Shown here piece after piece: positions 1 through 64,000 of a stretch of 64,000 nt of DNA. Each line of letters opens with the position of its first letter. Position 1 is the stretch's first letter. Where the stretch lies: assembly GCA_002352465.1 (NCBI GenBank), contig DEIN01000003.1, forward strand, positions 88,933 through 152,932, written 5' to 3'. The translations under genes were made by a program, and so were the position numbers. Below the pieces are notes generated by a model. It searched no databases. It had not been told where the DNA came from and worked only from the letters and a program-made list of their open reading frames with translations. Source of the stretch: Patescibacteria group bacterium UBA2773. Lineage in GTDB: Bacteria; Patescibacteriota; Minisyncoccia; Moranbacterales; DUUL01.

Positions 1-937
1 GATAAAGAATCTTAAAGATTAAAGCAGAGTCTCCAAATTCAATAAATTTTGCTCGACCAAAAATTGCGTCTTTTTCTGTTTTAACTATTTTTTCAATAAT
101 CCCTGGGATTTCTTTTAATTTCTTACTGCCCGTATTATAAGTAACACCCAAACGAAAACTAGATCTTCTTTTCTCTAATTTACTAAAATTTCGAACTCGA
201 GCTGAAGCAATATCGGTATTAGAAACAACCAACTCTTCTCCATTCAAAGTCGCAATCCGACTAGTTTTTATTCCCACTTTTTTAATAGTTCCTGATTCAG
301 TTCCGGCTTGAACATAATCTCCAACCTTAAAGGGTTGATCCAAAAAAATAGAAAAAGAAGCGAATAAGTCTCCTAAAATTCCCTGAAGAGCAAAAGCGAT
401 CGCGATACCACCAACTCCTAAACCAGCTACTAAAGAAGTGACATCTACTCCCAGATTAGAAAGAATCATCAAAAATCCGACCATCCACAAAACAACTTTG
501 ACAATTTGACTTAACAATTTTATCACTGCCTTTTTATTTTTAGCATCATCTTGACCTTCTATATTTTTTAATAATATTTTATTCAAAATATAATCAATAC
601 TCTTTTGAATAACTAAAATTGCCTGAAAAATCAAAACAACGATAAATAATCCAAAAATAATTCGGTGAATTAAGTCATTTAAACTCAAAGGATGAACTGC
701 TATGTAGAGAGCAACTAAAAGATAAAATGGCGGTTTAAGATCATTGATTACTTGAATCACAAAATCATCAACATCGTTTTTGGTTTTTTGAGATAAATGT
801 TTTAAACGAGCTAAAACAATAATTTTAAAAATTTTAAAAATCAACATTAATCCACCAAACCACAAAATAGCCTGAAAATAATCCCAACCGCTATTGCCGA
901 CTAATTGAAAATCTTTTAAATAATTTATAAGTTCCAT
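1..937 (-). CDS. Small-conductance mechanosensitive channel, MscS family (3' end runs off the window)
   Basis: The minus-strand reading frame starting at an ATG (complement of 935-937) translates as MELINYLKDFQLVGNSGWDYFQAILWFGGLMLIF... It has TM helices followed by 'GVDVTSLVAGLGVGGIAIAFALQGILGDLFASFSIFLDQPFKVGDYV', typical of the MscS pore helix and beta domain. Translated by hand; not in the supplied ORF track. Confidence 0.55.
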   Translation of the reverse strand, partial: MELINYLKDFQLVGNSGWDYFQAILWFGGLMLIFKIFKIIVLARLKHLSQKTKNDVDDFVIQVINDLKPPFYLLVALYIAVHPLSLNDLIHRIIFGLFIVVLIFQAILVIQKSIDYILNKILLKNIEGQDDAKNKKAVIKLLSQIVKVVLWMVGFLMILSNLGVDVTSLVAGLGVGGIAIAFALQGILGDLFASFSIFLDQPFKVGDYVQAGTESGTIKKVGIKTSRIATLNGEELVVSNTDIASARVRNFSKLEKRRSSFRLGVTYNTGSKKLKEIPGIIEKIVKTEKDAIFGRAKFIEFGDSALIFKILY

Positions 938-1228
938 CTTTTAAAGCTTATTTTTTAAAAAACACCTTCTCTATTGCCCTTTATTTTAAACTATTTTCAT
1001 TTATTTTCAACCCTCTTTCAAAAATATCTCCAACTCAAATAATCTTTTTATCATTTTATTAAACACACGCTATTGACTGGAACCTCTAAAAAGTCTATTA
1101 TAAGTTTATCTTTAAATTTTTTAACTGTGAAATAATACTTACAGTTAAATTTTGTTGCATTGAATTAATTCAATGTTTTAAAAATTGCAAAAGATACTCT
1201 TAATTTAAAAGAACTTAATTCAGCTTAT

Positions 1229-1699
1229 ATGAACCAGAAAATTATTGATTTTAACAAATCGCAGGTCAGAACTGACATCCCTGAAATTCGAACAGGAGAC
1301 GTTATTTGCGTTTATAAGAAGATTAAAGAAGGTGAAAAAGAACGAGTTCAAATGTTTAAAGGATTAGTAATTGCCATTAAGGGACGCCAGAGTTCTTCTC
1401 CAACCATTACCGTTCGAAAAGATTCTCAAGGGATTGGAGTCGAAATGGTTTTACCAATTTACCTTCCTTCCATTGAAAAAATAGAGGTCTTACGACACAG
1501 TAAAATTCGACAAGCCAAACTTTATTATATGCGAGAACGAGCTGGTCGATCAGCCAAGATGAAAATCAAAGATTTTTCCGAAAAAGAAAAAGCTGCTATG
1601 AAAGAAAAAAATAAGAAAGCTACTGCTCCAAAAGAAGTCAAACCAATCGAAGAAGCGATACCCAAAGATAAAGCTAAAAAAATTGAAGAAAAAAACTAA
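1229..1699 (+). CDS. rplS: 50S ribosomal protein L19 with a Lys/Glu-rich C-terminal extension
   Basis: ORF track 156 aa. The N-terminal ~115 aa match the L19 pattern (…RTGDVICVYKKIKEGEKERVQMFKGLVIAIKGR…), followed by a KEK-rich tail. Confidence 0.9.
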   Translation: MNQKIIDFNKSQVRTDIPEIRTGDVICVYKKIKEGEKERVQMFKGLVIAIKGRQSSSPTITVRKDSQGIGVEMVLPIYLPSIEKIEVLRHSKIRQAKLYYMRERAGRSAKMKIKDFSEKEKAAMKEKNKKATAPKEVKPIEEAIPKDKAKKIEEKN

Positions 1700-1717
1700 A
1701 TTCTTATAATACCCAAT

Positions 1718-1745
1718 AAACCGCTGACTCTTCAGCGGTTTTCTA
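1718..1745 (+). terminator. Rho-independent terminator after rplS
   Basis: Hairpin aaaccgctga-ctctt-cagcggttt followed by ttct. Confidence 0.55.
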
Positions 1746-2001
1746 ATAAAAAACTAGAAATATTCAACATTCAATAAACAACCCTCATTCAATATTTCAA
1801 CATTCAATAACTAAATATTAAAGAAGAAAAGACAAAATAATTTAAAGTTTTAGAGTTTGAATGTAATTTAATCCGTCTTTGCTGAAGCTACACCGAGAAA
1901 AAAATAATTTTGAGCAGTGAGTGAAATGTGCTTAATGGCACATTGAACGAATAGCGGAAAACTCGACAAAAAAGTACGCCAAATTCTAAAACGTAACTGA
2001 G

Positions 2002-2083
2002 GCCTCGATGGTGGAACTGGTATACACACACGGTTGAGGGCCGTGGCGTTTAACGCATGAGGGTTCAAATCCCTCTCGAGGCA
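2002..2083 (+). tRNA. tRNA-Leu (anticodon GAG), type II with long variable arm
   Basis: Acceptor stem GCCTCGA/TCGAGGC, discriminator A. Anticodon stem CACGG/CCGTG with loop TTGAGGG. Long variable arm. T-arm GAGGG-TTCAAAT-CCCTC. The 72-aa ORF 1868..2086(-) overlapping it is spurious. Confidence 0.8.
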
Positions 2084-2085
2084 CA

Positions 2086-2112
2086 AAAAAAATCCCCTGA
2101 GGGGATTTTTTA
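2086..2112 (+). terminator. Rho-independent terminator after tRNA-Leu
   Basis: aaaaaatcccc-tga-ggggatttttt hairpin with T-run. Confidence 0.7.
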
Positions 2113-2251
2113 ATTTTGAATTTCTAATTTTGAATAAATTTTTAATTACCTAATTATTTAATTTTCTAATTATAAAAATTTTATTTATAAATTGAAAAAT
2201 TAAATCATTCAAAATTGATTCAAAATTCAAAATTAGAAATTAAAAATTCGA

Positions 2252-3256
2252 TTACGCTCCTGCTCCCACTACCACTTTTTTCTCAATAATCACTTTTTTT
2301 TCAACTTCAATTTTCTTAATTTCTTTTTCTTTAACACCATCAATCATTTTCACCCACCAAATCAAAAGATCCATTTTCCAAAGAGCAAAAAAAGCGCTAA
2401 TTACTAATATACAACTAAAAAATATCGTAAAAGAAATAACCCCTAAAACGATAATAACACTTTCCATTAAAAAACCAAATCTAGTAATAAGTAAAAAATA
2501 AGAAGATAATCCTATAACTGCTATCAAAATAAAAATCACACTAATTATAGCTCCCTTAATCAAGCTAATGACAAAAGAAGTTAGACACAACTTAACAAGT
2601 TCTTTTATGTTATTTTTAATAATATTCCAGCTTTTTATGAAAGACTCTTTAATATCAAGATTCCCCAACAACAAAAGAACCTGCACAAAAAGTTTCAAAA
2701 TCGCCAAGCTTAATAAAATTAAACTTCCAACAAGAATGATCCCGCCAAGAATAAATCCAACCAATAATTTATTTTCAGCAAAATAAGCTAAAGCTATCGT
2801 TCCAGCAACAGCCAACAGAAAGGAAAAAACAATAGCTATTACAACCAAATCTAAATAAAATATTTTTTTAAATTTGCTTATACCAACTTCCCAGATTTTT
2901 TTAAAACCTAGAACATATTTTTTATTATTTTGTTTTTTATTTAGTTCTTCAATAACCCCGACTCTAGCAACAATTGAAATCAACCAAAAAATTATACCCA
3001 ACATCAAAGCGACCCCAACGGCCAACAATATCCATTGCCAATATTCAATAAAAAAATTATAGGCTTCTTCTTTGGATACTTGATTCTGTTTTCCCTTAGT
3101 TTGATTATGATTAAAACTCATCGCTCCAACAGAAATAAATATTCCCCAAAACCAGATTGATTTATTTTCCCAAATTCGCCAAAAACCAGCTTCGGCTGCT
3201 TCATAATATTTACTATTTTGAATTTTAGAAAAGAATCCTTGTTGATTGTTTTTCAT
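2252..3256 (-). CDS. Polytopic membrane protein of unknown function
   Basis: ORF track 334 aa with many hydrophobic segments and no recognisable catalytic motif. Confidence 0.45.
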   Translation of the reverse strand: MKNNQQGFFSKIQNSKYYEAAEAGFWRIWENKSIWFWGIFISVGAMSFNHNQTKGKQNQVSKEEAYNFFIEYWQWILLAVGVALMLGIIFWLISIVARVGVIEELNKKQNNKKYVLGFKKIWEVGISKFKKIFYLDLVVIAIVFSFLLAVAGTIALAYFAENKLLVGFILGGIILVGSLILLSLAILKLFVQVLLLLGNLDIKESFIKSWNIIKNNIKELVKLCLTSFVISLIKGAIISVIFILIAVIGLSSYFLLITRFGFLMESVIIVLGVISFTIFFSCILVISAFFALWKMDLLIWWVKMIDGVKEKEIKKIEVEKKVIIEKKVVVGAGA

Positions 3257-3272
3257 ATTTTTATATTTAAAT

Positions 3273-3656
3273 TTAAATCAAAATATTTTTAATTTCTTTT
3301 TTAAGCTCCTTTTTAAAACCAATCAAGTCAGCATATTTTTTTTGGACCATTTTTGAAACACCTTTTTCTCCGGCTCTTTTGTTATTAGCAATGGCATTAG
3401 AAATTGCAATTATTTTTTCAGGATTTATCCATCCTAAAATTGCTTGATGAAAATTTTTATTATCCAACGAATAATAATCCAGCAACACTAAATCAAATTC
3501 TTCAACTACAAAATTTTTCAAAAACTTCTCTGCTAATTCTCCTTCAGAAAAAATTGTCACCGCCATTTGACCCAATTCTGCTTCTAACTCATTCAAAACT
3601 TCCATTATCAATTTTAGAGCTTTTAAATTGTCTTCTAAAATCAGGATCTTAATCAT
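3273..3656 (-). CDS. Single-domain response-regulator receiver (CheY-like) protein
   Basis: 127 aa: MIKILILEDN…DLVLLDYY…IIAISNA…K has a receiver-domain acidic pocket and phospho-acceptor Asp pattern. No kinase is nearby. Confidence 0.5.
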   Translation of the reverse strand: MIKILILEDNLKALKLIMEVLNELEAELGQMAVTIFSEGELAEKFLKNFVVEEFDLVLLDYYSLDNKNFHQAILGWINPEKIIAISNAIANNKRAGEKGVSKMVQKKYADLIGFKKELKKEIKNILI

Positions 3657-3660
3657 TAAT

Positions 3661-4899
3661 TTAGTTTATAACTATTTTTCGAAAATCTTTTTTACCAACT
3701 TTCAAAATTTTACCGTCATACAATTCCTTACTCAAAATTAATACTCCTACGGATATTTTCTCTCCATCAATACTCACGCCACCTTGTTCAATTTTTCTTT
3801 TAGCGTCCGACTTGCTTTTAGCTAGACCGGCTGACACCATATAATTAATAACATTTTGATATGAATCAGTTGCATCTTCCCATGAAACAATACATTCTTC
3901 AATCTTTTCTGGTATTCCTTTTTTTGAAAAAGTATTCACAAAATCTTCTTGCGCTTTTTGTGCCCCTCCTTCTCCATGAAAAATTCTAGTAATTTCCAGA
4001 GCTAACCTCATTTTTAAGTCTCGAGGATTAACTTCTTCATTTTTCATTTGTTCTCTCATTCTTTCGATTTCGGCCAAAGGAACATCAGTTATCAATTCAA
4101 ATGTATTAGCAATAAATCCATCCGGCCAAGACATCACCGCTCCATAAATATTTTCTGGAGTTTGATCCAAGAAAACCGCGTTGCCTTCACTCTTACCCAT
4201 TTTTTTGCCAGTATCATCCGCTAAAATTTTCAGGGTTATCACAAACTTTTCTCGATTATTAATGGTTCTCTGTAAATCTCTCCCCCGCATCATATTAAAC
4301 ATTTGATCATTCCCACCAATTTCTAAGTCAACATCCATCGCCACTGAATCATAAGCCTGCGCCAAAGGATACAAAAATTCGTGAAGATAAATCGGCCTTT
4401 CTTCATCCATTCTTTTCTTGAACATATCCCGTTGAATCATCTGTTGAACCGTAAAATTTGAAGACAATTTAATTAAATCCCTGAAATTCATTTTGTCGCT
4501 CCATTCACTATTATATCGGACTTCAGCCGGATTTTCTCCTTCAAAATCCAAAAAAGCGCTGGCTTGTTTTTTGTAACCCTCGCAATTTTTTAAAATTTCT
4601 TCTCGAGTCAATTTTGGCCTGGTGGCTGATTTATCAGTCGGATCTCCAATCAAAGCGGTAAAATCTCCAATCAAAAAAATCACCTTGTGTCCCAATTTTT
4701 GAAATTCTCCAAGTTTTTTAATCGAAATAGCGTTTCCAATATGCAAAGACGGCGCTGTTGGATCAAACCCACAATAAAGCTTAATTTGCTTTTCAGACAT
4801 TAAAAGCTTTTTAAATTTTTCTTTTTCGTCCAAGACCTGTTCCACGCCCCTTGTCAAAACTCGCTCCACTAATTTTTCATCGGTTATGATTTTGCTCAT
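3661..4899 (-). CDS. tyrS: Tyrosine--tRNA ligase
   Basis: 412 aa with class I motifs HIGN (HIGH) and KMGKS (KMSKS), and a C-terminal S4-like domain. Confidence 0.9.
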   Translation of the reverse strand: MSKIITDEKLVERVLTRGVEQVLDEKEKFKKLLMSEKQIKLYCGFDPTAPSLHIGNAISIKKLGEFQKLGHKVIFLIGDFTALIGDPTDKSATRPKLTREEILKNCEGYKKQASAFLDFEGENPAEVRYNSEWSDKMNFRDLIKLSSNFTVQQMIQRDMFKKRMDEERPIYLHEFLYPLAQAYDSVAMDVDLEIGGNDQMFNMMRGRDLQRTINNREKFVITLKILADDTGKKMGKSEGNAVFLDQTPENIYGAVMSWPDGFIANTFELITDVPLAEIERMREQMKNEEVNPRDLKMRLALEITRIFHGEGGAQKAQEDFVNTFSKKGIPEKIEECIVSWEDATDSYQNVINYMVSAGLAKSKSDAKRKIEQGGVSIDGEKISVGVLILSKELYDGKILKVGKKDFRKIVIN

Positions 4900-4909
4900 T
4901 ATGAATTGT

Positions 4910-5413
4910 TTATTGTTTATTTTTGATTTTCAATGCTTCCCCAACGACCCTATTACTATTAATCGAATTATAAAATTTCAAATCTTTTACTTTTTCTATC
5001 TCAACCCATTCCGCTGAATCTTTATAATCTTTTTCTTCTTCACTAAAATTATCAACTGAAATTTTGCCACCAACTTTTTTGACCAAAAAATAAAAAACTG
5101 GCGCATTCCAATATTCATTTTTGTGTTTCTTCGAATGAGCTGGATGAAAGAAAAAAGTATCACAATAAACTATTTTTCCGACTTCAATCTTCAATCCAGT
5201 CTCCTCCTTGAATTCTCTTTTTAAAGTTTCCTCTAAAGTTTCCTGAACTTTTGCTCCTCCTCCCGGAAAATCATATCCATCCCACTGCTTTGACAATAAG
5301 ACTTTTCCGTCCTCAATTAAAACTCCATAAACCGACGGCCTAAAAATTAATTGTTCCGGTTTCACCTCTTTTTTATTTCCCCAAACATCATGACAAACAA
5401 TTTTCTTTATCAT
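4910..5413 (-). CDS. NUDIX hydrolase
   Basis: Nudix box GGGAKVQETLEETLKREFKEETGL (GX5EX7REUXEEXGU). Only 10 bp upstream of tyrS, so probably co-transcribed. Confidence 0.75.
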   Translation of the reverse strand: MIKKIVCHDVWGNKKEVKPEQLIFRPSVYGVLIEDGKVLLSKQWDGYDFPGGGAKVQETLEETLKREFKEETGLKIEVGKIVYCDTFFFHPAHSKKHKNEYWNAPVFYFLVKKVGGKISVDNFSEEEKDYKDSAEWVEIEKVKDLKFYNSINSNRVVGEALKIKNKQ

Positions 5414-5486
5414 TAATAAAAAAATTAAAATATTAAGTCATTCAAAATTGAATCAAAATTCAAAATTCAAAATTCAAAATTTTTCT

Positions 5487-7229
5487 CTACATCTTCTCTA
5501 GAGTTTCAATGCCTAATAAACCCAGTCCATTTTTCAAAATCTGACCCGTCGCCATCGCCAATACTAATCTCGACTTTTTTTGAACCTCATTTTCCGCTTT
5601 TTGAATCGAACAATTTTCATAAAATGAATTAAATTTCTGAGCCACTTCGTAAAGATAATTGCAAATAATATGCGGAGCAATTTCGATTCCAGCTCGCAAA
5701 ACCGTATCTGAATACATCAACAAAGCACTAGCTAATTGTTTTTCATGATCAGATTCAAATCTCAAATTATCGTCCCAACCCGAGACTGATCCACCTTTGG
5801 CAGATACTTTTTTTACTATCGAATTGATTCTAATGTATGAATACAAAATAAACGGTCCTGAAAATCCATTCAACTTAATAAATTCCTCCGGATTATAATT
5901 AATGTCCTTGTGAAACTCATGCGATAAAATCAAAAATTTTAATCCCGCTAAAGCTACCTTGTTAATTATTTCCTGTTTTTGTTCTGAAGAATAATCCTTA
6001 TCAATCGCAATTTTTTCTTTAGCTAATTGCATTGCTTCTGCAACAATATCAACGCACTTAATAGTTTTCCCCATTCTCGAGCTAGTCTTTTTTCCATTCA
6101 TCAAAAGCCAGCCAAATGGAACATGTTTGTATTTTCCTTCAAAATTTTTATCAATTTTTTCCAGTACTTTTATCACTGCTTTGAAATAATCTGTCTGTTC
6201 GACCGAAGTCGTCACAATTGCTAAATCCAAATCATATTCCGAAAACTTTTTAACTGCCAAGGCCAAATCCTTAGCTGAATAAGTTGGATTGCCTTCTTTA
6301 GTTAAAAACACCCAAGTATGTAAACCATCCTTTTTTCCTTTGTAAACAATCGCTCCCTGACTCTCCTCAAAAATTTTACCCTGATGTTGTTCTACGATTT
6401 TAATCGCATCTTGGTAGACTTCACTCTCTGGATATTGTCGATCATACTCAATTCCTAATTTCGCAAAAACCTCATTCTGATACTCGATGCTCCACTCTCT
6501 AATTTTTTGATACCATTGATAATTTTTATTATCCGTCTTGGCATAAATATCTTTATTAATCTTTCTAATTTCCGCTTCGGCTTGAGGATTATCCTTGAAG
6601 GCATTAGCTCCCTCAACATAAGCCTCATTAACAAATTCCATTTTCTTATCATTTTTCCAGTCCTCGAATTCACTCGGCAACTCTTTTTTTATCATCGCCC
6701 AAGTCGATTTAGCTACTTGCATCCCCACATCTCCAAAAAAATTAGCTCTTATCACTTCATACCCTAAAGCCTCAAACAATTTAACTACTGATAAACCAGA
6801 AACAGCACTTTTTAAATGACCGACTGTAATCGCTTTATGAGTATTCGGTTGTCCAAACTCCACCATCACTTTTTTCCCTTGCCCCAACTTAGAAAATCCA
6901 TATCGATCACCTTGTTTTAAAATATCAGCTAGAATTTTCTCATAAGCTTTTTGACTAAAATAGAAATTAATAAAACCCGGTTTGGCTACTTCTATTTTTT
7001 CGATCAAAGACTGCGCTACTGAATCAGTCGAAAGTTTTTCTTTAATTATTTCAGCTATTTCTAAAGGATTTTTCTTAACAATTCTCGCCAATTTCATCGC
7101 TACATTAGTTGAATAATCCCCAAATTTTTCTGGAGCCTTATTAATTTCAATTTCGCTTTTTTTCAAATCGTTTTTTTCCCAAAGATTATCAACAATCTTC
7201 AGAATTATTTTTCTAATTTGATCTTTCAT
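5487..7229 (-). CDS. argS: Arginine--tRNA ligase
   Basis: 580 aa, class I HIGH-type motif 'ITVGHLKS', ArgRS-like length and C-terminal anticodon-binding region. Confidence 0.88.
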   Translation of the reverse strand: MKDQIRKIILKIVDNLWEKNDLKKSEIEINKAPEKFGDYSTNVAMKLARIVKKNPLEIAEIIKEKLSTDSVAQSLIEKIEVAKPGFINFYFSQKAYEKILADILKQGDRYGFSKLGQGKKVMVEFGQPNTHKAITVGHLKSAVSGLSVVKLFEALGYEVIRANFFGDVGMQVAKSTWAMIKKELPSEFEDWKNDKKMEFVNEAYVEGANAFKDNPQAEAEIRKINKDIYAKTDNKNYQWYQKIREWSIEYQNEVFAKLGIEYDRQYPESEVYQDAIKIVEQHQGKIFEESQGAIVYKGKKDGLHTWVFLTKEGNPTYSAKDLALAVKKFSEYDLDLAIVTTSVEQTDYFKAVIKVLEKIDKNFEGKYKHVPFGWLLMNGKKTSSRMGKTIKCVDIVAEAMQLAKEKIAIDKDYSSEQKQEIINKVALAGLKFLILSHEFHKDINYNPEEFIKLNGFSGPFILYSYIRINSIVKKVSAKGGSVSGWDDNLRFESDHEKQLASALLMYSDTVLRAGIEIAPHIICNYLYEVAQKFNSFYENCSIQKAENEVQKKSRLVLAMATGQILKNGLGLLGIETLEKM

Positions 7230-7334
7230 TTAAAATTTTTAAGTTTATCCTTTAATCTCCTTCATTATACAAGCCCACCCTTAAAAAATCAAGCCAAGAC
7301 ATTGTTAAGTAATTAGTTACTTAACAACGAAACT

Positions 7335-7362
7335 ATTGACTAAACTCCAAAAACAACTAAAA
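7335..7362 (+). promoter_or_regulatory. Candidate sigma70-type promoter for tRNA-Asn
   Basis: TTGACT, 16-nt spacer, TAAAAT, about 45 nt upstream of the tRNA 5' end. Confidence 0.3.
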
Positions 7363-7407
7363 TATATGATGTTGAGAAGATGTTTAGTCTTCTTAATTAA
7401 TTTTTAT

Positions 7408-7480
7408 TCCCGGGTAGCTCAGTGGTAGAGCAATTGACTGTTAATCAATCGGTCGTCGGTTCGAATCCGACCCCGGGAGC
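7408..7480 (+). tRNA. tRNA-Asn (anticodon GTT)
   Basis: Acceptor TCCCGGG/CCCGGGA, discriminator G. D-arm GCTC-AGTGGTAGAGC. Anticodon loop CTGTTAA. T-arm GTCGG-TTCGAAT-CCGAC. Confidence 0.85.
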
Positions 7481-9084
7481 AGTATCGGATTTTGAGCAAA
7501 AAGAACCTTAATTTTTGCCTTATCCAAGCCACTTTTAACAGGTTCGAAGCTATCATAAATAGCTCTTACCTCTGGAACCGCTTCTTTTACTTTTAAGAGC
7601 GGTTTTTGTGCTTTAACAAAGAGTTTTCTGTCTTTTAACAAGAGGTTCGAATCTAGTGCAACCAATATCTCTTTCTTAATTTGCAAATTCCCCGTTTCGA
7701 ATCTGAATCTTGCATTTTCAGCAAATCCTAACAACAGAGAAACTTCTTCTAACCAATCGTCAATCCCCTTGTCACAATCATTTAACTTCTTTTTTATCTC
7801 CTTCTTCTCTCTTTTAAGTTCAAATTTCTTATTTTTAAACTCTTTCTCGTCGATTTCTTCATTGGCTCGCATATCAATTAAATTATCGATTCTCTTAATA
7901 CACGATTGATATTGTTTTTGATGATTTAAAATTATTCTATTCCTATCCCGTGATTCATTTTTATTCTCATCTCTTATCCAATCAAAAGCCCACTCCTTAA
8001 AAGTTTCTGGGACTTCTATTCCCTTCAAAACCTCCGCTATTTGTTTTTCAAGCTCTTTTTTCTCAATGGAAAGTTGAGAACATTTTTTACCGTCTTCAGT
8101 TCTTTTTTGTTTAGTGCAGTGATAATAAGTATAATTGTGTATATTCCCGTTTTTTTGATGTTTAACCTTATCTTCAGCAGTTATTAAAGCTCCACACTCG
8201 CCACAACGAATTAAACCAGTAAAAGCAAACTCGTGAGTTCTTGGTCTTGGTTTCGCTTTTTTGCCTAAAAATAACTGGATTCTATCATATTCATCCTTAG
8301 TTATCATTGGCTCGTGTTTGCCGATATACCAATTCCCGCTGTTTTTTGGATACTCAAACTCACCACAATAAAATGGATTAGAAAATAAATCATAAATCGT
8401 GCTTCTAGCAATTGGCTTTCCTTTAACATTCCTAAACTTCCATTTATTAGTTGCTATTTCTAAAATTTTAGGTGGTGTATAAGCCCCTGAAATCATTAAA
8501 TCAAACATTTTTCTAACCAATTCAAACCTTTCAGGGTCTTTCACAATTATTTTCATCCCTTTATTTTTATCAGGAGTATTTAAATAACCCAAACGAGCAG
8601 GAGCAGGATACCAACCAAGCTCTGCTTTATTTCTCAAGCCCCTTTGAGTATCAACACTTAAATCTTTGATGAATTGATTAGCCATTCCAAGTTCAACCGC
8701 CATAACAATAACATTATCAGTCGGATAATAGCTTCTTCCAAAAGTTTGAATATGTTGAATTACTCCTTGTTGAATCATCCAACTAACCTCTCCTCCGTCA
8801 ATTGGGTTTCTGGCTAACCGATTCAATTTCCAACAAATAATTCCTTGAGCCTCTCCCTTTTTAATCCTAGCCGTCATTTCATTGAAAACTTCTCTCCCAG
8901 GAGCTTTGGCAGATTTTGATTCAGAAAAAATTTTAACTATTTCAAATTTTTCTTGTTTAGCTATTTTTTCTAATTCTTTGATTTGAGATTCAATTGAAGC
9001 CATTTGCCTGTCTTCACTCTCGGAAGATTTTCTAGCATAAAGAAAGTATTTGATTTTTTCATCTTTGTTATTATGTCTATTCAT
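7441..9084 (-). CDS. Large serine recombinase (integrase)
   Basis: 547 aa. N-terminal resolvase-type catalytic motif 'YARKSSESEDRQ…SIESQ', a recombinase domain, Cys-rich zinc ribbon (CGECGALI…HCTK) and a coiled coil. The last ~13 codons are the antisense of the tRNA-Asn 3' half. Confidence 0.85.
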   Translation of the reverse strand: MNRHNNKDEKIKYFLYARKSSESEDRQMASIESQIKELEKIAKQEKFEIVKIFSESKSAKAPGREVFNEMTARIKKGEAQGIICWKLNRLARNPIDGGEVSWMIQQGVIQHIQTFGRSYYPTDNVIVMAVELGMANQFIKDLSVDTQRGLRNKAELGWYPAPARLGYLNTPDKNKGMKIIVKDPERFELVRKMFDLMISGAYTPPKILEIATNKWKFRNVKGKPIARSTIYDLFSNPFYCGEFEYPKNSGNWYIGKHEPMITKDEYDRIQLFLGKKAKPRPRTHEFAFTGLIRCGECGALITAEDKVKHQKNGNIHNYTYYHCTKQKRTEDGKKCSQLSIEKKELEKQIAEVLKGIEVPETFKEWAFDWIRDENKNESRDRNRIILNHQKQYQSCIKRIDNLIDMRANEEIDEKEFKNKKFELKREKKEIKKKLNDCDKGIDDWLEEVSLLLGFAENARFRFETGNLQIKKEILVALDSNLLLKDRKLFVKAQKPLLKVKEAVPEVRAIYDSFEPVKSGLDKAKIKVLFAQNPILLPGSDSNRRPID

Positions 9085-9211
9085 AACTTTAAAATAAAAC
9101 TAAAAGGACGGTTCTAGTCAATCCAACGCATTCGCTGAGAATTTGTCGGTAGAACCGCCCATTTAGTGGGACAAAAATACCTCAGTGAATATAAATTGTT
9201 GGATTGACAAT

Positions 9212-9433
9212 TCAATTTTTACTCATTTTCCTCAAATCGTCAACTCTCTGCTCTTTTTTCCATTCTAAAAAACTATTATATTCTTCAATACTTTTGAAAG
9301 ACTTATAAGCCAATTTCATTAAATTAAGAAAACTAACCGCTCTTTCAAAAGCTTCTTTCTTGCTTATCTTTTCACCAAATTCCTTTAGATAAAGCATTCT
9401 GAACTCTTCAATTTTTTCTTCGGTTAGCTTCAT
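9212..9433 (-). CDS. Small hypothetical protein (73 aa)
   Basis: ORF track, next to the recombinase. No recognisable motif. Confidence 0.3.
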   Translation of the reverse strand: MKLTEEKIEEFRMLYLKEFGEKISKKEAFERAVSFLNLMKLAYKSFKSIEEYNSFLEWKKEQRVDDLRKMSKN

Positions 9434-9445
9434 AATTAAAAAATT

Positions 9446-9715
9446 CTAGTTTCTATCTTTGACTTCAAAAATCATTCTTTTTAAATCTCTCATCCGATTA
9501 TTAAACTCCCTCGGTTCGACCTTTAGTTTTCCTTTCTGAAAATCTTCAATAATTTTTTCTGTCTTTTCTTCCATAGGAACAATAAAATATGCAATCCCAG
9601 CCCGTCTATCCCATTCAATTTTCTTTATTGAATGAGAAAAATAACTTAGAACAGTAGCAAGAACTAATTCTCTAGTTAAAAAATCCCTACCTGTTTGAAA
9701 ATAATCATCCTTCAT
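9446..9715 (-). CDS. Small hypothetical protein (89 aa)
   Basis: ORF track, 12 bp upstream of the 73-aa ORF, so possibly a two-gene module. Confidence 0.3.
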   Translation of the reverse strand: MKDDYFQTGRDFLTRELVLATVLSYFSHSIKKIEWDRRAGIAYFIVPMEEKTEKIIEDFQKGKLKVEPREFNNRMRDLKRMIFEVKDRN

Positions 9716-9811
9716 AAATATTATTTTAATTGTTAATTTTAATCTTTCTTTAGGTTGATATTAGTCTATTTGTTTTCCGAAGCATTTTTGGAACTTTTTG
9801 AAAAATAAAAA

Positions 9812-9835
9812 CGCCTCTTTCGAGACGTTCTAACT
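9812..9835 (-). terminator. Rho-independent terminator downstream of the 531-aa gene
   Basis: Minus-strand hairpin aacgtctc-gaa-gaggcgtt followed by tttattttt. Confidence 0.45.
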
Positions 9836-9854
9836 TGATATTTTTTAATAATAT

Positions 9855-11450
9855 TTAGGAATATAACTCTTTCTTGATTTTTTCCGCTAATAATTTTCTT
9901 GTTTTAAAAACAGCTCTTTTTCCCATTCCAAACTTTTCACCAATCTCTTCATCTGAATATCCTTCATAGTTTAACTTTAAAATTTTAAAATCACGTTTAA
10001 TCTTCTTTTTCTGAAAATTAGTTTCGGCTTTTTTGATTATTTTTTTCTTAATTAAAAATAAATCTGATTTAGTTATTTTTTCATTCAAAACACCATCTTC
10101 TCTCCCCAAGGTATCTTTTAATTTCAGCCCATTATTCCCGGAAAAATTAGTCTCTTTATCTAAGCTTATTTCTTTTTCTTTCTCTTTAATTAGCTCTAAT
10201 GGATTTGATTTATGGTTAAGCCAATTTTCTAATTCACTTTTAAAACTATAAACTAACCTCTTAAAATAATCTGGTTTTTTAAGCATCCCTTGGTTAAAAA
10301 AACATCCGATAGCTTCTATTGGAGAGAGTCCAGCTGATAATATAGGTAAGCAAGTCTTGGTTATATCATTTTCGATATCTTCAAATTTTAAACCGCCTTT
10401 TTCAAAAAATTTATAATCAAGAGCTATTTTTAATTTTTTATCCTCATAATCAACTTTTTTCAAATGCTCCAAAAAACCTCCCTTAAAATTTTCAACCAAT
10501 CTAAGCATTATTTTTTTGTTTATAGATTGTTCAGCTTTAAGGGCTAGCTCATTTTCCTTATCTAATTCTAAAAAATAATTTAATTTTTTAAAATTATTAC
10601 CAAACAAAACTTTTTCCATAATAGTATCTGTTGCTGTCTCAAGCAAGAAAATTTGTGTATCATCTAAAATTACTCCACTTTTAAATTTTTCTGGTAATTG
10701 CTCTTTAATAAATTTATTAGCCACTCCGTTGAAATATCCTCTCAAAATACTTTTGATTTTAGCTTTAACTTGAAAATCACCATCTTGACCTTTAGTCAAA
10801 ACATACAAACCAACGATTCTCTTTAAAGCATCCTTTCCTATAAAATAGCTTAAATCAAGTTCATTTAAAATTTTTTGTGAATATTCGTGAATACTGTAAT
10901 TCCGTAAAGGAGTTGTTATTTCAAATTTCGAACAAACATCATCCAAGTTTCCTCCCATTTTTTCTACTTCTTCGCACTTTCTTAAAAGATAACCCCTCAA
11001 GTCATTAACCTCTTCCCTAAAATCCTCCCCTCTAGAAAATTTTCCCAAGTTGACTTCTAGACAACTTTTTTCATCAAATATGCTTATAAAATCTTCATTT
11101 TCTTCTGAAACAATAAACTTAGAAATTTTTCCATTTCCAGCACTTCTATTTTCTTCAAAATTTAACCCATAATAGTCTTTATGCTCTAATTCTTCTATAA
11201 AAAGATGCTTATCAACTTCTAGTTGATATAAATTTGGTTTAACATCAAAATCGATTCTCTCTTCCCAAATTCCGTTTTCTCTCAAAGAGGTTATTAACAT
11301 TCTAAATTGCTTTTCAGCTCCACCTTTTTGATGTTTTTTATCAACTTCATCCATCGCCTGAATCAATTTAACAGCATTTTCTTTCAAATTTAAAAATATT
11401 TCAATTCTTTTTTTCAAATCCGACTGTCTTTGAGCTAAATTATTCTTCAT
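9855..11450 (-). CDS. Hypothetical protein with C-terminal sigma-70 region-4/LuxR-like HTH
   Basis: 531 aa. C-terminus 'LKLNYEGYSDEEIGEKFGMGKRAVFKTRKLLAEKI' resembles an ECF-sigma region 4 HTH. The N-terminal ~480 aa are unassigned. Confidence 0.45.
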   Translation of the reverse strand: MKNNLAQRQSDLKKRIEIFLNLKENAVKLIQAMDEVDKKHQKGGAEKQFRMLITSLRENGIWEERIDFDVKPNLYQLEVDKHLFIEELEHKDYYGLNFEENRSAGNGKISKFIVSEENEDFISIFDEKSCLEVNLGKFSRGEDFREEVNDLRGYLLRKCEEVEKMGGNLDDVCSKFEITTPLRNYSIHEYSQKILNELDLSYFIGKDALKRIVGLYVLTKGQDGDFQVKAKIKSILRGYFNGVANKFIKEQLPEKFKSGVILDDTQIFLLETATDTIMEKVLFGNNFKKLNYFLELDKENELALKAEQSINKKIMLRLVENFKGGFLEHLKKVDYEDKKLKIALDYKFFEKGGLKFEDIENDITKTCLPILSAGLSPIEAIGCFFNQGMLKKPDYFKRLVYSFKSELENWLNHKSNPLELIKEKEKEISLDKETNFSGNNGLKLKDTLGREDGVLNEKITKSDLFLIKKKIIKKAETNFQKKKIKRDFKILKLNYEGYSDEEIGEKFGMGKRAVFKTRKLLAEKIKKELYS

Positions 11451-11646
11451 CTTTTAATCTTAATCTTAATTTATCCTAAAGTGCTTTAGTATAGCCTAAA
11501 AACGAATAAAAATAAAGACAACAAAAAAACAATTACCTGATAATTGTCTAGTCTCAAAATATTTTTAAATTTTATAAACTCTTTATCTTCTCTATTCTAT
11601 CACGATAATCGGGCAATGCTTTTTAACCAATTGTCAAAATTTTCTC

Positions 11647-13119
11647 TCAACTTTTCAACTTTCTTAGTATCTCCACCATCGCCAAAGTATCTAACTCACA
11701 ATATTTAAGTAAATCTTTTCTAATTTTAGCTTTTTCATCCTCAGAAACATCGTCGAACATTGTCTTTCCCCAAGCTTCGATTGCCATTGTTCCATTTTGC
11801 ACTTCTAACTCTTTATAGGAAAGCTCAGGAACTAAAACTGGCAAAACTTTTTTAATAGAGGCACTGCCCTTGAAATCAGGATGAAGATAATCTTTTTTGA
11901 AAACCTTCATTAAATCAAAGACTCTCGAATTAACATCTTCTAGAAAATCTTTAAATTCAGGATGTAATTTCATCAATTCCTTGTTTCTTCCCTTTTCAAA
12001 AGATTCATACCAAACGACGACACTTCCGACTGGTCCAATCTGGCTTTTCATTGATTTTACCAAATCTCGAGTAGCATTTTCTAGATTATCAGCTAAATAT
12101 TCAAAATGTTGAAGTTTTCCGTCTTTGCCTAAAATATGCAATGAATATTGAAAAACTAGTTGTTGATTAGTTTTATAACCGTCTAAAAATGGGATTGGTT
12201 TTCCAAAAGTCTCGTAATCTAAAAAATAAATTGGATAAACCAACTCAGACAAAGTTTCCCGAACCGTTTCTTGATTGATTTGAGGAATGCCTGTCTTTTG
12301 AAGGTCAATTTTAATTCTTTGGATTTTAGTAGCTTCAAAATCCTCTGGAACATCTTTAACATCAAAAATATTATCATTAACTAGAGTTTCAAGCTTTTTA
12401 CCCTTAAAAATATGAGCTGTTGAATATTCTGGGACTTGCGGATTGAAAAGATTAAAACAATCACAACGCTGTCCGTGACTTCGGTAAATGCAACCGCAAC
12501 CCTTTAAATCAACATCATCAATTTTGAATGAATCTAAGGCTTTTTGGATTTCAATTTCTGTTTCTTCTTTAATATCAGCTATTTTATCTGAAACCTCGTT
12601 CAAAACAAATAACTGTTTCAAATCCAAATCACCGTTTTTAATATAGTCCTTGCTTAAATGCACAATAAAATTTTTTCCAACTTCAATTCCTGATTTTTCT
12701 AAAACTATTTTCTGAAAAGCAATGTCCTTAATATGATTATGAAATAAATCGGTCTTAATACTAGAACCTGATTTTACTTCATATAAGTTCCACTTTTTGC
12801 TCTTTTTATCAAATTCTAAAACATCAATCTTAGCAAAAAGTCCCTCTTCTGTTTCAAAAGTGGCTTGAAATATTGTCTTCTGTTGTATGATTAGCTCTTT
12901 GGTTTTTTCAATTAGTTCTTTTCTGCTACCGATATTTGAAAATCCACCGCTAAAAGTCTGTTGAAAACATTCTTCAACTTCATAACCGTCCTTAATCAAT
13001 TTTTTCAAGAAAGCCGAAAACTCCCCCTCAACATAATCCTCGGGTCTTTTCTTTTTTAGCCAAAGACATTTCTGGCAAATCAGAAATTCTTTAAAATCGG
13101 TTTTTGATAAATAAAGCAT
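11647..13119 (-). CDS. DUF2779-like Cys-rich PD-(D/E)xK nuclease-fold protein
   Basis: 490 aa. N-terminus 'MLYLSKTDFKEFLICQKCLWL' recalls the DUF2779 signature. 'NLYEVKSGSS' is an E-x-K motif. Cys cluster CGCIYRSHGQRCDC. Starts 18 bp after the Res gene. Confidence 0.45.
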   Translation of the reverse strand: MLYLSKTDFKEFLICQKCLWLKKKRPEDYVEGEFSAFLKKLIKDGYEVEECFQQTFSGGFSNIGSRKELIEKTKELIIQQKTIFQATFETEEGLFAKIDVLEFDKKSKKWNLYEVKSGSSIKTDLFHNHIKDIAFQKIVLEKSGIEVGKNFIVHLSKDYIKNGDLDLKQLFVLNEVSDKIADIKEETEIEIQKALDSFKIDDVDLKGCGCIYRSHGQRCDCFNLFNPQVPEYSTAHIFKGKKLETLVNDNIFDVKDVPEDFEATKIQRIKIDLQKTGIPQINQETVRETLSELVYPIYFLDYETFGKPIPFLDGYKTNQQLVFQYSLHILGKDGKLQHFEYLADNLENATRDLVKSMKSQIGPVGSVVVWYESFEKGRNKELMKLHPEFKDFLEDVNSRVFDLMKVFKKDYLHPDFKGSASIKKVLPVLVPELSYKELEVQNGTMAIEAWGKTMFDDVSEDEKAKIRKDLLKYCELDTLAMVEILRKLKS

Positions 13120-13137
13120 TATTTAAAATCTAATATT

Positions 13138-15879
13138 TTAAGAAAATATTTCAGAAACTTTTTCTACTCTTCGAAAATCAACCCCCTCTAATTCTCTGAA
13201 ATGAGCCTTCCCACAATCAATCTTATTTTGTTCACTTTCTCTAATTTCTCCAGGAGATTTAGTTTCCGCCACAAAGTAAACCTTTTCGTCATTCTCCAAA
13301 ACAATTGCCCAATCAGGATTATAATTACCAATCGGCGTTTTAATTTTAAACCACCCAGGAAGTTTAAAATAAAATTTAACTCTATCTATTGATTCAAGTT
13401 CTTTAGCAAACTCTGACTCTACCGCAGAATCAATCAAAACGTGGTCATAAAGAGTTTTATCTTGATTTTGAACCTTAACTACATTCTCTAAATAGCTCTC
13501 CAGCTCATTGCCTTTAAATAGCTCCATAGCGTAATAATTATTCTTGCCTTGAAGTCTCTCATATTTAATTCCATCGACAATCAATTTTTGCAAAGCCGAC
13601 CGAATCGAATCAACTGCTAAATCCATAAACTGCTGAGGATTTTTGGCAATCTCCATATCCTTGCCCGATTTTTTAATAATCTCAACTATTGTTTGTCTAG
13701 TTAATTTAGTTTTAGCTTGAATGTATCCCAAGATGTTAGGAATTGCTTTAAAATCATTTTCATACTCAACTTTTTTCTCGCTAATATTAGCCAAACCCGT
13801 CACTATTCCTTTTTTTGTAATATCTAATTTTCCTTTCAAACTAATAATTTTAGGCTCTCTAATTTCAGCATTGGCTAAAAATTCGCTAGATTCCTTTATC
13901 AAGTCTTCATTGCTAAAATTTACCTGGTATTTAGTTTTGTATTTAATTTTGTTCCAAAGCTCTTTAAAATCTTCATTTAATTTGTAGGCTTTAGTTAATT
14001 TAATTTTAGTCCTGTCTCTTTTTCTTTTTACTCTTTCACTAAAATCAACCCCACATTCATCTTCAATTTCAATTTGCAATTTTTTAGCAAATTCTTCATA
14101 ACTTTCATTAGCAATAACTGTCAAAACATTGATATTCTCATCAAACACCCTTTGCCCTTCTTGATTGACAGAAAGTCTCATTCCCCGACCAATTTCTTGA
14201 CGTTTTTTAATTTCACTTTGAGACCGACTAAGCGTGCAAATTTGAAAAACATTAGGGTTATCCCAGCCCTCTCTAAGAGCTGAGTGAGAAAAAATAAATT
14301 GCAAGGGCTCCTTGGTTGATAAAAGTCTTTCTTTATCTTTCATTATTAAACTATAAGTATCATCATCAGCCTTGCTGTTGCCTTTAGTATCTCGCCAATT
14401 TCCTTTTTTGTCTTGAGAAAAATATCCATTATGGATTTTTTCTACTTCATAAGGAATTAAATCAGTGAAGACTGGATTTTGTTTCAATTCTTCAAAAATC
14501 TCTTCAAACCACACGGCAATTTTTCCTTTTTTAATTAAGTCATTTTCATAACTTCGATAATTAGCTACTTTATCAATAAAGAATAATGACAAAACTTTTA
14601 TTCCTTTGTCTTTGAATTTTCTTGCTTTTTCAAAATGATTTAGAATAGTCTGGCGAATTTGAAATTTCATTATTTCATCGTTTAGCCCACCAATCGATTG
14701 ACCAACATAAATCATTTTACCATTAGAAAATGCAATTGATTGACCAATGACATCCGCCGAATCAACAACATAGCCCTTATAAACGCCTCTTTCTCCTGAA
14801 AGTTTGAACAGATTACATTCGCTTGCTCCTTTTGAAGATTTTCTAACTGTAATTATTTTTCGTTTAATTCCGTTATTGTCGCTTACGTCAATTTTGAGCT
14901 TAATGGCAATACTATTTTTTTGAGATTGAACTGATTCTAATTCAATAAACGGTTCATTTAAATTATTTTCTTCCAAAACTGAATCCACCTCAATTTTTTT
15001 AACCAAATTCAAATCATAAGCTCTAACAGGGTCTAGTCTATAAATTAAGTTATATGGATTTTTATGAGTTGCCGAATATCTCAAAGTAAAAAGCGGATTT
15101 AAATTCTCAATAGCTTTTTTTCTAATCGGAGTTTCCATATTTTGAGGTTCATCTATAATCACAATTGGACTAATATTTTTAATGTATTCAATCGGCACAC
15201 CCCAATCACTTTTCTGATAAATAATATTACCTTTTCTTTTCTCCTCGCTAAATTTAGCAAAAGAATCAATATTGATTACTAAAATTTGAAGACTATTGGC
15301 GGTTGCAAAATTTTTCAACAAACCTCTTTTTTTTGGGTCGTAAACGTGAAAATCCATTTCAGGATTATCATAAATAGTATCAAAATGCTCTTTGGTGATT
15401 TGAAGATTTTTAATCACACCCTCCTTAATGGCAATTGAAGGCACCACGATAATAAACTTTTTAAAGCCATATTTATTATGAAGTTCGTGAATTGTTCTGA
15501 GATAAACATAGGTTTTTCCTGTTCCAGTTTCCATTTCAAGAGAAAAATTCATTCCTTCGGCTAATTTCTGATGGCTTGCTCCCGCACCTATCATTTCAGT
15601 CCCAATCGCACCGACACCAATTCCACCGCCACTTTTTATTCCAGATTTATTCAATTTATTTTCCTCCTGAATATTATGAAGATTTTTAATTATCTCCTCT
15701 TGGCTAATCACCAAATTATTTCCAACTACAAAACCACTTTCAAGCAATTGTTGCCCTGTTTGTTTTTTAATTTCAATTTCAAAATCGCCTTTATTCAAAG
15801 GTTGCCCCTCAAAAAGACTAACTGTCGAATTTATGGCATCTAATTGGTATTTTTGGTTTGAATCAAATTGTAATTTCAT
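13138..15879 (-). CDS. res: Type III restriction enzyme Res subunit (SF2 helicase plus C-terminal PD-(D/E)xK nuclease)
   Basis: 913 aa. Helicase motif I 'ETGTGKTYVY', motif II 'IIDEPQN', and C-terminal 'NPDW…FVAETK' nuclease motif. Confidence 0.7.
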   Translation of the reverse strand: MKLQFDSNQKYQLDAINSTVSLFEGQPLNKGDFEIEIKKQTGQQLLESGFVVGNNLVISQEEIIKNLHNIQEENKLNKSGIKSGGGIGVGAIGTEMIGAGASHQKLAEGMNFSLEMETGTGKTYVYLRTIHELHNKYGFKKFIIVVPSIAIKEGVIKNLQITKEHFDTIYDNPEMDFHVYDPKKRGLLKNFATANSLQILVINIDSFAKFSEEKRKGNIIYQKSDWGVPIEYIKNISPIVIIDEPQNMETPIRKKAIENLNPLFTLRYSATHKNPYNLIYRLDPVRAYDLNLVKKIEVDSVLEENNLNEPFIELESVQSQKNSIAIKLKIDVSDNNGIKRKIITVRKSSKGASECNLFKLSGERGVYKGYVVDSADVIGQSIAFSNGKMIYVGQSIGGLNDEIMKFQIRQTILNHFEKARKFKDKGIKVLSLFFIDKVANYRSYENDLIKKGKIAVWFEEIFEELKQNPVFTDLIPYEVEKIHNGYFSQDKKGNWRDTKGNSKADDDTYSLIMKDKERLLSTKEPLQFIFSHSALREGWDNPNVFQICTLSRSQSEIKKRQEIGRGMRLSVNQEGQRVFDENINVLTVIANESYEEFAKKLQIEIEDECGVDFSERVKRKRDRTKIKLTKAYKLNEDFKELWNKIKYKTKYQVNFSNEDLIKESSEFLANAEIREPKIISLKGKLDITKKGIVTGLANISEKKVEYENDFKAIPNILGYIQAKTKLTRQTIVEIIKKSGKDMEIAKNPQQFMDLAVDSIRSALQKLIVDGIKYERLQGKNNYYAMELFKGNELESYLENVVKVQNQDKTLYDHVLIDSAVESEFAKELESIDRVKFYFKLPGWFKIKTPIGNYNPDWAIVLENDEKVYFVAETKSPGEIRESEQNKIDCGKAHFRELEGVDFRRVEKVSEIFS

Positions 15880-17992
15880 AATTTATGATTTCTTTAACTA
15901 ATGTTATAAGATATTCAAATTCATCCTTTTTTTTCTTTTTATTTTCGTCCTCTAGATAGTCTCTAATTTTTTTTAGAAAATTCAAAGCTCCCTCCTTATC
16001 GTGGCTAACATTTCCGCAATAAACTTCCAAACTTCCAGCTTCAAGTATGAATATTGGACAATTTATTTTTTTTATCTCTACTCCTTTCTTAAGTTCACTT
16101 AAAACATCTTCGAGATTATTTAAATTAAATTTTTTGTATTCTTTCATAAAATCGATTTCATCTAAAATTTTCTTATTATCCAAACTATTGTTAATCCAAA
16201 ATTTCAAAAATTTTTCATCCTTTTCGATAATTTTATTATTTTTTTGTAAACCATAAATTATTTTCAATATCCTAAGCCCGACATCTTTCTGAGTTAATTT
16301 TCTTTTTATAGACTTACTCTTAAAATAAGGTTCCAATAATTCCAAACTATTATTTTTCGTTAATTTTGTAATATTATCTTTTATCGGATTTAATAAAGTG
16401 ACTCCTTTCAATAAGCTACCCTCCCAAATATTATCCAAATCAGCAATAACAAAAGAATTAATTTTGAATTTATCTAAAAATTCTATATACTTTAAAAAAT
16501 TATTTTTTCCGTTAACTGATACGACCTCTATGCTCTTGTCTCCTTTATTGAATTTATCCAGCAAATAGCCAAAAATTATTTCGTCTGTCATACCCTCAAC
16601 AAGAATAATGTTATCTGCGAAAAAAAGCTTAGCACTATTTGAATAAGTAATTATATCAATTAAATCCTTTTGTTCCCCCAAAGAATTATTCCAACCAGAA
16701 TTTCTATTTTCTGGAATTAATTTCGTGAAACCATTCGATTTATAAATTCTAGTTATATTTTGAATCGTTTCTGAGCTTACAAAAAATGGCGAGTGCGTCA
16801 CTACCACAAATTGTAAATTTCGAATATTCGATACTTCATCATATAAACGAATCAACTTTGATTGCCATCTTGGATGCAGATGTATTTCAGGTTCATCGAT
16901 GATTAAAACTGCGTCTTTCAAGTCGAATGCTTCAATGGAAAAAATAAAATTAAAAATTTCTTTCTCTCCAGAACTCAATTTATTAAACTCAACTTGCCTT
17001 CCATCAGTCTCTATTATAAATTTAAACTTGTTATCATCTGCATTAGTCACTTCAACTTTAAAATCATAATTACCAACCAAATGCAATAGTTCTTTAACTC
17101 TTTTGACTTGCCCTATATCAGAAAACTTTTTTTTAACTGGCTTTCCTTTCTCTGTCAATAATTGATTCTCAGTTTTTAAGTCGTTAGATAATTTCGAAAA
17201 ATAATAAGTAAAATAATCAACGTCAGAAGAGGTTTTGTTTGATGTTTTTTCTTTTGATTGCCTAATTTTATCTGTTTTATTTTGTCCTGGCAAAGAAATT
17301 TCGAAACTTTGACCTTCGTGAAATCTATTTGGTGAAAAAAATTTCCAATTATATTTTAATTCTGAAATTTGATTGGTATTTCGAAATTTTTCATTATGCT
17401 TTTCTATTAGATACTTTATTTTTTCAAAATAATTTAAATATCTAAAAAATAATTTTTTATTATCAGAAAAACTATTATAACAATCGTCCGCTGTCTTAAC
17501 GTTGAGTAAGTGCTGAGAAAAACTAAATACTTGCTTAACTTCATTTTTCAATAAGTTGACATCTACCCTGGAAAACAAATCATTGAATGTTGTATAAATT
17601 TCGTTGCTTCCATTTCCAGAAAGCTCCCCTTCTATTTCAGATATTTTATCAAGATTGTTTTTAATAATTTTAATATTTTGTAAATCATTTTCACTAAATT
17701 CTAATTCAATTTCTAACTCTTGATTTACGTCATCTTTAATATTATCGTGTCTCGACAAATCAAAAAAATTATTGAGTTCTTTTCTTAAAAATAAAGTTTT
17801 AAAAGGCTCTTTATGCTCATTCCAATGCCAAATAAAAAAAGTATTCAAAGAAATATTTAAAATATCCATTAAATTACTTTTTCCTCCTCCATTCGGACCA
17901 ATCAAAATATTAGTCCCTTTTTTATTAAAAGAAATTTTAATCTTTTCTCCAATGCTTTTTATGTTTTGTATACTAATTGAATTTATTATCAT
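15863..17992 (-). CDS. OLD-family ABC-ATPase fused to a Toprim nuclease domain (GajA/AriAB-like)
   Basis: 709 aa. Walker A 'GPNGGGKSN', ABC signature 'LSSGEKE', Walker B 'LIIDEPEIHLHP', Toprim 'ILVEGMTDEIIF' plus DxD 'IADLDN'. Overlaps Res by 17 nt and starts 2 nt after Mod. Confidence 0.7.
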   Translation of the reverse strand: MIINSISIQNIKSIGEKIKISFNKKGTNILIGPNGGGKSNLMDILNISLNTFFIWHWNEHKEPFKTLFLRKELNNFFDLSRHDNIKDDVNQELEIELEFSENDLQNIKIIKNNLDKISEIEGELSGNGSNEIYTTFNDLFSRVDVNLLKNEVKQVFSFSQHLLNVKTADDCYNSFSDNKKLFFRYLNYFEKIKYLIEKHNEKFRNTNQISELKYNWKFFSPNRFHEGQSFEISLPGQNKTDKIRQSKEKTSNKTSSDVDYFTYYFSKLSNDLKTENQLLTEKGKPVKKKFSDIGQVKRVKELLHLVGNYDFKVEVTNADDNKFKFIIETDGRQVEFNKLSSGEKEIFNFIFSIEAFDLKDAVLIIDEPEIHLHPRWQSKLIRLYDEVSNIRNLQFVVVTHSPFFVSSETIQNITRIYKSNGFTKLIPENRNSGWNNSLGEQKDLIDIITYSNSAKLFFADNIILVEGMTDEIIFGYLLDKFNKGDKSIEVVSVNGKNNFLKYIEFLDKFKINSFVIADLDNIWEGSLLKGVTLLNPIKDNITKLTKNNSLELLEPYFKSKSIKRKLTQKDVGLRILKIIYGLQKNNKIIEKDEKFLKFWINNSLDNKKILDEIDFMKEYKKFNLNNLEDVLSELKKGVEIKKINCPIFILEAGSLEVYCGNVSHDKEGALNFLKKIRDYLEDENKKKKKDEFEYLITLVKEIINYEITI

Positions 17993-17994
17993 CT

Positions 17995-19884
17995 TTATAT
18001 TACCTTAAAATCAATATCTTCCTGTTCGGCTTGAAGTAAAATATTGGCTTTCAGTTCGTCATTATTTTGAAAAGCTCTTTCTAGACAAATTATTTTTTCT
18101 GGTTTTAAATTTTGAAAAAATTCACCCATTTCTTTAGAAATTTTATCGCCCAAATAAATAATCAATTTGCCATCACCCAAATTATAATATTTTTCCTTGC
18201 CCGAAGTAGCTTCAGCGGAGACTGGTCCTTTAAAATCTTTTTCCTGAATCAGAATATCCAAATCTAAACCACTTTTTAAAATAAGTTCATACAAAATATT
18301 TTTCTGAGTGCTTCCTGTTTCAAGATTATCAATAAAATCATCCAACGCTGAAAATAAATTCTTTCCGTCTTTGAATTTTCCTTGCCAAATCTTGAAATTA
18401 GATTTATCTAATTTAAAAGTTTTGAATCCTAAATCGACTTTATTTTCAGTCTCTTCTTTTATTTTTTTGCTTGCTCTTCTAATTCGTTCCTTGGCAATTT
18501 CAGCAATATTTTTATAGCCCGCCTTAAATGCTTCACTTTTTTCATTACATTTTTCTGGCAATTGAACACAAATCCATTTCCTATTTCCATTATCTTCAGC
18601 ATTTTGTTCCATTACTGCTTGAGCAGTCGGTCCTGAGCCAGCAAAAAAATCTAAAATTATATCTTCTTTGTTAGTAGAAAGAAATATTATCTTTTTTATC
18701 AATCTAACAGGTTTTGGGGTATCAAATGTTGCCACATCTTCAAAAAGTTTCTTCAATTCTTGTTTTGCTTCTTGATTATGTCCGACCTCTTTGTGCTTCC
18801 AAATAGTAGTACTAACTATTCCATCACTATTTTCAGATAAGAAAGTCTTAATTCTTGGCATATTACCACCGCTTTTTCCAAACCAAATTCTATTGTCTCT
18901 AACTAAATCATTAAATTTATTTAAAGACATAGACCAACTTCTTCCTTTGGGAGGAAGAGCCTCTCTGCCATTTGGCGTTTTTATTGGATAAATATCTTTT
19001 GGTGTAACTCTTTTTACTGTTAAGTCGCTAGATGCCCAAGAACCTCTTGAATCATTATCTGGATTAGAATATCTTTTATTGTTCTCATCAGTTCTTGGCA
19101 ATAAGTTTGGTTTCCAATTTTCCTTGTTTTTACAATAAAGTAAAACATAATCGTGATTATCAGATAAATACTTAGCATCATTTTGAGGAGAAAATTTCTT
19201 CTCCCAAATTATTTGTGCTACAAAATTCTCCTCACCAAAAATTTCGTTCATAATCATTCTTAAATTATGAACTTCGTTATCATCAATCGAAACAAAAATC
19301 ACTCCATCTTGCTTCAATAAATTTCTAGCCAAAAATAACCTTGGATACATCATATTAAGCCAATCGCTATGAAAATGTCCGTTACTGTCTTTTCTGTTAG
19401 CTGAAAGTCCGTCTGCTCTTGTCAAATCACCATTTTCATCCAATTCTCCGCTATCTTCCAATTCTTCTTTTCTGGTTTTTCTAAAATTATCATTATAAAT
19501 AAAATCATTTCCCGTGTTATAAGGCGGGTCAATATAAATACATTTGATTTTTCCATAATAAGAACGCTGTAAAACTTTTAGAACTTCCAAATTATCACCT
19601 TCGATAAAAGCATTGCCAGTTTTATCAAAATCAACGGATTCTTCCTCATTGGATTTTAATGTTGCTGTTGTTCCTTTTTGAATTTCTTCAAAACAACTAC
19701 TTTTTCCAGCCCAAGAAAGCCCGTAATGTTCATTGGCTAATTGATAATCTTCTCCCAAGGCTAATTTTAATTTTTCTGGGTCAATCTTTCCATCCGAAAA
19801 AACACTGGGAAAATTAACCTTCAATGCCTCGGCTAATTCTTTTTGAGAGATATAAGACCCTCCTTTTATTTTATGATTTTTCAT
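17995..19884 (-). CDS. mod: Type III (beta-class) DNA N6-adenine/N4-cytosine methyltransferase Mod subunit
   Basis: 629 aa. Motif IV 'IYIDPPYN' precedes motif I 'FFAGSGPTAQA' (beta-class order), with a TRD-sized insert between them. Confidence 0.75.
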   Translation of the reverse strand: MKNHKIKGGSYISQKELAEALKVNFPSVFSDGKIDPEKLKLALGEDYQLANEHYGLSWAGKSSCFEEIQKGTTATLKSNEEESVDFDKTGNAFIEGDNLEVLKVLQRSYYGKIKCIYIDPPYNTGNDFIYNDNFRKTRKEELEDSGELDENGDLTRADGLSANRKDSNGHFHSDWLNMMYPRLFLARNLLKQDGVIFVSIDDNEVHNLRMIMNEIFGEENFVAQIIWEKKFSPQNDAKYLSDNHDYVLLYCKNKENWKPNLLPRTDENNKRYSNPDNDSRGSWASSDLTVKRVTPKDIYPIKTPNGREALPPKGRSWSMSLNKFNDLVRDNRIWFGKSGGNMPRIKTFLSENSDGIVSTTIWKHKEVGHNQEAKQELKKLFEDVATFDTPKPVRLIKKIIFLSTNKEDIILDFFAGSGPTAQAVMEQNAEDNGNRKWICVQLPEKCNEKSEAFKAGYKNIAEIAKERIRRASKKIKEETENKVDLGFKTFKLDKSNFKIWQGKFKDGKNLFSALDDFIDNLETGSTQKNILYELILKSGLDLDILIQEKDFKGPVSAEATSGKEKYYNLGDGKLIIYLGDKISKEMGEFFQNLKPEKIICLERAFQNNDELKANILLQAEQEDIDFKVI

Positions 19885-19980
19885 TAGGTTTTTATTTAAA
19901 TTTTATAAAACACTATTGATAACAATTGGGTAATATACATATTTAAATATAGCCCTAGGTATCAAATAAGTAAAGAAATA

Positions 19981-21588
19981 TTATATTTTATCATTTACAA
20001 TTTTAATTGCTGTTGGTGGCTTTAAATAAAATGGCTCGCCAGCAATCTTTACAATCCCAATTTTTTCTTTTATTTCGCCAAGAACCAAACAAGGAATGTT
20101 AGTGCAACCCGCTTCTTTGTAGAAATAATAAGTATAATAGTCATCACTCATAATAAATTTTTTTCCTTTTTGATATACAGTTAATTCTGAATAATTTTTA
20201 TTTTTAAAATTTTCGGTAAAATATTTTTTTAAACTTTCATCGACAACTGGCTTATAATCGGTAAAAGGCTTTATAAATTCGCTCTTTATTAAGGCTCTCC
20301 TGCAAGTCAGCTCTTTCTTGTAGCAAGCACTCAAAAGCCTAATCAATTCTTCATCTTTTCTCTCATTGCTTTCTCCAAAATCACTTTTTATCTTAGAAAT
20401 ATCAATTTTACTAGGAATTTTATTTTTGTTATTCAGTAATTTCTTTGCTTCATTGATAATTTCATTAGGTGTAAAATGACAGCTAACCCAATAATCATCT
20501 GCTCCTAATTTAAGAGCTTTTTCAATACAATCCTTCTCTCCCATATTGCTATAAACAGCTATCCGAATATTGTTAAAATTCTTATTTTGACGAACTTTCT
20601 CAATGAACTCAATGCCGTCCATTTCTGGCATTACTATTTCAGTTATTATTAAATCAGGATTATAACTTTTGATTTCTTCAATCACATTTTTACCTGGATG
20701 AGAAAACTGCTTAATTTGAAAACTATTTTCTAAAAATTTTTTCTTAAATATCTCTCTAAGCATTGGGTCATTTTCAAACTGCATTATTTTAAAATTGTTT
20801 TTCCCTGTTTTTCTAAATTTTTCTATTTGAAAATTATCCAATTTATTTGTTAATTCAGCTCTTTTTCCTGCTTTTATAGCTTTCTCGGGAGTGTCAAAAA
20901 AAACATTACTCTTTCTTGAATCAAATAAATCAGCTTTACTAATATCTAAAAAATCTTTTCTTAATTTACTTGGCATTTTTTCTAAAACTTTGTATTCTTT
21001 TGAGATTTTTTCAGAAAATTCTTTATTTTTAGCCGTTGGCAAGACTGCCCCGTTTTTATCCCTATCAATTTTTTTCTCTAGACTTGAGACAAGATTTTCT
21101 CCTTTTGACTCTATTTCTTTTTTAGTTGAGTTTTTTTTATTATTTTTTTTGTATTTATTTATCAAAAGAAGAATCCCCACAGTTAGCAAAACATAAGTCA
21201 TTGATTTTAAATGAGCTTGAATTATTAAATCTCTTTCTTTAACGCACCATCCCAAGCCACCTCTTTTAACAATTCCAATACGAACCAAGTCTTGCACACT
21301 ATTTATTGAATAATAACAATAAGTTTTTCCACTAAAGCTATAATAATTAGAAGGAATCTTGATATTAAAAAAAATCAAATAAACGGCAAGTATCAAAATC
21401 AATTCTTGCCAATGGTTCTTGATAAAATTTTTAAACCAAATTTGTTGATTAAAAAATTTTACTAAATTTTCAAAAAAACTTTTTGTTTTATTCATAGCGA
21501 TATCAAACCGCTTAACGCAATAATCAAAAACAAGTAAAGTCAAAATTAAACCACTAATTACAGTAATCGCCAATAATATTTTGCTCAT
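19981..21588 (-). CDS. Membrane-anchored protein with a central response-regulator receiver domain and an unassigned C-terminal domain
   Basis: 535 aa. Three N-terminal TM segments, a receiver-like block 'LIITEIVMPEMDGIEF…IAVYS…LGADDY', and a ~150-aa C-terminus of unknown fold. Confidence 0.45.
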   Translation of the reverse strand: MSKILLAITVISGLILTLLVFDYCVKRFDIAMNKTKSFFENLVKFFNQQIWFKNFIKNHWQELILILAVYLIFFNIKIPSNYYSFSGKTYCYYSINSVQDLVRIGIVKRGGLGWCVKERDLIIQAHLKSMTYVLLTVGILLLINKYKKNNKKNSTKKEIESKGENLVSSLEKKIDRDKNGAVLPTAKNKEFSEKISKEYKVLEKMPSKLRKDFLDISKADLFDSRKSNVFFDTPEKAIKAGKRAELTNKLDNFQIEKFRKTGKNNFKIMQFENDPMLREIFKKKFLENSFQIKQFSHPGKNVIEEIKSYNPDLIITEIVMPEMDGIEFIEKVRQNKNFNNIRIAVYSNMGEKDCIEKALKLGADDYWVSCHFTPNEIINEAKKLLNNKNKIPSKIDISKIKSDFGESNERKDEELIRLLSACYKKELTCRRALIKSEFIKPFTDYKPVVDESLKKYFTENFKNKNYSELTVYQKGKKFIMSDDYYTYYFYKEAGCTNIPCLVLGEIKEKIGIVKIAGEPFYLKPPTAIKIVNDKI

Positions 21589-21778
21589 TTTATTTTTTTA
21601 ATTTTAATTTTTACCCTTTTTTTATTTTTAAAATTTTTAGCGAGAGGTCAAGAAACTTTAATTGAATCAAGGGGGGGTGGGGGTGGTTCGGTTTTTTCTG
21701 GTTGTTTTTTTAAATTCTTAACCTCTTTTTTATTTTTCTTTCTCTACTTCCTGTAATTACAATTATCGGAAGTTAAAC

Positions 21779-22012
21779 TTACCTTTCAATGAATTTTTCA
21801 TACAACCAGCTAATCAAAAGAAAGGGCATAAAACCGATTATTACTAGAAACGGAATACCCAACATCATTCTTAAAAGCTCCCAACCGTTTTCCCAACCCC
21901 AACTATGAAATATGTCTTGCATACTAATGTCTCCAATAGTGACAAACATAAAGGAATAAACCATTCCAACTAAAATTCCAAAGAAAAAGACTATTGGTTT
22001 CTTGAGCTTCAT
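21779..22012 (-). CDS. Small membrane protein (77 aa)
   Basis: Two hydrophobic helices. Overlaps the integrase stop by 4 nt. Confidence 0.3.
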   Translation of the reverse strand: MKLKKPIVFFFGILVGMVYSFMFVTIGDISMQDIFHSWGWENGWELLRMMLGIPFLVIIGFMPFLLISWLYEKFIER

Positions 22013-22989
22013 ATTTGTTTGTTAGTTATTTTTATATCTTCAAAGGTCTTATAAAATCTCGGTAAGTCCTCTTTAAGTTTAAGATTATCGTCATACACGA
22101 TTAACATCTCAAGACTTTTATGTCTTGAATATTTCTTAACATTTAACAAATCACCTTTATAGCTTCTGATTAGCTGACTAACAAAAAAATGTCTCGTGCC
22201 GTGAGTTGATTTATCAATACCTAATTCCCTGAAAAAGTCTTTGACTATTTTTCTTATTCCTCGCGTTGTAAGCCGTCCTGAGCGATGATTATTGCTTTGA
22301 CTAGTAAACAATGCTCCATCGGCGATTTTACTTGCTTTAAGATAAGTTTTGAGAGCCTGAGTAGTTTTAGGATGAAGATTGATTGCCTCTTTGTCGTCTG
22401 CTCCTTTTCCTTGAATAAAAGCTAGACTATTAACTAAATCCACATCTTTAATATCCAACCTAACTACCTCACATTGTCTCAAGCCCTGAAATAACAAAAA
22501 ACTCAAGATTACTTTCAATCTTAAGTTTTTTGGATTATCTTCTAATTGTTGTAGTTCTTTTGATAGTTTAGCCACTTCTTCCACATTCAAACCGCTTTTC
22601 TTATGTTTTCGACTCTGAGAGAAGACTTTGACATTTTGAGTGATATTAACTGGAATAAGCCCTCGTCGATTCAATTCATTTAAAAAAATCTTTGCAGTGA
22701 TTAAATACTTGTTCTTAGAGGAAACAGCTAGGTTATTTCTTCCTTTTAGGTATCTTTTGAATTTTAAAAAAGTATTATGATTAAGTCCTTGGCTTTTGGT
22801 AAATTCTAGAAACAATCTAATTCTTGATTGATAATCTTTCTTTGTGGCATCAGAAATATCTAATAAATCAAAGACTTGTTTCGCCTTCCCTTTCTCTTTT
22901 AATAATATTACCAGTTCTCCGCTCATAAAATTTATTAGTTTTATTGCGGGAACACAAAACCCCGCATCAGCTAGGTCTTGCGACCCCAT
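22009..22989 (-). CDS. Tyrosine recombinase / phage-type integrase
   Basis: 326 aa. Conserved R ('LRQCEVVRLD'), HxxR ('HGTRHFF') and catalytic Y ('HKSLEMLIVY'). The annotated N-terminus (MGSQDLADAGF…) lies in a GC-rich stretch, so the true start may be the internal Met (MSGELV…). Confidence 0.8.
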   Translation of the reverse strand: MGSQDLADAGFCVPAIKLINFMSGELVILLKEKGKAKQVFDLLDISDATKKDYQSRIRLFLEFTKSQGLNHNTFLKFKRYLKGRNNLAVSSKNKYLITAKIFLNELNRRGLIPVNITQNVKVFSQSRKHKKSGLNVEEVAKLSKELQQLEDNPKNLRLKVILSFLLFQGLRQCEVVRLDIKDVDLVNSLAFIQGKGADDKEAINLHPKTTQALKTYLKASKIADGALFTSQSNNHRSGRLTTRGIRKIVKDFFRELGIDKSTHGTRHFFVSQLIRSYKGDLLNVKKYSRHKSLEMLIVYDDNLKLKEDLPRFYKTFEDIKITNKQI

Positions 22990-23130
22990 ATCCCTTTCGA
23001 GATATAGCTCAACGAAGAGTTGCTAAACACGGGGTTTAGTATCTTCGTTGAGTCTTTTTTGCCATACCTTTGAATAAAAATTCAAAGGGTTAGGCGATTA
23101 AATAAATTGTATACAAACTATGCCATATGT

Positions 23131-23667
23131 TTAAAGTAAACCCAAATAATCCAATCCAACATATCCTACTTCTACATCTGTATTTTTTCCACCTTTTAAT
23201 AACTCCCTAAATTCTGAAAGAGGCATCAAAACTACTTCGGCAAATTCAGTTTTATCTAAGTTTTGTTCCGCAACTTTTTCACAATCAGTTATTACGACAC
23301 AGTGCCGATTCATTGTAGAGTAAGCGCAATCATAGGCAGTGGTTATAAATTTTGCTTTTCCTTTATAACCAGTTTCTTCTAAAAGTTCTCTTTCAGCTGC
23401 TTGTTCGGGAGTTTCATCTTTATCAACATAGCCGCCAGGAAGTTCATCTAAAATTTCCTTAGGTCCAGGACGAAACTGTTTGACTAATATTACTTGCTGG
23501 TCTTTGGTGAGAGCAAGAATTCCAACAGCAGGGCCTTCCTTTTTGATATAAAAATCACTAACTTTTCCATCAGGCAATTTAAAGTCAACCTTCTCCATCT
23601 TCTTTCCATATTTACTGAAAACTTCTTCTCTTGAAATTTCCTCCCATTTTTGTATTTTATTTGACAT
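23131..23667 (-). CDS. NUDIX hydrolase (ADP-ribose / NDP-sugar pyrophosphatase-like)
   Basis: Nudix box 'GGYVDKDETPEQAAERELLEETGY'. Confidence 0.7.
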   Translation of the reverse strand: MSNKIQKWEEISREEVFSKYGKKMEKVDFKLPDGKVSDFYIKKEGPAVGILALTKDQQVILVKQFRPGPKEILDELPGGYVDKDETPEQAAERELLEETGYKGKAKFITTAYDCAYSTMNRHCVVITDCEKVAEQNLDKTEFAEVVLMPLSEFRELLKGGKNTDVEVGYVGLDYLGLL

Positions 23668-23720
23668 ACTATATTATCTTTAAAAATTATTTAATTTTAT
23701 TATATAATATCTTTAAATCC

Positions 23721-23763
23721 AGAAAAAGTAAATGCCCTAGATTCAGTTAAATCTAGGGCATTT
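23721..23763 (-). terminator. Rho-independent terminator downstream of the IMPase-family gene
   Basis: aaatgccctagat-tcagttaa-atctagggcattt hairpin, followed on the minus strand by a U-rich tract. Confidence 0.5.
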
Positions 23764-23787
23764 TATGTTCCACCTCCTTTTTTAATT

Positions 23788-24612
23788 TCATTGAAGTTTC
23801 CTTAAAAGTTCATCATGACTACAAAAGCCATTAGTCGCAAGCCAACCATCCTTATGGATAATCTTCCGCTTACTAAATGGCATTGGTGAGCCATCCAACG
23901 AAGTCATTTTACCTCCAAACTCCTCAAGAAGTAAAATGGCCGCGGCATAGTCCCATATATTTGCAGACTTACCATCTTGGGGAAAATACATCCCAGCTTC
24001 AACTCTTTCCAAGAGAATAGAGACGATTTTGATAGTCAATGTAGAAACAGGAATGGGTTTTAATCCACTTTTTTTAATCCGAGTCTTAAATTCAGAAATT
24101 TGAATCTGCCTCGGACTAACCGCGATTTTATTTTTATTCCCAATCGGTTCCTTTGCAACCAACTCTTTCCCATTGCAAATCACGCCTGTTCCTCTGCAAG
24201 CCGAAAATCTCAAATTGTCCTGTGGCATAAGAAGCATACCGACTTGAGAACTAAGATTGTTAACAGCAGAAAGAGAAATTGACCATTCATGACTTCCTCT
24301 GGAAAATTCTGATGTTCCGTCAATTGGGTCAATAATAAACACCCAGCCCTCATGAGGAATAATATCTCCTTTATTGTAATGCTCTTCAGCAAGAACAGGA
24401 ATTTTTGGAAAGAACGAGGAGAGAAATCTGATGCAAATTTCCTCTACTTCCCTGTCAACTTCAGTGACTATTTCCTTGCTTCCATTGGCACCTGTCTTGA
24501 AAAACGCAGTCGCCATTATTTGACGTTCAAAGCTGAAATATGTCTCTAAAACATTAGCCAAAGCATGAAATGCTTCCAAAATTCTTTTTTCCATTTCCAT
24601 ATCACCTCCCAA
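23788..24612 (-). CDS. Inositol monophosphatase family phosphatase (SuhB/CysQ-like)
   Basis: 'WVFIIDPIDGTSEF' IMPase metal-binding motif and 'WD' motif near the C-terminus. Confidence 0.8.
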   Translation of the reverse strand: MGGDMEMEKRILEAFHALANVLETYFSFERQIMATAFFKTGANGSKEIVTEVDREVEEICIRFLSSFFPKIPVLAEEHYNKGDIIPHEGWVFIIDPIDGTSEFSRGSHEWSISLSAVNNLSSQVGMLLMPQDNLRFSACRGTGVICNGKELVAKEPIGNKNKIAVSPRQIQISEFKTRIKKSGLKPIPVSTLTIKIVSILLERVEAGMYFPQDGKSANIWDYAAAILLLEEFGGKMTSLDGSPMPFSKRKIIHKDGWLATNGFCSHDELLRKLQ

Positions 24613-25729
24613 AAATGAACAGTGATTCGTTTATAATTTTGCAGGTTTCCAACAATCCAAGTTCTCTTGGATTTGAAGGAATATTACTACTCTGCAATGC
24701 TTCCAAGGCAATTCTTTTCACAGACAGATTACCAAACAAAGAAAGATTGTTGGAAATTTCCTCCGCCATCCCTGACTCCTCAATGATTGAACGAATCCAT
24801 GAAAGCAATCCATCACCAGAAGGAAGGCCCATAACTTTTTCCGCCTCATAAAATGAAGCTTCGCAATCTGCCAAATTGAATTTCATTGAGGCCTCAAGAA
24901 ATGTTACTACCGCCAATCCGTGATGCATCCCTGTAAACGCTCCAAGTGGATGAGACAAAGCATGAGCAATACTCAAACCAGTTCTTGGATAAAGCAACCG
25001 TGCCGTAAAAGCAATAGATTGCAATTTTTCTAATGCAGAGATGTCTTTTTTCACCAAAGCATCTTCCAGTGGTTCACGAACAGAACAGAGAAGCCCTTTA
25101 CTCACAATCCTAGTCAAAGCTGTTGCCTTTCTAGATATGTGAGATTCTAAAATATGGGTGAATGCATCCATTCCAGTTGCGGCAATCATAACTTTATCAA
25201 GAGAAATCAATGACTGAGGGTCAAGAATAACAGCAGTAGGCATAAAGAAAATACTTTCTATGCCTCTTTTTTTAGGAATATTAGGGTCCATAATAACAGC
25301 AAACGGACTGCTTTCTGCTCCTGTTCCACATGTCGTCGGAATAGCCACAAGAGGCACCGATTGAATTTTTGCTTTTTTATCACGAAAATAATCTTCGGCC
25401 ACCCCACCATTGATAGCTGTTAAACCGATAATCTTTGCCAAATCAATAGCACTTCCTCCGCCAACAGCGATAATGGAGTCATATTTTTCTTTACGAAGAA
25501 GACAGGCTCCATTATTAACCTGCAAAAAAGTTGGATTTGTTCCAAAATCATCAAACGATTCTCCAAAAAAATCCTCAAAAATTCTTCCAAAGTTTGATTG
25601 TCTGACCTTTGGGTCTATAACCAAAAAAGGTCGCTTGAGATTCATCTCTGTCAAAAGTTCAGACAAACAGCTAACACTGCCATTGCCCGAAATCAATTTT
25701 TTCGGAGTTGCCATATTCCAGTTTATCAT
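24602..25729 (-). CDS. Iron-containing (group III) alcohol dehydrogenase family oxidoreductase
   Basis: 'GGGSAIDLAK' NAD-binding motif, and 'GMDAFTHILESH' and 'AHALSHPLG…HHG' metal-ligand motifs. Confidence 0.75.
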   Translation of the reverse strand: MINWNMATPKKLISGNGSVSCLSELLTEMNLKRPFLVIDPKVRQSNFGRIFEDFFGESFDDFGTNPTFLQVNNGACLLRKEKYDSIIAVGGGSAIDLAKIIGLTAINGGVAEDYFRDKKAKIQSVPLVAIPTTCGTGAESSPFAVIMDPNIPKKRGIESIFFMPTAVILDPQSLISLDKVMIAATGMDAFTHILESHISRKATALTRIVSKGLLCSVREPLEDALVKKDISALEKLQSIAFTARLLYPRTGLSIAHALSHPLGAFTGMHHGLAVVTFLEASMKFNLADCEASFYEAEKVMGLPSGDGLLSWIRSIIEESGMAEEISNNLSLFGNLSVKRIALEALQSSNIPSNPRELGLLETCKIINESLFIFGR

Positions 25730-27135
25730 CTTTCACCTCCATCAATTTTCTTAATGATTTCTTTCGTTGCTTCGGCAATTGCCAGGGCTTTTTCCTTGTT
25801 ACTGGACTCTGCATATATACGCAGAAGTTCTTCTGTTCCAGCAGCACGAATATTAACCCAATCTCCCGACTCAAAAAAAAGTTTCAATCCATCAACCTCT
25901 CTTATTTTTGAGACCACTTGACCAGCAAGTTTTTCTGGAACTTCTCTCTTGAGTTTTTTCATAACAACTGCTGGAGAAATGAGAGACTTTAAATTAAGTC
26001 TTGAAAATCCAGATTTTCCCGCTATTTTCTCTACCTCTTTGAGAATTCCACTGATTCCCCCTTTATAAATTATTTCAGCCTCAGAAAGCAAAATAGCCGC
26101 AAGAGTAGCATCTCTTTCTGGCAGATAAAAACCAAATCCTATTCCGCCATTCTCCTCGCCAGCAATGAGAACTTTCTCGTTTCTCATTATTTCACATGCA
26201 TTCCTAAAACCAATTGGGGTTTCTCTGTAAACAAATCCCAAATAATTTGCCAGATAAGACAAACGCTTGCTCATCGTTACACTTCCGATAACAATTCCAG
26301 TTTGTTTTCGCATTTTTGCCAAATACCACAACAAAACCACTGTCACATCATTCGGAGACAAATATCCTATCTCTGGAATAACCGCCATAATTCTGTCACC
26401 ATCTCCATCATGCGCGATTCCCAAATCACACTTTCCGCCTGATATGACCCCTTGGAGTTTTTGAGTGTTGCTTTCCATTGGTTCCGGAGCAATTCCGCCA
26501 AAGTATGGGTCAAAGTCAGTATGTATTTCTAACACCTCAGCCTTACTCCCCCGAAGCACTCCTTTAAGAATGCCTTTTGTTGTTCCATGCATGGTATCAA
26601 CAGCGATTTTCAAAGGACGACCATTAAATACTTCCCAATCAATTATTGTCCTTAATTTTTGACAATAACCATTAAAGGGGTCGTCTTTTTTCAAGTCACT
26701 GTTTTCACAAATAACTCTATTTGTTCGAGAATTCATCAGATTTTGAATATCCAGAGTGAATTCTTCGCTTGGCGCACCACCATAACCCATACGAACCTTT
26801 ATGCCATTATAATCATAAGGATTATGAGACGCGGTTATGGTAATACCACAAATCATTGCTTTCTGGTTTGTTCTAAATGAAACCATCGGCGTAGGAATAG
26901 GCTTTGAGCTGATAAAAACATTGAGTCCAAATTGACTCAATACCTGACCAGCTTGCTTAGCAAATTCAAAACTAAGAAAACGAGTGTCATAACCGACAAA
27001 TGTTTCCGTTCCGCCATGTCTTAAAATATAACTGGAAATAGCCGTAGCAACTCTTCCAACAAAATCAAATGTGAAAGAATCTGCTATTTTCCCTCTCCAA
27101 CCATCAGACGTAGAACGAAGACTAATCTTGTCCAT
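25726..27135 (-). CDS. Phosphoglucomutase/phosphomannomutase family protein
   Basis: Active-site 'TASHNP' and metal-binding 'HDGDGDR'. Confidence 0.85.
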   Translation of the reverse strand: MDKISLRSTSDGWRGKIADSFTFDFVGRVATAISSYILRHGGTETFVGYDTRFLSFEFAKQAGQVLSQFGLNVFISSKPIPTPMVSFRTNQKAMICGITITASHNPYDYNGIKVRMGYGGAPSEEFTLDIQNLMNSRTNRVICENSDLKKDDPFNGYCQKLRTIIDWEVFNGRPLKIAVDTMHGTTKGILKGVLRGSKAEVLEIHTDFDPYFGGIAPEPMESNTQKLQGVISGGKCDLGIAHDGDGDRIMAVIPEIGYLSPNDVTVVLLWYLAKMRKQTGIVIGSVTMSKRLSYLANYLGFVYRETPIGFRNACEIMRNEKVLIAGEENGGIGFGFYLPERDATLAAILLSEAEIIYKGGISGILKEVEKIAGKSGFSRLNLKSLISPAVVMKKLKREVPEKLAGQVVSKIREVDGLKLFFESGDWVNIRAAGTEELLRIYAESSNKEKALAIAEATKEIIKKIDGGER

Positions 27136-27898
27136 TTTTATTTCCTCCTTTAATCAGTTCGCCATAGATTGTTTTCAGAATCCACGAATTGTTTTTAAGA
27201 ATTTCGTATCTAGAAGGAATTCCGTAATCCAAAAAAAATCCAAGCCCATTATTGACTGCACCAACCATTTTTGACAATACCAAAGCTGGCAATATGTCCC
27301 TCTCAAGCGACGAAATACCAGAAGGAAATATTGATAGAACTGACGAGCATTTCAGAAAATAACACCCAGTGCTACTTCCCCGAAAGTGACTACCGCCATC
27401 AATTGGCTCCTTTGTCGCTTCACCTTCGCAAAACTCGGTTACAATTCCATCTTCGACAAAGACCGCTCCTTGGTTAGGAACTTCTTTGTTTAAAGTCAGC
27501 ATAGCCGTCACTGGCATATCCAAAACTTTGTGAATTTCATACAAACGAAAAAAATCCAGGGACACTACAGTGTCGCCATTGCAAAGAAAGACATTTTCAT
27601 TGGAACAATTTTGGCAAGCAAATCTTGTTGCTCCACCTGTTCCAAGTGGACTATCTTCTTTAACAATTTTTACACCTCTGGAGCTCCAAAAATTTGTTGC
27701 AAAAACAGACTCAATCTGATTGCTTAATTTTCCAGTTGAAATGATAATTTCATTTAATCCTAGGCCAATAAACCAACTAACCAAATACTGAAGAAATGGA
27801 TAGTCAGCAAATTGAAGCATCGATTTTGGCGTTCTTAGGCAAACTTCACCCATTCTTGTCGCCAAACCACCAGCAAGAATTACAGCTGTTATTTTCAT
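27122..27898 (-). CDS. Sugar-phosphate nucleotidyltransferase (NTP-transferase domain)
   Basis: N-terminal 'AVILAGGLATRMG…PK' nucleotide-binding signature. 258 aa. Confidence 0.75.
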   Translation of the reverse strand: MKITAVILAGGLATRMGEVCLRTPKSMLQFADYPFLQYLVSWFIGLGLNEIIISTGKLSNQIESVFATNFWSSRGVKIVKEDSPLGTGGATRFACQNCSNENVFLCNGDTVVSLDFFRLYEIHKVLDMPVTAMLTLNKEVPNQGAVFVEDGIVTEFCEGEATKEPIDGGSHFRGSSTGCYFLKCSSVLSIFPSGISSLERDILPALVLSKMVGAVNNGLGFFLDYGIPSRYEILKNNSWILKTIYGELIKGGNKNGQD

Positions 27899-28066
27899 TT
27901 TCCCTTCCTCCTTTGTATCTAATTTGGATTATGCAGAAAAATCCTATTTTAAAAAATCTATTAACTTGTCAAAGAACATTAAAGACTACCTCAATTTGAC
28001 ATAGAAGTCAATTAGATGTATTAAATATTTGGATTTTTTCCCTTTTAAGGATTGTGAACAAACTGC

Positions 28067-28531
28067 CTATTTTCTCAAATTATTTCTATCAATTCCCCAT
28101 AGCTTTCTTAAAGCAAAAATGTAAAAGTAGGGATTTTTAGCTCTTTCTCCCATTATTTCATAATAATAACCAACAAAATCTTTAAGCGTTGATACCACAT
28201 TACTGAAAGACTCATCATAGTTGTTCTTTCCATCTGGTCTTCCTCTCTGTAAATTTATCAATTGTCTTCTACTAGTATTCAAAACCAGGGATAATCCTGA
28301 AATGGTTATTGGTCTGCCATTTTCAATATTGCTCTTTAAATAACCTATTCCTCCCTCAGCTAACTCTTTTGGACTATTTTTATAGGGTCTCCCGCCTTTT
28401 TCCGTTATACTGCTTCTTTTATCAAAATCGTCATCTGCTATTTCATTCAATCTGTTTTCTAGAAGCTTTAAATCCTCTGAAAACATTTTCTTATCTTCTT
28501 CGGTTATAGCGGTATTATTAGAATTTTGCAT
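28067..28531 (-). CDS. Phage terminase small-subunit-like / HTH protein (tentative)
   Basis: 154 aa with two 'GRP' motifs and 'ITISGLSLVLNTSRRQL', as in TerS-type HTH proteins. The assignment is uncertain. Confidence 0.35.
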   Translation of the reverse strand: MQNSNNTAITEEDKKMFSEDLKLLENRLNEIADDDFDKRSSITEKGGRPYKNSPKELAEGGIGYLKSNIENGRPITISGLSLVLNTSRRQLINLQRGRPDGKNNYDESFSNVVSTLKDFVGYYYEIMGERAKNPYFYIFALRKLWGIDRNNLRK

Positions 28532-28713
28532 TTTACTTTAGCTAGAAGTTATTAGAATTAAAGCTATTATTAAAATATCGCTTAACATCATCACTTGAAT
28601 TAAGAGTAATTCTAACATTCTAAGTTTTTAGTTCTTAAATCGGGTATATAAAAATAACCCTGTCTTTCCCTGAAATAGGTTCTAATGTCATCCACTACGC
28701 GGAGCCCTAAAGG

Positions 28714-29013
28714 TTAATGTGCTGTTTCAAGTATTGTATTGAAAGGAGAACGCACGTCAAACACTAGCTTTTTGCCAGAGAGACGGCAGTTCTGAAGTAG
28801 TAAATTCAAGAGCTGTCGTTTTTCGTTTGGTTCCGAACGCTCAAAGATTTCTTGCGCTCGATTTGCCAAAGAAAAGACCGTATTTGCAATGATATGATAG
28901 TTTTCATCTGCTTGAGTATATTCTTCCATTTTCTGAGTAATAACATATTGCTCTTCTTTTAGTTCTTTCATCTTTTTGTCATAGATCTCGCTAGTAATCC
29001 GACGGCTTATCAT
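28714..29013 (-). pseudogene. 3'-terminal fragment of a large serine recombinase gene
   Basis: 99 aa with only a coiled-coil plus C-terminal tail. 'NEKRQLLNLLLQNCRLSGKKLVFDVRSPF' parallels 'KKEILVALDSNLLLKDRKLFVKAQKPL' at the C-terminus of the intact recombinase (7441-9084). There is no catalytic domain upstream. Confidence 0.5.
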
Positions 29014-29028
29014 TAAGTCGTTTTTATT

Positions 29029-29691
29029 ATGAAAAAAAATATAAATTTAAAACTGTTAATTCTTGTAATAATCACCCTATCTTTTTTTATAGTCCTCTAC
29101 TGGTTTATTATAAAACCTTACCAAATCAGAAAAAATTGCGCTTTCATCGAAATAAAATCATATACACAAAAAGAAAAAGAAGAGGCTAAGAAATACCTTA
29201 TTAAAAATTGCCCTATCGTATCTAACAACATTGCTGAAAGAGTTATTTTTAATTATAAGAATGAAATAACTCAAGAATGCAAAGACAAAAAATACATAGT
29301 AATGTATGCTCCGATAGGCGATAAAAATCAAAAAAGACCCGCTAAAGATAACGAATATTTCAAATGTCTCAGAGAAAACGGCTTGGAATATTATCAAGAA
29401 ACTAAAACTGAATTTACACAACCAATAGAAAATACACCTGGGAATAAACCAACCAAAGAATTTAAAAGTATTATTCCGTCTTCTGAAAAAAAGTCAGTGG
29501 AATCCGTGATAAATAATATTAAACAAGATCAAGCACAAAAATGCCAAGAAAATTTGAATAAATACAATATCTGTTTAAGCGAATATAATTCCAAAATGGC
29601 AGAATACAATTCATGCATAAACGGAAATGGCTATACATCATTTTGTTCAAAGCCTTCTAATCTTTGTTTTAAACCATCTTGTGCATATTAA
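29029..29691 (+). CDS. Cys-rich membrane-anchored/secreted hypothetical protein
   Basis: 220 aa with an N-terminal TM anchor and 12+ cysteines in the predicted extracytoplasmic part. Confidence 0.4.
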   Translation: MKKNINLKLLILVIITLSFFIVLYWFIIKPYQIRKNCAFIEIKSYTQKEKEEAKKYLIKNCPIVSNNIAERVIFNYKNEITQECKDKKYIVMYAPIGDKNQKRPAKDNEYFKCLRENGLEYYQETKTEFTQPIENTPGNKPTKEFKSIIPSSEKKSVESVINNIKQDQAQKCQENLNKYNICLSEYNSKMAEYNSCINGNGYTSFCSKPSNLCFKPSCAY

Positions 29692-29960
29692 ATATGAAAA
29701 ATGAACATCTAAAAATAGCTTTGGTTTCTATAGGCTTTGGTACAATAACTTATATGTTTAGAGAGAATTTACGAACCAGTCTTTGGATTAGTTTTTTTGT
29801 TCTTAATCTCTATTATCTACATGGAAATTATCTAAAACAAGATTATGATAATTTAAACGATAAAATATCCTCTGTTTCATGTCTTGCTTGTACAATTATT
29901 TTTTTCTCAACTATTTTCTCGCTCTTGGCATATGAAATAATAAATTCAATAAATAATTAA
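29679..29960 (+). CDS. Small membrane protein (93 aa)
   Basis: ORF track; hydrophobic. Confidence 0.3.
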   Translation: MCILNMKNEHLKIALVSIGFGTITYMFRENLRTSLWISFFVLNLYYLHGNYLKQDYDNLNDKISSVSCLACTIIFFSTIFSLLAYEIINSINN

Positions 29961-29966
29961 AATGAA

Positions 29967-30155
29967 ATGAAAAAATCAATCAACAATAAGAAACTATTTC
30001 TAACTGGACCGGGACTTTTAATTTTCAGCAGACTTATTTTCTTTGTCTGGGATAGCATGGCAAGCGCTACGATAACAGTTATCCTGGACTTTATCGCCTT
30101 ACCAATTCTAGCAATTAGTTTCTTAAGATATTTAATTGGTATATTTAAAAAATGA
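29967..30155 (+). CDS. Small membrane protein (62 aa)
   Basis: ORF track; hydrophobic. Its stop overlaps the next ORF's start (ATGA). Confidence 0.25.
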   Translation: MKKSINNKKLFLTGPGLLIFSRLIFFVWDSMASATITVILDFIALPILAISFLRYLIGIFKK

Positions 30156-30643
30156 AAATAAAATTCAAAAAACCAATCGAGATCGATTTTGATGAATCGC
30201 CCTATTTATTTATTGAAGATCCTCAAACAGTGGATTTAATTAAATTAAATTTAAGAAAAAAACTCTCCAAGAAAAAACTGGGGATAGTCGAAGCTACTTA
30301 CAAACTACATACTCCAAAACAACTTATTGAAATGATAGATAGTCTAAAAAAAGAAATGGATTCAAGATACAAAGTCCTAGAAACAAACCAGATCTGGAGA
30401 GATCCTATTTTAAACGCCAAAGCAAAATCTAAAATGCCCTATATATTCCTTTGCATAGAAGATTTAACAGACTTTCTAATCAACAAAGAAATTAGAAAAG
30501 AACTCGAAAACAAATTAATTCAAATTGCTGGACTAGGCCGAGGAGCTAAAATTCACCTAATCTTCTCATGTCTCCCGATGAAAAAACACATCTTCCCAGA
30601 GATTCTTTTTACCAATATTCAATATCCCCTTTCTTCAAACTAA
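30152..30643 (+). pseudogene. FtsK/SpoIIIE-family ATPase fragment (Walker-B to C-terminal portion only)
   Basis: 163 aa. 'PYIFLCIEDLTDFL' resembles the Walker B region and 'IAGLGRGAKIHLIFS…IFPEILFTNIQYPLS' resembles the FtsK C-terminal 'RAAGIHLILATQRP…NIPTRIAF' block. No Walker A N-terminal domain precedes it. Confidence 0.4.
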
Positions 30644-31537
30644 TTTTAATATTTTTTCCGACTTTTCAATATCTTCATCGGAAAATTTTCCTATCACTGG
30701 CATTAGCTTTTCTTCGATCATTTCACTTATATACATTTCTTCTATGTTTCCATCTTTTTCAATCTCTATTTTTTCTGGTAAATCAATCATTAAAATTGGT
30801 AATTTTTTCAAAAATAAATTCTCATCGCTTTTTATTTGATCTTGAATTTCAAATACAAATAAAAGATAAATAATCTTTTGTTTTATATTTTTCTCATTAT
30901 TGGATTTTTCTTTGAACAAATCCAAATCAACTTCGCTAATAACCTCTAAATCTTTTATGGAGAAATAATTTTCTTCAAACAAATTTTTAAAATCTCCTGA
31001 AATAAAACTTTTATCCCAGTTTTCTTCTATAAAAATCTGTAAAAATTTTGTTAACTCATGTTTTAGTTTTCCATGGATTTTTTTTACAAACTCAATTTCC
31101 TCTTTTATAAAGTATTCAATTTTCTCTTCAGTTTCATAGTAGATTCTTCCGCTTGCATGAGAACAATTATTTCTAACTTGAACATGATTTTTACAAATAG
31201 TTATATCATTTATGTGAAAACGAAGCGATCTAAGCAATTTTTCCAAACTTGTTTTTTCGCTTATTTGAGACAAATCGAATAAACTACTAAACACTTTGTC
31301 TGTTTGATTATTCAGAGATTCGATAATGCTTTGATTTCCTTGTTCCCTTAAAAACCACTTTGTTTTATAAATAAAAATCATATTTAACATGTGAAAAGCC
31401 GTAAAAGCAAATTGATATTTGCCTTTCTCAAAATTCTCTCTATATGCCTCACTCAAGTATTCAACAAATTCATTCGCTTCTAAATCTACAAATCGTATCG
31501 GCAAATAACTTGAGATTGATTCTAAATACTCTTCCAT
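30635..31537 (-). CDS. Hypothetical 300-aa protein co-transcribed downstream of the R-M-S fusion enzyme
   Basis: Starts 12 bp after the RMS gene stop. No recognisable motif. Confidence 0.4.
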   Translation of the reverse strand: MEEYLESISSYLPIRFVDLEANEFVEYLSEAYRENFEKGKYQFAFTAFHMLNMIFIYKTKWFLREQGNQSIIESLNNQTDKVFSSLFDLSQISEKTSLEKLLRSLRFHINDITICKNHVQVRNNCSHASGRIYYETEEKIEYFIKEEIEFVKKIHGKLKHELTKFLQIFIEENWDKSFISGDFKNLFEENYFSIKDLEVISEVDLDLFKEKSNNEKNIKQKIIYLLFVFEIQDQIKSDENLFLKKLPILMIDLPEKIEIEKDGNIEEMYISEMIEEKLMPVIGKFSDEDIEKSEKILKLV

Positions 31538-31549
31538 GATAACTAAATA

Positions 31550-34435
31550 TTATTTACCCCAAACAGAGTCTAATTTATTCTTAATTTTCCTTTCAAAAAT
31601 TCTTATAATTTTTTTATTCGAGTTAATGAGAGTTTGTTCACTTTGAATTATTTCAGTAAGGTTGTTTTGCACATCTATATCAGGAAGTATTACCTCTAGC
31701 TGTTCAAAACTTTTCTTCGAAATTTCCTTAAAGGTTCCCCCAGAAGCCATGCAATTCATATGACCCACAAGTTTAGTAAGGATAAAAGCTACAAAATTAC
31801 TATTTATATTTTCTTTGTCTTTTATTATTATATTTTTAAAACCTTGATTTGTAGCCAATTGATTCATAACAACGCCAATTCTTCCTATCGTTGCACGAGA
31901 AGACACGACAATTGTTCCTTTTGGTAATAATTTTGCGGAAGATTCATTCAATCCTTTTTTTGTAATCTTTCTTTTACTCGTTGATATCTCTGTCACAAAA
32001 TCAGCACTGGGTAGATCAGCAAGTGTAATCCAATTAATATTTCCGCTCCAATAGTCCTTGTTCCTTGAATCTGGTGTACCACCAGATTGAATCTCAAATC
32101 TTTTTCTATCGCCTAATTTAACTCTTTTCCATTCTTCTTTAATCTCAATATTTGGCTTATAATTTTCAATTACCATTTTTGCTCCGTCTACAACTTTTCG
32201 ATAACCATCCAGTTCTTCTACAATTTGTTTTTGTATTTCTAATGGAGGAATCGGGACTCTTAAATTTGAAATTTCGGATAAATTAAGTGATGGATAATTT
32301 TGATCTACCGTCAAATCTTTTGAATCTACATGACACAAAAGGTAAAACAAAAATCTCGACAAAACCTTGCTTTTATCTACTAGAATAGTTGCCAAATGGC
32401 TTGATACAAACCCATCAACACCCAAAATTGCCCTGTGATTTAAAAAAGTAGAAGCTCCGCTCTTGGGTATTAAAATCGTCCCTCTTGGTATCAATTTTAA
32501 ATTCTTAATACCTTTTTTATTAAGTTTATCTCTTGATTTTAAAAGATTTGTTGTTGTGTGCGATATCGCAACGTCGGAAGTCCTAAAAAATGGATATTCC
32601 CCTTCCTTAAAAAATTTTTGTTCTTGCGGTGCTGAATTTCCCGATCCAATAGTTGCAATGTCTGATATTTTTAAGACTTCCCATTCGACATTTCCATAAT
32701 CAAACATTTTTTTATAACGACTTCCGACAAGCACTAGATCATTTTCCCTTATGTCTTCCATTTTAATCTGAGAAAAACCAACTTTCAAAGCTCCTTTCTC
32801 ATCTTCATTTTTGGGATCTCTGTATTCTAAGAATTGCTGTAAGTCAGTTTTTCCTTCGAGTTTTTTTCTATGACTATCTAGACTATAGCCATCATTTTTT
32901 ACATCGAAATACCAAACTTTTTCTTGTTTTTTCTTTTTCTTTATATTAGTGCAATACAAAATGTTTGTTTTAACTCCTGTGTAAGGAAGAAAAACTCCCT
33001 GAGGAAGAGAGATGACACTTTTCAAAGTGCATCTATCAAGCAAATACTCTCTTGTTTTCTGTAAATCCTTGCGAAACAGAAAGCCTTCTGGCACCACCAA
33101 TGCCATTCTTCCCTTCTCACTTGCTTTATCAATTGCTTTTATACAATGTTGAATACAAACACTATCGCCATTAGTGCTGGGTAAATCATAATAAGCTCCA
33201 TATTCAGTTTTTTGAGAATATGGCATATTAGTAATAACAATATCGTATTTATCATCAACTGGATTTTTTAAACTATTCTGCTGTTGAATTCCGCTATGTC
33301 CATCACCAATCAATATCATATTCATTTTAGTAATTCTTGCAGTTGTAGTAATTTCATTTCCGAAAAGTGTCTTTTCTTTTAATTGATTCCAATTTACCTC
33401 TGTTCTTGCCATGTTATGAGAAATGTGCTTAAAACTTTCAATAAGCGTACCACCTGTACCGCAGAAAGGATCGTAAACTGTTTCTCCAATTTGTGGATTT
33501 AAAAGCTTAACCATTACTTTCACGATATGTCGAGGAGTAAAATACTCACCTAAGTCATTTTTTGTCGCCGTTGATTGCTTTAAAAAATATTCGAAAGAAT
33601 CGCCTTTGATATCGGAGTCAATATTAATAAGATTTAAAGGATCTAATTTGTCAATTATTTTTTTTAAAGTATTGGGACTTTTGATTGTTAGAGGCGTAAA
33701 GATATCTTTATCCTTATAAGATTCTCCAATTTCTGGTAAGACTATTTTATTTATATGCAAAAGCAAATCTTGCCCTGTTTTATTCTTCCAACTGCTCCAT
33801 CTCAGATGCTTATCTAGCATAGTTGTATCACCTTTTTTCTCTTTTAAATCCTCTAACTCTCCAATCAATTTCAAAAACAGAATATTTGAAAATTCTCCAA
33901 ACCTTTCTATCCCCGCCCTAGAACCTTCGTCTCTTAGCAAATCGTTAGAGTCTTCAAATATTTTTATAAGCCTTTTTCTGTCGTAAATAACCTCCTTGGA
34001 AATTGTATCGACTTCATTGTCTTCGAGAAATTTTATCGCTTCCAATTCTCTAAATAGTTCATCCACTTCTTCTCCATTTAAAAACAAAGGCTTGTGCTTT
34101 TTTACATGTAAGGTCTTATAATAAATACCGTCCGTCGCAAACACAATTGGCGCTCCCAAGGCTTCAGCATATTCATCGCCTTGCTTGATTGCTTCATCTA
34201 AGTTTGCGCCTGGTTTTTTAGTTTCTATTATTATAATAGGTTCTTTCCTAGCTGAATTTTTTGCATACAAGACATAATCGGGCCTTTTCCCTTTTAATTT
34301 TTTTCTTTCTTCAACCGTCCTTGGTTGTTCCTGAAAAACATTGCAACCTTTCCCTGCGGTAAGATTCCAATCTAAATTTTTAAGTTGTTCATCTACTAAC
34401 GTCCTGATGCTCTGTTCTGTTTTGAATGTTTTCAT
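31550..34435 (-). CDS. Single-chain Type IIB/IIG-like restriction-modification enzyme (N-terminal PD-ExK nuclease + gamma-class N6-adenine MTase + two HsdS-like TRDs)
   Basis: 961 aa. HsdR-N-like 'IIIIETKKPG', MTase motif I 'DPFCGTGGTL', motif IV 'NMPY', and a C-terminal half with two S-subunit-like target-recognition repeats ('IATIGSGNSAPQ…', 'GGTPDSRNKDYWSG…'). No helicase domain. Architecture resembles AloI/TstI. Confidence 0.65.
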   Translation of the reverse strand: MKTFKTEQSIRTLVDEQLKNLDWNLTAGKGCNVFQEQPRTVEERKKLKGKRPDYVLYAKNSARKEPIIIIETKKPGANLDEAIKQGDEYAEALGAPIVFATDGIYYKTLHVKKHKPLFLNGEEVDELFRELEAIKFLEDNEVDTISKEVIYDRKRLIKIFEDSNDLLRDEGSRAGIERFGEFSNILFLKLIGELEDLKEKKGDTTMLDKHLRWSSWKNKTGQDLLLHINKIVLPEIGESYKDKDIFTPLTIKSPNTLKKIIDKLDPLNLINIDSDIKGDSFEYFLKQSTATKNDLGEYFTPRHIVKVMVKLLNPQIGETVYDPFCGTGGTLIESFKHISHNMARTEVNWNQLKEKTLFGNEITTTARITKMNMILIGDGHSGIQQQNSLKNPVDDKYDIVITNMPYSQKTEYGAYYDLPSTNGDSVCIQHCIKAIDKASEKGRMALVVPEGFLFRKDLQKTREYLLDRCTLKSVISLPQGVFLPYTGVKTNILYCTNIKKKKKQEKVWYFDVKNDGYSLDSHRKKLEGKTDLQQFLEYRDPKNEDEKGALKVGFSQIKMEDIRENDLVLVGSRYKKMFDYGNVEWEVLKISDIATIGSGNSAPQEQKFFKEGEYPFFRTSDVAISHTTTNLLKSRDKLNKKGIKNLKLIPRGTILIPKSGASTFLNHRAILGVDGFVSSHLATILVDKSKVLSRFLFYLLCHVDSKDLTVDQNYPSLNLSEISNLRVPIPPLEIQKQIVEELDGYRKVVDGAKMVIENYKPNIEIKEEWKRVKLGDRKRFEIQSGGTPDSRNKDYWSGNINWITLADLPSADFVTEISTSKRKITKKGLNESSAKLLPKGTIVVSSRATIGRIGVVMNQLATNQGFKNIIIKDKENINSNFVAFILTKLVGHMNCMASGGTFKEISKKSFEQLEVILPDIDVQNNLTEIIQSEQTLINSNKKIIRIFERKIKNKLDSVWGK

Positions 34436-34636
34436 TAAATTTATTTTTATTTTGACCCTAACAACAATAAACTTTTAATCAATAAAAAGCATACTCTATT
34501 TTATAATTTAATTTTATCTCAATTCTTCCAAAAGAACAATGTAAATTAGGTTATATTAAAATTGTTCCAAATTAATTTTCTAAATTTTAAACTAAACAGG
34601 TTCTAACACCCTCTACCCAACGGAGCAAACGCTTTT

Positions 34637-34672
34637 AAATGCCTTATCCGCCAGCTGGCGAATAAGGCATTT
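34637..34672. repeat. 36-bp near-perfect palindrome (aaatgccttatccgccag|ctggcgaataaggcattt); probable bidirectional terminator or binding site downstream of the RND operon
   Basis: Read directly from the sequence; one mismatch in the arms. Confidence 0.4.
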
Positions 34673-34819
34673 TAGTAGTTTAGGTTAACTTTTTGACTAT
34701 TTAAAAATTTTCATCCAGCTTTTTTCTAATTCACAGTAGTCTCACAGATTGTAATAAATTTTCAATATCTATTCTCTGTCAACAAATATGCTAGAAATCA
34801 AACAAATTTACTTTTTTGT

Positions 34820-37800
34820 TCATTTTTTGTTTCCTATTTTTCCAAACTCCACATAAACTCTTCTCGAAAATCTTTCGACTAAACTATACACAACAGGAAT
34901 CACTATTAGGGTTAATACGGTTGACACCAGCAATCCACCAATCACGGCAATTGCCATCGGACGCATCATTTCTGAACCCTCCTGTTTAGCCAAAGCCATT
35001 GGCAATATCCCTAAAAGAGTGGTAATAGAGGTAATTAAAATTGGTCTTAATCGCGTAGTTCCGCCTTCCACTAAAGCATCAAATTCGCTCATTCCTTTTT
35101 TACGTAATTGATTAACATAATCAACTAAAACAATCGCATTATTTACCACAATGCCGGCTAACATAATTATACCCATAAAAGATGGCAAAGATAATGATTG
35201 CCCTGTTATAAATAATGCCAATCCAACGCCAATAAAAGCCAACGGCAATTCAAACATCACAATGAATGGATGAATTAATGACTCAAATTGAGAAGCCATC
35301 ACCATATAAACCAGCAAAACACCAAGCGCTAAAGCTAGGGCTAAAGTGCCAAAGGTATCTTGCATTTGCTTATACGAACCGCCATATTCAATAAAATATC
35401 CTGATGGCATGTCAAATTTTTCTAGCTTATCCTTGATATCTCCCACCACACTACCAACGTCTCGATCTAATATATTAGAAGTTACTGACGCTACTCTTAA
35501 TTGATTTTCTCGATTAATCTTAATTGGTCCCTGGTCATATGAAATTTTTGCCACCTGCTTTAACAAAATCTGACCACCAAAAGAAGAGTTAATTGTTAAA
35601 TTTTCTATCTTTTCAATACTATCTCTGTCTGCTTTGTTATACCTAACTCTTATATCAGTTTCTTCACCTCCTTGACGAAATTGGGTAGCTATTGATCCTT
35701 GCATTGAACTTTTTACTAAAGACCCGATCTGTCCTACTGTTAATCCCAAATGCGAAGCCCTTTCTCTGTCAATCGCAATTAACAATTCAGGTTTTCCTTG
35801 GCTTAAGGTTGTATTAATATCTCGCACTCCATCGATACCCTTTATTTCATTGGCAATATTATCAGAAACTTTTTGCAAAACTTCTAAATCTTTACCAAAT
35901 ATTTTAATTTCAATTGGAGTACTAGCTCCGCCCATCATAGCACCAGCCATATCCATCGAGTTAAGCTCTAAACCATTTATTGATGGCTTATTTTGTCTAA
36001 TAATTTCAATAATTTGAGCACCGGACATTTTTCTTTCTTTTTTATCTTTAAGTTTAATAAGTATCATTGCTTCGTTTATACCTCCGCCCATCCCCATTGA
36101 AGCACCTTCCGCCATATCATCACTTTGTCCAACAAAACTAGTAGCACTCACAATACTTTCACCTACTTTTTTTGCTATTATCTCCTCTGTTAATCGTGTA
36201 GCATTATCAGTTTGCTTTAAAGATGTGCCTACAGGCATTTCAATTTGTAAAATCATAATGCTTTGATCGCTTTCTGGCATAAATTCTGTACCAATGAAAG
36301 GAACCATCGCAATTGTAATAATTAATAAGCTTATTGTAACTAAAATTGTTTTAAGCCGATTTTTAAGAGACCAAATAAGAATTTTCTTGTAGCTATTTTG
36401 CAATTTAATAAAACGATTCTCCCCTGAAGCTTTTCTATAATCTTTTACTTCTTCTCGTTTTTTAAAAATTTTTGAAGCTATCATCGGAACAAGTGTAAGA
36501 GCTACAAATAATGAAGCCAGCAACGCGAAAATTATTGTTAATGATAACCCACGGGATAATTGTCCTGCAATTCCAGTGCCAAGAGACATTGGTAAAAATA
36601 CCGCAATAGTCGTCAAAGTGGCCGTTGTAATCGCTAATGCAATCTCATTAGAACCAATGATTGCTGCCTTTCGTCTTTTACCAATTTTTTCTAAATGTCT
36701 ATAAATATTTTCAATTACAACAACAGCGTTATCCACTAACATTCCAATTCCCAATGCTAAACCACCTAAAGTCATTAAATTTAAAGTGTACCCAACAACA
36801 TAGAGCGGGATAAAAGTCGCAATCAACGAAAGAGGAATAGCAAAAGCAATCGCTACTGTGGGTCGCCAATTTCTTAAAAATATATATATAATAATAATTG
36901 CTAACAGTCCGCCAATTAAACCACTTTGAGTTACAGATTTTGTGGATGTTTCAATTTGTCTGCTTTGATCCATTACTAAAGAAAATTCAGCGTCTTTAGG
37001 TAAAAATTCTTTTAATTTTGGCAGTTCTTTTTTTATTGACTTCGCAACCTCTGTGGTGTTTGCGCCAGATTGCTTACTAATCATTAGAAGTAAACTATCT
37101 TTTTTGTTTGTGCGACTATGTCCTCTTATCTCTTCGTGTGTATCAATCACATCGGCTACATCATATAAATAAATCGGCGTATCATTTCTAATAATTAATA
37201 CTGTATTTTTTATTTCATCTAAATTTTTAAATTCTCCAACAGTACGAATAGGTAATTCAAGTAATCCCTGCTCAATAAATCCACCAGATAAATTAATATT
37301 TTCTCCGCGTAAAATTTGCACAATCTGAGATTGAGTTAAGTTATATGACTCTAATAATTGCTTGTTTAATTTAATTAAAATTTCACGCTTTTGTCCACCA
37401 CGTATTTCCATTGTAGCGACTCCATCGAGTCTTTCTATCTTGTCTTTAATGTTATCTTCTAAAACTTTTTTTAGCTCTAAGGTATTAAGACTATCGCATG
37501 TAACACCGTAACCAAGAACTGGCATAGCCCCAACATCCATTTTTATAACTAATGGTTTATTGGCGTCTTGTGGTAAATAATCTTCTATTAAACCAATCTT
37601 GTCCCTAACATCTTGAGCGGCAAAATCTATTTTAGTGCCACTATTAAATTCAATCATTACAATTGACGCACTTTCTTGCGAAATAGATTTAATTGTTTTT
37701 GCATCTTTAACTGTGGCAACAGCATCTTCAATCGGCTTAGTAATAATATCTTCAATGTCTTTAGGTGCTACTCCATTATATGAAGTAACAATTGATACCA

Positions 37801-37930
37801 CAGGGAACTCAATATCTGGAAGCATATCCACTCCCAAACGACTCAGAGAGACAAAACCAAAAACAACAATGATTAAAACCATCATTGTTATAGTCACTGG
37901 TCTATCGACTGAAAACTTTGGTAAACTCAT
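34820..37930 (-). CDS. RND efflux transporter permease (AcrB/HAE1 family)
   Basis: 1036 aa with 12 TM segments, two large periplasmic loops, and typical AcrB start 'RPV…MMVL…GFVS'. Confidence 0.88.
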   Translation of the reverse strand: MSLPKFSVDRPVTITMMVLIIVVFGFVSLSRLGVDMLPDIEFPVVSIVTSYNGVAPKDIEDIITKPIEDAVATVKDAKTIKSISQESASIVMIEFNSGTKIDFAAQDVRDKIGLIEDYLPQDANKPLVIKMDVGAMPVLGYGVTCDSLNTLELKKVLEDNIKDKIERLDGVATMEIRGGQKREILIKLNKQLLESYNLTQSQIVQILRGENINLSGGFIEQGLLELPIRTVGEFKNLDEIKNTVLIIRNDTPIYLYDVADVIDTHEEIRGHSRTNKKDSLLLMISKQSGANTTEVAKSIKKELPKLKEFLPKDAEFSLVMDQSRQIETSTKSVTQSGLIGGLLAIIIIYIFLRNWRPTVAIAFAIPLSLIATFIPLYVVGYTLNLMTLGGLALGIGMLVDNAVVVIENIYRHLEKIGKRRKAAIIGSNEIALAITTATLTTIAVFLPMSLGTGIAGQLSRGLSLTIIFALLASLFVALTLVPMIASKIFKKREEVKDYRKASGENRFIKLQNSYKKILIWSLKNRLKTILVTISLLIITIAMVPFIGTEFMPESDQSIMILQIEMPVGTSLKQTDNATRLTEEIIAKKVGESIVSATSFVGQSDDMAEGASMGMGGGINEAMILIKLKDKKERKMSGAQIIEIIRQNKPSINGLELNSMDMAGAMMGGASTPIEIKIFGKDLEVLQKVSDNIANEIKGIDGVRDINTTLSQGKPELLIAIDRERASHLGLTVGQIGSLVKSSMQGSIATQFRQGGEETDIRVRYNKADRDSIEKIENLTINSSFGGQILLKQVAKISYDQGPIKINRENQLRVASVTSNILDRDVGSVVGDIKDKLEKFDMPSGYFIEYGGSYKQMQDTFGTLALALALGVLLVYMVMASQFESLIHPFIVMFELPLAFIGVGLALFITGQSLSLPSFMGIIMLAGIVVNNAIVLVDYVNQLRKKGMSEFDALVEGGTTRLRPILITSITTLLGILPMALAKQEGSEMMRPMAIAVIGGLLVSTVLTLIVIPVVYSLVERFSRRVYVEFGKIGNKK

Positions 37931-37934
37931 AAAT

Positions 37935-39056
37935 TTATTGATTTTTTACTATTACTTTTTCTCCCTCTTCTAGCTCATAAGTTCCTCTTATCACCACCTC
38001 CTCATTTCCTACTAATCCCTCAACCACTTTTAATTTATCTCCAAAAGACTCAGTTTTAATTGTGACTATCTTATTTCTCGAATCACTACCAACTAAATAT
38101 ACTTTTTCTGTGTCACCTTCCATAAAAACTGCTGTCTGGGGGATTATTATGACATTGTCTTGCTTGGAAATAACTATATCTATTTGAGCTACTATTCCAG
38201 CTTTTATTTTTCCGTCTGCATTATCTAATTGAATTTTAACTGGAAATTTTTTGTTCCCCGAATCGGCCACTGAACTAACATAATGAACCGTTCCAATGAA
38301 TTTTTCATTTGGATAAGCTGCTAAATTAATTTCTGCCTTCTGCCCAACGGACACTTTATTAATGTCAAATTCAGTTAACGCTAATTCAATTTCTATGCTT
38401 TCAGTATTAACAATGTTCGCCACCGGACTACTTGTTGTAACCATTTCTCCTACCTTAGCATATATCTGATCAATCACACCTGAAATAGGTGCCACAATTG
38501 TGGTATTGCTCAATTTTGCTTGAGCAGAATCCAACTGTCCCTGAGCAATTGCAATTTTCAATTCTGCACTTTTCTTAACGCTAGAATAATTCGCTTCAGC
38601 CTGATCTTCCTCGTCACCATCGGCTATTTCTACTGCAACTTTAGCTGCTTTTTTTTCTTTTTTCATAGCAGCGATAGTACTATCTAAAGTAACCTTAGCA
38701 TTGTCATAAGCCACTAATAAAGTTCGATCTCTTTCCAGCTGAATAATAACTTGTCCGGCATCAACCCACGTCCCTTCTTTAAAATAAATATTAGCAACAT
38801 TACCTGTCATTTTAGAATTAATTTTGGCTTCGCTTGATGGTTTGGTCACCGAAGAAGTAGAAATATATTGATTCACAGTTTCTGACAATACTTTTTTCGT
38901 TTGAACAGTTGTTAAATCTCTACTAGAAACAGACTTTGAGTCATCCGTTACGTCGCTAAATGTTTTGAACAAGGCAAAGCTACCCATAGCTACTAACACG
39001 ATTACTAAAATAACACCTGATAATTTTTTTCGGCTATCTGTAATTAAGTTTTTCAT
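37935..39056 (-). CDS. RND efflux periplasmic adaptor (membrane fusion protein, HlyD/AcrA family)
   Basis: 373 aa with an N-terminal anchor, coiled-coil/lipoyl/beta-barrel pattern ('…VVIRGTYELEEGEKV…'). Confidence 0.8.
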   Translation of the reverse strand: MKNLITDSRKKLSGVILVIVLVAMGSFALFKTFSDVTDDSKSVSSRDLTTVQTKKVLSETVNQYISTSSVTKPSSEAKINSKMTGNVANIYFKEGTWVDAGQVIIQLERDRTLLVAYDNAKVTLDSTIAAMKKEKKAAKVAVEIADGDEEDQAEANYSSVKKSAELKIAIAQGQLDSAQAKLSNTTIVAPISGVIDQIYAKVGEMVTTSSPVANIVNTESIEIELALTEFDINKVSVGQKAEINLAAYPNEKFIGTVHYVSSVADSGNKKFPVKIQLDNADGKIKAGIVAQIDIVISKQDNVIIIPQTAVFMEGDTEKVYLVGSDSRNKIVTIKTESFGDKLKVVEGLVGNEEVVIRGTYELEEGEKVIVKNQ

Positions 39057-39077
39057 AATTAAAATATTTAATAAGCT

Positions 39078-39629
39078 TTATAATAGAACCTCAACAATCT
39101 GATCAGCAACCTTATCAGACCTAATTTTCTTGTTTAAAAACGAATATTCCAAAATTAATCCGTCCATCGTCCCAATCAATAGAGAAACCAATAACTCTTT
39201 GTTGACTATTTTTTTCACTCTATTATCAGCAAACATTTCTTCGATTACTGGATAGATTAGATCAACCCGTTGTTTTTTTAATTGTACGATGTGCTTTCTT
39301 ATTTGAGTATTGGTTGGCGATAATTTTAACATCACAGATTTAACGAGATTTTTTTCTTTCAAGCCAAAATCCAAATAATTTTTGATGAGTTTGTGTAATC
39401 TTTTATCAACCGTTTTCTCATTAAAAACTTCGGAAACAGACAAGCTCAAATCCCCGAATGCTTCATTAAGTACTTCTGTGTAAAGTTCCACTTTGCCGGT
39501 AAAATGATAATAAAGAGCGGCCTTAGTGATATTAAGTTTTTTAGCAATATCACTCATAGAAACACCTAAATAGCTGTATTCAGAAAAAAGATTACGAGCT
39601 ACATCAATAATGTGTTTTCTTGTGCCCAA
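39078..39629 (-). CDS. TetR/AcrR family transcriptional repressor
   Basis: N-terminal HTH 'ARNLFSEYSYLGVSMSDIAKKLNITKAALYYHF'. Confidence 0.85.
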   Translation of the reverse strand: MGTRKHIIDVARNLFSEYSYLGVSMSDIAKKLNITKAALYYHFTGKVELYTEVLNEAFGDLSLSVSEVFNEKTVDKRLHKLIKNYLDFGLKEKNLVKSVMLKLSPTNTQIRKHIVQLKKQRVDLIYPVIEEMFADNRVKKIVNKELLVSLLIGTMDGLILEYSFLNKKIRSDKVADQIVEVLL

Positions 39630-39691
39630 AAAAATGTCTTTATCTATTTTTTTAATTTTATTTATGACCTTTTAGTTTAATTTTTTAGTCT

Positions 39692-39709
39692 ACTTACCGA
39701 TCGGTAAGT
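39692..39709. promoter_or_regulatory. Perfect 18-bp palindrome ACTTACCGATCGGTAAGT; candidate TetR operator
   Basis: Located 63 bp upstream of the tetR-family start codon in the tetR/fic divergent region. Confidence 0.5.
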
Positions 39710-40032
39710 TATTTTAGTATACCGGAGTGCAAATTTTTGTCAAGTAATGCAACACTATCATTCTGCTCTCAACTCGACTCAAAAAACTCATGCTTAAGCA
39801 TAGAAAAGATACATTGAATATCAAACAACATTATTATAATCAAGATTTATTAAGAATTCCCATAACTAAAGTTCCCAAGCACATCCACCAGGGGGGGAGC
39901 AAACGAAAAAATCACTTTCTTTATTTAGACAGTGATTTTTTTAATACTCTAAATCAAATTTTGAATTTATATTAACGATTTTTCTTAATATGGTATAATG
40001 CAAAGAATAATCTAAACCATATTAAGAAATTT

Positions 40033-40437
40033 ATGCAATATCTAAACAAAAAACTTCAAATAAGGATCGATGGGAAGCTAAAAAAACTTAACTCATTCCG
40101 TCCGCTTCCAGTTTCTGCTGTTAAAAAACTTAAAGAACAATTTGAAATAGAGATGACTTACAATTCCAATGCCATCGAAGGCAATAGTCTAACCCTAGAA
40201 GAAACCTATTTAGTAATAAATGAAGGACTAACCATAAAAGGAAAATCTCTCAAAGATCATCTTGAGGCAAAAAACCATCAAGAAGCCTTGGAATATTTAT
40301 ATGACCTAACTGAATTTAATAAAAAAAATACTCTTTCAGAAAATTTAATCAAATCGCTTAATCAAATAATTCAGCAAAGCATTGATGGTGTATTGAACCT
40401 TCCAGGAAGATGTTTCTTTCAGATAAATATTTTGTAA
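40033..40437 (+). pseudogene. fic: Truncated Fic/Doc-family gene (N-terminal region only)
   Basis: 134 aa containing 'MTYNSNAIEGNSLTLEETYLVINEG', the conserved Fic N-terminal block. The catalytic HPFx[DE]GNGR motif is absent and no frame continues it. Promoter with extended -10 'tggtataat' at 39991-39999, flanked by an 11-bp inverted repeat (39984-39994 / 40016-40026). Confidence 0.55.
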
Positions 40438-40567
40438 ATTTTGACGATTTTCATTTTACCCCAACAAATATGTTTTTTCTTAATTTTACAATTCTTTGTT
40501 CTTCAAGCTGAGTTATTTCCTTTCTTCTTGTCCGAAGTGGCACTTTTGATTTATCTTCCAATCGGCA

Positions 40568-40624
40568 AAGACTGGCTACTTCGATTAGATTTAAACCAGC
40601 CCAATCACAAGTTTGATCGATGAT
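40568..40624. repeat. 57-bp exact copy (degenerate to ~40650) of the 3' coding end of the GT-C glycosyltransferase gene
   Basis: Identical to 41557-41613. With the partner, it brackets the PEP-CTERM gene. Confidence 0.8.
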
Positions 40625-40773
40625 GATATCTTCTTTTAAGGCTTTAATTTAAATTACTTTTTTGAATTAAAGATATATTTTATCTAAAAAAAATCCAAAT
40701 TAAAATATTAAAAAAATCCTTCAGTTTTTAAAAAACTGAAGGATCTACTCTACTCAAATATTATCAAGCAGAA

Positions 40774-41304
40774 TTATTTTTTTAGAAAAGTTTTTTTCCT
40801 TCCTAGTGAGGCTACCCCCAATAGTCCGGCTCCAAACAAAAGCAATGTAGCTGGCTCTGGCACTGGAGAATGTCCAACCCTTTTCAGATCAGCCTGATAA
40901 AGATTAGTCGCAGTTGAGAGTAAAGGTCTTACATTCTCAATATTCCATTGCTTATTACCAATATGTTCTAACGTCGCTGCATCAACAATAACACCATCTA
41001 AAAAAGCAAAGAAATCTAATGTAAATAAAGAATCATCAGTAAAACCAAGCTGAAAATTCATGTTTGCAGTTTCTGGACCAGAGGCTGAAATGTAGTCAAC
41101 GGTATCAACGTCAGTGGCCCAACCTGAGGTTGTATACCCGCTAGAACCACTAAAGAATACCAATCCAGGCTCCATGAAAATATCCAACTGATCAAAATTA
41201 CCTACTCCAACTTCCTTAAACGTCTGCGACCAAGGTGAAGCCGTTGCATTCGAAACCAATACTAACATTACGATCGTAAAAAGAACTACTAAACTTTTTT
41301 TCAT
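40774..41304 (-). CDS. PEP-CTERM sorting-signal protein
   Basis: 176 aa with an N-terminal signal peptide and C-terminal 'VPEPATLLLFGAGLLGVASLGRKK' (PEP motif + TM + basic tail). Confidence 0.75.
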   Translation of the reverse strand: MKKSLVVLFTIVMLVLVSNATASPWSQTFKEVGVGNFDQLDIFMEPGLVFFSGSSGYTTSGWATDVDTVDYISASGPETANMNFQLGFTDDSLFTLDFFAFLDGVIVDAATLEHIGNKQWNIENVRPLLSTATNLYQADLKRVGHSPVPEPATLLLFGAGLLGVASLGRKKTFLKK

Positions 41305-41526
41305 TTTTACTTCCTCTCTCTATAAAAATTAACTAAAAAATAGACCCTGTAACTCATTTACAGGGCCAAATTACTATAGCAGATAAAAAGTTATTGTCAA
41401 GAGAACCTTCAGCTTTAAAAAGACAAAACTGTCTACTATGTCAATCGGAAAAATTAAAAAATATAAAATTTCCTCTCGAAGAAAATCTTCTTAACTTTTA
41501 ACTTCTATTTATCTTAATAGCTAACT

Positions 41527-42978
41527 TTATTTTTCTCGACAAATTTTTAAGTCTTTAAGACTGGCTACTTCGATTAGATTTAAACCAGCCCAATCACAAG
41601 TTTGATCGATGATAATATAGTTTTTCAAAGCTTGAATTTCCGCAATAGTTTGCAAGCGATTTTCGTTACCAACCACCACCCAACCAGAAAAATCTTCGGT
41701 GGGGTTAGCTTTGTGATGATATTTTAATTTTCCTAAACCAAGATAATAACGCATTGTAGTGTAATCGAAAGGACTGGTTGTAATAACATAATCATTTTCA
41801 ATAGAATTATTTTTTATTAGCTGACTAACTTGATACCACTGAGAATTATAAGCAATTGGCTTTAAGATTATTATTAAAAAAATAAAAACGATAAAAACCA
41901 CAAGCCACGCCCAAGCTTTTTTAAACATCGTCACTGTTATTCCAGCTAGAAGCAAATAAATCATTATGGCTGCTGGCATAAAATAACGAGAAACATAAAG
42001 CTTTAAATTAAAATGAGATAAAACAATCAAAAAAACTAAAGTTCCAAAAGAGAGTGCACTCAGGACAAAGAATTCTTCTCTTTTTATTTTCTTCTTCCAA
42101 GCAATTACTAACAAAATTATTGTAATTATTAAAATCAAAAGTCCAGCCGAACTTGCATCAAAAAAATATTTGAATTCATTGGCAGTCGGAACTCCGCCCG
42201 TACCCAACGGATGACCAAACAAAAATATTTGCAAAGTTTTCGGGATATCGCTTAAATAAGAGACTCCAATCCAACCCAAATTTCCGCCAGAAATATGAGA
42301 GATAAAATAGGGCAACCAACTAGCAAAAAAAACTGCGATAGTCCCCGTCCCTATCCAAAAATTCTTGGGCAACAAAATCGCTTTATAAAAAGACTTTTTA
42401 TGAAAATTATATTCATAAAAAACCGCCGTCCAAAAGAAAACAATAAAAAAGAACAAGGATAAATAATGAGTATAAAAAGCTAATCCACCAAAAATACCCC
42501 ACCAAATCCAATCTCGCCGTTCATTATATTTCAAAGCTCGATAGAAAAACCAAGTCGCCCAAATCATCAACAAACCAAATAAAGAATACATTCGAGCTTC
42601 TTGAGAATATTGGACAGCAAAAGGCGAAACAGCGGTTATCGAAGCCGCCAAAAGCCCACTTTTTTCGTTAAACATTCTTTTTCCGATCCAATAAACTGAA
42701 AAAATGGTCAAAATTCCCATCAAAGTTGAAAAAAATCGAATTCCGAAAGAAGAATAATCAAAAACAGAAGCCCAAGGTTTAAGTAACCAATAATACAAAG
42801 GCGGATGAACATCATCAAAAATCATTTGATTCATTTCGCCCCAAGGTTGTTTGATTAAAATTCCAGTAAAAGCCTCGTCATACCAAAAATCTCGTTGTTC
42901 TAAAACTGGACCCAACCTTAAAATTAATCCAGTTAAAACAATAACAGCTAAAAGCAATCCCAATATTGTTTTTTTCAT
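41527..42978 (-). CDS. GT-C fold glycosyltransferase (ArnT/PMT, GT39/83-like)
   Basis: 483 aa polytopic membrane protein with a 'WYDEAF' DE-motif in the first loop. Confidence 0.7.
   Translation of the reverse strand: MKKTILGLLLAVIVLTGLILRLGPVLEQRDFWYDEAFTGILIKQPWGEMNQMIFDDVHPPLYYWLLKPWASVFDYSSFGIRFFSTLMGILTIFSVYWIGKRMFNEKSGLLAASITAVSPFAVQYSQEARMYSLFGLLMIWATWFFYRALKYNERRDWIWWGIFGGLAFYTHYLSLFFFIVFFWTAVFYEYNFHKKSFYKAILLPKNFWIGTGTIAVFFASWLPYFISHISGGNLGWIGVSYLSDIPKTLQIFLFGHPLGTGGVPTANEFKYFFDASSAGLLILIITIILLVIAWKKKIKREEFFVLSALSFGTLVFLIVLSHFNLKLYVSRYFMPAAIMIYLLLAGITVTMFKKAWAWLVVFIVFIFLIIILKPIAYNSQWYQVSQLIKNNSIENDYVITTSPFDYTTMRYYLGLGKLKYHHKANPTEDFSGWVVVGNENRLQTIAEIQALKNYIIIDQTCDWAGLNLIEVASLKDLKICREK
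41557..41613. repeat. Partner copy of the 57-bp direct repeat (the authentic 3' end of the glycosyltransferase ORF)
   Basis: See 40568-40624. Confidence 0.8.
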
Positions 42979-43114
42979 TTTTTGTTTTTTTATTAAAATT
43001 CCACGACTATAATTATCAAAGGAAAATATTCAACAACAATCAACTAATATTAATTTAATTATAATTTCAAATCAACAAAATGTATAGTCTAAATTTTAAA
43101 ATTATTTACTTTAA

Positions 43115-43957
43115 CTAATTTTCATCGTTGTTATTATCAACTTCAATTTCAACATCAGTATTGTAAATAGCTTTGCCTTCGATCCGCAAATCAATATAAT
43201 TCAATTTTTCCTTCTCTTTATTGCTCAAACTAGATTTTAAGATTTCTTTTAGAAGCTCTACTTGACTATCAATATCGTTCTCAATATTAAAATAAACTTG
43301 CCAACCATTTAAAGTTTCAAAACGAATTTCCTTAGAAATCAAAGATGAGGTTTCGATCCTTCGTTCTACATCTAACCCAATTTTTTCTTTTAGCAATTTT
43401 TTAATTTCAAATAAAGATGAAACTAACTGACCATCCTCTATTACCTGATTGTTTTTAACCTCCAAATTACTTTTATCAATTAAAACTGGATAATTTTTAA
43501 ATCGTTTTTCTCGTTCTCCTGCTTGAAGTTGATAAAAAAGCAAACCAGTTTCATCCATTAAAAAACATTTTTCACTACTACACCAGATTATTAGCCCCTC
43601 TCGTTCTTCAATTTTAACGACAATAACATTAGGAAATTTATTTTCAAAAATCACTTCTCTAATTATTTTAAATCGTTCTTTTAATGTCTCGGCAAAAATC
43701 TTTCGAGGAAACAGAAAAAAATTATTTTTAGAACCATACCGAAACCAAAATTCTGCTCTATATTCATTTGAAATATCTTCAACTATTCTTTTTTCCAATT
43801 TTTCGGTAATAATTTCTAAATTTTGCAACTCAGTATAAGAAGAACAAAACAAAACCCAAATACTAGAACCCAAAAAAATAAAGAACAAGAAAGCTAAAAA
43901 TAACCTTTTTAAGAAAATACCCCAAGATTTTTTTTTCTTTTTTTTTCTTTTAAACAT
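43115..43957 (-). CDS. FtsQ/DivIB-like cell-division protein (TM anchor + POTRA-like + beta domain)
   Basis: 280 aa. After the TM, '…FPNVIVVKIEEREGLIIW…FLMDETGLLF…' resembles the FtsQ POTRA/beta pattern. The gene begins with an A9-G-A9 tract encoding KKKKKK. Confidence 0.45.
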   Translation of the reverse strand: MFKRKKKKKKSWGIFLKRLFLAFLFFIFLGSSIWVLFCSSYTELQNLEIITEKLEKRIVEDISNEYRAEFWFRYGSKNNFFLFPRKIFAETLKERFKIIREVIFENKFPNVIVVKIEEREGLIIWCSSEKCFLMDETGLLFYQLQAGEREKRFKNYPVLIDKSNLEVKNNQVIEDGQLVSSLFEIKKLLKEKIGLDVERRIETSSLISKEIRFETLNGWQVYFNIENDIDSQVELLKEILKSSLSNKEKEKLNYIDLRIEGKAIYNTDVEIEVDNNNDEN

Positions 43958-43959
43958 TT

Positions 43960-44709
43960 CTATTTTTTACTCCTCATAATTTTTTTGATTTCCGCTGATA
44001 CTACTTTAGCGGCCACCAAAGAATGGATATTATGCAAACCAAACAATTCTGTTTTAATATGATCTTTTTTACCATCTAGTTCTAAATCAAAAGTTTGTCC
44101 ATCAGAATTTTCCTCGATATTCTTAATCTTTCCCGCTGATTCTTTGTTTTTACCATAAAAAATAACTGGAGCCTTAGAATATTTTTCGAGAGCTTTGACT
44201 CGATCATGATCAATATTCAAAATTACTTTGCCTTTTTTCGGAACAGAAAAAACCAAATGAGCCATTTCATCATCCATTAAACTTTTATTATCTGAAAAAT
44301 TCCGACTAAGATCTGAAATCACTACCAACAATGGACTAACTATTGAAAGTAAATATTTCATATCACCCTTTTTTTGAATTCCCATTTCTAAAATTAAAAT
44401 TCGAGGAAAATTTCTTTGAAAAAATGAAATGTAGGTACCAGCCAATAGAACATCAACCCATTTGAAAAGAGAGCAAAAACCAGAAGGCAAAAACAGAACT
44501 GCTAGAGGCAAGCCGATCTCAGTATTAAAACTTCTAGGATTTCCTCGAACACCTTTTTCATTTTTAAGTTCTGCTAAAATCTGATCTTTAATAAAAGTTT
44601 TATTAGTTGACCCAGCCACTGCTACTACCAAGGGATTATGTCGATGAATTATGATTTTAGTCAAAAATTTTAAGTACCGTTCAACTATGAATTTAAATAT
44701 TTTTTTCAT
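43960..44709 (-). CDS. Short, divergent Mur-ligase-family protein (central domain only)
   Basis: 249 aa. 'VAVAGSTNKT' is a degenerate GxNGKT P-loop and 'ILEMGIQKKGDM' resembles MurF 'LEMGANHxGEI'. The N- and C-terminal Mur domains are missing. Confidence 0.4.
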   Translation of the reverse strand: MKKIFKFIVERYLKFLTKIIIHRHNPLVVAVAGSTNKTFIKDQILAELKNEKGVRGNPRSFNTEIGLPLAVLFLPSGFCSLFKWVDVLLAGTYISFFQRNFPRILILEMGIQKKGDMKYLLSIVSPLLVVISDLSRNFSDNKSLMDDEMAHLVFSVPKKGKVILNIDHDRVKALEKYSKAPVIFYGKNKESAGKIKNIEENSDGQTFDLELDGKKDHIKTELFGLHNIHSLVAAKVVSAEIKKIMRSKK

Positions 44710-44745
44710 AAATATTTTAGCTTAAATTTATTTTAAAAATAAATA

Positions 44746-45990
44746 TTAAATTGTCTTCGTTCTTCCCAAGTCCTTTGAATCTCCATATTTTTTATCAAGA
44801 TGTTCTTTTATTCTAACCATTACTCTCAAAATATCATCTTCGGAACGCCCAAAACACATTCTCACATGATTTTCACCAACTTCTCCAAAAGCTTGTCCAG
44901 GCACAACTGCTACCTTAGCTTCATATAACAGTTCCAAAGACAATTTCCAAGATAATGATTTTTTTTGATAATCTTTCAAATCATATTTTTTATTTTCCGA
45001 TTTTTCTTCTAAAACTTTGATCAATTTTTTAGAAAATTTAGGAAAAATGAAATAAGAAGAAGATGGTTTTTTATAACTAAACCATTTTTTCATCCCATCT
45101 AAGTGGCTACAAATCAAATCCCGTCTGTCCTTAAATTTTTCTTTAAAATACTGTCGGTCTTCACTGGCCATCTCGATCGCTGCCAAAGCTCCCCATTGCG
45201 AAACCACCGGAGCACAGGTTATTAAAACATCATGCCGAGCCAATATTCTTTCCGCCAAAGTTTTATCCGTCGCCAAAAAACCTACTCGCCAACCAGTCAT
45301 CGAATAAGATTTAGAAAAAGAAAAAATATAAATTATTCTCTTTCTAAATTTATAGAAACGACCAATCGAATAAAAATCTTGATTATTATAAATAAAATCC
45401 CGATAAACCTCGTCTACTAAAATATAGATATTATGTTTCTCGGCAATTTCTAAAATTTTTATTAACTGATCTTTGGAATAAATTGTTCCCGTTGGATTAT
45501 TGGGATTGCAAAACAAAATCGCCTTGGTTTTTTTAGTCACTAATTTTTCCAGCTTATTTTCATCGAAAGACCATTTTTTGTCTTCACATAACGGAATAAA
45601 TTTAGGAATTCCTTTGGCATTTTTAATCGCTTCTTGGTAAGAAGTATAAGTTGGGTCTGGAATCAAAACTTCATCTCCATCCTCAACTATTGTTAATAAA
45701 GTCGCTGTCACAGCTTCTATCGCTCCAGCAGTAATAATTATTTCATTTTCAAAATCATAATGAATTCCTCGTTTAGCTAAATCCACTTCAATCGCCTCTC
45801 GCAACTCCATAATTCCTGGTGATAGTGAATATTTCGAAGCATCTCCCGCTTGAATATGTTCAATAGCACAACGTTTGATGCACTCTGGAGTATCAAAATC
45901 CGCTACTCCTTGAGCCAATGAAACTGCTCCATAAACCCTAGAAGTTCTAATCTCCATCTCTTTAATCGGAGATAAAATCAATTCAGTCAT
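44746..45990 (-). CDS. Class I/II PLP-dependent aminotransferase
   Basis: 414 aa. 'FSFSKSYSMTGWRVGF' PLP-lysine region and 'NPNNPTG' motif. Confidence 0.8.
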   Translation of the reverse strand: MTELILSPIKEMEIRTSRVYGAVSLAQGVADFDTPECIKRCAIEHIQAGDASKYSLSPGIMELREAIEVDLAKRGIHYDFENEIIITAGAIEAVTATLLTIVEDGDEVLIPDPTYTSYQEAIKNAKGIPKFIPLCEDKKWSFDENKLEKLVTKKTKAILFCNPNNPTGTIYSKDQLIKILEIAEKHNIYILVDEVYRDFIYNNQDFYSIGRFYKFRKRIIYIFSFSKSYSMTGWRVGFLATDKTLAERILARHDVLITCAPVVSQWGALAAIEMASEDRQYFKEKFKDRRDLICSHLDGMKKWFSYKKPSSSYFIFPKFSKKLIKVLEEKSENKKYDLKDYQKKSLSWKLSLELLYEAKVAVVPGQAFGEVGENHVRMCFGRSEDDILRVMVRIKEHLDKKYGDSKDLGRTKTI

Positions 45991-46050
45991 ATAAATAGCT
46001 AGATTATTTTTAATAAAATTATTTTCAAAATTTAAACCAAAATTCAGAAC

Positions 46051-48828
46051 TTATTTCAAGACCACCCCTAAAAATCGATCTCGTTCTAAATTAGAATTAT
46101 ATTCCAATAAACCATTTTTCGCTTGTAATTCATCTGGATATTGCCAAAAAACCTCTTGTTCATCAGCTATTTTCAATTTTGTTTTCAAAACCGAAGTATT
46201 CATTCCAGACTGTTTTTGATATAAAACCGAGTAAGTATCCATTTTACCTCGTTCTAAATTTAAATCAAGTTTAAAAGGTAGTTTATACCGATAAGAAACT
46301 CGGACCTTCTCTTGAGGCGAAACATATACCCAATTAGCAAAAACTGTTTTCCCCTGTTCTTCCCAAATTTCTGTGCCGCTTTCTTTGTCAATTCTAATTG
46401 ATTTTTCTAATGCAACCACCTGCTCGTCCCGGTCAAAACCCAACTTATCATAATTCACCGGCGCATCAACTGTTTCTCGCGTAGAACCTTCTGCCGAAAG
46501 AAACTCACTTCCCTCAGGCACATAAACTCTCATATAATTCGCGTTAACTTTGTTCCACCATTCGTAAGAAGAACTACCCCCATTATGGGTTCTTTCAATC
46601 ACCACCGTATCAACCACCGAACCATCTTCCTCTATTTCAATTTGATGATTAATTTCTTGATCAATTACTCCATCTGTTTTATAACCATTAATATTAGAAT
46701 TAATCACCATTAAATAATCTTTAGAAGTGTCTAAAATTTCCCCCGACCAACCCAAATCAGAAATCAAAGACTGAATTTCTGAATTTTCTGAATAAAGCAA
46801 AATATGTTTTTCTGCTAAAGCTTCCGATAGAATTTGCAAAGTTTTTGGGAAATTATTCAAACCCTCTTTCGAAAAAACTTGCTCTAAAATCTTAGGAGTC
46901 AAATCAGCAATAAATTTTTTAGGCCGATTTTCTGTTTTATCATAGTCTTCTTCTACTTCAAATTGAGTAGCTTCAACAAAATTTTTCGAATCAACCGTGA
47001 CGCCATATTCAATCATTTCAATTGGCCCGGTAATTGTCAATAATTTTTCCATTACTGTAGGAGTGAGAGTAATAATTCCGTCAACAGTTGGCCCACCGGT
47101 TTTTTCGTAAAACCAAGCTATTTTTTCGGCTGAAGTTGGAAAATCAGGGAACCAATTAGCGTCATGGGTCGACCAATTAGTTGAAATTTTTTGGATTGGA
47201 CGAGGAGGCACCACTCGAGCCGATAACTGTCCGTCTGGATTAAAAATACCATCTATAAAAAGATTTTTGACATTTCCATTGTGAACATCCAGAACCCCAT
47301 AACTTCCGATAAAACCTCCCGTTGCTCGAAGTTCATGATTATTTTGAAATAAAAATAAATATTTCCGAGGACCACCATATCCCAACAAATCTCGAAAAAT
47401 AACTTGCTTCTGATTAAATTCAGTCAATAAACTCAAACCTTTGGGAAAATTTTCCTTCAAAGTCGCCACCCTCATTTGATATTCTTTTGGCAAATCAGCT
47501 ATGTCAACCGCTTCTAAGCTTTTTTGAGCCAATTTAAAATGATTTTCCGCTGAAATCAATTTTTTCTCCAAGCTCAAAAAGAAAACTCCCAAAGAAAAGT
47601 CTTGATTTTTTTCAAAATTCAATGGCTTTTCAATTTCAGAAAATTCTTCCGCTGATTGACTGATCAAAACCATCGCTTGGGCAATTTCGTTTCCAGCTTC
47701 CAAGACCTTCTTAGCGCTTCCGTAACGATCGACAAATGGCAATTTACTAATTATTTCCGGCAATCCTCCTTCCATTTGTTCCAAATCTTCATTAATAGAT
47801 CCGACTTCTTTTTGAATTTTTTGAAAATTAGAAACTATTTGAGAAAAATTTTTATCCTGAAAACTACTTTTAGCTTTTTCCAAGTCAGCCACTACGCTAG
47901 CCCCTTTAACAACCACCTGATCTTTTATTTGTATTCCATAGAAAAAAAATCGCAAAGAAAACATCACCATAAAAATGGCCAAACAACTCCCAGAAAAAGC
48001 CAAAGCCGGCTTCAAAAAGCCAAATCTTCCACTCAAATTGGTCGGTTTAGCCAAAAGATTTTGCTTAATTTGATTTATTTTTCGTTCTCTGCTTATCTTT
48101 CTTTTTAATCTCTCCTTAATTACTATCCCCCTTTTTTTATCTTTAATTAAAAACTTTTCTCTTCTTGCTTCTTCTTCTAATCGATATTTTAATTCAATTT
48201 CTCTTTGTTTTTGAATCTGAATTCTTTTCTTATTTTCTATTTGTTCTAATTGCAAAATTGACTCTTGCTTCAATTGCTCTTGCAAACTCTTTTCTTGAAC
48301 ATTTTTTTTCAATTCAAGCTCTTTACATTTTCGCTCTTCAATAATTCGCTCAAACGCTTTTTTCTGTAATTGTAAAAATTTCTCCGTTTCAAGCTGTTTC
48401 TGTCGTTTCAACTCTTCCGCTAAAGCCTTTTTCTCTACTTCTTCTTTCTCTAATTGAAATAATTTTTGAGCTTCAATTTTTTCTCGCTGTTTTTTTTCCA
48501 GATATTCTCTGCTAAATTTTTCCGAAACAATTTTAACTGGAATTTCTTCCTTGATAAAACTACGATTAAAATTAATACTGTTAAAAGAACAGGCTTCTTT
48601 TTTAATTTCCAATTCTCTGTTTTTTTGTGCTATTTTTTGCTCCTCTATTTTTAATAACTCCAAGTCCTCGTCTTCCCTTAATGCCTCTATTAAAAAACTT
48701 TCGTGCTCTGCTTGACTATCTTTTTTTAATTTTTCATTATTTTTGCCAAAACTAAAACCCCCCGAAAATCCATTCGGCTTGATATCAGACATTAATGGTT
48801 TTTGTTTGTTTTTTTTATTTTGAAACAC
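46051..48828 (-). CDS. DUF4012-family surface protein with a ~260-aa cytoplasmic E/K/Q-rich coiled coil and a single TM
   Basis: 925 aa. The C-terminal ~600 aa are paralogous to 51870-53306 ('…FPDFPTSAEK…GGPTVDGIITLTP…ITGPIEM'). Confidence 0.5.
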   Translation of the reverse strand: MFQNKKNKQKPLMSDIKPNGFSGGFSFGKNNEKLKKDSQAEHESFLIEALREDEDLELLKIEEQKIAQKNRELEIKKEACSFNSINFNRSFIKEEIPVKIVSEKFSREYLEKKQREKIEAQKLFQLEKEEVEKKALAEELKRQKQLETEKFLQLQKKAFERIIEERKCKELELKKNVQEKSLQEQLKQESILQLEQIENKKRIQIQKQREIELKYRLEEEARREKFLIKDKKRGIVIKERLKRKISRERKINQIKQNLLAKPTNLSGRFGFLKPALAFSGSCLAIFMVMFSLRFFFYGIQIKDQVVVKGASVVADLEKAKSSFQDKNFSQIVSNFQKIQKEVGSINEDLEQMEGGLPEIISKLPFVDRYGSAKKVLEAGNEIAQAMVLISQSAEEFSEIEKPLNFEKNQDFSLGVFFLSLEKKLISAENHFKLAQKSLEAVDIADLPKEYQMRVATLKENFPKGLSLLTEFNQKQVIFRDLLGYGGPRKYLFLFQNNHELRATGGFIGSYGVLDVHNGNVKNLFIDGIFNPDGQLSARVVPPRPIQKISTNWSTHDANWFPDFPTSAEKIAWFYEKTGGPTVDGIITLTPTVMEKLLTITGPIEMIEYGVTVDSKNFVEATQFEVEEDYDKTENRPKKFIADLTPKILEQVFSKEGLNNFPKTLQILSEALAEKHILLYSENSEIQSLISDLGWSGEILDTSKDYLMVINSNINGYKTDGVIDQEINHQIEIEEDGSVVDTVVIERTHNGGSSSYEWWNKVNANYMRVYVPEGSEFLSAEGSTRETVDAPVNYDKLGFDRDEQVVALEKSIRIDKESGTEIWEEQGKTVFANWVYVSPQEKVRVSYRYKLPFKLDLNLERGKMDTYSVLYQKQSGMNTSVLKTKLKIADEQEVFWQYPDELQAKNGLLEYNSNLERDRFLGVVLK

Positions 48829-49987
48829 TGTTATAAATATTTAATGTTTCTTGGGCCGTTTTATCCCAATCAAATTTTTTAATTATTTCCGTTATTTTTT
48901 TCATTTGTTTTTCATTTTTTCTCTTATTTCGAGTCTTAAAAACTTTATTCAAACAGTCCAATATCGATTTTGGATCTTCTGGACTAAAATACTCCACCGA
49001 TTCACCTAAAATTTCTGGCATTGAAGTTTTATTAGAACAAGAGACTTTTTTCCCATAAGCCAAAGCCTCTAATGGTGGAAATCCAAAACCTTCATATAAC
49101 GATGGATAAATAAACATTTCTGATTCTCTGAAAATTAATTCAAAATCAACCTGTTCAATAAAACCCGGGATAATAATATTTTTTATTTCTTCTTTTGCTA
49201 TTTTCTTTTCCAATCTTTGATAAAAAAAATCTCGTCCTCCAGCCAACACTAAGCTAACCTTAGAATTTTGTTTATTAAAAATCGAGAAAACTTCCGACAA
49301 CCGTTCTAAATTCTTATGAGGATAGGCGTTACCGACACACAATAGATACGGTTTTATTATACCATACTTTTTCAAAATAGTCTTAGCGTTTTGATTGGTT
49401 TTTTGAGATACAAAATTGCAACCTTGATAAACCACTTTTATCTTTTCTTCTGAAACTTTCAAGGTTTTAATCAAATCTTTTTTGGTAAACTCAGAGATAG
49501 CAATTATCAAAACCGCCTTGCGAACTGCCAAGTTGATTACCATTCGGTAAGCCAAAAGTTTGATTAAATAAAAAGCTTTATTTAGAGTTGAATTTTTGAA
49601 AGTTGGAAAATGGAATAAAATTAAATCATGAATTGTGACGATAGTTTTTCTGAAATACAAAACTGGCACATTAAAATGACCAAAATGCATTAAATCTAAT
49701 TTATATTTATTCAAGAAAAAAGGATAAATTAACTGCTCTTTCCAACCATACCACTGAAAATCAGCTACTACTTTATGAAAATTTTTCTTCTGAGGCTTGA
49801 AATCATCGAACCGGTCTTTTTTAAGAAAAATAAAAAAATGATGATCAGTTTCATTATTATTGCGTTCCAAACCTTCAACTAATTTTTGAACATAAACTCC
49901 CAAACCTTTTTCTTTCGGTCCAAAAAATCTAGCGTCAATTCCAATTCGCATATTTTTGTTTAAATGATATTGATTATATTTTAACAA
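48815..49987 (-). CDS. Glycosyltransferase family 4 (GT-B)
   Basis: 390 aa. 'EGFGFPPLEALAYGKKV' GT4 signature. Confidence 0.75.
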   Translation of the reverse strand: MLKYNQYHLNKNMRIGIDARFFGPKEKGLGVYVQKLVEGLERNNNETDHHFFIFLKKDRFDDFKPQKKNFHKVVADFQWYGWKEQLIYPFFLNKYKLDLMHFGHFNVPVLYFRKTIVTIHDLILFHFPTFKNSTLNKAFYLIKLLAYRMVINLAVRKAVLIIAISEFTKKDLIKTLKVSEEKIKVVYQGCNFVSQKTNQNAKTILKKYGIIKPYLLCVGNAYPHKNLERLSEVFSIFNKQNSKVSLVLAGGRDFFYQRLEKKIAKEEIKNIIIPGFIEQVDFELIFRESEMFIYPSLYEGFGFPPLEALAYGKKVSCSNKTSMPEILGESVEYFSPEDPKSILDCLNKVFKTRNKRKNEKQMKKITEIIKKFDWDKTAQETLNIYNSVSK

Positions 49988-50014
49988 AAAAAGACCAAAT
50001 TAAAAACAGATTCT

Positions 50015-51136
50015 TTAAATAAAAAAATTTCTTTTCTTCTCCGCAATTCGTTGCGCTTGTGCTTGACCTTTTTTGGAATATATTCGATAAATTTTTTCGT
50101 TTTTTAACAAAAGCTCTAACGCTAAACAAATTTCGAAAGATTGATAAGGATTAATCAAAATTGCCCCGTCACCCAAAACTTCCGGTATTGAAGAACAGTT
50201 TGAAGCAATGGTCGGAACCCCTGCAGCCATCGCTTCTAACGGTGGAAAACCAAAACCTTCATAGAAAGAAGGATAGACAAAAACCTTCGCCAAAGAATAA
50301 AACATCGGTTTATCTTTTTCTTCCACGAAACTGGTAAAAATTATATCCTCCGCCAACAAACTGTTCTCAGCTCTTTCAATAATCGACTCCCATAGCCAAC
50401 CTTTCTCACCAGCTATTACTAATTTGTAATCCCGAACCCAATCGTTACGCCGCTTGAAACTCTCAAAACCTTTAATTAAACCTTTAATATTTTTTCTCGG
50501 CTCAATCGTGCCTAAAAATAAAATAAATTTACTGGGCAACCGATATTTATCAATAATTTCTTGATTGCGACAACTGACTTGATTAAAGTTTTTGAAATTA
50601 AAAAAAGGATAATTAACAACGATTTTACTTGATTTAATTTGATATAAATTAATTAAATCTTGAGCAGTTGAATTCGATACTGCCCAAATTCGATAAGCTT
50701 CCTTCGTATTTTTTCTTGGATTAATAAAAAAATGCCACAACCTTCTTTTCCAAGAAAAAGTTTCCGGCATCCTTTCAAAAGACAAATCGTGAACAGTTAA
50801 AATTCGCCGACATTTTTTAGTTAATGCCAAAAAATGAAAATTAGGCGAAATAAAATAATCTAACCCACCCAAAAGATTGTCAATCTTGGGCCAATTCAAA
50901 AACAAAAAACAAAAATTTAATAGTTTATTAGGAATTCCAAATCTTTTTATTTGAACATTCTTATATTGTTCGAGCCAAGCAAAATCTTCTCTAATTCTTC
51001 CAAAAGCGTTCAAAAAAATGATAAACTGATCTTTATCATTTTCTTCGACTAGACGAAAAATTAAACCTTGAGCGTATTCTTCCACTCCTGTATTTCGACT
51101 ATTCTGCAAACACCTTCCGTCAATTCCTACTTTCAT
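50015..51136 (-). CDS. Glycosyltransferase family 4 (GT-B)
   Basis: 373 aa. 'EGFGFPPLEAMAAGVPTIASN'. Confidence 0.8.
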   Translation of the reverse strand: MKVGIDGRCLQNSRNTGVEEYAQGLIFRLVEENDKDQFIIFLNAFGRIREDFAWLEQYKNVQIKRFGIPNKLLNFCFLFLNWPKIDNLLGGLDYFISPNFHFLALTKKCRRILTVHDLSFERMPETFSWKRRLWHFFINPRKNTKEAYRIWAVSNSTAQDLINLYQIKSSKIVVNYPFFNFKNFNQVSCRNQEIIDKYRLPSKFILFLGTIEPRKNIKGLIKGFESFKRRNDWVRDYKLVIAGEKGWLWESIIERAENSLLAEDIIFTSFVEEKDKPMFYSLAKVFVYPSFYEGFGFPPLEAMAAGVPTIASNCSSIPEVLGDGAILINPYQSFEICLALELLLKNEKIYRIYSKKGQAQAQRIAEKKRNFFI

Positions 51137-51164
51137 CGGCTGAATTATTTAAAAATATTTTCAA

Positions 51165-51779
51165 CTATTTTTTTGGTACTTCCTCAAAATAATATCGTAA
51201 AAGCACTCCGAATATTCCTAATGAAAATCCTAAACAAATCGAGATCAATAAAATTAAATAAATACTGATGTTGTTTTTTTCAACCCGAACATCATCAATC
51301 ACCAATTTGAACCAGCCTTTGTCTCCTTGATTTGATTTTAATTGCTGAGTTTGTTGAATTAGATTATTCTCAAGAACCTTTCCAAAAATAGTTGCTGACT
51401 GAGAAGATTTAGATTGAAACTCAACTTTAATATAATTAGAAGACAATTGAGTGGCTTTTATTTTTGAAAGATCGCTCCAATCTCCTTTACGAACTTTTCC
51501 AAAATCTTTTCTATTCCTTTCCATTAAACCTGGATCGCTTACCCAGTTAACAACATTTTTACCAAATTTCTCATCCGCCTCCAATCGATAAAATTGATCG
51601 TACTGACAATCATTAATAATCGTCTTGTCTTCACGAGAAATATTAATTGCGATTGATCCTAGATAAATTTTTCTTTGTTGATTATAAATAATCAATCCTA
51701 AAAAAAATACTCCCAAAACAATCAAGCCAAAAGTAATTCGATATTTTTTGACTAAATTTAAAAATTCTTTAAGTTCCAT
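51165..51779 (-). CDS. Wzz-like chain-length-determinant N-terminal domain protein (tentative)
   Basis: 204 aa. N-terminal 'LKEFLNLVKKYRITFGLIVLGVFFLGLIIY' TM pattern typical of Wzz/Cap proteins, plus a C-terminal TM. Confidence 0.35.
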   Translation of the reverse strand: MELKEFLNLVKKYRITFGLIVLGVFFLGLIIYNQQRKIYLGSIAINISREDKTIINDCQYDQFYRLEADEKFGKNVVNWVSDPGLMERNRKDFGKVRKGDWSDLSKIKATQLSSNYIKVEFQSKSSQSATIFGKVLENNLIQQTQQLKSNQGDKGWFKLVIDDVRVEKNNISIYLILLISICLGFSLGIFGVLLRYYFEEVPKK

Positions 51780-51869
51780 TCTAATAATTTAATTATAATA
51801 TAAAAGGGCATCGGAAAAAATTCCAAAAGCCCTCCTGCTTTTTCTTAATTTAAAAAATTTTATTCTAAT

Positions 51870-53306
51870 TTATTTCTTTTCCGCTTTAGTTAATTCAAAT
51901 TTCAAATGATTTTTTAGAATACTCTTTTGGCTATAGTCTCCTTCAGCGGTTTTGACATTGATCGTCACTGGCACATCACCAACCCCAGATTGTTTCTGAA
52001 TCAAGAGTTTATAATTATCCTTAAGATTATCAGGCAAAGTATAAACAATCTTAGCTGGAGTTGTACTATTCATCACCGTGTGGCAAACAAACCCAAAGTA
52101 ATTTTTGCCACTTTCCTCTTGAATATTAGGATAACCCACCCAAGCTCTCGATAATAGATCAGTTCCCAAAGGTGTATAAACTCTCAAATAAGAATGATAA
52201 TCAGTCGTTCGCCAATCTCCATAAGTAGCATTATGAGTATAATTAATTTCTAGCGTCGCAGTTGGTTTTTCCAAAGTTAAATCAACACTATAAATCATTT
52301 CTCGATCCATATAATAATCGGATTTAAAAGCACCCAGATTAGCATCCACCATCATTAAATAATCTCCATCCCAATTTTGGTCAATTACTCCTGCCCAGCC
52401 AACACTCTTAGCCAAAGTTTGCAGTTCCGAATCCTCAAAATAAAATTGCACCTCCTTGTTTCTTAGCTCATCCAGAGCCAAGTCAGCAGTTTTCTTAATA
52501 TTTGACGGAATCATTAATCGATCAGCAATCGCTGGCGCTAGAACTTTCATTACTGCTTTTCTGTTTTGAGTATCTAAATCTTCGTTCAAAAGATATTTCT
52601 TTTCCACTTGCTCTTCTAATTTTAAAACCGCGTTTTCACCAGTAAAGACTCCATACGCTCCCAAATCAATTGGTCCAGTAATCTTCAAGAAATCATTCAA
52701 AACCGTAGCGTTAACTGCCATCACCCCATCAAAATCATCGTTCCCTCCACTTAAACGATAAAAATATTTAACCTTTTCAACCGTTGTTGGAAAATCAGGG
52801 AAAAAATTTGAATCTCTGAATTTCCATTTCTTAACTTCCATCATTTTTTCAAATGGATAAGGAGCTCTTACATCAGCCTTAATTCTTTGATCTAATAAAT
52901 TCGCATCTTCAATAAATAGAGTGGTCACTTCGCCATCCTTAAGTTTCAAAACAGCATACTGTCCCAAAAAACCACCAGCTGGTCGCAATTCCATATTATT
53001 TTGCAACAAAACCAAATATCTTCTTTCAATTCCGTCCTTAACGGTAAAAGCTTGCACAAATTTGTCGATAGCTTGAATTTCGTCTTTGGTGTTTTGTTCG
53101 ATTGGAAGAAATTGAGTGATCTTATCAATCGCTGTAATTGAATTAATTAAAATTTGAGTCTTCTTCACATCCTTAAAAAAATAAAAAGCACTAGCAATGC
53201 CAACAATTAAAATCAAAGTAATCCCAAAAAATATTTTCTTTTTCATCGCTCTTTTCTTTGTAAAAATTAAGTTAGAATAATCATTTAACACCCTCAAGCT
53301 TATCAC
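51870..53306 (-). CDS. DUF4012-family secreted/membrane-anchored protein
   Basis: 478 aa. Signal anchor, then 'FRDSNFFPDFPTTVEKVKYFYRLSGGNDDFDGVMAVNATVLNDFLKITGPIDL', paralogous to 46051-48828. Confidence 0.5.
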   Translation of the reverse strand: MISLRVLNDYSNLIFTKKRAMKKKIFFGITLILIVGIASAFYFFKDVKKTQILINSITAIDKITQFLPIEQNTKDEIQAIDKFVQAFTVKDGIERRYLVLLQNNMELRPAGGFLGQYAVLKLKDGEVTTLFIEDANLLDQRIKADVRAPYPFEKMMEVKKWKFRDSNFFPDFPTTVEKVKYFYRLSGGNDDFDGVMAVNATVLNDFLKITGPIDLGAYGVFTGENAVLKLEEQVEKKYLLNEDLDTQNRKAVMKVLAPAIADRLMIPSNIKKTADLALDELRNKEVQFYFEDSELQTLAKSVGWAGVIDQNWDGDYLMMVDANLGAFKSDYYMDREMIYSVDLTLEKPTATLEINYTHNATYGDWRTTDYHSYLRVYTPLGTDLLSRAWVGYPNIQEESGKNYFGFVCHTVMNSTTPAKIVYTLPDNLKDNYKLLIQKQSGVGDVPVTINVKTAEGDYSQKSILKNHLKFELTKAEKK

Positions 53307-53472
53307 AAATCTTTTAATTCAACAAATCTATTTTCAATAATAATTTTTTACTTTATAATAAATAATGTCGTTTAAAAAATAAACCGATTGAATTGGTTTT
53401 CAATTTATTCGTGTTAATTATTAATACGAAAAAAATTAAAATAAATTGCAAATAATAAATAAAAAATAAATC

Positions 53473-53856
53473 ATGCGAGACATCCAAGAGATTTTCAATG
53501 AGCTAGAAGAAGTCAAAAAAACTCAAAAAGAAATTCAAACTGAATATAAAGACGCTTTGCTTAATGCCAATGAATTTGAGGAAATTCAAGACAAAATTAA
53601 AGAATTAACCGAAAAAAGAAAAACCATACAAGGAATGGTTCAAGCGGAAATGGGACAAAGATTTCAAGACCTTGAAATGGCCAAAGATCAACAAAAAGAA
53701 TTAAAACAAATGCTCTCTGACATTGCCATGAGCAATTTAATGGATGGAAAATCGATTGAACTAAAAGATAATCACGATTCTGTTTACGAACCTCAATTTT
53801 CAGTCACATTCAAAAGAACTAATGCTAAAAGCATTGAAGAAGAAAGCACTAAATAA
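53473..53856 (+). CDS. Hypothetical coiled-coil protein (127 aa)
   Basis: ORF track. E/K/Q-rich. One of the few plus-strand genes. Followed by a strong terminator. Confidence 0.4.
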   Translation: MRDIQEIFNELEEVKKTQKEIQTEYKDALLNANEFEEIQDKIKELTEKRKTIQGMVQAEMGQRFQDLEMAKDQQKELKQMLSDIAMSNLMDGKSIELKDNHDSVYEPQFSVTFKRTNAKSIEEESTK

Positions 53857-53871
53857 AATTATTTCTTATTA

Positions 53872-53905
53872 AAAAAGCGTGTCTTATAGACACGCCTTTT
53901 TATTT
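53872..53905 (+). terminator. Rho-independent terminator
   Basis: aagcgtgtc-ttata-gacacgcc followed by tttttattt. Confidence 0.6.
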
Positions 53906-54064
53906 AAACTCTGTTTGCAAAATGTCAAAATCCAAATTACTCTAAATTACTCAAATCAAATTTTAAGGTCAAATTATCAAAAACCGACCTCTGGACGACT
54001 ATTCGGATTTTAGTTTTTAAAATTGATTTGGAATAATTTGGAATAATTTGAACTTTAGAATAAT

Positions 54065-54847
54065 TTAAAAATATTCTATCATTTTTATCCAATCTTCCAC
54101 CCCCAATTCCTGCGCTCTCGTAGTTCCTTTGAATCCAATTTTTATTAGAATTTTCTCCACGACTTTTTTTTTCAAGTCCAATCCAACTGACAAATTGTTG
54201 ACTAAAGTTTTCCTAGGGCTGGAAAAACCAACCTTAATCAGTCTGAAAAATTTTTTTTCTGCTTCTAATTCAAGTCGCCCCTCTTTTTTTATAACAATCT
54301 TGATTACCGCTGAATCAACATCGGGAGCTGGCTCAAATTTTTCTCGAGGAACAATTGTGACGATTTCTGGCTCGCCAAAATATTGAACCGACAAAGACAA
54401 AATTCCCAATTTTCCAGGTTTAGCACAAATCCTTTCAGCCACCTCTTTTTGCACCATCAAAACCAAAATTTGAGGTTGAAAAGAATTTTCCAAAAATAAT
54501 CGAAGAATTTTTCCAGTAATATAGTAAGGAATATTAGCAATCACTTTAAATGCCAAGAAATCTCTCTGATTTAAAACTTCTTTCCAATTAGTATCTAGAA
54601 CATCTCCTGTCAAAATCTCTAGATTATCAGCCCTTAAACTGTTTCGACAAAATCTGGCTAACTCTTCGTCTTTTTCGATTGCCAAAACTTTTTTGGATCG
54701 ACGAACCAAAGCTTTTGTTAAAAACCCTCGCCCCGGACCGATTTCCAAAACATTATCATCAGAATAAATTTCTCCCGCTTCAATAATTTTATCAACAACC
54801 GCAGTATCAATCAAAAAATTTTGCCCCAATGATTTTTTCGCTTTCAT
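54065..54847 (-). CDS. rsmA: 16S rRNA (adenine1518/1519-N6)-dimethyltransferase
   Basis: 260 aa. 'KKSLGQNFLID' and SAM motif 'VLEIGPGRGFLT'. Confidence 0.85.
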   Translation of the reverse strand: MKAKKSLGQNFLIDTAVVDKIIEAGEIYSDDNVLEIGPGRGFLTKALVRRSKKVLAIEKDEELARFCRNSLRADNLEILTGDVLDTNWKEVLNQRDFLAFKVIANIPYYITGKILRLFLENSFQPQILVLMVQKEVAERICAKPGKLGILSLSVQYFGEPEIVTIVPREKFEPAPDVDSAVIKIVIKKEGRLELEAEKKFFRLIKVGFSSPRKTLVNNLSVGLDLKKKVVEKILIKIGFKGTTRAQELGVEDWIKMIEYF

Positions 54848-54856
54848 AAAAAATAG

Positions 54857-55219
54857 TTAGACTTTTGATAACATCAAAATTCGCTGTTTAAAACCACCTC
54901 TTACTTTTCTTTTTTCTGCTTGCGCTTCACGAATTTTTTCCGAATCCAATTCATTTAAAATCAAAAGTTCATCGATGATTTCCATAACATCAGACAAATC
55001 TTCTATTAAATGTTTTTTATTCTTCGTATTGGCTAGTTCATTAGCTTCTTCTTCGATTTTTTTTAATAAAAAAGCCATGTAATCCTTATCATCTTTCAAT
55101 TTTTCTGTTTTAACTTTCTTTCCTTTATTTTTTTCTATAATTTCAGGGATCCTATCTCTAACTAATTTAGGATATTCATTCTCTTTTTTTAAATCTGTTT
55201 CAAAATGTTCAAAGCTCAT
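54857..55219 (-). CDS. MazG-like nucleotide pyrophosphohydrolase domain protein
   Basis: 120 aa. 'KLVRDRIPEII' all-alpha NTP-PPase signature with an EExxE-type acidic helix. Confidence 0.45.
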   Translation of the reverse strand: MSFEHFETDLKKENEYPKLVRDRIPEIIEKNKGKKVKTEKLKDDKDYMAFLLKKIEEEANELANTKNKKHLIEDLSDVMEIIDELLILNELDSEKIREAQAEKRKVRGGFKQRILMLSKV

Positions 55220-55370
55220 TTTTTTTATAATTACTCTAATTAAACGATTTTAAAAACTTAGATTTTTGAGTAAAATTCGAGGCTGATTTGAGTACCGAAT
55301 GAGGCGTACTAAATAGTACGACGAATGAGTGGCGGAAAATCCAACAAAGAAATTTACCAAAAATCTAAGT

Positions 55371-55688
55371 TTAAAGATATTTTTCTAGTAATTCTTTGAG
55401 TATGCCCTTCTCTCGTAAACCTGTCATATTCTCTTTAACCTCTCCATCTTTAAAAATCAACAAAGTCGGAATGCTCATTACCCCATATTCACCAGCCACA
55501 TCCTGAGAATTTTCAATATCTAATTTTCCGACCGTTGCCTTGTCTCCTATTTCCTTGCCCAATTCATCTACAATCGGACCTTGAACTTTACAAGGACCAC
55601 ACCACTCTGCAAAAAAATCTACTAAAACTGGTTTAGTTTTTGACATTTCAATCACTTCTTTTTTAAAATTTTCACTATTAAATTCCAT
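55371..55688 (-). CDS. trxA: Thioredoxin
   Basis: 105 aa. Active site 'WCGPC'. Confidence 0.88.
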   Translation of the reverse strand: MEFNSENFKKEVIEMSKTKPVLVDFFAEWCGPCKVQGPIVDELGKEIGDKATVGKLDIENSQDVAGEYGVMSIPTLLIFKDGEVKENMTGLREKGILKELLEKYL

Positions 55689-55699
55689 AACATTAATTA

Positions 55700-55942
55700 T
55701 TAATTATTATTTACAATTTCCTTAATTAATTTTTTGACTCGCTCCTTGTCTTTTTTAGTATTACCCGACAAACAATTTAAAGTGCTTTCCTCAATGATTC
55801 TATTTATCACTGAATTAATTCCTGATTTTGACGCCTTAAGCTGAGTCAAAACTTCAACACAGTCCTTTTCTGCCTTCACCATTCTTTTAATCCCCTCCAA
55901 TTGACCAATAATATTATTAATTAATTGCTCTGTATTTTTCAT
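55700..55942 (-). CDS. CsoR/RcnR/FrmR-family metal-sensing transcriptional repressor (DUF156)
   Basis: 80 aa. 'IIGQLEGIKRMVKAEKDCVEVLTQLKASKSGINSV' matches the CsoR-family helix pattern and has a conserved Cys. Confidence 0.55.
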   Translation of the reverse strand: MKNTEQLINNIIGQLEGIKRMVKAEKDCVEVLTQLKASKSGINSVINRIIEESTLNCLSGNTKKDKERVKKLIKEIVNNN

Positions 55943-56095
55943 TTAAAAAATTTAAATGTTTATTTTTTATTATCAAAAAATATTATCTGCTAATTTAATA
56001 TATCATACTGTCGATCAAAACCACAACCAAGAAACCATCCCAATAATTAAGTCTCAAATTCCTTACAAAAAACCGCTTCTATTTTTCCAATCTCC

Positions 56096-57055
56096 TTACT
56101 CCTCCTCAACGCATATTCCTCTTTCTGAAATAGCCACGATTGTTTTCATTAATAACCAAATTATTACCAAATTTAATATGACAAAAAATATCCAAGAAAG
56201 ATAATTAAACAAAATAATATCAGTCTCGTGAAACATCAAGATAGTAGCAATTGTTATCGCAGAAATAGGGAAAGAATAGGCCCACCAAGAAAGATAATAT
56301 TTTATTTTTCTAAATATTTTTATTTGAGAAAATAATAAAAACACTAGAAATAATCCAAAATAATATAATATTTTTGAAAACTCACTAGCCTCTCCAGTTA
56401 GTTTAACCAAAGAAATGAAACCAACGGCCGGAGGAGCAATTAAAATGAAAAGAGTCGGGATCAATTTTCTTGGCAAAGGACTATGAAAAATAATCCGATT
56501 AAAAAATATCACTAATAATATGATCCACAAAAATAAGCCGATACTATAGAAAAACCAGGATATTTCAAGAGAGAAAAAACTCACCCCTGCCACAGGAACC
56601 AAAATATTCCCAACCGCTGGAATAAACCAAGAAGGATTCATATGCTTAATTTCAAATTTTGTCTGCTGAATCCAAATTGATATTACTTTGATAGTAAGAA
56701 TAAAATGAATGATTGTTCCAGCTATCCACAGATATTTTGAAATAAATAAATTCACTGATAAAAATGCGATACTCAATAAAAGTAAGCTAATTGAAAAAGT
56801 AGGGAAAAAACTTAGTTTAACCGGATTATTAAATTCAACTTTCACTTCATCACTAAATAAAATTATTTTAAGAACATAAATAAGGGCGATAATTCCAAAA
56901 AGTGCCGAAGTCAAAATCAAAATAGATAAACTTAAATTAAATGGCATTTTTAAAATTTGCTCTGACTTTTGAAAAGCAATCGTAAACCCCGCCATTCCTA
57001 AAATTATTGAAAAAAATGACACAGAAAAATATTTTATTCTACATTCTTTCTTCAT
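56096..57055 (-). CDS. TehA/TDT-family membrane transporter (tellurite-resistance / dicarboxylate transporter-like)
   Basis: 319 aa with ~10 TM segments. 'FSIILGMAGFTIAF' and 'NPSWFIPAVGNILVPVAG' resemble TehA signatures. Confidence 0.5.
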   Translation of the reverse strand: MKKECRIKYFSVSFFSIILGMAGFTIAFQKSEQILKMPFNLSLSILILTSALFGIIALIYVLKIILFSDEVKVEFNNPVKLSFFPTFSISLLLLSIAFLSVNLFISKYLWIAGTIIHFILTIKVISIWIQQTKFEIKHMNPSWFIPAVGNILVPVAGVSFFSLEISWFFYSIGLFLWIILLVIFFNRIIFHSPLPRKLIPTLFILIAPPAVGFISLVKLTGEASEFSKILYYFGLFLVFLLFSQIKIFRKIKYYLSWWAYSFPISAITIATILMFHETDIILFNYLSWIFFVILNLVIIWLLMKTIVAISERGICVEEE

Positions 57056-57090
57056 ATTTTTAATTAAAAATTATAATTATTTTTTTCATT

Positions 57091-57537
57091 CTATTCTTTC
57101 ACTTTCATAACCGTTTCATCGACGATTTTTTTCAAAATAGCCATAACATTTTTTGACATTGAAGCGATATCAATTTCGGGAAACATCAACCCAACCATCC
57201 ACGGCTTCATTTGCATAAATCGCAAAACTACCTTATCACCTTCTTGTGCAATAGTGATAGCTTTGGGCATCATTATTCCCATGTCATAACTTATAGTGGT
57301 TAAGGCTTTATGAGATTTTTCGGCATTGCATAATTGAACAATCTGATACTGAAAATTTTTTTCTAAAGGCAATTTCGCTTTTTCAAAGGTTTTTCTTAAA
57401 TCGTGAATTGCTGGAATTGAAAAATTATTTTTTAAAATAGATTTTTTTAATGCTATCAAAACTTCCCCAAAAGGAGCCTCGACTGATTGCTTATAAACAA
57501 TCTCTCCCATCATCTTTCTCACTAACATCTTTTTCAT
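57091..57537 (-). CDS. DUF302-like small protein (tentative)
   Basis: 148 aa. Sits in a metal/metalloid-stress gene neighbourhood. Weak pattern similarity only. Confidence 0.3.
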   Translation of the reverse strand: MKKMLVRKMMGEIVYKQSVEAPFGEVLIALKKSILKNNFSIPAIHDLRKTFEKAKLPLEKNFQYQIVQLCNAEKSHKALTTISYDMGIMMPKAITIAQEGDKVVLRFMQMKPWMVGLMFPEIDIASMSKNVMAILKKIVDETVMKVKE

Positions 57538-57575
57538 TTTTTTTCAAATTATTTTATTACCCTCCAACCTTACCA

Positions 57576-57594
57576 CACACCCCCTAGGGGTGTC
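57576..57594. promoter_or_regulatory. Imperfect palindrome cacaCCCCTAGGGGtgt upstream of the DUF302-like/TehA-like genes; candidate operator
   Basis: Core perfect 10-mer CCCCTAGGGG at 57581-57590, located 40 bp upstream of the 57537 start codon. Confidence 0.35.
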
Positions 57595-57856
57595 AAGAGA
57601 GATTTCAATCTTTTTTTAAACAAAAACCTCGCAAACGAATTTTCTTCGTCTACGAGGGCCAAACAATCTATTAAACATTTAAAATTGCAACGGTCAAAAC
57701 TATCAGCTCGACCGCACCTACCCACCACGGAAGATGAATAGTTGAAAAATTAAACGGCATTTTTAACACCTCCTTTACTATTGATTCTTTAATTGACATT
57801 TTATGCCAAAACCCTGTTTTAAATCAGGGTTTTAAAAATTCAAAATAAAATTTATT

Positions 57857-59236
57857 TTAATAAAATTTAATCCACATGTATATCTGGGCGATAGCCACGG
57901 TGATTACCATAACAACTAATCCCACCTTCATAAAATCAACAAACTTAATCTTATACCCCGATTTCTCTGCCATTCCAGCTACTACCAAATTAGCACTCGC
58001 TCCCACCAAAGTTCCATTGCCTCCAAGACAAGCACCCAACGCCAAAGACCACCAAATCGGATTCAACCCTTCAGCGAAAACACCGTTCATTTGTTCCACT
58101 AAAGGAATCATCGTGGCTACAAAAGGAATATTGTCTACAAAAGCCGAGAAAAAAGCCGCTCCCCACAAAATCAAGATTGAAGTAATTTGAAAATCGCCTT
58201 GAGTTAATTCCAGCATTTTTTCTGCGGCCCAATTGATTGCACCAACATGTTCCAAGCCACCAACCAAAACAAATAATCCAATAAAAAAGAAAATTGTCAC
58301 CCATTCCACTTCTTCTAAAACTCGCTCTGGATTTTTTCCGTCCAAAAATAAGAGCAATCCGGCTCCAAACAAAGCAATAGTAGCAGCCTCCATCCCCAAC
58401 GCTCCATGAAAGAAAAACCCCAAAATCACCAAAGTCAAAGTGAATAAAGATTTTTTTAACAATGTTGGATTTTTAATACTTTCTTTTTCGTCTAACTGCA
58501 TTACTCGAGCCTTATTTTCCTCGCTAGTTTTAATTTTTTTACCATACCAAAACTTAAACAAAGGAATCAAAACAATTATCATAACAACAACCACTGGTGC
58601 TAAATTTTGAACAAACTCCATAAAAGTCAATCCCGCTGCACTCCCAATCAAAATATTTGGCGGATCCCCAATCAAAGTCGCGGTTCCACCGACATTACTC
58701 ATAAAAATTTCTACCAATAAAAATGGCATTGGATTAATCTTCAAATTATCGCAAATCACAAAAGTCATTGGCACCATCAAAAGCACAGTCGTCACGTTGT
58801 CCAATAAAGCTGAAAAAACCGCGGTAATAATAGCGAACATTAATAAAATTTTCCACGGATCTCCTTTGGCTATTTTCGCCGCTCGAACGGCTACGTATTG
58901 AAAAATTCCAGTATCTTTGGTGATTCCAACGATAATCATCATCCCCACCAAAAGCCCTACCGTATTAAAATCAATCGCTCCAACCGCCACGTGTTGACCA
59001 TAAAAACCCATCACTTCTCCAATAATTATCATCAAAGCTCCCCCAAAAATCGCCACAATTGTTCGATGAACTTTTTCTGAAATAATCGCTCCATAACTTC
59101 CCAAAAAAATCAACAAAGCTGCGGTCATCATTCCGCTCGTAATGTGAAATCCTTGGACTACCTCTTGTTCTACTCCATGCATAATAATAGTCGGCCTATA
59201 TTTTTGATGAATTTTACGTCTTGACTCGAACTTCAC
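57857..59236 (-). CDS. ArsB/NhaD-family anion permease
   Basis: 459 aa with 10-12 TM segments and the duplicated half-structure typical of the ArsB/NhaD/CitMHS superfamily. Confidence 0.7.
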   Translation of the reverse strand: MKFESRRKIHQKYRPTIIMHGVEQEVVQGFHITSGMMTAALLIFLGSYGAIISEKVHRTIVAIFGGALMIIIGEVMGFYGQHVAVGAIDFNTVGLLVGMMIIVGITKDTGIFQYVAVRAAKIAKGDPWKILLMFAIITAVFSALLDNVTTVLLMVPMTFVICDNLKINPMPFLLVEIFMSNVGGTATLIGDPPNILIGSAAGLTFMEFVQNLAPVVVVMIIVLIPLFKFWYGKKIKTSEENKARVMQLDEKESIKNPTLLKKSLFTLTLVILGFFFHGALGMEAATIALFGAGLLLFLDGKNPERVLEEVEWVTIFFFIGLFVLVGGLEHVGAINWAAEKMLELTQGDFQITSILILWGAAFFSAFVDNIPFVATMIPLVEQMNGVFAEGLNPIWWSLALGACLGGNGTLVGASANLVVAGMAEKSGYKIKFVDFMKVGLVVMVITVAIAQIYMWIKFY

Positions 59237-59334
59237 TCAAAACTATCGGCCTTTTTAGATTAATGATAATAATAAAACTTCCCCCAACAAAACAAAAAGC
59301 AACATCAATTGTTGCTTTTAACTTTTAGATAAGT

Positions 59335-59823
59335 TTATTTTCCAACTCCGTTATCCTTAGGATTGACTTGATTATCCTTAAAGAAAACATTGTGCAAAGC
59401 ATTTTTAATACAAGTCCGAGTAATCGCTCCAACTAACTTCTCTTCTTTATTTAAAACTGGCATAAACCTTTGTCGCCCTTTCAAAGCATAAGTCGCAGCC
59501 TCAATCATTGCATCGTCTTCAGATAAAGTATGAAAATCAGTATCCATAAAATCTTTCAACTTCAAATTTTTCAATTTATCAGCATATCGGTCGAAGGTTC
59601 CTTCAGCGCCAAACATTGAATTAGTAGGATCTTCTTCTAAATAACTAGGCACCACTTGTTTGATTAAAGTTCTTGAAGAAATCATCCCAACTGGTTTTTC
59701 ATTTTTGTCCACCACCACAATACTATTAGTTTTTTTCTCCACCATTTGCTTCACCACTTCTGGAAAAGTCTTCTCCTGAGAAATAGTATTAACCCAATCA
59801 CACATATAATTTTTTACAATCAT
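59335..59823 (-). CDS. CBS-domain pair protein
   Basis: 162 aa with two CBS-like repeats ('…VVDKNEKPVGMISSRTLIK…', '…MPVLNKEEKLVGAITRTCIK…'). Confidence 0.65.
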   Translation of the reverse strand: MIVKNYMCDWVNTISQEKTFPEVVKQMVEKKTNSIVVVDKNEKPVGMISSRTLIKQVVPSYLEEDPTNSMFGAEGTFDRYADKLKNLKLKDFMDTDFHTLSEDDAMIEAATYALKGRQRFMPVLNKEEKLVGAITRTCIKNALHNVFFKDNQVNPKDNGVGK

Positions 59824-60115
59824 TTTTTTGTTTAGCTATTAATTTAAAATTATTTAAAGTTTTTCAAAATAAAAACCCGCTAATAAAATTATAGCAGAGT
59901 TTAGATTTTTAGCACCTCCATATAATTATCCTTTTCAAAAAAATTGTCAAGCACAAACCGCCCATCAAAAAGTTCTTAAAGTCAAAAGTTTATAAAGTTA
60001 AAAATTCATAAAATTTTTAAAGTATTGCCATTTAATGGTTTTTCTGCTTTAATACTTCTTCAAACGAAGAACCTTAATATTATTATAGATAAACGCAAAA
60101 TCAAGGAGGTAAGGT

Positions 60116-60595
60116 ATGACTAATACTAATGATGGTGAATCTCGTTGTTCTTTTTGTGGAAAGGGTCAATCAGAAGTAAAAAAACTGATTGCTGGTCCTT
60201 CTGCTTACATTTGCAATGAATGTATAGTATTATGTGTTAAATCCGGCTCAGAAGATAAACCCGTTGTCTTTTGGCAAGGAGAATTAGAGGAACTCAGCTT
60301 AAAAGACATTCAAGAAAAAATGGGACTTGAAAAAGACGCCTTTCTTTCAAAAACTCTCAAAGAATTGATCCCGAAATGTCTGGATCTTCATAAAGGACAA
60401 CTCTTAGAAGATGCCCAAAACAAGCTTGAAGCATTAGAAGAAAAATTAGAGCAAACATCTTCTAATATTCAACAGAGCCGCCAAACAATCGAGGAGACAA
60501 AACAAACCCTAGAAAATTTCACAAATAAAGAAATATCATTAGAAACCGAGATTGAGATCACTAGAAAAATCATGCGCGAAATCTCAAGATCATAA
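60116..60595 (+). CDS. Stand-alone ClpX-type C4 zinc-binding-domain protein with a C-terminal coiled coil (no AAA+ module)
   Basis: 159 aa. '[30 protein letters not shown]' is near-identical in pattern to the ClpX N-terminal ZBD. Strong SD 'aaggaggt' 8 nt upstream. Confidence 0.7.
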
Positions 60596-60637
60596 TCGAT
60601 AATTCCCCTAAAAACAAACTGAAATATCATTTTCAAC

Positions 60638-60677
60638 AAGCCTGTTCAAGAATGGAAATCCTGCAGGCTTTTTTTAT
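60638..60677 (+). terminator. Rho-independent terminator after the ClpX-ZBD gene
   Basis: aagcctg…caggctt stem followed by ttttttt. Confidence 0.55.
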
Positions 60678-60795
60678 TTAAATTTTTAGAACATACTATA
60701 GAACGTTCTATTTTTAAAAATTATTTCGCCAGCTTTTATCGCAATAATCCCCGACTAGAAAGCTTTCTAACCGGGGATTAAATTCTTATGCTCTT

Positions 60796-61545
60796 TTATC
60801 TTTTATGTCTTCTGCTTCTTCTTACCATTCCTGAGAATGCGATGGTTCCCAGCCCAAAAAGAATAATTGTTCCTGGCTCAGGAACAGTTCTTGTCCCTTC
60901 CAACGTCACCGCAGAAAAAGGCACAAAAAATTCATCTGTCAACCGACCTCCAAAAATAATTGGTTCTATTCTGAAGGTTAAAGTATCTAAATTTTTCCCA
61001 ATTTCTTCCTGCCAAAAAGGAAACGCTGACAAATCAAATTCCCGCAAGGAATAGACTTCTCTATCAGAATTTAATGAACCATCTAACGGTTTACCGTCAA
61101 GATAAAGATTATATAATGCATTCAATCCTATCCCTCCGGTCACTACCGCAATCTTAATTCTGTTAATATCAAAACCGTTAGTTTCCGTCAAAAATCCTGG
61201 AATTTCCCATTCAAAAACCCCAGTTGCTCCAACCACTGTATCGGGGTCAAATGGTTGACCAATTAACGCCATTGCGTTTGGATTGCCAAAATAATGAGTA
61301 ACGCTAACGTTATCAAAATCGCCGCTTCCTCCTAATGGAATAGCCCCAACCAAATTTGGAAACAACAAAGATCCAATTAAAACCATTGACAATAATAAAC
61401 TTTTTTTCACGCTTCCTCTCCCTTTTTTAATCCCTATAATAAGGGAAATTAAAATTCGGCTACTATCAAAATTAGTTCCATAACTAACTCTGAATAATAA
61501 CCAAATCCAACAAAAAATAGAAAGTCTTCTTTCTATTGTTCTCAA
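60796..61545 (-). CDS. PEP-CTERM sorting-signal protein
   Basis: 249 aa. C-terminal 'VPEPGTIILFGLGTIAFSGMVRRSRRHKR'. Confidence 0.7.
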   Translation of the reverse strand: MRTIERRLSIFCWIWLLFRVSYGTNFDSSRILISLIIGIKKGRGSVKKSLLLSMVLIGSLLFPNLVGAIPLGGSGDFDNVSVTHYFGNPNAMALIGQPFDPDTVVGATGVFEWEIPGFLTETNGFDINRIKIAVVTGGIGLNALYNLYLDGKPLDGSLNSDREVYSLREFDLSAFPFWQEEIGKNLDTLTFRIEPIIFGGRLTDEFFVPFSAVTLEGTRTVPEPGTIILFGLGTIAFSGMVRRSRRHKR

Positions 61546-61643
61546 ACTCCAATTTAACCATAATTTAAAACATTTGGCAATAGATATCTTTTGAATTTTA
61601 TTTTAAAACTTAATTCGATTATTTTTTACAAAAAAAATTATTT

Positions 61644-62723
61644 CTATTTTGGCACCTTCTCCAAATCAAATCCATCCTCATCCCAATTCAAAACCGCCCA
61701 TTCACTTTGGCCGTCATCGTTGAATTTTCCAATCAAATAATATTGAACTCCATTTATGTTGACTTCTTCCCATTCGTGAGTTTCGCCATTGACTGCCACA
61801 ATTTGTTTTTCACTATTTTCTAAAATTTGACTGACCTTTTCTTGATTAGCAATTTTATAAAGTTTTCGTTTTCCTTGATATTCAAACAATGGATGATCCG
61901 AAAAAATTGCGACTTTCTCTTTTTCGGTTGCTTTCAAGTCATTTTCCAACCAACTTAATTGAGGCTCTAAAATTTCACCTCGATCTCTTTTGTTAATTTC
62001 TATTGATTGCGCTCCTTGACTTCGTATTCCGGCAAATTGTTTTTCGTAATAATCCCGCTCAGCAATCAACTTTTCCTTGGTAATATTATTCTCTGCTAAA
62101 TAGGCTTCCAGCTCAAATGGATTTTTCAACACATCCCGCCTATTTTGATAATTATTCTTAACTTTTTCGCACCATGATTCTGGCTGACAAAGCACATTCA
62201 AATCACCATCACCAGAAACAGTATCTAAAACTATAATATGAAAATTTTTCACATCAAAAGAATAATAAGTTTCTGGGGTTTTAGCAGTTTTTTTCCAATA
62301 TTCAAATGACTTATAATCATCAACATCGTGGTCGCTTAAAACATGATAAAGAGGTGCTTTAGTTTTTAAATTATCCATCATCCACGCCAATTCTTCCGGT
62401 GCATCATTGTCACACCCCTCTAGTCGATAGCGAATATTATCTCCTAGATCAACATTAAAATCAGTATTTCGAGTATCAACATCATCTACAAAAAGCTTTA
62501 TTCTCTCAGCCGTGATTTTCCCTGGACTTCGAAAATCACATTTATGGACATCAGTAATTATTCCAATTTGAATCGAGTTTAAAAAACTTTCCTCAAGTTG
62601 TTTTATTGATTCAGCAATACTTTCATCAGTTTGATCAATTTTAATTTCTTGAGAACCGAAAGAACAACCAGAAAAAATCAAGACCCCTAAACTCAAAACA
62701 ACTAGCCCTATTTTTTTATGCAT
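61644..62723 (-). CDS. Lipoprotein, possibly calcineurin-like metallophosphoesterase
   Basis: 359 aa. Lipobox 'LIFSGCS', then 'IGIITDVH' and 'DLGDN' resembling metallophosphoesterase motifs I and II. Confidence 0.4.
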   Translation of the reverse strand: MHKKIGLVVLSLGVLIFSGCSFGSQEIKIDQTDESIAESIKQLEESFLNSIQIGIITDVHKCDFRSPGKITAERIKLFVDDVDTRNTDFNVDLGDNIRYRLEGCDNDAPEELAWMMDNLKTKAPLYHVLSDHDVDDYKSFEYWKKTAKTPETYYSFDVKNFHIIVLDTVSGDGDLNVLCQPESWCEKVKNNYQNRRDVLKNPFELEAYLAENNITKEKLIAERDYYEKQFAGIRSQGAQSIEINKRDRGEILEPQLSWLENDLKATEKEKVAIFSDHPLFEYQGKRKLYKIANQEKVSQILENSEKQIVAVNGETHEWEEVNINGVQYYLIGKFNDDGQSEWAVLNWDEDGFDLEKVPK

Positions 62724-62735
62724 GAAGTCAAAATT

Positions 62736-62880
62736 AAAATTTACAATAAACCAATTTACAATTTACAATCAATTTTCAATGACTTAATTTTCAATTTTCA
62801 AAACCAAACAAGCGAAGCTTGTCATTGAAAATTTTTAAATTGAAAATTGATTGTAAATTGGTTTATTGTAAATTGTAAAT
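62736..62880. repeat. Long imperfect inverted repeat (~45-55-nt arms built from TTACAAT/ATTGTAA heptads) around a ~37-bp spacer
   Basis: The left arm 'tttacaataaaccaatttacaatttacaatcaattttcaatgac' at 62737-62783 pairs with the right arm 'gtcattgaaaatt…attgtaaattggtttattgtaaattgtaaatt' at 62821-62880. Confidence 0.7.
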
Positions 62881-62890
62881 TATTAAAAAC

Positions 62891-63907
62891 TCAATTACTA
62901 GAAATTTCCTCTATCTTTACGTCAATAACCCCTGCCCCTATACTCATTAATTCCGCAAACGCCACCTTATCCAAATCAATCACCTTCCCCGTCCCTGGAT
63001 CTGGTCCATAGTCATTAACTATCACAATAATTTGCTTTCCGTTGTCCTTACTCGTCACCCGAAGCCAAGTTCCTCTTGGATATTTGACCGACGCACAATA
63101 CATTCCACCTTTAAAAGCATACCAACTGGCCAAACCTTTTTGAGTGCTAGCCACTTCAATTTTCCGACCTTCCACTACAATTTTTGGTTGGGCTTCTTTA
63201 ATAATTTTTGTCACTAATTTTTTCTTACTAACTAATTTTCCATTTTTATAAACCACTTCATATTCAACTTCTTTTAAACCGTTTTCCCCTTCTTGTTTAA
63301 TTTTTTCTTTTTTCCATTCCACTTTTTTATCAGTCTTTACCACCGTTTCAAATTCAATCTCTTGCTCCTCTATTATATTCTTTTTTTCAATTCTTGTAAT
63401 TACAACTTCTGAATCATCTTTTACTAATGTTTTCAATTTTGGTTCAACTTTGTCAAAAAGATTTAAATTAATTCCCTCATCTTTTAATAATTTTTCAATT
63501 GTTCTTCTAATGGTGTTAATCTCCTTAGTCTCCCCATCCACTTTCACTGATAATTTTTTATTGCTAGTAATAAAAATGGTTGAATGAGGCTCAATCACTC
63601 TTTCTAAATCAGAACTAATCAAATCTTTCGAAGAGACAACTAATCCTTTTTCTTTTAAAAAATCACTCACACTCGAAACCTCCGTCATCGTTTGATATCG
63701 AAAACCATCAATCACCAGCTCCACCGCAATCGGATACTCAATTTCTAACTCTCGCGTTTCCCTCGAAAATTTTTGCCAAACTAAAAAACTGATCGATGCC
63801 AGAAAAAATAAAAATATTACTATTTTAAACCAAAGTTTAAATTTCATAGCTTTGTAAGAAGAAACAAGATACAAGAACACAAGAAACAAACAAATTAAAA
63901 ATCTCAA
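62891..63907 (-). CDS. G5-domain + RlpA-like double-psi beta-barrel (3D/DPBB) cell-wall protein
   Basis: 338 aa. N-terminal TM. G5-like 'EIEFETVVKTDKKVEWKKEKIKQEGENGLKEVEYEVVYKNGK'. C-terminal 'ASWYAFKGG…VNDYGP…GKVIDLDKVAFAEL' resembles RlpA/YabE. Confidence 0.6.
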   Translation of the reverse strand: MRFLICLFLVFLYLVSSYKAMKFKLWFKIVIFLFFLASISFLVWQKFSRETRELEIEYPIAVELVIDGFRYQTMTEVSSVSDFLKEKGLVVSSKDLISSDLERVIEPHSTIFITSNKKLSVKVDGETKEINTIRRTIEKLLKDEGINLNLFDKVEPKLKTLVKDDSEVVITRIEKKNIIEEQEIEFETVVKTDKKVEWKKEKIKQEGENGLKEVEYEVVYKNGKLVSKKKLVTKIIKEAQPKIVVEGRKIEVASTQKGLASWYAFKGGMYCASVKYPRGTWLRVTSKDNGKQIIVIVNDYGPDPGTGKVIDLDKVAFAELMSIGAGVIDVKIEEISSN

Positions 63908-64000
63908 ATTAAAACAACAGAACCTTGAAAAACCGTAAGTTTTTCGTTTTTAACTTAAGTTTTTTTAATTTCTAATTTGTTCATTCCCTTGTGTCCTTCT

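Follow-up and report, generated by a model that had tools for sequence, protein, structure and literature searches.

In the 64,000-nucleotide stretch of DNA analysed here (the window), an intact tRNA-Asn(GTT) gene, called by ARAGORN on the forward strand, converges with a reverse-strand recombinase ORF of 547 aa, termed LSR1, and the two genes have 40 bp in common (7441-7480; Table 1). This overlap had been claimed in the original prediction, and the ARAGORN and ORF calls agree on it, as does a codon-by-codon reading of the further claim that the recombinase C-terminus (…GSDSNRRPID) is the antisense of the tRNA T arm and acceptor. The reverse strand runs CTC CCG GGG TCG GAT TCG AAC CGA CGA CCG ATT GAT TAA, that is, L P G S D S N R R P I D stop; the terminal LSR1 codons are the complement of the discriminator, then of the acceptor 3' strand, the T arm, the variable region and the anticodon stem, and end in a TAA stop that takes in two bases of the anticodon (TT of GTT) and A37.

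Such an overlap might be no more than an artefact of ORF extension, with the recombinase ending before 7480 and the tRNA-encoded tail never made. In keeping with that possibility, residues 540-547 are predicted to be disordered (AF2, pLDDT below 50), and 39 of the best 120 homologues stop right at the junction, as 529-531-aa forms, which marks the tail as dispensable. Dispensability is, however, part of the integration model set out below and no argument against the junction, and a search for an earlier in-frame stop found none upstream of 7480, nor any before 7443, which rules out the premature stop that had been allowed for when the overlap was predicted. As there is no upstream in-frame stop, the extension into the tRNA is physically real, and we regard an annotation artefact as very improbable.

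By its catalytic motif, domain order, coiled coil and short att sites, LSR1 is a large serine integrase. Its Pfam domains are Resolvase (PF00239, E 2.5e-17), Recombinase (PF07508) and Zn_ribbon_recom (PF13408), and the catalytic-domain residues Y16, R18, K19, S20 and Q27 are invariant across 39 homologues. The AF2 model (pLDDT 82.9) places a coiled-coil hairpin (360-464, formed by helices 360-407 and 413-464) between the ZD strands, and Foldseek matches it to the SPbeta (full-length, E 2e-19), Bxb1, PhiC31 and LI integrases. That LSR1 integrates by attP x attB recombination and requires a directionality factor for excision is inferred, without activity data. The 73-aa ORF next to it was matched by tblastn in 23 family loci, in 21 of which it precedes the LSR on the same strand; it has no Pfam or PHROG match and is a candidate directionality factor or regulator, its function being inferred only.

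Table 1. Coordinates of the genes, junctions and elements discussed, as positions in the window
Feature	Position	Strand	Remarks
tRNA-Asn, host half-site (B arm)	7408-7480; T arm 7455-7471; acceptor 3' strand 7472-7478; discriminator G7479	+	ARAGORN
J1 (attL) core GGAGC	7476-7480		exact positions; tRNA / LSR1 3' end; same core at J2 and J3
P' arm of attP	7481-7510		within last ~10 LSR1 codons (...FAQNPIL); inferred from junction comparison, extent approximate
LSR1, large serine recombinase	7441-9084	-	residues 1-536 element-encoded; 537-547 (PGSDSNRRPID) from antisense tRNA
73-aa ORF	9212-9433	-	conserved companion gene directly upstream of LSR1
E1	7481-28705		21.2 kb; intact LSR, defence genes, tyrosine recombinase, GC-richer operon
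E1 cargo	9446-28531	-	Pfam, PADLOC, PHROGs, composition
E1 P arm and orphaned CDS of LSR1 native C-terminal tail	28612-28705	-	L-RVVDDIRTYFRERQGYFYIPDLRTKNLEC-stop
J2 core GGAGC	28701-28705		E1 far end / 3' remnant of second LSR
LSR2 3' remnant	28717-29046	-	same family as LSR1; end adjoins J2; called ORF 28714-29013
E2, decayed tandem element	28706-34626		5.9 kb
E2 P arm	34587-34626	-	L-RWVEGVRTCLV-stop
J3 core GGAGC	34622-34626		E2 far end / original tRNA trailer hairpin
tRNA-Asn original trailer (B' arm)	34627-34685	+	hairpin then U-rich run; 27 kb from tRNA

Junctions, elements and cargo

Core positions in other family loci overlap those of J1, and an inverted GGAT/ATCC lies 11-14 nt on both sides of its symmetry centre; from the latter, the crossover dinucleotide is predicted, by inference alone, to be G7477-A7478. 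It had been supposed that the 3' half of the tRNA was used for integration and that a second copy of it might lie further along, and neither supposition held. The shared sequence amounts to only ~5 bp (GGAGC, in which the three nucleotides that end the acceptor stem are followed by the discriminator and a further base), and a search with a 28-mer and a 15-mer, each at up to 3 mismatches, matched tRNA-Asn alone. The only repeat between the junctions is the 5-bp core, and the absence of a tRNA-fragment copy is to be expected because the integrase is of the serine type.

The far end of the first element, E1, encodes the native 29-residue tail of LSR1, in frame across the core. Joined to this tail, LSR1 becomes a protein of 565 aa, with the attP core at codon 536 of the 565-codon native ORF; integration at tRNA-Asn keeps all of its catalytic and DNA-binding domains, and only the ~29-residue tail is exchanged. 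The tail resembles those of P0028 and of the homologous loci L033, L042 and L051, and is close to the far-end tails of L051 and L042. Left of the junction at this end stands CTACGCGGAGC, and a junction of E1 alone would read ...CTACGCGGAGC/AAACGC (the slash marking the junction here and below). An HMM built from 24 native, non-tRNA tails and scanned over the six-frame window gave its best match at 28615-28713(-), E 0.004, and its second best at 34590-34634(-), E 0.03, both on the LSR strand with GGAGC directly after. Taken alone, these E-values are modest.

Besides LSR1 and its companion, E1 encodes a DUF5659 protein, an HTH protein, a DUF2779/Cas4-like nuclease, a type III restriction-modification system whose two genes (Res 13138-15879, Mod 17995-19884) enclose an OLD/GajA-like ATPase-TOPRIM, a REC plus SduA-like protein, a NUDIX protein, a weak small-terminase-like ORF, an operon for IMPase, Fe-ADH, phosphomannomutase and nucleotidyltransferase (GC 0.38-0.39), and an internal tyrosine recombinase of the Phage_integrase family (22009-22989). 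The defence genes, second integrase and GC-shifted operon had all been predicted to be cargo, and all lie within the boundaries of E1, which is an island of defence and sugar-metabolism genes. The presence of a Phage_integrase-family gene, together with the classical role of tyrosine integrases at tRNA islands (PMC4383910), raises the alternative that this enzyme integrated the island and that the LSR is a passenger abutting the tRNA by chance. Its gene, however, is 14.5 kb away from the tRNA; no displaced fragment of the tRNA was found; near the tyrosine recombinase and the GC-rich operon, direct repeats occur at chance level only, with none flanking the recombinase; and the boundaries are set by LSR-specific arms, leaving this origin scarcely credible.

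Beyond J2 lies the second element, E2. It contains a restriction-modification protein in which HsdR-N, an N6-methylase and two TRDs are fused (31550-34435), along with the LSR2 remnant and ORFs of unknown function. LSR2 is reduced to 110 codons with a premature stop; its 99-aa ORF gave no significant BLASTP match to LSR1 and no Pfam domain, and the remnant was identified by the family HMM (positions 397-495, E 8e-11). On the right side of the J2 core stands CCTAAAGG, and an E2-only site would read GGGAGC/CCTAAAGG. At J3 the original tRNA trailer begins with a hairpin that was not flagged by a simple terminator scan but is supported by folding (-23.6 kcal/mol, z -4.3). An outer boundary near 34.5 kb, as originally proposed, is thus right for the whole insertion, the trailer hairpin resuming at 34627; the accompanying idea of a single element is sound in that the insertion is real, but the interval divides into two tandem elements.

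Among relatives, the ArgRS-tRNA-Asn pair is conserved and its flank varies. Two of them (L090 and L092) have tRNA-Asn without an adjoining recombinase, the empty site reading GGGAGC/AAA followed by a hairpin (-21.2 kcal/mol in L090, with a layout like that of the J3 trailer), and in a third, L088, whose ArgRS is 82% identical, it is another LSR (64% class) that is fused at this GGGAGC/ position. The tRNA-Asn 3' half is identical in all three, and the B' arm differs between J3, L090 and L092. With sites either empty or otherwise occupied, the overlap is not fixed, and on this count too the prediction of an insertion is sustained.

Recurrence across the recombinase family

A convergent tRNA or tmRNA gene with its 3' end inside the end of the LSR ORF is found at 48 of the 81 homologous loci, a recurrence that puts the overlap far beyond chance. 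The partners are tRNAs for Asn (17 loci), His (12), Gln (8), Lys (2) and Ala (2), with one locus each for Trp, Ile, Met, Ser, Leu and Gly plus one tmRNA, and so span 11 amino-acid specificities plus tmRNA. C-termini antisense to the T arm (...DSNxxP...) occur in 53 of the best 120 homologues, and P arms are present upstream in ~25 loci, with 35 of 36 HMM matches on the LSR strand. The attL/attR cores at the tRNA tip measure 5-10 bp, exemplified by TTGCTCCGC in L019, TTGTTGCGGG in L034 (tRNA-Met) and TTGCTGC in L020 (Gln). Family members number in the thousands, with some 4,800 or more homologues, mainly in Patescibacteria but also in MAGs of Elusimicrobiota, Omnitrophota, Planctomycetota and Proteobacteria, and a relative is encoded on only 1 IMG/VR contig. 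The tRNA/LSR overlap marks a large family of LSRs in which attP spans the end of the recombinase gene itself, and is not a peculiarity of one locus. Counting against the pattern, the native-tail LSRs of L033, L060, L075 and L080 are found on long chromosomal contigs and have no tRNA nearer than 10 kb; tandem arrays account for L062 and L068, and have not been shown to do so for these four. Three further loci have tRNAs containing group I introns; tails of the form ...YTxPxxxxxGGLYH, considered as a sign of a new target RNA, were rejected as such, the tRNAs being interrupted by these introns.

Conservation of the overlap across many genomes, and the failure to find a forward-strand terminator between the tRNA-Asn and LSR genes, would equally suit a stable gene arrangement under selection (for antisense regulation between tRNA and recombinase, for example), with the recombinase a resolvase or invertase and no integration scar present. 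This reading is already contradicted and retains next to no credence: the same tRNA occurs in relatives with no recombinase or with a different one, the partner gene varies as listed above, the far-end arms hold the missing tail in frame, and the protein has the full architecture of an integrase, not that of a small resolvase.

Integration, by comparison, leaves a distinctive spacing in the att sites. The P arm is a mimic of the T arm: it carries GGTTC(T/G)AA, which the native tail translates as ...(V/I/F)-R-T. In 27 of 36 P arms, TTNRARY lies exactly 19 nt from the discriminator-equivalent base, as against 14 nt in tRNAs, which places the T-loop-like motif 5 bp further from the core in the P arm than in the tRNA. 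According to Rutherford et al. (2013), the ZD motif occupies positions 16-24 of attP and 11-19 of attB (PMC3783163), and the 5-bp offset fits this serine-integrase rule, for the P and B arms only. By analogy with the LI integrase, we infer that the zinc-ribbon domain reads the T-loop sequence in both partners, the spacing being that of attB in the tRNA and that of attP in the element, and the T-loop-like motif GGTTCNAA is proposed to set attP/attB identity through that spacing. No mirrored T-loop motif was found when sought in the P' and B' arms; as these arms lack one and B' is not conserved, the att sites are strongly asymmetric. A candidate for the mirrored motif in P', AAAGAACC (7499-7506), was set aside, being 5-6 bp out of register and unconserved in homologues.

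Integration model and its limits

We consider it very probable that LSRs of one family placed two tandem islands at the very 3' end of tRNA-Asn, with attP straddling the end of the recombinase gene. The original prediction of an integration junction is borne out by three GGAGC junctions with a shared core, by the homology of the far ends to native tails, and by relatives' sites that vary in their occupancy; recurrence in the family and the 5-bp offset are likewise observed. In the proposed mechanism, the last ~10 LSR codons would form the P' arm and the P arm would encode the native C-terminal tail, E1 attP being reconstructed as 28675-28705 joined to 7481-7510. Crossover would fall within a short core made of the last acceptor-stem bases and the discriminator of the target tRNA (here GGAGC). 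Recombination would then keep the tRNA sequence whole and fuse the LSR ORF to antisense tRNA, adding in this case 11 arbitrary residues with a stop in the anticodon loop, whilst leaving the native-tail CDS at the far end and moving the tRNA terminator hairpin to its present position beyond J3. The order in which E1 and E2 inserted and any present-day mobility are inferred, as is the possibility that the tail swap, or read-through from the tRNA in antisense to the LSR1 gene, has a regulatory effect.

Successive insertion implies that the target of E1 (or alternatively of E2) was a hybrid site, consisting either of the tRNA arm and the LSR2 3' end or of a P arm and the trailer. This counts against the model, since hybrid sites are not recombined by canonical serine integrases, whose targets do not include attL or attR (PMC3783163). 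The same behaviour would favour entry of the whole insertion by a single attP x attB event, with E1 and E2 either already joined in a co-integrate or forming a single element of 27 kb that had a relic site inside it; the arms used would have been the LSR1 P' arm and the P arm at 34.6 kb, J2 would be an internal scar, and the co-integrate could have arisen by attP x attP-like recombination. With GGAGC at all three cores, any pairing is chemically possible. The decay of LSR2 to a prematurely stopped remnant nevertheless suggests that E2 is the older of the two, arrays of two different LSRs in tandem at one tRNA recur elsewhere in the family (L062, L069, L019 and L044), and B' arms vary so much that a hybrid site may well be accepted as a target. 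One-step entry is unlikely on balance, though it cannot be dismissed.

Scans for exact matches to 28- to 33-mers returned 0 matches for a doubly empty attB in metagenome contigs and 0 for the E1 attP circle junction in metagenome and viral contigs; short native-tail contigs showed no terminal overlap and so no sign of circular forms. Neither an excised circle nor a reconstituted attB/attP was therefore found in these metagenome and viral collections, and integrase activity is not provable from a metagenome-assembled source.

Beyond the tandem insertion itself, we raise only as a tentative and rather doubtful suggestion that the family is a hitherto undescribed serine-integrase clade with tRNA and tmRNA genes as its specialised targets, in which the zinc ribbon reads the universal T loop, attP lies in the end of the integrase gene and integration is coupled to a protein switch. 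The free form would bear a conserved helical C-terminal tail and the integrated form an arbitrary disordered stub, the latter perhaps exposed to antisense read-through from the tRNA promoter. If this were true, the tail switch could gate expression, stability or directionality, with or without a separate directionality factor.

Known systems and significance

LSR1 resembles the Listeria A118/LI, SPbeta, Bxb1 and PhiC31 integrases in its order of catalytic domain, alphaE helix, recombinase domain and zinc ribbon with inserted coiled coil, and phage and ICE large serine integrases at large in its short att sites, tiny common core and attP motif shifted 5 bp outward. It is, however, only 12-18% identical to solved serine integrases and at most ~25% identical to any GenBank phage protein, and differs from phage and ICE enzymes in two extra C-terminal helices and a swappable tail; its family is set apart by a target at the tip of tRNA or tmRNA genes and an attP lying over its own stop region, and its elements look like small defence islands and not like phages. 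Reviews state that serine integrases do not use tRNA genes and attribute tRNA-gene islands to tyrosine integrases (PMC4383910, PMC9262239), and a large LSR discovery survey makes no mention of tRNA. We found no description in the literature of tRNA-targeting serine integrases or of LSRs in CPR/Patescibacteria, and prior mention in island databases is not excluded.

Similar arrangements are nonetheless known among tyrosine recombinases. E1 and E2 share with Islander-type islands an integrase beside the tRNA 3' end, a tRNA kept functional, tandem arrays and defence cargo; they differ in lacking a restored or displaced tRNA fragment, in a core of 5-10 bp as against tens of bp, in a crossover at the acceptor tip and discriminator, and in catalytic family, and they fail the Islander-type criteria in that the tRNA-adjacent gene is a serine recombinase and there is no distal tRNA fragment. 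In the 'suicidal' integrases of the SSV type, attP inside the integrase ORF and a tRNA target likewise result in an altered gene product upon integration (PMC8371274); these are tyrosine enzymes of archaeal viruses and plasmids that are split into inactive halves, whereas LSR1 is a bacterial serine enzyme whose domains remain intact. Closer in host are the RAP44-like Riemerella phages, with attP inside the integrase gene, a tRNA 3' end target and an altered integrase ORF (PMC12169736). These too differ from LSR1, having a tyrosine (XerD-like) integrase, attP at codons 9-14 (the 5' end) and a 19-bp core. In mycobacteriophages BPs and Brujita, attP lies in the 3' end of a gene, and integration swaps the C terminus of the product and thereby changes its activity or stability; in this integration-dependent immunity the gene is that of the repressor and the integrase is of the tyrosine type. 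The C-terminal swap is alike in the LSR1 family, where no functional effect has been shown.

Together with 80 related loci, the LSR1 locus represents a large natural family that breaks the rule separating serine integrases from tRNA genes, and the mechanism by which it does so is transparent, the attP arm being in effect a T-arm copy with a 5-bp insertion. Because the 3' end of the gene is P' and the orphaned tail is P, att sites can be read directly from sequence, yielding many predicted attP/attB pairs across the tRNA specificities and tmRNA listed above. Such pairs could serve the study of target choice by the zinc-ribbon and recombinase domains, and the family could provide integration tools for Patescibacteria, for other uncultivated lineages or for conserved tRNA sequences. 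The locus also illustrates the tandem build-up of small defence islands at single-copy tRNA genes in reduced genomes, and integration of this kind explains a recurrent oddity of annotation, namely recombinase ORFs that end in ...DSNxRP....

The tRNA-Asn junction and its recombinase family

The original prediction placed the ORF of a large serine recombinase (LSR1) in a 40-bp overlap with the tRNA-Asn gene and read its C-terminus, 'GSDSNRRPID', as antisense tRNA. Both statements are correct, because the terminal codons of the ORF (minus strand: CTC CCG GGG TCG GAT TCG AAC CGA CGA CCG ATT GAT TAA) are the complement of the tRNA-Asn discriminator, acceptor 3' strand, T arm, variable region and anticodon stem, with the stop codon overlapping the anticodon. 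The integration junction inferred from this overlap would have been refuted by a true stop upstream of 7480, or by relatives showing the same overlap followed by core genes. Neither is the case: the ORF has no earlier in-frame stop, and related genomic loci (L numbers) show either another recombinase or none. The first element (E1) is also present in other assemblies with an identical ArgRS protein; L088 (ArgRS 82% identical) keeps ArgRS-tRNA-Asn, with a different LSR of the family, about 64% identical to LSR1 and resembling the homologue P0005, fused at the same GGGAGC/ position. In the more distant L090 and L092 (ArgRS 73% and 70% identical) no recombinase lies at tRNA-Asn, and the tRNA is followed by GGGAGC/AAA and a hairpin, the architecture reconstructed from junctions J1 and J3. 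The junction interpretation is supported and sharpened.

Features of the island and its surroundings (a slash marks the junction)
Feature	Position	Strand	Description
tRNA-Asn(GTT)	7408-7480	+	ARAGORN
LSR1 ORF	7441-9084	-	547 aa, longest on opposite strand; domains Resolvase, Recombinase, Zn_ribbon_recom
J1	7476-7480		core GGAGC; ...GACCCCGGGAGC/AGTATCGG
E1	7481-28705		21,225 bp; LSR intact
73-aa ORF	9212-9433	-	adjoins LSR
OLD/GajA-like ATPase-TOPRIM	15863-17992	-	between Res and Mod of type III R-M
Response-regulator receiver + SduA/DUF4263 (Shedu-like) nuclease domains	19981-21588	-	E1 cargo
Tyrosine recombinase	22009-22989	-	E1 cargo
GC-richer block	23131-27898		sugar-phosphate/nucleotidyl-transferase operon; E1 cargo
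154-aa weakly small-terminase-like ORF	28067-28531	-	just inside far end of E1; PHROG 606 E 3e-4, Pfam GP3_package E 0.01
Native-tail HMM match	28615-28713	-	E 0.004
J2	28701-28705		core GGAGC; ...CACTACGCGGAGC/CCTAAAGG
E2	28706-34626		5,921 bp; LSR remnant
Native-tail HMM match	34590-34634	-	E 0.03
J3	34622-34626		core GGAGC; ...ACCCAACGGAGC/AAACGCTT
AcrB/HlyD/TetR efflux cluster	34820-39629	-	directly beyond island
PEP-CTERM protein	40774-41304	-	a little past efflux cluster

What this locus brings to light is a large family of serine integrases that target tRNA genes and whose att sites are legible in the sequence. Relatives of LSR1 in the database number more than 4,800; identity to it is 54-75% in the best 120, and the few of these with a named source come nearly all from Patescibacteria metagenomes. 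These 120 are collinear as far as ...Y(S/A)Q(S/N)PxLL, beyond which three tail classes occur: 1) (R/P)Gx-DSN-xxP..., the T-loop antisense (GAT TCG AAC), in 53; 2) termination directly after the collinear part, in 39; 3) another conserved tail of 12-35 residues, ...xxxDx(V/I/F)RT(C/Y/F/W)..., in 22. The second class is the same arrangement as the first, with a stop codon in the antisense acceptor/T stem (e.g. LLRG*DSNLQP, asterisk denoting stop), and where a 'W' precedes the junction, as in NWL and KWGG, its codon TGG is genome-encoded CCA read in antisense. Of 81 loci that encode relatives, 80 genomic and the only viral one, 48 have the 3' end of a convergent tRNA or tmRNA gene inside the end of the recombinase ORF: Asn in 17, His in 12, Gln in 8, Lys and Ala in 2 each, and tmRNA, Trp, Ile, Met, Ser, Leu and Gly in one each. 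The tmRNA fusion, in a Margulisiibacteriota MAG (L067:11558-11937), fits recognition of the T arm plus acceptor end. Tails of the form DSNxRPxxYTxP...GGLYH come from targeted tRNA genes with group I introns (Rfam RF00028, 60-63 bits; L011:11609-11883, L041:11602-11807, L057:11648-11996), which ARAGORN misses; there the LSR ORF extends into the antisense intron, giving the recurrent ...GGLYH... peptides.

Far ends and tandem arrays

If third-class proteins represent the attP state, without interruption, an orphaned tail is expected at an element's far end, on the recombinase strand. An HMM of 24 such native tails, scanned over six frames of the window, gave two matches above noise, both on the minus strand, and the junctions were positioned by exact string searches for the pentamer GGAGC. 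Joining LSR1 to 28704-28612 across the core restores an in-frame 565-aa protein with the C-terminus LL-RVVDDIRTYFRERQGYFYIPDLRTKNLEC, close to the far-end tails of L051 (RVVDEVRTYYQNNPEYFFIPRL) and L042 and to the native tails of the homologue P0028 and of L033. To the right of J2 (minus strand) lies a 110-codon fragment matching family profile positions 397-495 (E 8e-11). This is the 3' portion of another LSR, now decayed, whose last codons abut the core exactly as those of LSR1 do at J1; to the right of J3 stand a hairpin and, after it, a U-rich run (-23.6 kcal/mol, z -4.3). The inserted DNA thus consists of E1 and E2 in tandem, with the original tRNA-Asn trailer after E2; the sequence leaves their order of insertion undecided.

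The arrangement recurs. Upstream of LSRs fused to a tRNA, the same HMM picked out candidate far ends at about 25 loci (35 of 36 matches on the LSR strand), implying elements of 5-11 kb. Their attL/attR common cores are 5-10 bp and always cover the tRNA tip (TTGCTCCGC in L019; TTGTTGCGGG in L034, at tRNA-Met of a gammaproteobacterial MAG; TTGCTGC in L020, at tRNA-Gln; TGCTCCG in L036; TGGCTCC in L044), and on their host side the far ends often adjoin a hairpin, which is what a tRNA trailer would give. Tandem arrays are also recurrent, with two far ends each in L019 and L044 and two LSRs each in L062 and L069. In a complete Moraniibacteriota genome (CP064994.1, L068:19760-19918), the family LSR joined to tRNA-Asn is reduced to its last ~35 codons (...EPLGFGSDKTKLWAEYAQSPMMLRRQDSNLRPGD*), and an intact native-tail LSR lies 8 kb from this remnant, which indicates decayed tandem arrays. 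Such arrays explain the native-tail LSRs of L062 and L068; this is not shown for L033, L060, L075 and L080, where native-tail LSRs sit on long contigs without a tRNA within 10 kb. Neither exact-match scans of metagenome and viral contigs nor a check of short native-tail contigs for terminal overlap gave any excision product or circular form.

Attachment-site architecture and known systems

With the discriminator's complement on the LSR strand taken as idx 0, the T-loop antisense of any tRNA occupies idx 13-19. The element's P arm, which encodes the native tail, has the consensus tGCTCCGnnnnnTgGAnGAnGTT(A/C)GAACC; its TTNRARY begins exactly at idx 19 in 27 of 36 P arms, as against idx 14 in tRNAs, and MAFFT independently aligned the P-arm GGTTC with the T loop, which puts the core 5 nt more distant. 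A single DNA motif, read in two frames, yields '(V/I)RT' in native tails and 'DSN' in tails fused to a tRNA. For LI integrase, attP half-sites have the zinc-ribbon motif at 16-24 and attB half-sites have it at 11-19 (PMC3783163), a spacing rule that the family's offset obeys. Inverted GGAT/ATCC (or GGAC/GTCC) at idx 11-14 and idx -11 to -8 set the symmetry centre at idx 1.5, which predicts G7477-A7478, inside every shared core, as the crossover dinucleotide. The recombinase domain would read the acceptor/T-stem part and the zinc ribbon the T loop, an inference that has not been shown. Without a mirrored T-loop motif in the P' and B' arms, and without conservation of the host's B' arm, the sites are asymmetric, and it is the tRNA arm that seems to determine specificity. 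Hybrid-site use in arrays departs from canonical serine-integrase selectivity, and this asymmetry could explain it. A perfect T-loop-like GGTTCGAAGC also occurs at 7543-7552 (+), inside the LSR gene about 65 nt from the core, where it encodes a highly conserved (L/F)EP motif; it is too distant for a canonical half-site.

The AF2 model of LSR1 (mean pLDDT 82.9) comprises the catalytic domain, alphaE helix, recombinase domain, zinc-ribbon strands, a coiled-coil hairpin (360-464) and two more helices (494-511, 519-531), with the tRNA-encoded tail disordered (pLDDT below 50). Foldseek ranked full-length SPbeta, Bxb1, PhiC31 and LI integrases highest (E 2e-19 to 3e-12, 12-18% identity). For P0050, a homologue with a native tail, prediction gives a helical tail whose pLDDT is 86-77 over the first helix and falls to about 56. 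Since the tails of integrated copies, whose ORFs stay full-length, are arbitrary or missing, the integrated enzyme can do without the tail in whatever activity it has. Conservation of the tail reaches past the ~25-bp arm, with synonymous changes in the YF(Y/F)IPxL motif among the signs of it, and suggests on sequence grounds some role in the free form, itself unidentified.

Mechanistically this is a serine integrase system, meeting all testable sequence and structure criteria, but it departs from all characterised serine integrases in its target class and in an attP spanning its own stop region. An attP inside the integrase gene is likewise found in SSV-type integrases, exclusively archaeal according to a review (PMC8371274), and in RAP44-like Riemerella phages (PMC12169736), but those enzymes are tyrosine recombinases. 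The word 'tRNA' occurs nowhere in a large LSR survey, and island databases may already hold such cases without comment.

Cargo and genomic surroundings

The tRNA-Asn sequence is unaltered through 7480 and has a promoter-like site upstream (TTGACT-16-TAAAAT), with its hairpin terminator now 27 kb away; as no plus-strand terminator-like site occurs before 9900, read-through is inferred to be antisense to LSR1. Homologues of the 73-aa ORF, which lacks Pfam and PHROG matches, occur beside family LSRs at 23 of the 81 loci, in 21 cases upstream of the LSR and on its strand; the ORF may encode a recombination directionality factor or a regulator. E1 also carries a DUF5659 protein, an HTH protein and a DUF2779/Cas4-like nuclease. 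Its OLD/GajA-like gene overlaps Res by 17 bp, and Res, this gene and Mod suggest a three-gene defence module. The GC-richer block (0.38-0.39, against about 0.30 elsewhere) encodes NUDIX, inositol monophosphatase, Fe-ADH, phosphomannomutase and nucleotidyltransferase; with the tyrosine recombinase it may be a nested or older acquisition, and no flanking repeats were found around the two. E2 carries a fused methylase-specificity R-M protein.

Genes for a capsid or for conjugation are absent from both elements, just one IMG/VR contig codes for a relative, and no GenBank phage protein exceeds about 25% identity to LSR1. The elements are small defence and metabolic islands whose transfer route is unidentified; the small-terminase-like ORF is a possible hint that phages assist in packaging the island. 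On the island/efflux side of tRNA-Asn, relatives no longer share synteny, and the efflux cluster and PEP-CTERM protein are unusual content for a small Patescibacteria-like genome. Elsewhere, the LSR element of a Saccharibacteria MAG contains a LOOT RNA (RF03000, 72 bits; L001:7574-7688).

Follow-up and report, generated by a model that had tools for sequence, protein, structure and literature searches.

The window, the whole stretch of 64,000 nucleotides of DNA that was analysed, contains an operon of four closely packed genes, all on the minus strand, which encode the Mod protein of a Type III restriction-modification (R-M) system, an OLD-family ABC-ATPase/Toprim protein, the Res protein and a DUF2779 protein. 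The coordinates and strands assigned to these genes in the sequence-only reading that preceded this analysis agree exactly with the ORF calls. The mod/res and res/DUF2779 junctions are referred to as slot 1 and slot 2. The features are:

17995..19884, minus strand: Type III mod, 629 aa
15880..17994, minus strand: slot 1, from the mod stop to the res ATG, 2115 nt, wholly filled by the OLD gene
15863..17992, minus strand: OLD-family nuclease gene, cargo of slot 1, 709 aa
16673..17992, minus strand: ABC ATPase region of OLD, aa 1 to about 440 (Pfam, motifs and model)
17876-17899, minus strand: OLD Walker A motif GPNGGGKS, aa 32-39, with K38
16964-16978, minus strand: OLD signature motif LSSGE, aa 339-343
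16886-16909, minus strand: OLD Walker B motif LIIDEPEIHLHP, with D366/E367
16403..16624, minus strand: Toprim nuclease domain of OLD, aa 457-530 (OLD-like_TOPRIM over aa 457-520)
15866..16402, minus strand: C-terminal extension of OLD, aa 531-709, largely of helices followed by a small beta element
13138..15879, minus strand: Type III res, 913 aa
13120..13137, minus strand: slot 2, 18 nt, empty here
11647..13119, minus strand: DUF2779 gene, last of the operon, 490 aa
11521..11550, minus strand: weak candidate for the operon terminator, an AT-rich hairpin (ACAAUUA-UCAGG-UAAUUGU) followed by a U-tract

The gene junctions were also as had been claimed when the sequence itself was read: the TAA of mod is followed after 2 nt by the ATG of the OLD gene, the final 17 nt of the OLD gene overlap res, and the ATG of DUF2779 comes 18 nt after the res stop. 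This spacing suggests that the four genes are translationally coupled. Promoter and terminator scans at the operon, where the DNA is 30% GC, gave no signal above chance; the candidate hairpin, which lies ~100 nt 3' of DUF2779 (folding z = -2.4 for a 146-nt region), was missed by the consensus terminator scan, which demands G+C-rich stems. The operon is located on a ~15-kb island of low GC with recombinase genes on both flanks, in a genome that probably belongs to the Patescibacteria (CPR). No att sites were found for the island, and the flanking recombinases together with the GC dip suggest that it is mobile.

Both R-M genes look intact, as judged from their sequences. Mod matches PADLOC MTase_III (1.3e-206) and Pfam N6_N4_Mtase (9.8e-40) and is a beta-class N6-adenine methyltransferase, whose DPPY and FAGSG motifs occupy aa 119-122 and 414-418. 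In the target-recognition region at its centre (about nt 18652-19191) it differs so much from the nearest relative, L175, that blastn aligns the ends of the gene alone, as expected for a TRD. Res matches PADLOC REase_III (9.3e-283) and Pfam ResIII (2e-14) and RE_endonuc (6e-35); it combines an SF2 helicase-type ATPase (GTGKT119, DEPQ243, QEIGRG561) and, at the C-terminus, a PD-(D/E)xK endonuclease (D856, E872-x-K874), and its catalytic residues are invariant in an alignment of 14 homologues. The features that define Type III proteins, DPPY, FxGxG and a central TRD in Mod and an SF2 ATPase plus PD-(D/E)xK nuclease in Res, are thus all present; the expected placement of res directly after mod is not, as 2115 nt lie between them. 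The protein encoded by the last gene (Pfam DUF2779 1.5e-37 and RNase_H_2 8e-5, PADLOC Cas4 1.5e-5, NCBIfam UU173_fam 2e-23) has in its N-terminal part a Cas4-like PD-(D/E)xK domain (D99, E114-x-K116, Cys15/18/208/210/219/221) and in its C-terminal part an RNase H-fold DEDD-type exonuclease (D301-x-E303), a domain interpretation taken from PMC13621843. It is predicted to be a dual nuclease accessory to the Type III operon.

Searches with Pfam and PADLOC models bore out the earlier proposal that the middle protein is a genuine OLD-family ABC-ATPase/Toprim, and each of the motifs quoted in its favour (Walker A, LSSGE, Walker B, VEGMTDE and DLDN) was found. The Pfam matches are AAA_15 (4.8e-29), AAA_21 (2.6e-27), OLD-like_TOPRIM (2.9e-16) and SMC_N; the best PADLOC match is Old (8.7e-34). 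The ABC ATPase region holds a large helical insert (aa ~100-310) and an H-loop at H400, and the Toprim residues are E466 (in VEGMTDE) and D518-x-D520 (in DLDN). The C-terminal extension has no family match, and there is no Pfam match past aa 552, yet it contains the clade-invariant residues G653, E656 and Y658. An AlphaFold2 model (pLDDT 80, pTM 0.77) was matched by Foldseek with probability 1.0 to the retron-Eco8 OLD (9p4j/9lpa), GajA (8x5i/8u7i), TsOLD (6p74) and PtuA, although with TM-scores of merely 0.3-0.4, because of inter-domain flexibility; the sequence similarity to solved OLDs is restricted to aa ~358-523. An N-terminal ABC ATPase, a C-terminal Toprim with its Glu and DxD, and the overall fold of the OLD family are therefore all seen. 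In 22 members of its clade K38, S340-E345, D366-H373, H400, E466, D518 and D520 are invariant. Since members diverged to 40-54% identity keep all of the ATPase and Toprim catalytic residues, OLD activity appears to be under purifying selection, and by its residues the window protein would be a full-length, catalytically intact single-gene nuclease.

In the absence of any clade-wide partner gene, and in having Old as its best PADLOC model, the protein resembles the Class 1 OLDs (P2 Old, TsOLD, E. coli YbjD). It differs from TsOLD, whose chain in PDB 6P74 is 528 aa, in its length of 709 aa and its C-terminal extension of ~180 aa, and it departs from the definition of Class 1 given in a review, as isolated genes not proximal to other defence genes, since it adjoins defence genes in the window and in four other contexts. 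Neither the window OLD nor any close homologue is adjoined by a UvrD-type gene, as would be expected of Class 2 (Gabija), whose OLDs require a helicase partner. No RT, as in the retron effectors of Class 3, was found among the window neighbours, and the match to NCBIfam retron_eff_Eco8 (60 bits) is below the cut-off of 250. The same ABC-ATPase/Toprim logic is found in PARIS (AriA + AriB) and Gabija (GajA/GajB), and the AriA, AriAB and GajA models of PADLOC match at 1e-29 to 1e-18, but Old is better than AriA (1.5e-29) or the fused AriAB (6.3e-25); there is no separate AriB gene and no Pfam DUF4435 match for the window OLD. At L256, another Type III system, a true Gabija-like pair adjoins the system and is not nested in it.

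The origin of the gene is best seen by comparison with its relatives. The Res, DUF2779 and Mod proteins of L175 are 95%, 89% and 71% identical to those of the window. In blastn, homology to L175 stops at the mod stop codon (window position 17989) and restarts at 15886, which is 7 nt before the res ATG; between these points OLD is replaced in L175 by genes for a 218-aa membrane protein, a 106-aa protein and a 308-aa PDC-S18 protein. It is clear that this is an exact cassette replacement, with three unrelated genes in place of OLD, that runs from the stop codon of mod to the start codon of res. The same junction holds non-OLD cargo in each of six Res relatives (55-95% identity), in the form of a ~215-aa membrane protein, DUF3800, a HEPN-like protein, PDC-S18 or a SMODS cyclase, and direct mod-res adjacency is seen in none of these six closest relatives. 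The sample is small, at 8 OLD contexts and 7 close operons, and was selected by the length of the contigs and not randomly. The further contents of the slots are:

L171, slot 1: 213-aa TM protein and DUF3800
L172, slot 1: 201-aa protein with an RNGSAH motif, 58-aa and 256-aa proteins
L173/L174, slot 1: 217-aa TM protein
P0137 contig, slot 1: 217-aa, 163-aa, SMODS/AGS_C and 127-aa proteins
L175, slot 2: 205-aa gene
L176, slot 1: 292-aa protein; slot 2: 800-aa AAA_13/PDC-S06 gene
L005, slot 2: OLD, zeta toxin and 53-aa gene

Slot 1 is also filled further afield. Inserts of 389-1840 nt are present in 19 of 75 more distant Type III loci from IMG/VR (about 25%), the remaining 56 having a mod-res gap of <=23 nt, and mod and res are interrupted in four of six plasmid Type III systems. 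The IMG/VR inserts comprise RhuM (five times), Abi_C (twice), YhcG-PDDEXK, Fic, PLD and Bro-N; RhuM, Abi_C, PDDEXK, Fic and PLD genes are among those of the distant loci and plasmid systems together. The interruption had been thought exceptional on the grounds that canonical Type III systems are mod-res only. With the junction filled in 6/6 close, 4/6 plasmid and 19/75 IMG/VR loci this view finds no support, and the insertion of OLD is not exceptional per se: slot 1 is recurrently filled by diverse defence and abortive-infection genes. The particular arrangement, on the other hand, does seem to be new, as had been suggested. No other locus was found with an OLD-family nuclease at the mod/res position, there is no second mod-OLD-res-DUF2779 operon among about 260 related loci, and no description of one was found in the searchable literature.

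The OLD clade, conversely, is not tied to Type III systems. It is stand-alone in three of its eight contexts (P0006, P0007 and P0003; 44-52% identity), where there is no helicase or R-M gene, and adjoins some R-M-type module in the other five: homologues follow Type II or IV R-M genes (P0010, P0021) or a PLD-SNF2/Eco57I-type module (L009), and in L005 the homologue occupies slot 2, after a different Type III res and before DUF2779. Of the eight, the window and L005 combine OLD, Type III and DUF2779, their DUF2779 proteins being 39% identical, and no neighbour gene is conserved over the eight contexts. The nearest homologues among 5.8 billion proteins are 54% identical for OLD and 95% for Res; this disparity, and a GC content of 0.26 in the OLD gene versus 0.31-0.32 in mod, res and DUF2779, suggest that OLD is of separate origin from the genes that flank it. 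DUF2779 is absent from six of the eight OLD contexts. It follows res in L175 and L176, both of which lack OLD, as well as in L005, and on plasmids DUF2779 has neither R-M nor OLD genes as neighbours. DUF2779 thus goes with the R-M host rather than with OLD, and the suggestion that it is a joint effector with OLD finds no favour, as L175 and L176 keep it without OLD and on plasmids it occurs with neither R-M nor OLD.

Taken together, these observations make it likely that OLD is an autonomous single-gene defence which a mobile Type III(+DUF2779) operon has taken up as cargo into a variable slot. The four genes would be co-transcribed and translationally coupled; Mod and Res would restrict unmodified DNA in the usual Type III manner, and OLD would act independently of them as a second layer. 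If OLD works as P2 Old does, an ABC-ATPase oligomer might sense a nucleic-acid cue associated with infection, releasing a Toprim activity that would cleave tRNA or DNA and lead to abortive infection. DUF2779 would probably process DNA ends, for example those of restriction fragments. The mosaic of identities and the absence of any motif common to the junctions, in an alignment of six operons, point to homologous recombination through the conserved mod 3' end and res 5' end as the route by which operons swap cargo. If so, the R-M genes carry the cargo, provide a platform for its expression and act as homology arms, and the mod/res position is a slot into and out of which different defence genes are swapped. 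Alternatively, the R-M neighbours in 5/8 contexts could reflect a functional preference and not the clustering of genes on islands, which would speak against the cargo reading.

Embedded defence genes of this type have been described by Payne et al. (bioRxiv 10.1101/2024.01.29.577857) in Hma, BREX, DISARM and Type I R-M systems. As in their guilt-by-embedding approach, the window OLD is nested and co-oriented between genes of another defence system, the cargo varies among related hosts, and the cargo families also occur non-embedded. ABC-ATPase/TOPRIM proteins are a typical cargo there (HEC-04 is such a fusion, embedded in Hma), and two cargo genes of the relatives match PDC-S18 and PDC-S06, which are models built from embedded genes. 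The window differs in its Type III host, to which embedding would now be extended, and in its two slots (mod/res and res/DUF2779); HEC-04 is absent from the best 25 of the 111 PADLOC families matched by the window OLD. RhuM, Fic/Doc, Abi-type and HEPN genes embedded in R-M operons are also known (Anantharaman et al. 2013, PMC3710099), and the slot of the Res family carries RhuM, Fic, Abi_C, PDDEXK and PLD elsewhere, unlike the OLD-family nuclease of the window.

It had been proposed that OLD guards the R-M system as an abortive back-up that monitors the Mod-Res complex. On such a model OLD monitors the complex or is kept inactive by it, and fires once a phage anti-restriction protein has disabled restriction. 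The identity of OLD and its embedding in an intact Type III operon stand, and the analogy drawn with genes embedded in R-M loci is apt. PrrC/RloC share with it an ABC-ATPase-regulated nuclease gene inside an R-M operon and the concept of a second-line abortive defence; PrrC with EcoprrI, for which masking by the R-M complex is documented, and PARIS with Ocr are the precedents. The OLD gene sits tightly between mod and res, with which it is apparently co-translated, its clade lies beside R-M-type genes in 5/8 contexts (twice Type III with DUF2779), and its family relatives PARIS and Gabija are triggered by anti-restriction proteins. The idea of a back-up or guard role for embedded ABC-ATPase systems has already been published (bioRxiv 10.1101/2024.01.29.577857; PMC12707154). 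Monitoring of Mod-Res by OLD is nevertheless unlikely. A 95%-identical Res (L175) carries unrelated cargo, as do all six relatives in place of OLD, and so Res can have no dedicated interface for OLD unless a generic surface is used. The clade stands alone in 3/8 contexts and is otherwise found near Type II, Type IV-like and PLD-SNF2 modules too, in L005 OLD is placed after res and not between mod and res, and what P2 Old detects is DNA structures rather than the status of an R-M system. PrrC itself is in nearly all cases found inside Type I R-M loci (Payne et al., bioRxiv 10.1101/2024.01.29.577857), in contrast to the often free-standing OLD clade; its effector is HEPN and not Toprim, its host Type Ic hsd and not Type III, and it is absent from the best 25 of the 111 PADLOC families.

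A broader form of this idea, similarly improbable, is a three-layer system in which the Type III enzyme cuts, DUF2779 degrades or processes the ends, and OLD senses failure of the pathway and responds with abortive Toprim cleavage. The signal of failure could be anti-restriction inhibition of Mod/Res or the persistence of aberrant DNA ends or structures. This supposes a host lineage that lacks RecBCD. If it were true, OLD would be a genuine guardian of the Type III enzyme, and mod-[slot]-res-[slot]-DUF2779 a dedicated platform for alternative guardians.

It is very unlikely that OLD is a passenger or addiction element with no part in phage defence, whether a selfish hitch-hiker, a post-segregational stabiliser of the island or a decaying gene. 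The slot does take genes of many different kinds, classic toxins among them (zeta, Fic, RhuM and AbiEii neighbours), and overexpressed OLD can be toxic in other systems; the full-length ORF and the selection on its catalytic residues described above count against this, however, and OLD family members are experimentally validated defences. Least probable is an integrated multi-nuclease machine, a new class of OLD acting as one system with the SF2 motor of Res and/or DUF2779 on the model of the GajA-GajB helicase pairing: the two independent operons with all three genes would suit it, but L175 and L176 have Res and DUF2779 without OLD, DUF2779 is missing from most OLD contexts and any helicase or R-M gene from three, DUF2779 on plasmids has no R-M or OLD neighbours, and Res has the complete make-up of a canonical Type III enzyme.

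The four genes first proposed from the sequence were recovered as open reading frames at identical coordinates, all on the minus strand, and searches against Pfam and PADLOC models placed each of them unambiguously in its proposed family:

17995-19884, minus strand: mod, PADLOC MTase_III (1e-206)
15863-17992, minus strand: OLD-like gene, Pfam AAA_15 (5e-29), AAA_21 (3e-27) and OLD-like_TOPRIM (3e-16)
13138-15879, minus strand: res, PADLOC REase_III (9e-283), Pfam ResIII and RE_endonuc
11647-13119, minus strand: DUF2779 gene, Pfam DUF2779 (1.5e-37) with weak Cas4 and RNase-H-fold signals

Reading of the sequence also bore out the junctions described for them: the TAA of mod is followed after 2 nt by the ATG of the OLD gene, whose last 17 nt lie within res, and the stop codon of res and the ATG of the DUF2779 gene are 18 nt apart. 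This spacing suggests that the four genes are translationally coupled. Scans of the operon DNA for consensus promoters and terminators gave matches at chance level, which are uninformative in such AT-rich DNA. Mod carries the motifs DPPY119 and FAGSG414, and Res carries GTGKT119, DEPQ243, QEIGRG561 and D856/E872/K874; judged by these motifs, both look fully functional.

Every motif that had been quoted for the OLD-like protein is present, and residues K38, D366/E367, H400, E466 and D518/D520 are invariant among 22 homologues. The best PADLOC model for the protein is Old (9e-34), with AriA, GajA and PtuA behind it, in agreement with the OLD/GajA/AriA-type architecture originally suggested. An AlphaFold2 model (pLDDT 80, pTM 0.77) matches retron-Eco8 OLD, PtuA, GajA and Thermus OLD in Foldseek with a probability of 1.0; TM-scores are 0.3-0.4 to all OLD classes, so that this comparison does not assign a class. 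Since the features tested in both sequence and fold are those of the family, the middle protein is an OLD-family member. The Old model outscores the PARIS models and the protein has no DUF4435 match. A Class 2 (Gabija) identity was ruled out by the absence of a UvrD partner, and a Class 3 (retron) identity by the absence of a reverse transcriptase. The protein resembles a Class 1 OLD, apart from its position inside a defence operon.

Res has many close homologues, the nearest of which lies in the operon at locus L175, where Res is 95%, DUF2779 89% and Mod 71% identical to the window proteins. Nucleotide homology between the two operons runs up to the mod stop codon (window 17989) and restarts, at 95% identity, 7 nt ahead of the res ATG (window 15886); over the DUF2779 gene it extends from 6 nt ahead of the ATG through the stop codon. 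It therefore follows that the OLD gene is a cassette that has been precisely exchanged for three unrelated genes. The interval between mod and res (slot 1) is occupied in every close relative inspected, each time by different cargo, and in two of them a further gene lies between res and DUF2779 (slot 2).

Cargo of related Type III operons, by locus or contig, with the identity of Res to the window protein
L175 (95%): gene order mod, 218 aa, 106 aa, 308 aa, res, 205 aa, DUF2779
L171 (75%): slot 1, 213-aa membrane protein and DUF3800
L172 (73%): slot 1, 201-aa protein with an RNGSAH (HEPN-like) motif, 58-aa and 256-aa proteins
L173/L174 (70%): slot 1, 217-aa membrane protein
P0137 contig (63%): slot 1, 217 aa, 163 aa, SMODS/AGS_C cyclase, 127 aa
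L176 (55%): slot 1, 292-aa gene; slot 2, 800-aa AAA_13 gene

When the junctions of six operons were aligned, conservation was seen to stop at the mod stop codon and to restart at the res ATG. The start codons of the cargo are no more than 4 nt away from the mod stop, with gaps of 1-3 nt and, in L172, a 4-nt overlap; no shared junction motif of the kind seen in integron attC sites is visible in this alignment. Identity between L175 and the window is also a mosaic at the nucleotide level (res 95%, the ends of mod 83-86%, DUF2779 85%). Taken with the junction pattern, this points to homologous recombination through the flanking R-M genes as the probable route of exchange. The central part of mod (window 18652-19191) has no nucleotide match to the L175 gene, which would be consistent with a swapped target-recognition domain and thus with different methylation and restriction specificities in near-identical operons.

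The cargo of the relatives is diverse and of defence type. The 308-aa protein of L175 matches PADLOC PDC-S18 (3e-94); according to Payne et al. (bioRxiv 10.1101/2024.01.29.577857), the PDC models derive from genes found inside BREX, DISARM and Type I R-M systems. On the P0137 contig (ENA ERZ1426829) a 447-aa SMODS/AGS_C nucleotidyltransferase, a CBASS-type cyclase, lies between mod and res beside genes of 217, 163 and 127 aa. The RNGSAH motif of the 201-aa L172 protein (6406-7011), which has no family match, resembles the HEPN Rx4-6H RNase motif, and the 256-aa protein that comes after it is membrane-anchored. The 213-, 217- and 218-aa slot proteins are mutually homologous multi-pass membrane proteins (31-43% identity; L171 5267-5908, L173 7351-8004, L175 1923-2579 and probably the 217-aa gene of the P0137 contig). 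In most close relatives this protein of about 215 aa is encoded directly after mod; it is the commonest occupant of slot 1 and is missing from the window. It has no significant Pfam match and no PADLOC match, and could be an accessory or effector of this R-M lineage. A family assignment was likewise not obtained for slot proteins of 292, 256, 224, 205 and 106 aa. The protein of about 224 aa, without a Pfam match at E <= 0.001, is common to slot 1 of three IMG/VR Type III operons (L282 8290-8964, L286 8310-8984, L287 6422-7099).

It had been supposed that canonical Type III systems consist of mod and res only, and that the inserted gene marks the window operon as an exception. That contrast does not hold, as slot 1 is commonly filled in this Res family. 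One gene lies between mod and res in 4/6 annotated plasmid systems inspected (Res homologues of 39-51% identity), namely a PDDEXK nuclease, a 565-aa hypothetical protein, a DUF262 protein and a RhuM protein. The mod-res gap is bimodally distributed across 75 IMG/VR loci with a Res of this family: it is at most 23 nt long in 56, and the other 19 have inserts of 389-1840 nt, which encode RhuM (5), Abi_C (2), YhcG-type PDDEXK, Fic, PLD, Bro-N and unassigned proteins. The window insert, at 2115 nt, is larger than any of these and the only one to encode an OLD protein.

In a collection of 5.8 billion proteins one sequence, on a 287-kb contig, is identical to the OLD protein, which belongs to a small clade of full-length relatives of 39-54% identity, beyond which there are only generic OLD-family matches (about 35% identity over 73% of the length). 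Scanning GTDB genomes with the single protein found nothing, and a profile scan recovered one close relative, L089. Eight independent contexts of the clade, the window included, were compared; the other seven are as follows.

P0010/L089 (Patescibacteria UBA6805): EcoRI-type methylase, 134-aa gene, GmrSD/HNH, OLD
P0021: N6_N4 methylase, EcoO109I-type REase, OLD
L009: PLD-SNF2 helicase, Eco57I-type methylase, DUF3644, OLD
L005: Type III Res (PADLOC REase_III 4e-42), 2-nt gap, OLD, zeta toxin, 53-aa gene, DUF2779
P0006, P0007, P0003: stand-alone OLD gene in all three

Across the eight contexts there is thus no conserved partner gene; members of the clade look like single-gene, Class 1-like OLDs that often, not always, lie beside an R-M module of some kind. 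A tblastn search with Mod, Res and DUF2779 found no second mod-OLD-res among 168 OLD-family loci. Type III genes adjoin an OLD-like gene in two distant cases in that set, both metagenomic and of about 25-27% identity. In L028 (604-3596) a 373-aa methylase is followed, with a 4-nt overlap, by a 624-aa OLD-like gene, and L069 (9113-15166) has the order OLD-like (567 aa), mod, res, as does L070. Plasmids and IMG/VR viral contigs yielded no close OLD homologue, and no OLD gene adjoining Type III genes save a Gabija-like pair downstream of res in the IMG/VR locus L256 (7213-8217, 11276-12760, 12894-14084). There, a mod-RhuM-res operon is followed directly by a 494-aa OLD-family protein (AAA_15 and OLD-like TOPRIM) and a UvrD-type helicase; this Class 2 OLD is adjacent to its Type III system, whereas the window OLD is inside.

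In the window, L175 and L176, DUF2779 comes after res, and it is the last gene of the L005 operon; L171-L174 and the P0137 contig lack it at that position, and it was not detected in 80 IMG/VR loci. As L175 and L176 have no OLD gene, DUF2779 goes with some of the Type III operons whether or not OLD is present, which speaks against the idea that it serves OLD as an extra effector. The family has been read as a fusion of a Cas4-like PD-(D/E)xK domain with a DEDD exonuclease (PMC13621843), and the window protein has matching residues (D99, E114, K116, D301/E303); processing of the DNA ends made by restriction is a plausible role. On plasmids of Aliarcobacter, Helicobacter, Selenomonas and Sphingobium, DUF2779 is found in defence-island-like contexts without R-M genes, with a large ATPase directly upstream in 2/4 (Aliarcobacter L177, Helicobacter L178) and nearby in Selenomonas L179 and Sphingobium L180. 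In L176 the 800-aa AAA_13 ABC ATPase (9709-12111; PADLOC PDC-S06 2e-81, weak PrrC 9e-8) lies between res and DUF2779 (12126-13616). A fixed pair of DUF2779 with an upstream ABC ATPase, hinted at by L176 and the Helicobacter plasmid, was rejected because the upstream ATPases are mutually unrelated by blastp.

The reading that we favour, and consider probable, is that a mobile Type III R-M operon with DUF2779 carries interchangeable second-line defence genes and provides for their expression, the present cargo being an autonomous OLD nuclease. The four genes would be co-transcribed and OLD would act independently; by analogy with P2 Old, which is a tRNase (bioRxiv 10.64898/2026.07.10.737580), an ABC-ATPase oligomer may sense aberrant or replication-associated DNA structures, upon which the Toprim domain would cleave tRNA. 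The cargo would be swapped by homologous recombination. The sequence-only reading instead had OLD monitoring the Mod-Res complex. This is unlikely, because a Res 95% identical to that of the window works with other cargo, and members of the OLD clade frequently stand alone or accompany R-M systems of unrelated types; that OLD truly guards the Type III enzyme, in concert with end-processing by DUF2779, is similarly doubtful. A purely selfish passenger is improbable, as all catalytic residues are strictly conserved across a divergent clade. An integrated OLD-Res-DUF2779 machine is very improbable, given operons with Res and DUF2779 that lack OLD and OLD contexts that lack both.

Genes for RhuM, Fic and Abi proteins embedded in R-M operons were noted already in 2013 (PMC3710099), and the hosts taken up in a systematic "guilt-by-embedding" study were Hma, BREX, DISARM and Type I R-M, not Type III (bioRxiv 10.1101/2024.01.29.577857). 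The arrangement belongs to a known phenomenon and introduces no new immune mechanism. What is new is Type III as the host, the presence of two slots in an operon that closes with DUF2779, and OLD cargo at the mod-res junction; no description of Type III embedding or of mod-OLD-res-DUF2779 was found in the literature searched, as had been anticipated. The window and its relatives provide unusually clean evidence that the embedding logic of those other hosts recurs in Type III systems, and give a rule for mining new defence genes in the poorly explored CPR/Patescibacteria: look between mod and res. The locus also ties the predicted DUF2779 nuclease family to restriction systems, and it is a natural test bed for a question named in the OLD literature, whether a Class 1-like OLD is self-sufficient or dependent on its R-M host.

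The operon lies within a stretch of about 15 kb of lower GC content (0.26-0.32, against 0.34-0.39 in the flanks), bounded as follows:

First edge: ArgRS gene; tRNA-Asn, 7408-7480, plus strand; large serine recombinase, 7441-9084, minus strand
Second edge: tyrosine integrase, 22009-22989; housekeeping genes

Integrase genes are found close to the related operons L173, L175 and P0137 too. From the names given to the nearest Res and OLD homologues, the host probably belongs to the Patescibacteria. No att-type direct repeats or partial tRNA-Asn copy delimiting the island were found; at its edge the tRNA-Asn gene overlaps the 3' end of the recombinase ORF by 40 nt. NUDIX hydrolase genes lie just outside either end (4910-5413 and 23131-23667) and are weakly similar (37% identity over 51 aa), and therefore not a recent duplication. 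Between DUF2779 and the recombinase is a 531-aa ORF (9855-11450, minus strand) with no Pfam, PADLOC or NCBIfam match save a marginal C-terminal HTH (E = 0.008), followed by a small DUF5659 ORF (9446-9715) and a 73-aa ORF (9212-9433). On the other side, 96 nt upstream of mod, a gene at 19981-21588 (minus strand) encodes a 535-aa protein with an unassigned N-terminal region of about 260 aa, a receiver domain (aa 272-378, Pfam 1.5e-15) and a Shedu-like C-terminus (aa 386-515, PADLOC SduA/DUF4263 2.9e-11); it may be a phosphorylation-controlled Shedu variant adjoining the R-M operon.

Follow-up and report, generated by a model that had tools for sequence, protein, structure and literature searches.

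Five enzyme genes with intact catalytic motifs lie on the minus strand at positions 23131-27898 of the window, the whole 64,000-nucleotide stretch of DNA of the uncultivated CPR organism Patescibacteria group bacterium UBA2773 that was analysed (Table 1). The gene content and coordinates given in the initial annotation were confirmed, and its five domain calls agree with the Pfam matches. Of the overlaps of 14, 4 and 11 nt that it listed, the first two are real, but the third is an artefact of the TTG start of the mechanically called phosphatase frame: a Shine-Dalgarno sequence (GGAGGTGA) within the 3' end of the alcohol dehydrogenase (ADH) gene precedes an ATG at 24600, one base past the ADH stop codon, and other gene callers give a phosphatase of 268-270 aa. 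The five genes are tightly packed even without this overlap.

Table 1. Genes and transcription signals of the cassette (window coordinates).
Feature	Position	Strand	Description
NTP-transferase ORF	27122-27898	-	258 aa; NTP_transferase/NTP_transf_3 (Pfam PF00483/PF12804)
Mutase ORF	25726-27135	-	469 aa; PGM_PMM I-IV
Fe-ADH ORF	24602-25729	-	375 aa; Fe-ADH + ADH_Fe_C
IMPase-family phosphatase	23788-24600	-	270 aa from ATG 24600; Inositol_P; mechanical ORF 23788-24612 (TTG)
NUDIX ORF	23131-23667	-	178 aa; NUDIX
Cassette promoter	27983-28011	-	-35 TTGACT (28011-28006), 17-nt spacer, -10 TAGTCT (27988-27983)
Intrinsic terminator hairpin	23730-23763	-	15-bp stem + T-tract; end of four-gene operon (terminator scan)
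Promoter-like site for NUDIX gene	23704-23732	-	TTTACT-17-TATTAT (promoter scan)

The cassette promoter, whose -10 box reads TAGTCT in the window and TAATCT in most homologues, is followed by a leader of ~85 nt and an AGGAGG ribosome-binding site; its -35 box, spacer and -10 box are kept in 8 loci. The leader showed no conserved RNA structure and gave no match in an Rfam search. Between the phosphatase and NUDIX genes lie a terminator, conserved in 8 loci with compensatory changes in the stem, and a promoter whose -10 region (GGTATTATA) is also kept in 8 loci, which bears out the earlier division into a four-gene operon and a separate NUDIX gene. The four translationally coupled genes are driven by the one conserved promoter, with the NUDIX gene forming its own transcription unit. 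All five proteins are under purifying selection: dN/dS is 0.04-0.15 for every gene, except in two comparisons of the NTP-transferase (0.22 against locus L103 and 0.52 against L005), where this gene has been replaced.

The block had been described as GC-richer than its surroundings, in the low 40s; it is indeed elevated, though to the high 30s (38.2%, vs 31.4% for the remaining window). No other 4.8-kb window reaches this value, and the non-overlapping ones average 31.5% (sd 1.5, maximum 34.8). The excess lies chiefly at codon positions 1 and 2 (GC1 0.474 vs 0.411, GC2 0.377 vs 0.284, block vs rest) because the enzymes are rich in Gly, Ala and Pro and poor in Lys and Asn; GC3, at 0.295 vs 0.265 (sd 0.034), differs from that of other genes by about 1 sd at most. 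Since it mostly reflects amino-acid composition, block GC is not the strongest evidence of transfer. Synonymous codon usage is atypical, the distance of the cassette to the non-island genes (0.212) lying ~3.9 sd from the values for 500 random same-sized gene sets (0.130 ± 0.021, maximum 0.210) and beyond all of them.

A search for the five-gene synteny, as the initial annotation had advised, found the same genes in the same order at several other loci (L003/L004, L005/L006, L094/L095/L100, L096, L097 and L103), with cassette proteins 72-86% identical in amino acid sequence. Homology between the window and other loci, as seen by blastn, starts at ~28011, with the cassette's own -35 box, and ends at the NUDIX stop codon at 23131. 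The lateral acquisition first suggested from the window is borne out by this conserved order within flanks that differ in every genome examined (flanking proteins are 26-39% identical where cassette proteins are 72-80% identical), by GC3 discordance in both directions across host genomes of 31-49% GC (cassette 0.26-0.40 vs flanks 0.26-0.64, the cassette exceeding its flanks in some hosts and falling far short of them elsewhere), by an L003 copy bracketed by two 1188-bp IS copies of 100% identity, an arrangement that looks composite-transposon-like, and by the islands with a tRNA gene and large serine recombinases that carry two copies, those of the window and L094. The ADH shares 58% identity with its counterpart in a Deltaproteobacteria MAG, against 44% with the version resident in CPR. 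It is highly probable that the cassette is horizontally mobile as one unit, within and beyond the CPR, between distantly related bacteria.

Homologues from the same lineage in identical synteny were initially held to indicate vertically inherited core genes. The nearest named relatives are Patescibacteria too (Moranbacteria) and the cassette synteny is identical, but the flanks are not shared, so that it is the unit that moves. Ordinary vertical inheritance, with the higher GC a matter of protein composition, would agree with the confinement of most of the GC excess to codon positions 1 and 2, with relatives in the same superphylum, and with closest cassette relatives at 81-86% (a near-identical 96% cluster aside), similar to the 82% of the closest ArgRS relatives. 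It is largely refuted, and very unlikely, in view of the differing flanks, the two-way GC3 discordance, the codon usage, the IS-bracketed and island-borne copies, the affinity of the ADH and the mosaic history of two of the genes.

These two are the NTP-transferase and NUDIX genes, for which divergence values suggest histories partly separate from the rest. NTP-transferase alleles in L103 and L005 are 56% and 42% identical to that of the window, where the other genes reach 74-86%; the gene has been swapped in some copies and is the variable member of the cassette. For the NUDIX gene, dS against L096 and L103 is 2.0-3.8, compared with 0.6-0.9 for the operon genes. The pair is kept together without the mutase-ADH-phosphatase trio in L010, L093 and L089. 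Desulfobulbia and a widespread CPR lineage have also conserved the trio, always with an NTP-transferase gene nearby; the ADH subfamily reaches Desulfobulbia (49-58%) and many CPR (43-46%). Desulfobulbia versions encode a protein of ~750 aa with a weak AAA+ signal between phosphatase and NTP-transferase.

The cassette was thought to sit between an integrase and phage remnants. The integrase is real (Phage_integrase domain), but the phage-like signals are weak, amounting to an FtsK/SpoIIIE fragment and a terminase-small-subunit-like match (E=2.7e-4). Neither a phage nor a plasmid matching the cassette was found. The neighbourhood more closely resembles a defence and integrative island; in the window it holds a Type III-like restriction-modification (R-M) system with an OLD-family nuclease, as well as a Type IIG R-M system and a REC-Shedu fusion. 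Defence neighbours elsewhere are ABC-3C and SLFN (L094), caspase-helicase and AAA_15 (L090), and a GmrSD fragment and HEPN/MNT (L003). This company, the NTP-transferase/NUDIX pair as the most persistent association, and the large AAA+-like protein of Desulfobulbia would fit a role in conflict, in which the pair runs an NTP-consuming cycle (NTP + sugar-1-P to NDP-sugar + PPi, then NDP-sugar to NMP + sugar-1-P) or makes a nucleotide-derived effector against phages. Such a role is most improbable: no PADLOC defence model matches the cassette except for a weak NUDIX hit, and the cassette has no sensor or effector domain. Moreover, the NUDIX gene is transcribed separately behind a terminator, other copies adjoin ftsZ, rpsB/tsf or secA, and defence islands collect mobile cargo of all kinds.

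None of the five proteins reaches an NCBIfam equivalog cut-off, which agrees with the earlier remark that the gene combination is no standard operon; no substrate is thereby established for any of them. The NTP-transferase is probably a sugar-1-phosphate nucleotidyltransferase similar to HddC and GDP-mannose pyrophosphorylase (GMPP). Among NCBIfam models it scores best with man1P_GTase (97 bits), then with HddC (67 bits), neither score coming near the cut-off, and its top PDB match is Yersinia HddC (6jq8/5xhw). Its subfamily is distinct (47 clusters at E<1e-37, the next at ~1e-26) and has the conserved motifs LAGGxATRM, PK, CNGDT and SSTGCY; remoter relatives of the protein are HddC-GmhB fusions. 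The mutase is assigned by its four PGM_PMM domains to the alpha-D-phosphohexomutase family (Arch_GlmM 246 bits vs a cut-off of 439); the top PDB match is 1tuo, a putative phosphomannomutase (PMM) of T. thermophilus (210 bits), followed by archaeal PGM/PMM enzymes. Its TASHNP and DGDGDR motifs are intact, and its sugar and phosphate loops (GEENGG and RAAGTEE, respectively) are variant forms, invariant across the family.

The ADH is an iron-containing alcohol dehydrogenase of type III (Fe-ADH 133 bits, plus ADH_Fe_C), its translation showing a GGGS motif and the D/H/H/H ligand motifs. It is about equidistant from ErcA, 4-hydroxybutyrate dehydrogenase, FucO and others, none at cut-off, and its top PDB match is the NAD-methanol dehydrogenase 8zrl (135 bits). 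The phosphatase, with DPIDGT and WDYAAA motifs, is a member of the IMPase superfamily (Inositol_P 132 bits; CysQ 88, HisN 75 and FBPase/IMPase 59 bits, all under cut-off), and its top PDB match is the T. maritima IMPase/FBPase 2p3n. The NUDIX protein (domain 70 bits; NudE 52 bits, below cut-off) is of the ADP-ribose/NDP-sugar pyrophosphatase type, with full-length PDB matches to a Bdellovibrio NDP-sugar hydrolase (5c7q) and to the methanol dehydrogenase activator ACT (8zr8).

We consider, with a probability of roughly 55%, that the cassette produces and modifies a nucleotide-activated sugar or sugar-like compound and regulates its level. The mutase would convert a sugar-6(or terminal)-phosphate to a sugar-1-phosphate, which the HddC/GMPP-like transferase would join to an NTP, probably GTP, to form an NDP-sugar. 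The Fe-ADH may carry out redox tailoring at a primary alcohol or aldehyde of the sugar, sugar phosphate or acceptor, and the IMPase-type enzyme may take a phosphate off a bisphosphate precursor or a phosphorylated product, much as GmhB does in NDP-heptose synthesis, or the phosphatases in glycosyl-solute pathways. These two steps may follow in either order. By analogy with Gmm/WcaH beside manB/manC, the NUDIX protein would split the NDP-sugar into NMP and sugar-1-P as a level control or recycling valve, and may additionally clear ADP-ribose, an inhibitor of type III ADHs. GT4-type glycosyltransferases would then probably use the NDP-sugar to build a variable surface glycan.

The link to sugar nucleotides is drawn from the nearest solved relatives (HddC/GMPP, PGM/PMM, NDP-sugar hydrolase), the HddC-GmhB fusions, the constant presence of an NTP-transferase near the trio, the persistence of its pairing with NUDIX, and nearby GT4/GT2 genes: a GT4 gene takes the NUDIX place directly downstream in L090, and GT4, GT2, UDP-glucose dehydrogenase and DUF4012 genes lie 2-4 kb from the cassette in L003 and L005. 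Against this reading count the lack of any equivalog-level match, the absence of a glycosyltransferase from inside most copies (the nearest GT4 genes in the window are ~20 kb away), the presence of a mutase, which makes a separate phosphatase formally unnecessary, the resemblance of the ADH to enzymes for small C1-C4 alcohols, and the AAA+-like protein of Desulfobulbia, a poor fit to a simple sugar pathway. A type III Fe-ADH and an IMPase-type phosphatase are not, to our knowledge, combined in any characterised NDP-sugar pathway, and a search of the literature brought up no such case.

The same ADH affinity would suit a salvage or catabolic module. NUDIX would then cleave scavenged ADP-ribose or NDP-sugars to NMP and sugar phosphate, and the mutase would shift the phosphate from 1-P to 6-P/5-P so that the sugar enters glycolysis or a pentose route. 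The IMPase-type enzyme would act as an FBPase or as a nucleotide 2'/3'-phosphatase, and the Fe-ADH would reduce a fermentation aldehyde and so restore NAD+. In favour of this, the host is a CPR bacterium of the fermentative type, the phosphatase is nearest to T. maritima IMPase/FBPase and CysQ, the mutase is akin to archaeal PGM/PMM enzymes and a phosphopentomutase, the NUDIX protein is ADPRase-like, and in L107 the order mutase-ADH-phosphatase-NUDIX stands in a housekeeping neighbourhood. The ever-present sugar-1-P NTP-transferase is, however, left unexplained, no aldolase, nucleoside phosphorylase or transporter moves with the cassette, and tight translational coupling and co-transfer of the four genes favour a single pathway; we regard salvage as unlikely.

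Mannitol, sorbitol and glycerol are classically made by reduction followed by dephosphorylation, and enzymes of the IMPase family carry out the last step of di-myo-inositol-phosphate synthesis. In a polyol or glycosyl-polyol route of the compatible-solute type, close to what had been suggested initially, the ADH would reduce a sugar or triose phosphate to a polyol phosphate, the IMPase-type enzyme would dephosphorylate this or its glycosylated product, and mutase and NTP-transferase would provide an NDP-hexose donor. The reductase and phosphatase pairing fits, the two genes stand side by side and are coupled in all versions, and the GT4 gene of L090 would suit such a route. Yet most cassettes are without a glycosyltransferase, similarity of the ADH to glycerol-1-phosphate or glycerol dehydrogenases is weak (34-40 bits), inositol-phosphate synthase is absent and nothing ties the hosts to osmotic stress, which makes the route quite unlikely. 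No particular product, including the inositol- or mannose-derived solute initially proposed, is supported.

A further alternative concerns one component only and is compatible with the NDP-sugar explanation: the NUDIX protein may serve the ADH rather than the NTP-transferase, removing ADP-ribose to keep the ADH active. Type III ADHs are competitively inhibited by ADP-ribose at sub-micromolar levels, and in the case of Bacillus methanolicus methanol dehydrogenase the Nudix protein ACT removes it (PMC12926040). The best solved ADH relative is such a NAD-methanol dehydrogenase (8zrl), the ACT structures 8zr8, 8wv3 and 9jax are among the top NUDIX relatives with full-length matches, and ADH and NUDIX occur together in the cassette and the L107-type cluster. 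Nevertheless, the same NUDIX subfamily (53-57% identity) stands beside an NTP-transferase and a PhyH dioxygenase without ADH in L010 and L093, versions with the ADH but no NUDIX occur in L090, L105 and L106, and at the aligned position the NUDIX protein lacks the SPG motif of ACT and is like the Bdellovibrio NDP-sugar hydrolase. This assignment is possible, if doubtful.

The cassette is best read as an uncharacterised NDP-sugar biosynthesis and tailoring set, which matches no characterised pathway. It is like the GDP-D-glycero-alpha-D-manno-heptose pathway (GmhA, HddA, GmhB, HddC) in that HddC is the best solved relative and second-best NCBIfam model of its NTP-transferase, and in the placing of a phosphatase beside a nucleotidyltransferase, which in remoter homologues are fused as HddC with GmhB-type phosphatases. 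It differs in lacking the GmhA isomerase and HddA kinase, in an HddC score of 67 bits vs a 300-bit cut-off, in a phosphatase of IMPase rather than HAD fold, and in the added PGM/PMM mutase and type III Fe-ADH. The manB-manC-gmm (wcaH/nudD) genes of E. coli colanic acid synthesis place phosphomannomutase, GDP-mannose pyrophosphorylase and an NDP-sugar-hydrolysing Nudix protein in one polysaccharide locus, and the cassette likewise combines a PMM-type mutase, a GMPP-like NTP-transferase and a Nudix protein. Its NUDIX, however, is of the ADPRase/NDP-sugar pyrophosphatase type (NudK 17.6 bits, no Gmm model matched), gmd and fcl are missing, and its Fe-ADH and IMPase have no counterpart there. With methanol dehydrogenase/ACT of Bacillus methanolicus, the top solved relatives of both proteins, it shares a type III Fe-ADH and an ADPRase-type Nudix encoded together, but the similarity is moderate (135 bits for the ADH, 62 bits for NUDIX), each of the two occurs without the other, and the cassette gives no hint of methanol metabolism.

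In the nucleotide-handle pathways to FR-900098 (FrbH/FrbI) and fosfomycin (Fom1/FomC/FomD), a nucleotidyltransferase loads an NMP, an Fe-ADH and other enzymes tailor the substrate, and a Nudix or other hydrolase removes the NMP. In Kdo8N synthesis (KdsC, KdnB, KdsB), a phosphatase frees a primary alcohol that the Fe-ADH KdnB oxidises before nucleotide activation. The cassette differs from these in having a phosphohexomutase instead of a PEP mutase, in having no aminotransferase, and in the weak similarity of its ADH to KdnB (57 bits) and PsrA (Phn_Fe-ADH, 125 vs a 424-bit cut-off); their logic nevertheless resembles that proposed here for the cassette.

The gene set named in the initial annotation was borne out: the five minus-strand genes of the cassette (see table) encode proteins that by sequence are members of well-known superfamilies, none of them assignable to a characterised subfamily; the folds, unlike the substrates, can be taken as certain. 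None of the five reached an NCBIfam equivalog curated cut-off. The NTP-transferase matches PF00483 (40 bits, GA 21) and PF12804 (45 bits, GA 27) and keeps LAGGLATRM (the N-terminal G-x-G-x-R loop), PK, GD and D224, with the catalytic Lys and Asp, across 19 homologues; its scores lie below the substrate-defining equivalogs HddC (66.9 bits vs 300) and man1P_GTase (97 vs 440), and its nearest solved relatives are HddC and GDP-mannose pyrophosphorylases. The mutase, closest among solved structures to a Thermus putative PMM and to archaeal PGM/PMM enzymes, comprises four PGM_PMM domains with intact phosphoserine (TASHNP) and metal (DGDGDR) loops, scoring 246 bits on Arch_GlmM (cut-off 439) and 125 on PMM/PGM (cut-off 618). 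Its sugar-binding loop reads GEENGG and its phosphate-binding loop RAAGTEE, both invariant within the cassette family; in canonical phosphohexomutases the corresponding loops are GEESGG or GEMSGH for the sugar and RxSGTEP for the phosphate, and define PGM/PMM or GlmM specificity.

The ADH is recognised by PF00465 (133 bits) and PF25137 (67 bits), the N- and C-terminal Fe-ADH domains, and its translation carries GGGSAID (NAD motif GGGS) together with DAFTH, HALSH and HHG, which hold the Asp/His/His/His metal ligands. By cut-off it belongs to none of the characterised subfamilies (FucO, DhaT, Mdh, EutG, 4HbD, KdnB, G1PDH and others); ErcA (175 bits vs 550) and FucO (154 vs 523) come closest in NCBIfam, and among solved structures NAD-methanol dehydrogenase, FucO and DhaT do. 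The phosphatase (PF00459, 132 bits) contains IIDPIDGT and IWDYAAA, corresponding to the DPIDGT and WDxAAG motifs, and falls below every subfamily cut-off (CysQ 88 bits vs 229, HisN 75 vs 275, FBPase/IMPase 59 vs 264, SuhB 46 vs 332), with a Thermotoga IMPase/FBPase as nearest solved relative. The NUDIX protein has a perfect Nudix box, GGYVDKDETPEQAAERELLEETGY (pattern GX5EX7REUXEEXGU), and its residues 7-167 align full-length to 5c7q and 8zr8, including the ADPRase N-terminal strand-swap domain; its nearest solved relatives are a Bdellovibrio NDP-sugar hydrolase and the Bacillus ACT ADPRase.

Features of the cassette and of the surrounding island in the window
Feature	Position	Strand	Description
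tRNA-Asn	7408-7480		left end of island, which extends to about 34.4 kb
Large serine recombinase			island gene
DUF2779 protein			island gene
Type III-like restriction system	13138-19884	minus	Res helicase-endonuclease 13138-15879; N6/N4 methylase 17995-19884
OLD-family ATPase/TOPRIM nuclease	15863-17992	minus	wedged between Res and methylase
Receiver-domain/Shedu fusion	19981-21588	minus	535 aa; C-terminal DUF4263/SduA region
Tyrosine recombinase			island gene, followed by the cassette
LOOT RNA	22973-23096	minus	Rfam RF03000, full-length; 85 bits vs gathering score 46
NUDIX hydrolase	23131-23667	minus	178 aa; Pfam
Intrinsic terminator	23763-23730	minus	between phosphatase and NUDIX; 15-bp hairpin and T-tract
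Inositol_P (IMPase-superfamily) phosphatase	23788-24612	minus	Pfam; as mechanical ORF
Type III iron-containing alcohol dehydrogenase	24602-25729	minus	375 aa; Pfam
PGM/PMM mutase, four domains	25726-27135	minus	469 aa; Pfam
NTP_transferase protein	27122-27898	minus	258 aa; Pfam
Cassette promoter	28011-27983	minus	TTGACT-17-TAGTCT; ~85-nt leader and AGGAGG site before first gene
Small ORFs			one weakly terminase-small-subunit-like (E=2.7e-4), one FtsK fragment
Type IIG restriction-modification enzyme			island gene

Gene overlaps of 14, 4 and 11 nt had been claimed within the operon. The first two stand; the third stems from a mechanical TTG start, and the phosphatase gene begins instead at an ATG at 24600, one base past the ADH stop codon, behind a Shine-Dalgarno sequence, GGAGGTGA, lying within the ADH 3' end (other gene callers give 268-270 aa for this protein). 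Eight loci share the conserved cassette promoter. A search of the operon's leader for a riboswitch or other structured element gave no Rfam match and no RNAalifold consensus. A promoter-like site for NUDIX follows the terminator hairpin; both are conserved in eight loci, the stem with compensatory changes. The unit is therefore a four-gene operon and a separate NUDIX transcription unit, in agreement with the division originally proposed. Between the IMPase-type and NUDIX genes, where the terminator hairpin has its base, a conserved AGGAGG followed by ATG (window 23764-23790, minus strand, and homologues) forms a two-codon mini-ORF (ATG CCC TGA/TAG) in most loci, L003 and L089 excepted.

The GC content of the cassette block is 38.2%, compared to 31.4% for the remaining window, and the block tops all 4.8-kb windows; the elevation noted by eye is thus real, if short of the low-40s % estimated. 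The excess falls mainly at codon positions 1 and 2 (GC2 0.377 vs 0.284), with GC3 at 0.295 vs 0.265 (sd 0.034), and the cassette proteins have more Gly, Ala and Pro and less Lys and Asn than their neighbours. The GC signal therefore reflects mostly protein composition. Synonymous codon usage of the cassette is atypical in its own right: its distance to the non-island genes is 0.212, above all of 500 random same-sized gene sets (0.130 +/- 0.021, maximum 0.210), and other island genes are at 0.133.

The lateral transfer proposed in the initial annotation is supported mainly by evidence other than GC. A search for the five-gene synteny recovered the identical order, at 72-86% amino acid identity, in loci L003/L004, L005/L006/L102, L094/L095/L100, L096, L097 and L103. 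Nucleotide homology between the window and the other loci runs from the -35 box (~28011) to the NUDIX stop codon (23131), and the flanks are unrelated; the AcrB and DUF4012 proteins next to the L003 cassette share only 26% and 39% identity with their window counterparts. The cassette is preceded by rpsB, tsf and four tRNA genes in L096 and by ftsA/ftsZ in L103; the L094 copy adjoins an ABC-three-component system on another island, which also has a tRNA gene and a large serine recombinase, and the L003 copy is flanked on either side by an IS element of 1188 bp, the two being 100% identical. Across loci GC3 ranges from 0.26 to 0.40 in the cassette and from 0.26 to 0.64 in the flanks, with cassette values higher than those of the flanks in the window and L094 and much lower in L096, L103 and L090. 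All five genes have dN/dS of 0.04-0.15, except for the NTP-transferase in L103 and L005, where this gene has been replaced. Shared order, unrelated flanks, the IS bracket, GC3 discordance and purifying dN/dS values together show that the cassette is functional and is transferred horizontally as a unit. Among the close relatives GC3 is lowest in the window copy, as expected if this copy had drifted toward its AT-rich host. A metagenome scan with the mutase alignment returned only eight relevant loci.

Two known vehicles were considered and rejected. For an integron gene cassette, the tyrosine recombinase reaches 32 of the 265 bits that the integrase_gron cut-off demands, the point where homology ends (the NUDIX stop codon) lacks a shared recombination site, and the cassette has its own promoter. 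For phage-borne auxiliary metabolic genes, two IMG/VR scans gave no relative, and identities in a phage collection reach at most 29% (tblastn). A tblastn search of plasmids gave nothing close to the cassette. A few loci do share short segments downstream of the NUDIX stop codon. Several metagenome contigs end 0.3-1 kb past NUDIX, and their tails (L094 14775-15290, L096 9013-9332, L097 5201-5438) have in common segments of 71 nt at 80% and, inverted, of 194 nt at 75% identity, and the tails also contain a ~107-nt palindromic stretch; these may represent a small repeat element at the 3' junction of the cassette.

The cassette is itself mosaic. Compared with the window gene (27122-27898), the NTP-transferase is replaced in L103 (9226-10005, 56% identity) and in L005 (10001-10762, 42%), despite which both loci retain the promoter and the four downstream genes at 74-86%. 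The first gene is exchangeable, in a cassette-like swapping of alleles. Synonymous divergence from L096 and L103 is 2.0-3.8 for NUDIX and 0.6-0.9 for the operon genes; the history of NUDIX is therefore partly separate. Locus L089 encodes an in-frame NTP-transferase::IMPase fusion (P0041); it has neither mutase nor ADH, and the phosphatase part is missing its first ~78 residues. We rejected this fusion as evidence of a functional link, as missing genes and a truncated IMPase are better read as a deletion remnant.

Identical cassette proteins in identical context occur on metagenome and NCBI contigs. The named relatives closest to the window arginyl-tRNA synthetase come from Candidatus Moranbacteria (63%), then from other Patescibacteria, and the window DUF4012 and GT4 genes fit a CPR envelope locus. 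What had been described as phage remnants around the cassette is instead an integrative defence island, the terminase-like match being weak and FtsK present as a single fragment. The right border of the island, at ~34.4-34.8 kb, is placed by gene content only, and the only repeats found when looking for a tRNA-Asn direct repeat of att type that would mark its limits were of low complexity. Within the island, the Res and OLD genes overlap and OLD and the methylase are 2 nt apart; the receiver/Shedu protein has apparent N-terminal membrane segments and may be a phosphorylation-gated Shedu variant. The LOOT RNA, ~47 nt upstream of the likely ATG of the tyrosine recombinase gene, separates this gene from the NUDIX stop codon and is no part of the cassette; it is absent from the other cassette loci scanned, and the main-text part of the paper that introduced the motif does not mention it. 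The defence genes nearby suggest a defence function for the cassette as well, an unlikely reading: PADLOC returned no match for four of the five proteins and a weak one to PDC-S07 (33.6 bits) for NUDIX, and some copies of the cassette are found in housekeeping contexts.

The NTP-transferase defines a small, distinct subfamily of 47 clusters with E<1e-37, beyond which the score drops to the level of generic HddC-like proteins, many being fusions with GmhB-type phosphatases. Among GTDB species representatives, scanned with a 7-sequence NTP-transferase alignment (78 of the 80 loci returned being generic HddC-like genes), the subfamily occurs only in a Moraniibacteriota and a WWE3 genome. It recurs together with NUDIX (53-57% identical to that of the window) and a PhyH-type Fe/2OG dioxygenase in L010 (5817-7703) and L093 (8001-10114), in the latter between dnaN and polA; it is also found with PhyH, an MFS transporter and a transketolase in L091, and alone in L007. 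The ADH subfamily is broader, with the mutase-ADH-phosphatase trio as the conserved core of its gene contexts. Both a Deltaproteobacteria MAG (L105, ADH 58% identical) and Candidatus Electronema aureum (L106, 49%) have a ~750-aa protein after the trio, and then a different NTP-transferase. The gene for this protein (L105 11985-14243, L106 11982-14231) is packed against the IMPase-type gene, with a 4-nt overlap in L105 and an 8-nt gap in L106; the product has no Pfam assignment and gives only weak AAA+ matches at residues ~480-560. In a widely sampled CPR lineage (ADH 44%) the trio precedes NUDIX (61%), with a divergent NTP-transferase on the opposite strand, in a housekeeping neighbourhood (secA, tgt, prfA). 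The window ADH is nearer to the deltaproteobacterial than to this resident CPR version, which points to transfer across large distances.

In the Mdh-ACT mechanism, inhibition of the ADH by ADP-ribose is relieved by a Nudix enzyme (PMC12926040). By analogy, the cassette NUDIX might remove ADP-ribose inhibiting its ADH; this reading is weakened because each occurs without the other, NUDIX without ADH in L010 and L093 and ADH without NUDIX in L090, L105 and L106.

We favour the view that the cassette is an NDP-sugar supply line (probability roughly 0.55), its rivals, besides the defence and Mdh-ACT readings, being a salvage or fermentation module and a polyol or glycosyl-polyol route. It is to nucleotide-sugar supply that the constant company of a mutase and a sugar-1-phosphate transferase points, as do a GT4 gene in the place of NUDIX in L090 and glycosyltransferase genes a few kb away in L003 and L005. 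In a bolder and rather improbable reading, the trio and an HddC-like transferase would make an unusual activated sugar by a route not yet described; this would spread as a plug-in cassette through ultra-small CPR bacteria and Desulfobulbia, and its exchangeable NTP-transferase alleles would alter the surface glycan or metabolite made. One possibility would then be an NDP-heptose or NDP-polyol made without GmhA/HddA/GmhB-type enzymes; another, a "nucleotide-handle" pathway, with tailoring of the sugar in its NMP-bound form and its later release by NUDIX and the phosphatase.

CPR bacteria, or Patescibacteria, are abundant, uncultivated and metabolically minimal, and their accessory functions are poorly understood. 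In the locus described here an entire set of enzymes, complete with its promoter, forms a cassette that travels between CPR genomes differing widely in base composition; relatives of cable bacteria have a related version. Should the product be a surface sugar, these episymbionts would have a way to remodel their envelope, affecting host attachment and phage receptors; should the chemistry prove new, nucleotide-sugar biochemistry would gain a type of pathway. The locus overturns nothing, and represents a well-defined, testable orphan CPR pathway.

The enzyme combination was not found in the literature searched, nor in phages or plasmids, and a literature search on the CDP-2-glycerol pathway as an analogue was uninformative. 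Individual steps do have precedents. A NUDIX gene lies beside manB/manC in the colanic acid cluster, and the cassette NUDIX could likewise hydrolyse the product of its own pathway. By analogy with GmhB, the phosphatase might dephosphorylate a bisphosphate before nucleotide activation. In Kdo8N synthesis a phosphatase is followed by an Fe-ADH, an order that the cassette enzymes might share, and in FR-900098 and fosfomycin synthesis tailoring takes place on an NMP-bound intermediate that is then released, as might also happen here. To our knowledge, a type III ADH and an IMPase-fold phosphatase working together have not been described in nucleotide-sugar biochemistry, and we regard the cassette as a mobile biosynthetic unit of the nucleotide-sugar type with an unusual enzyme set.
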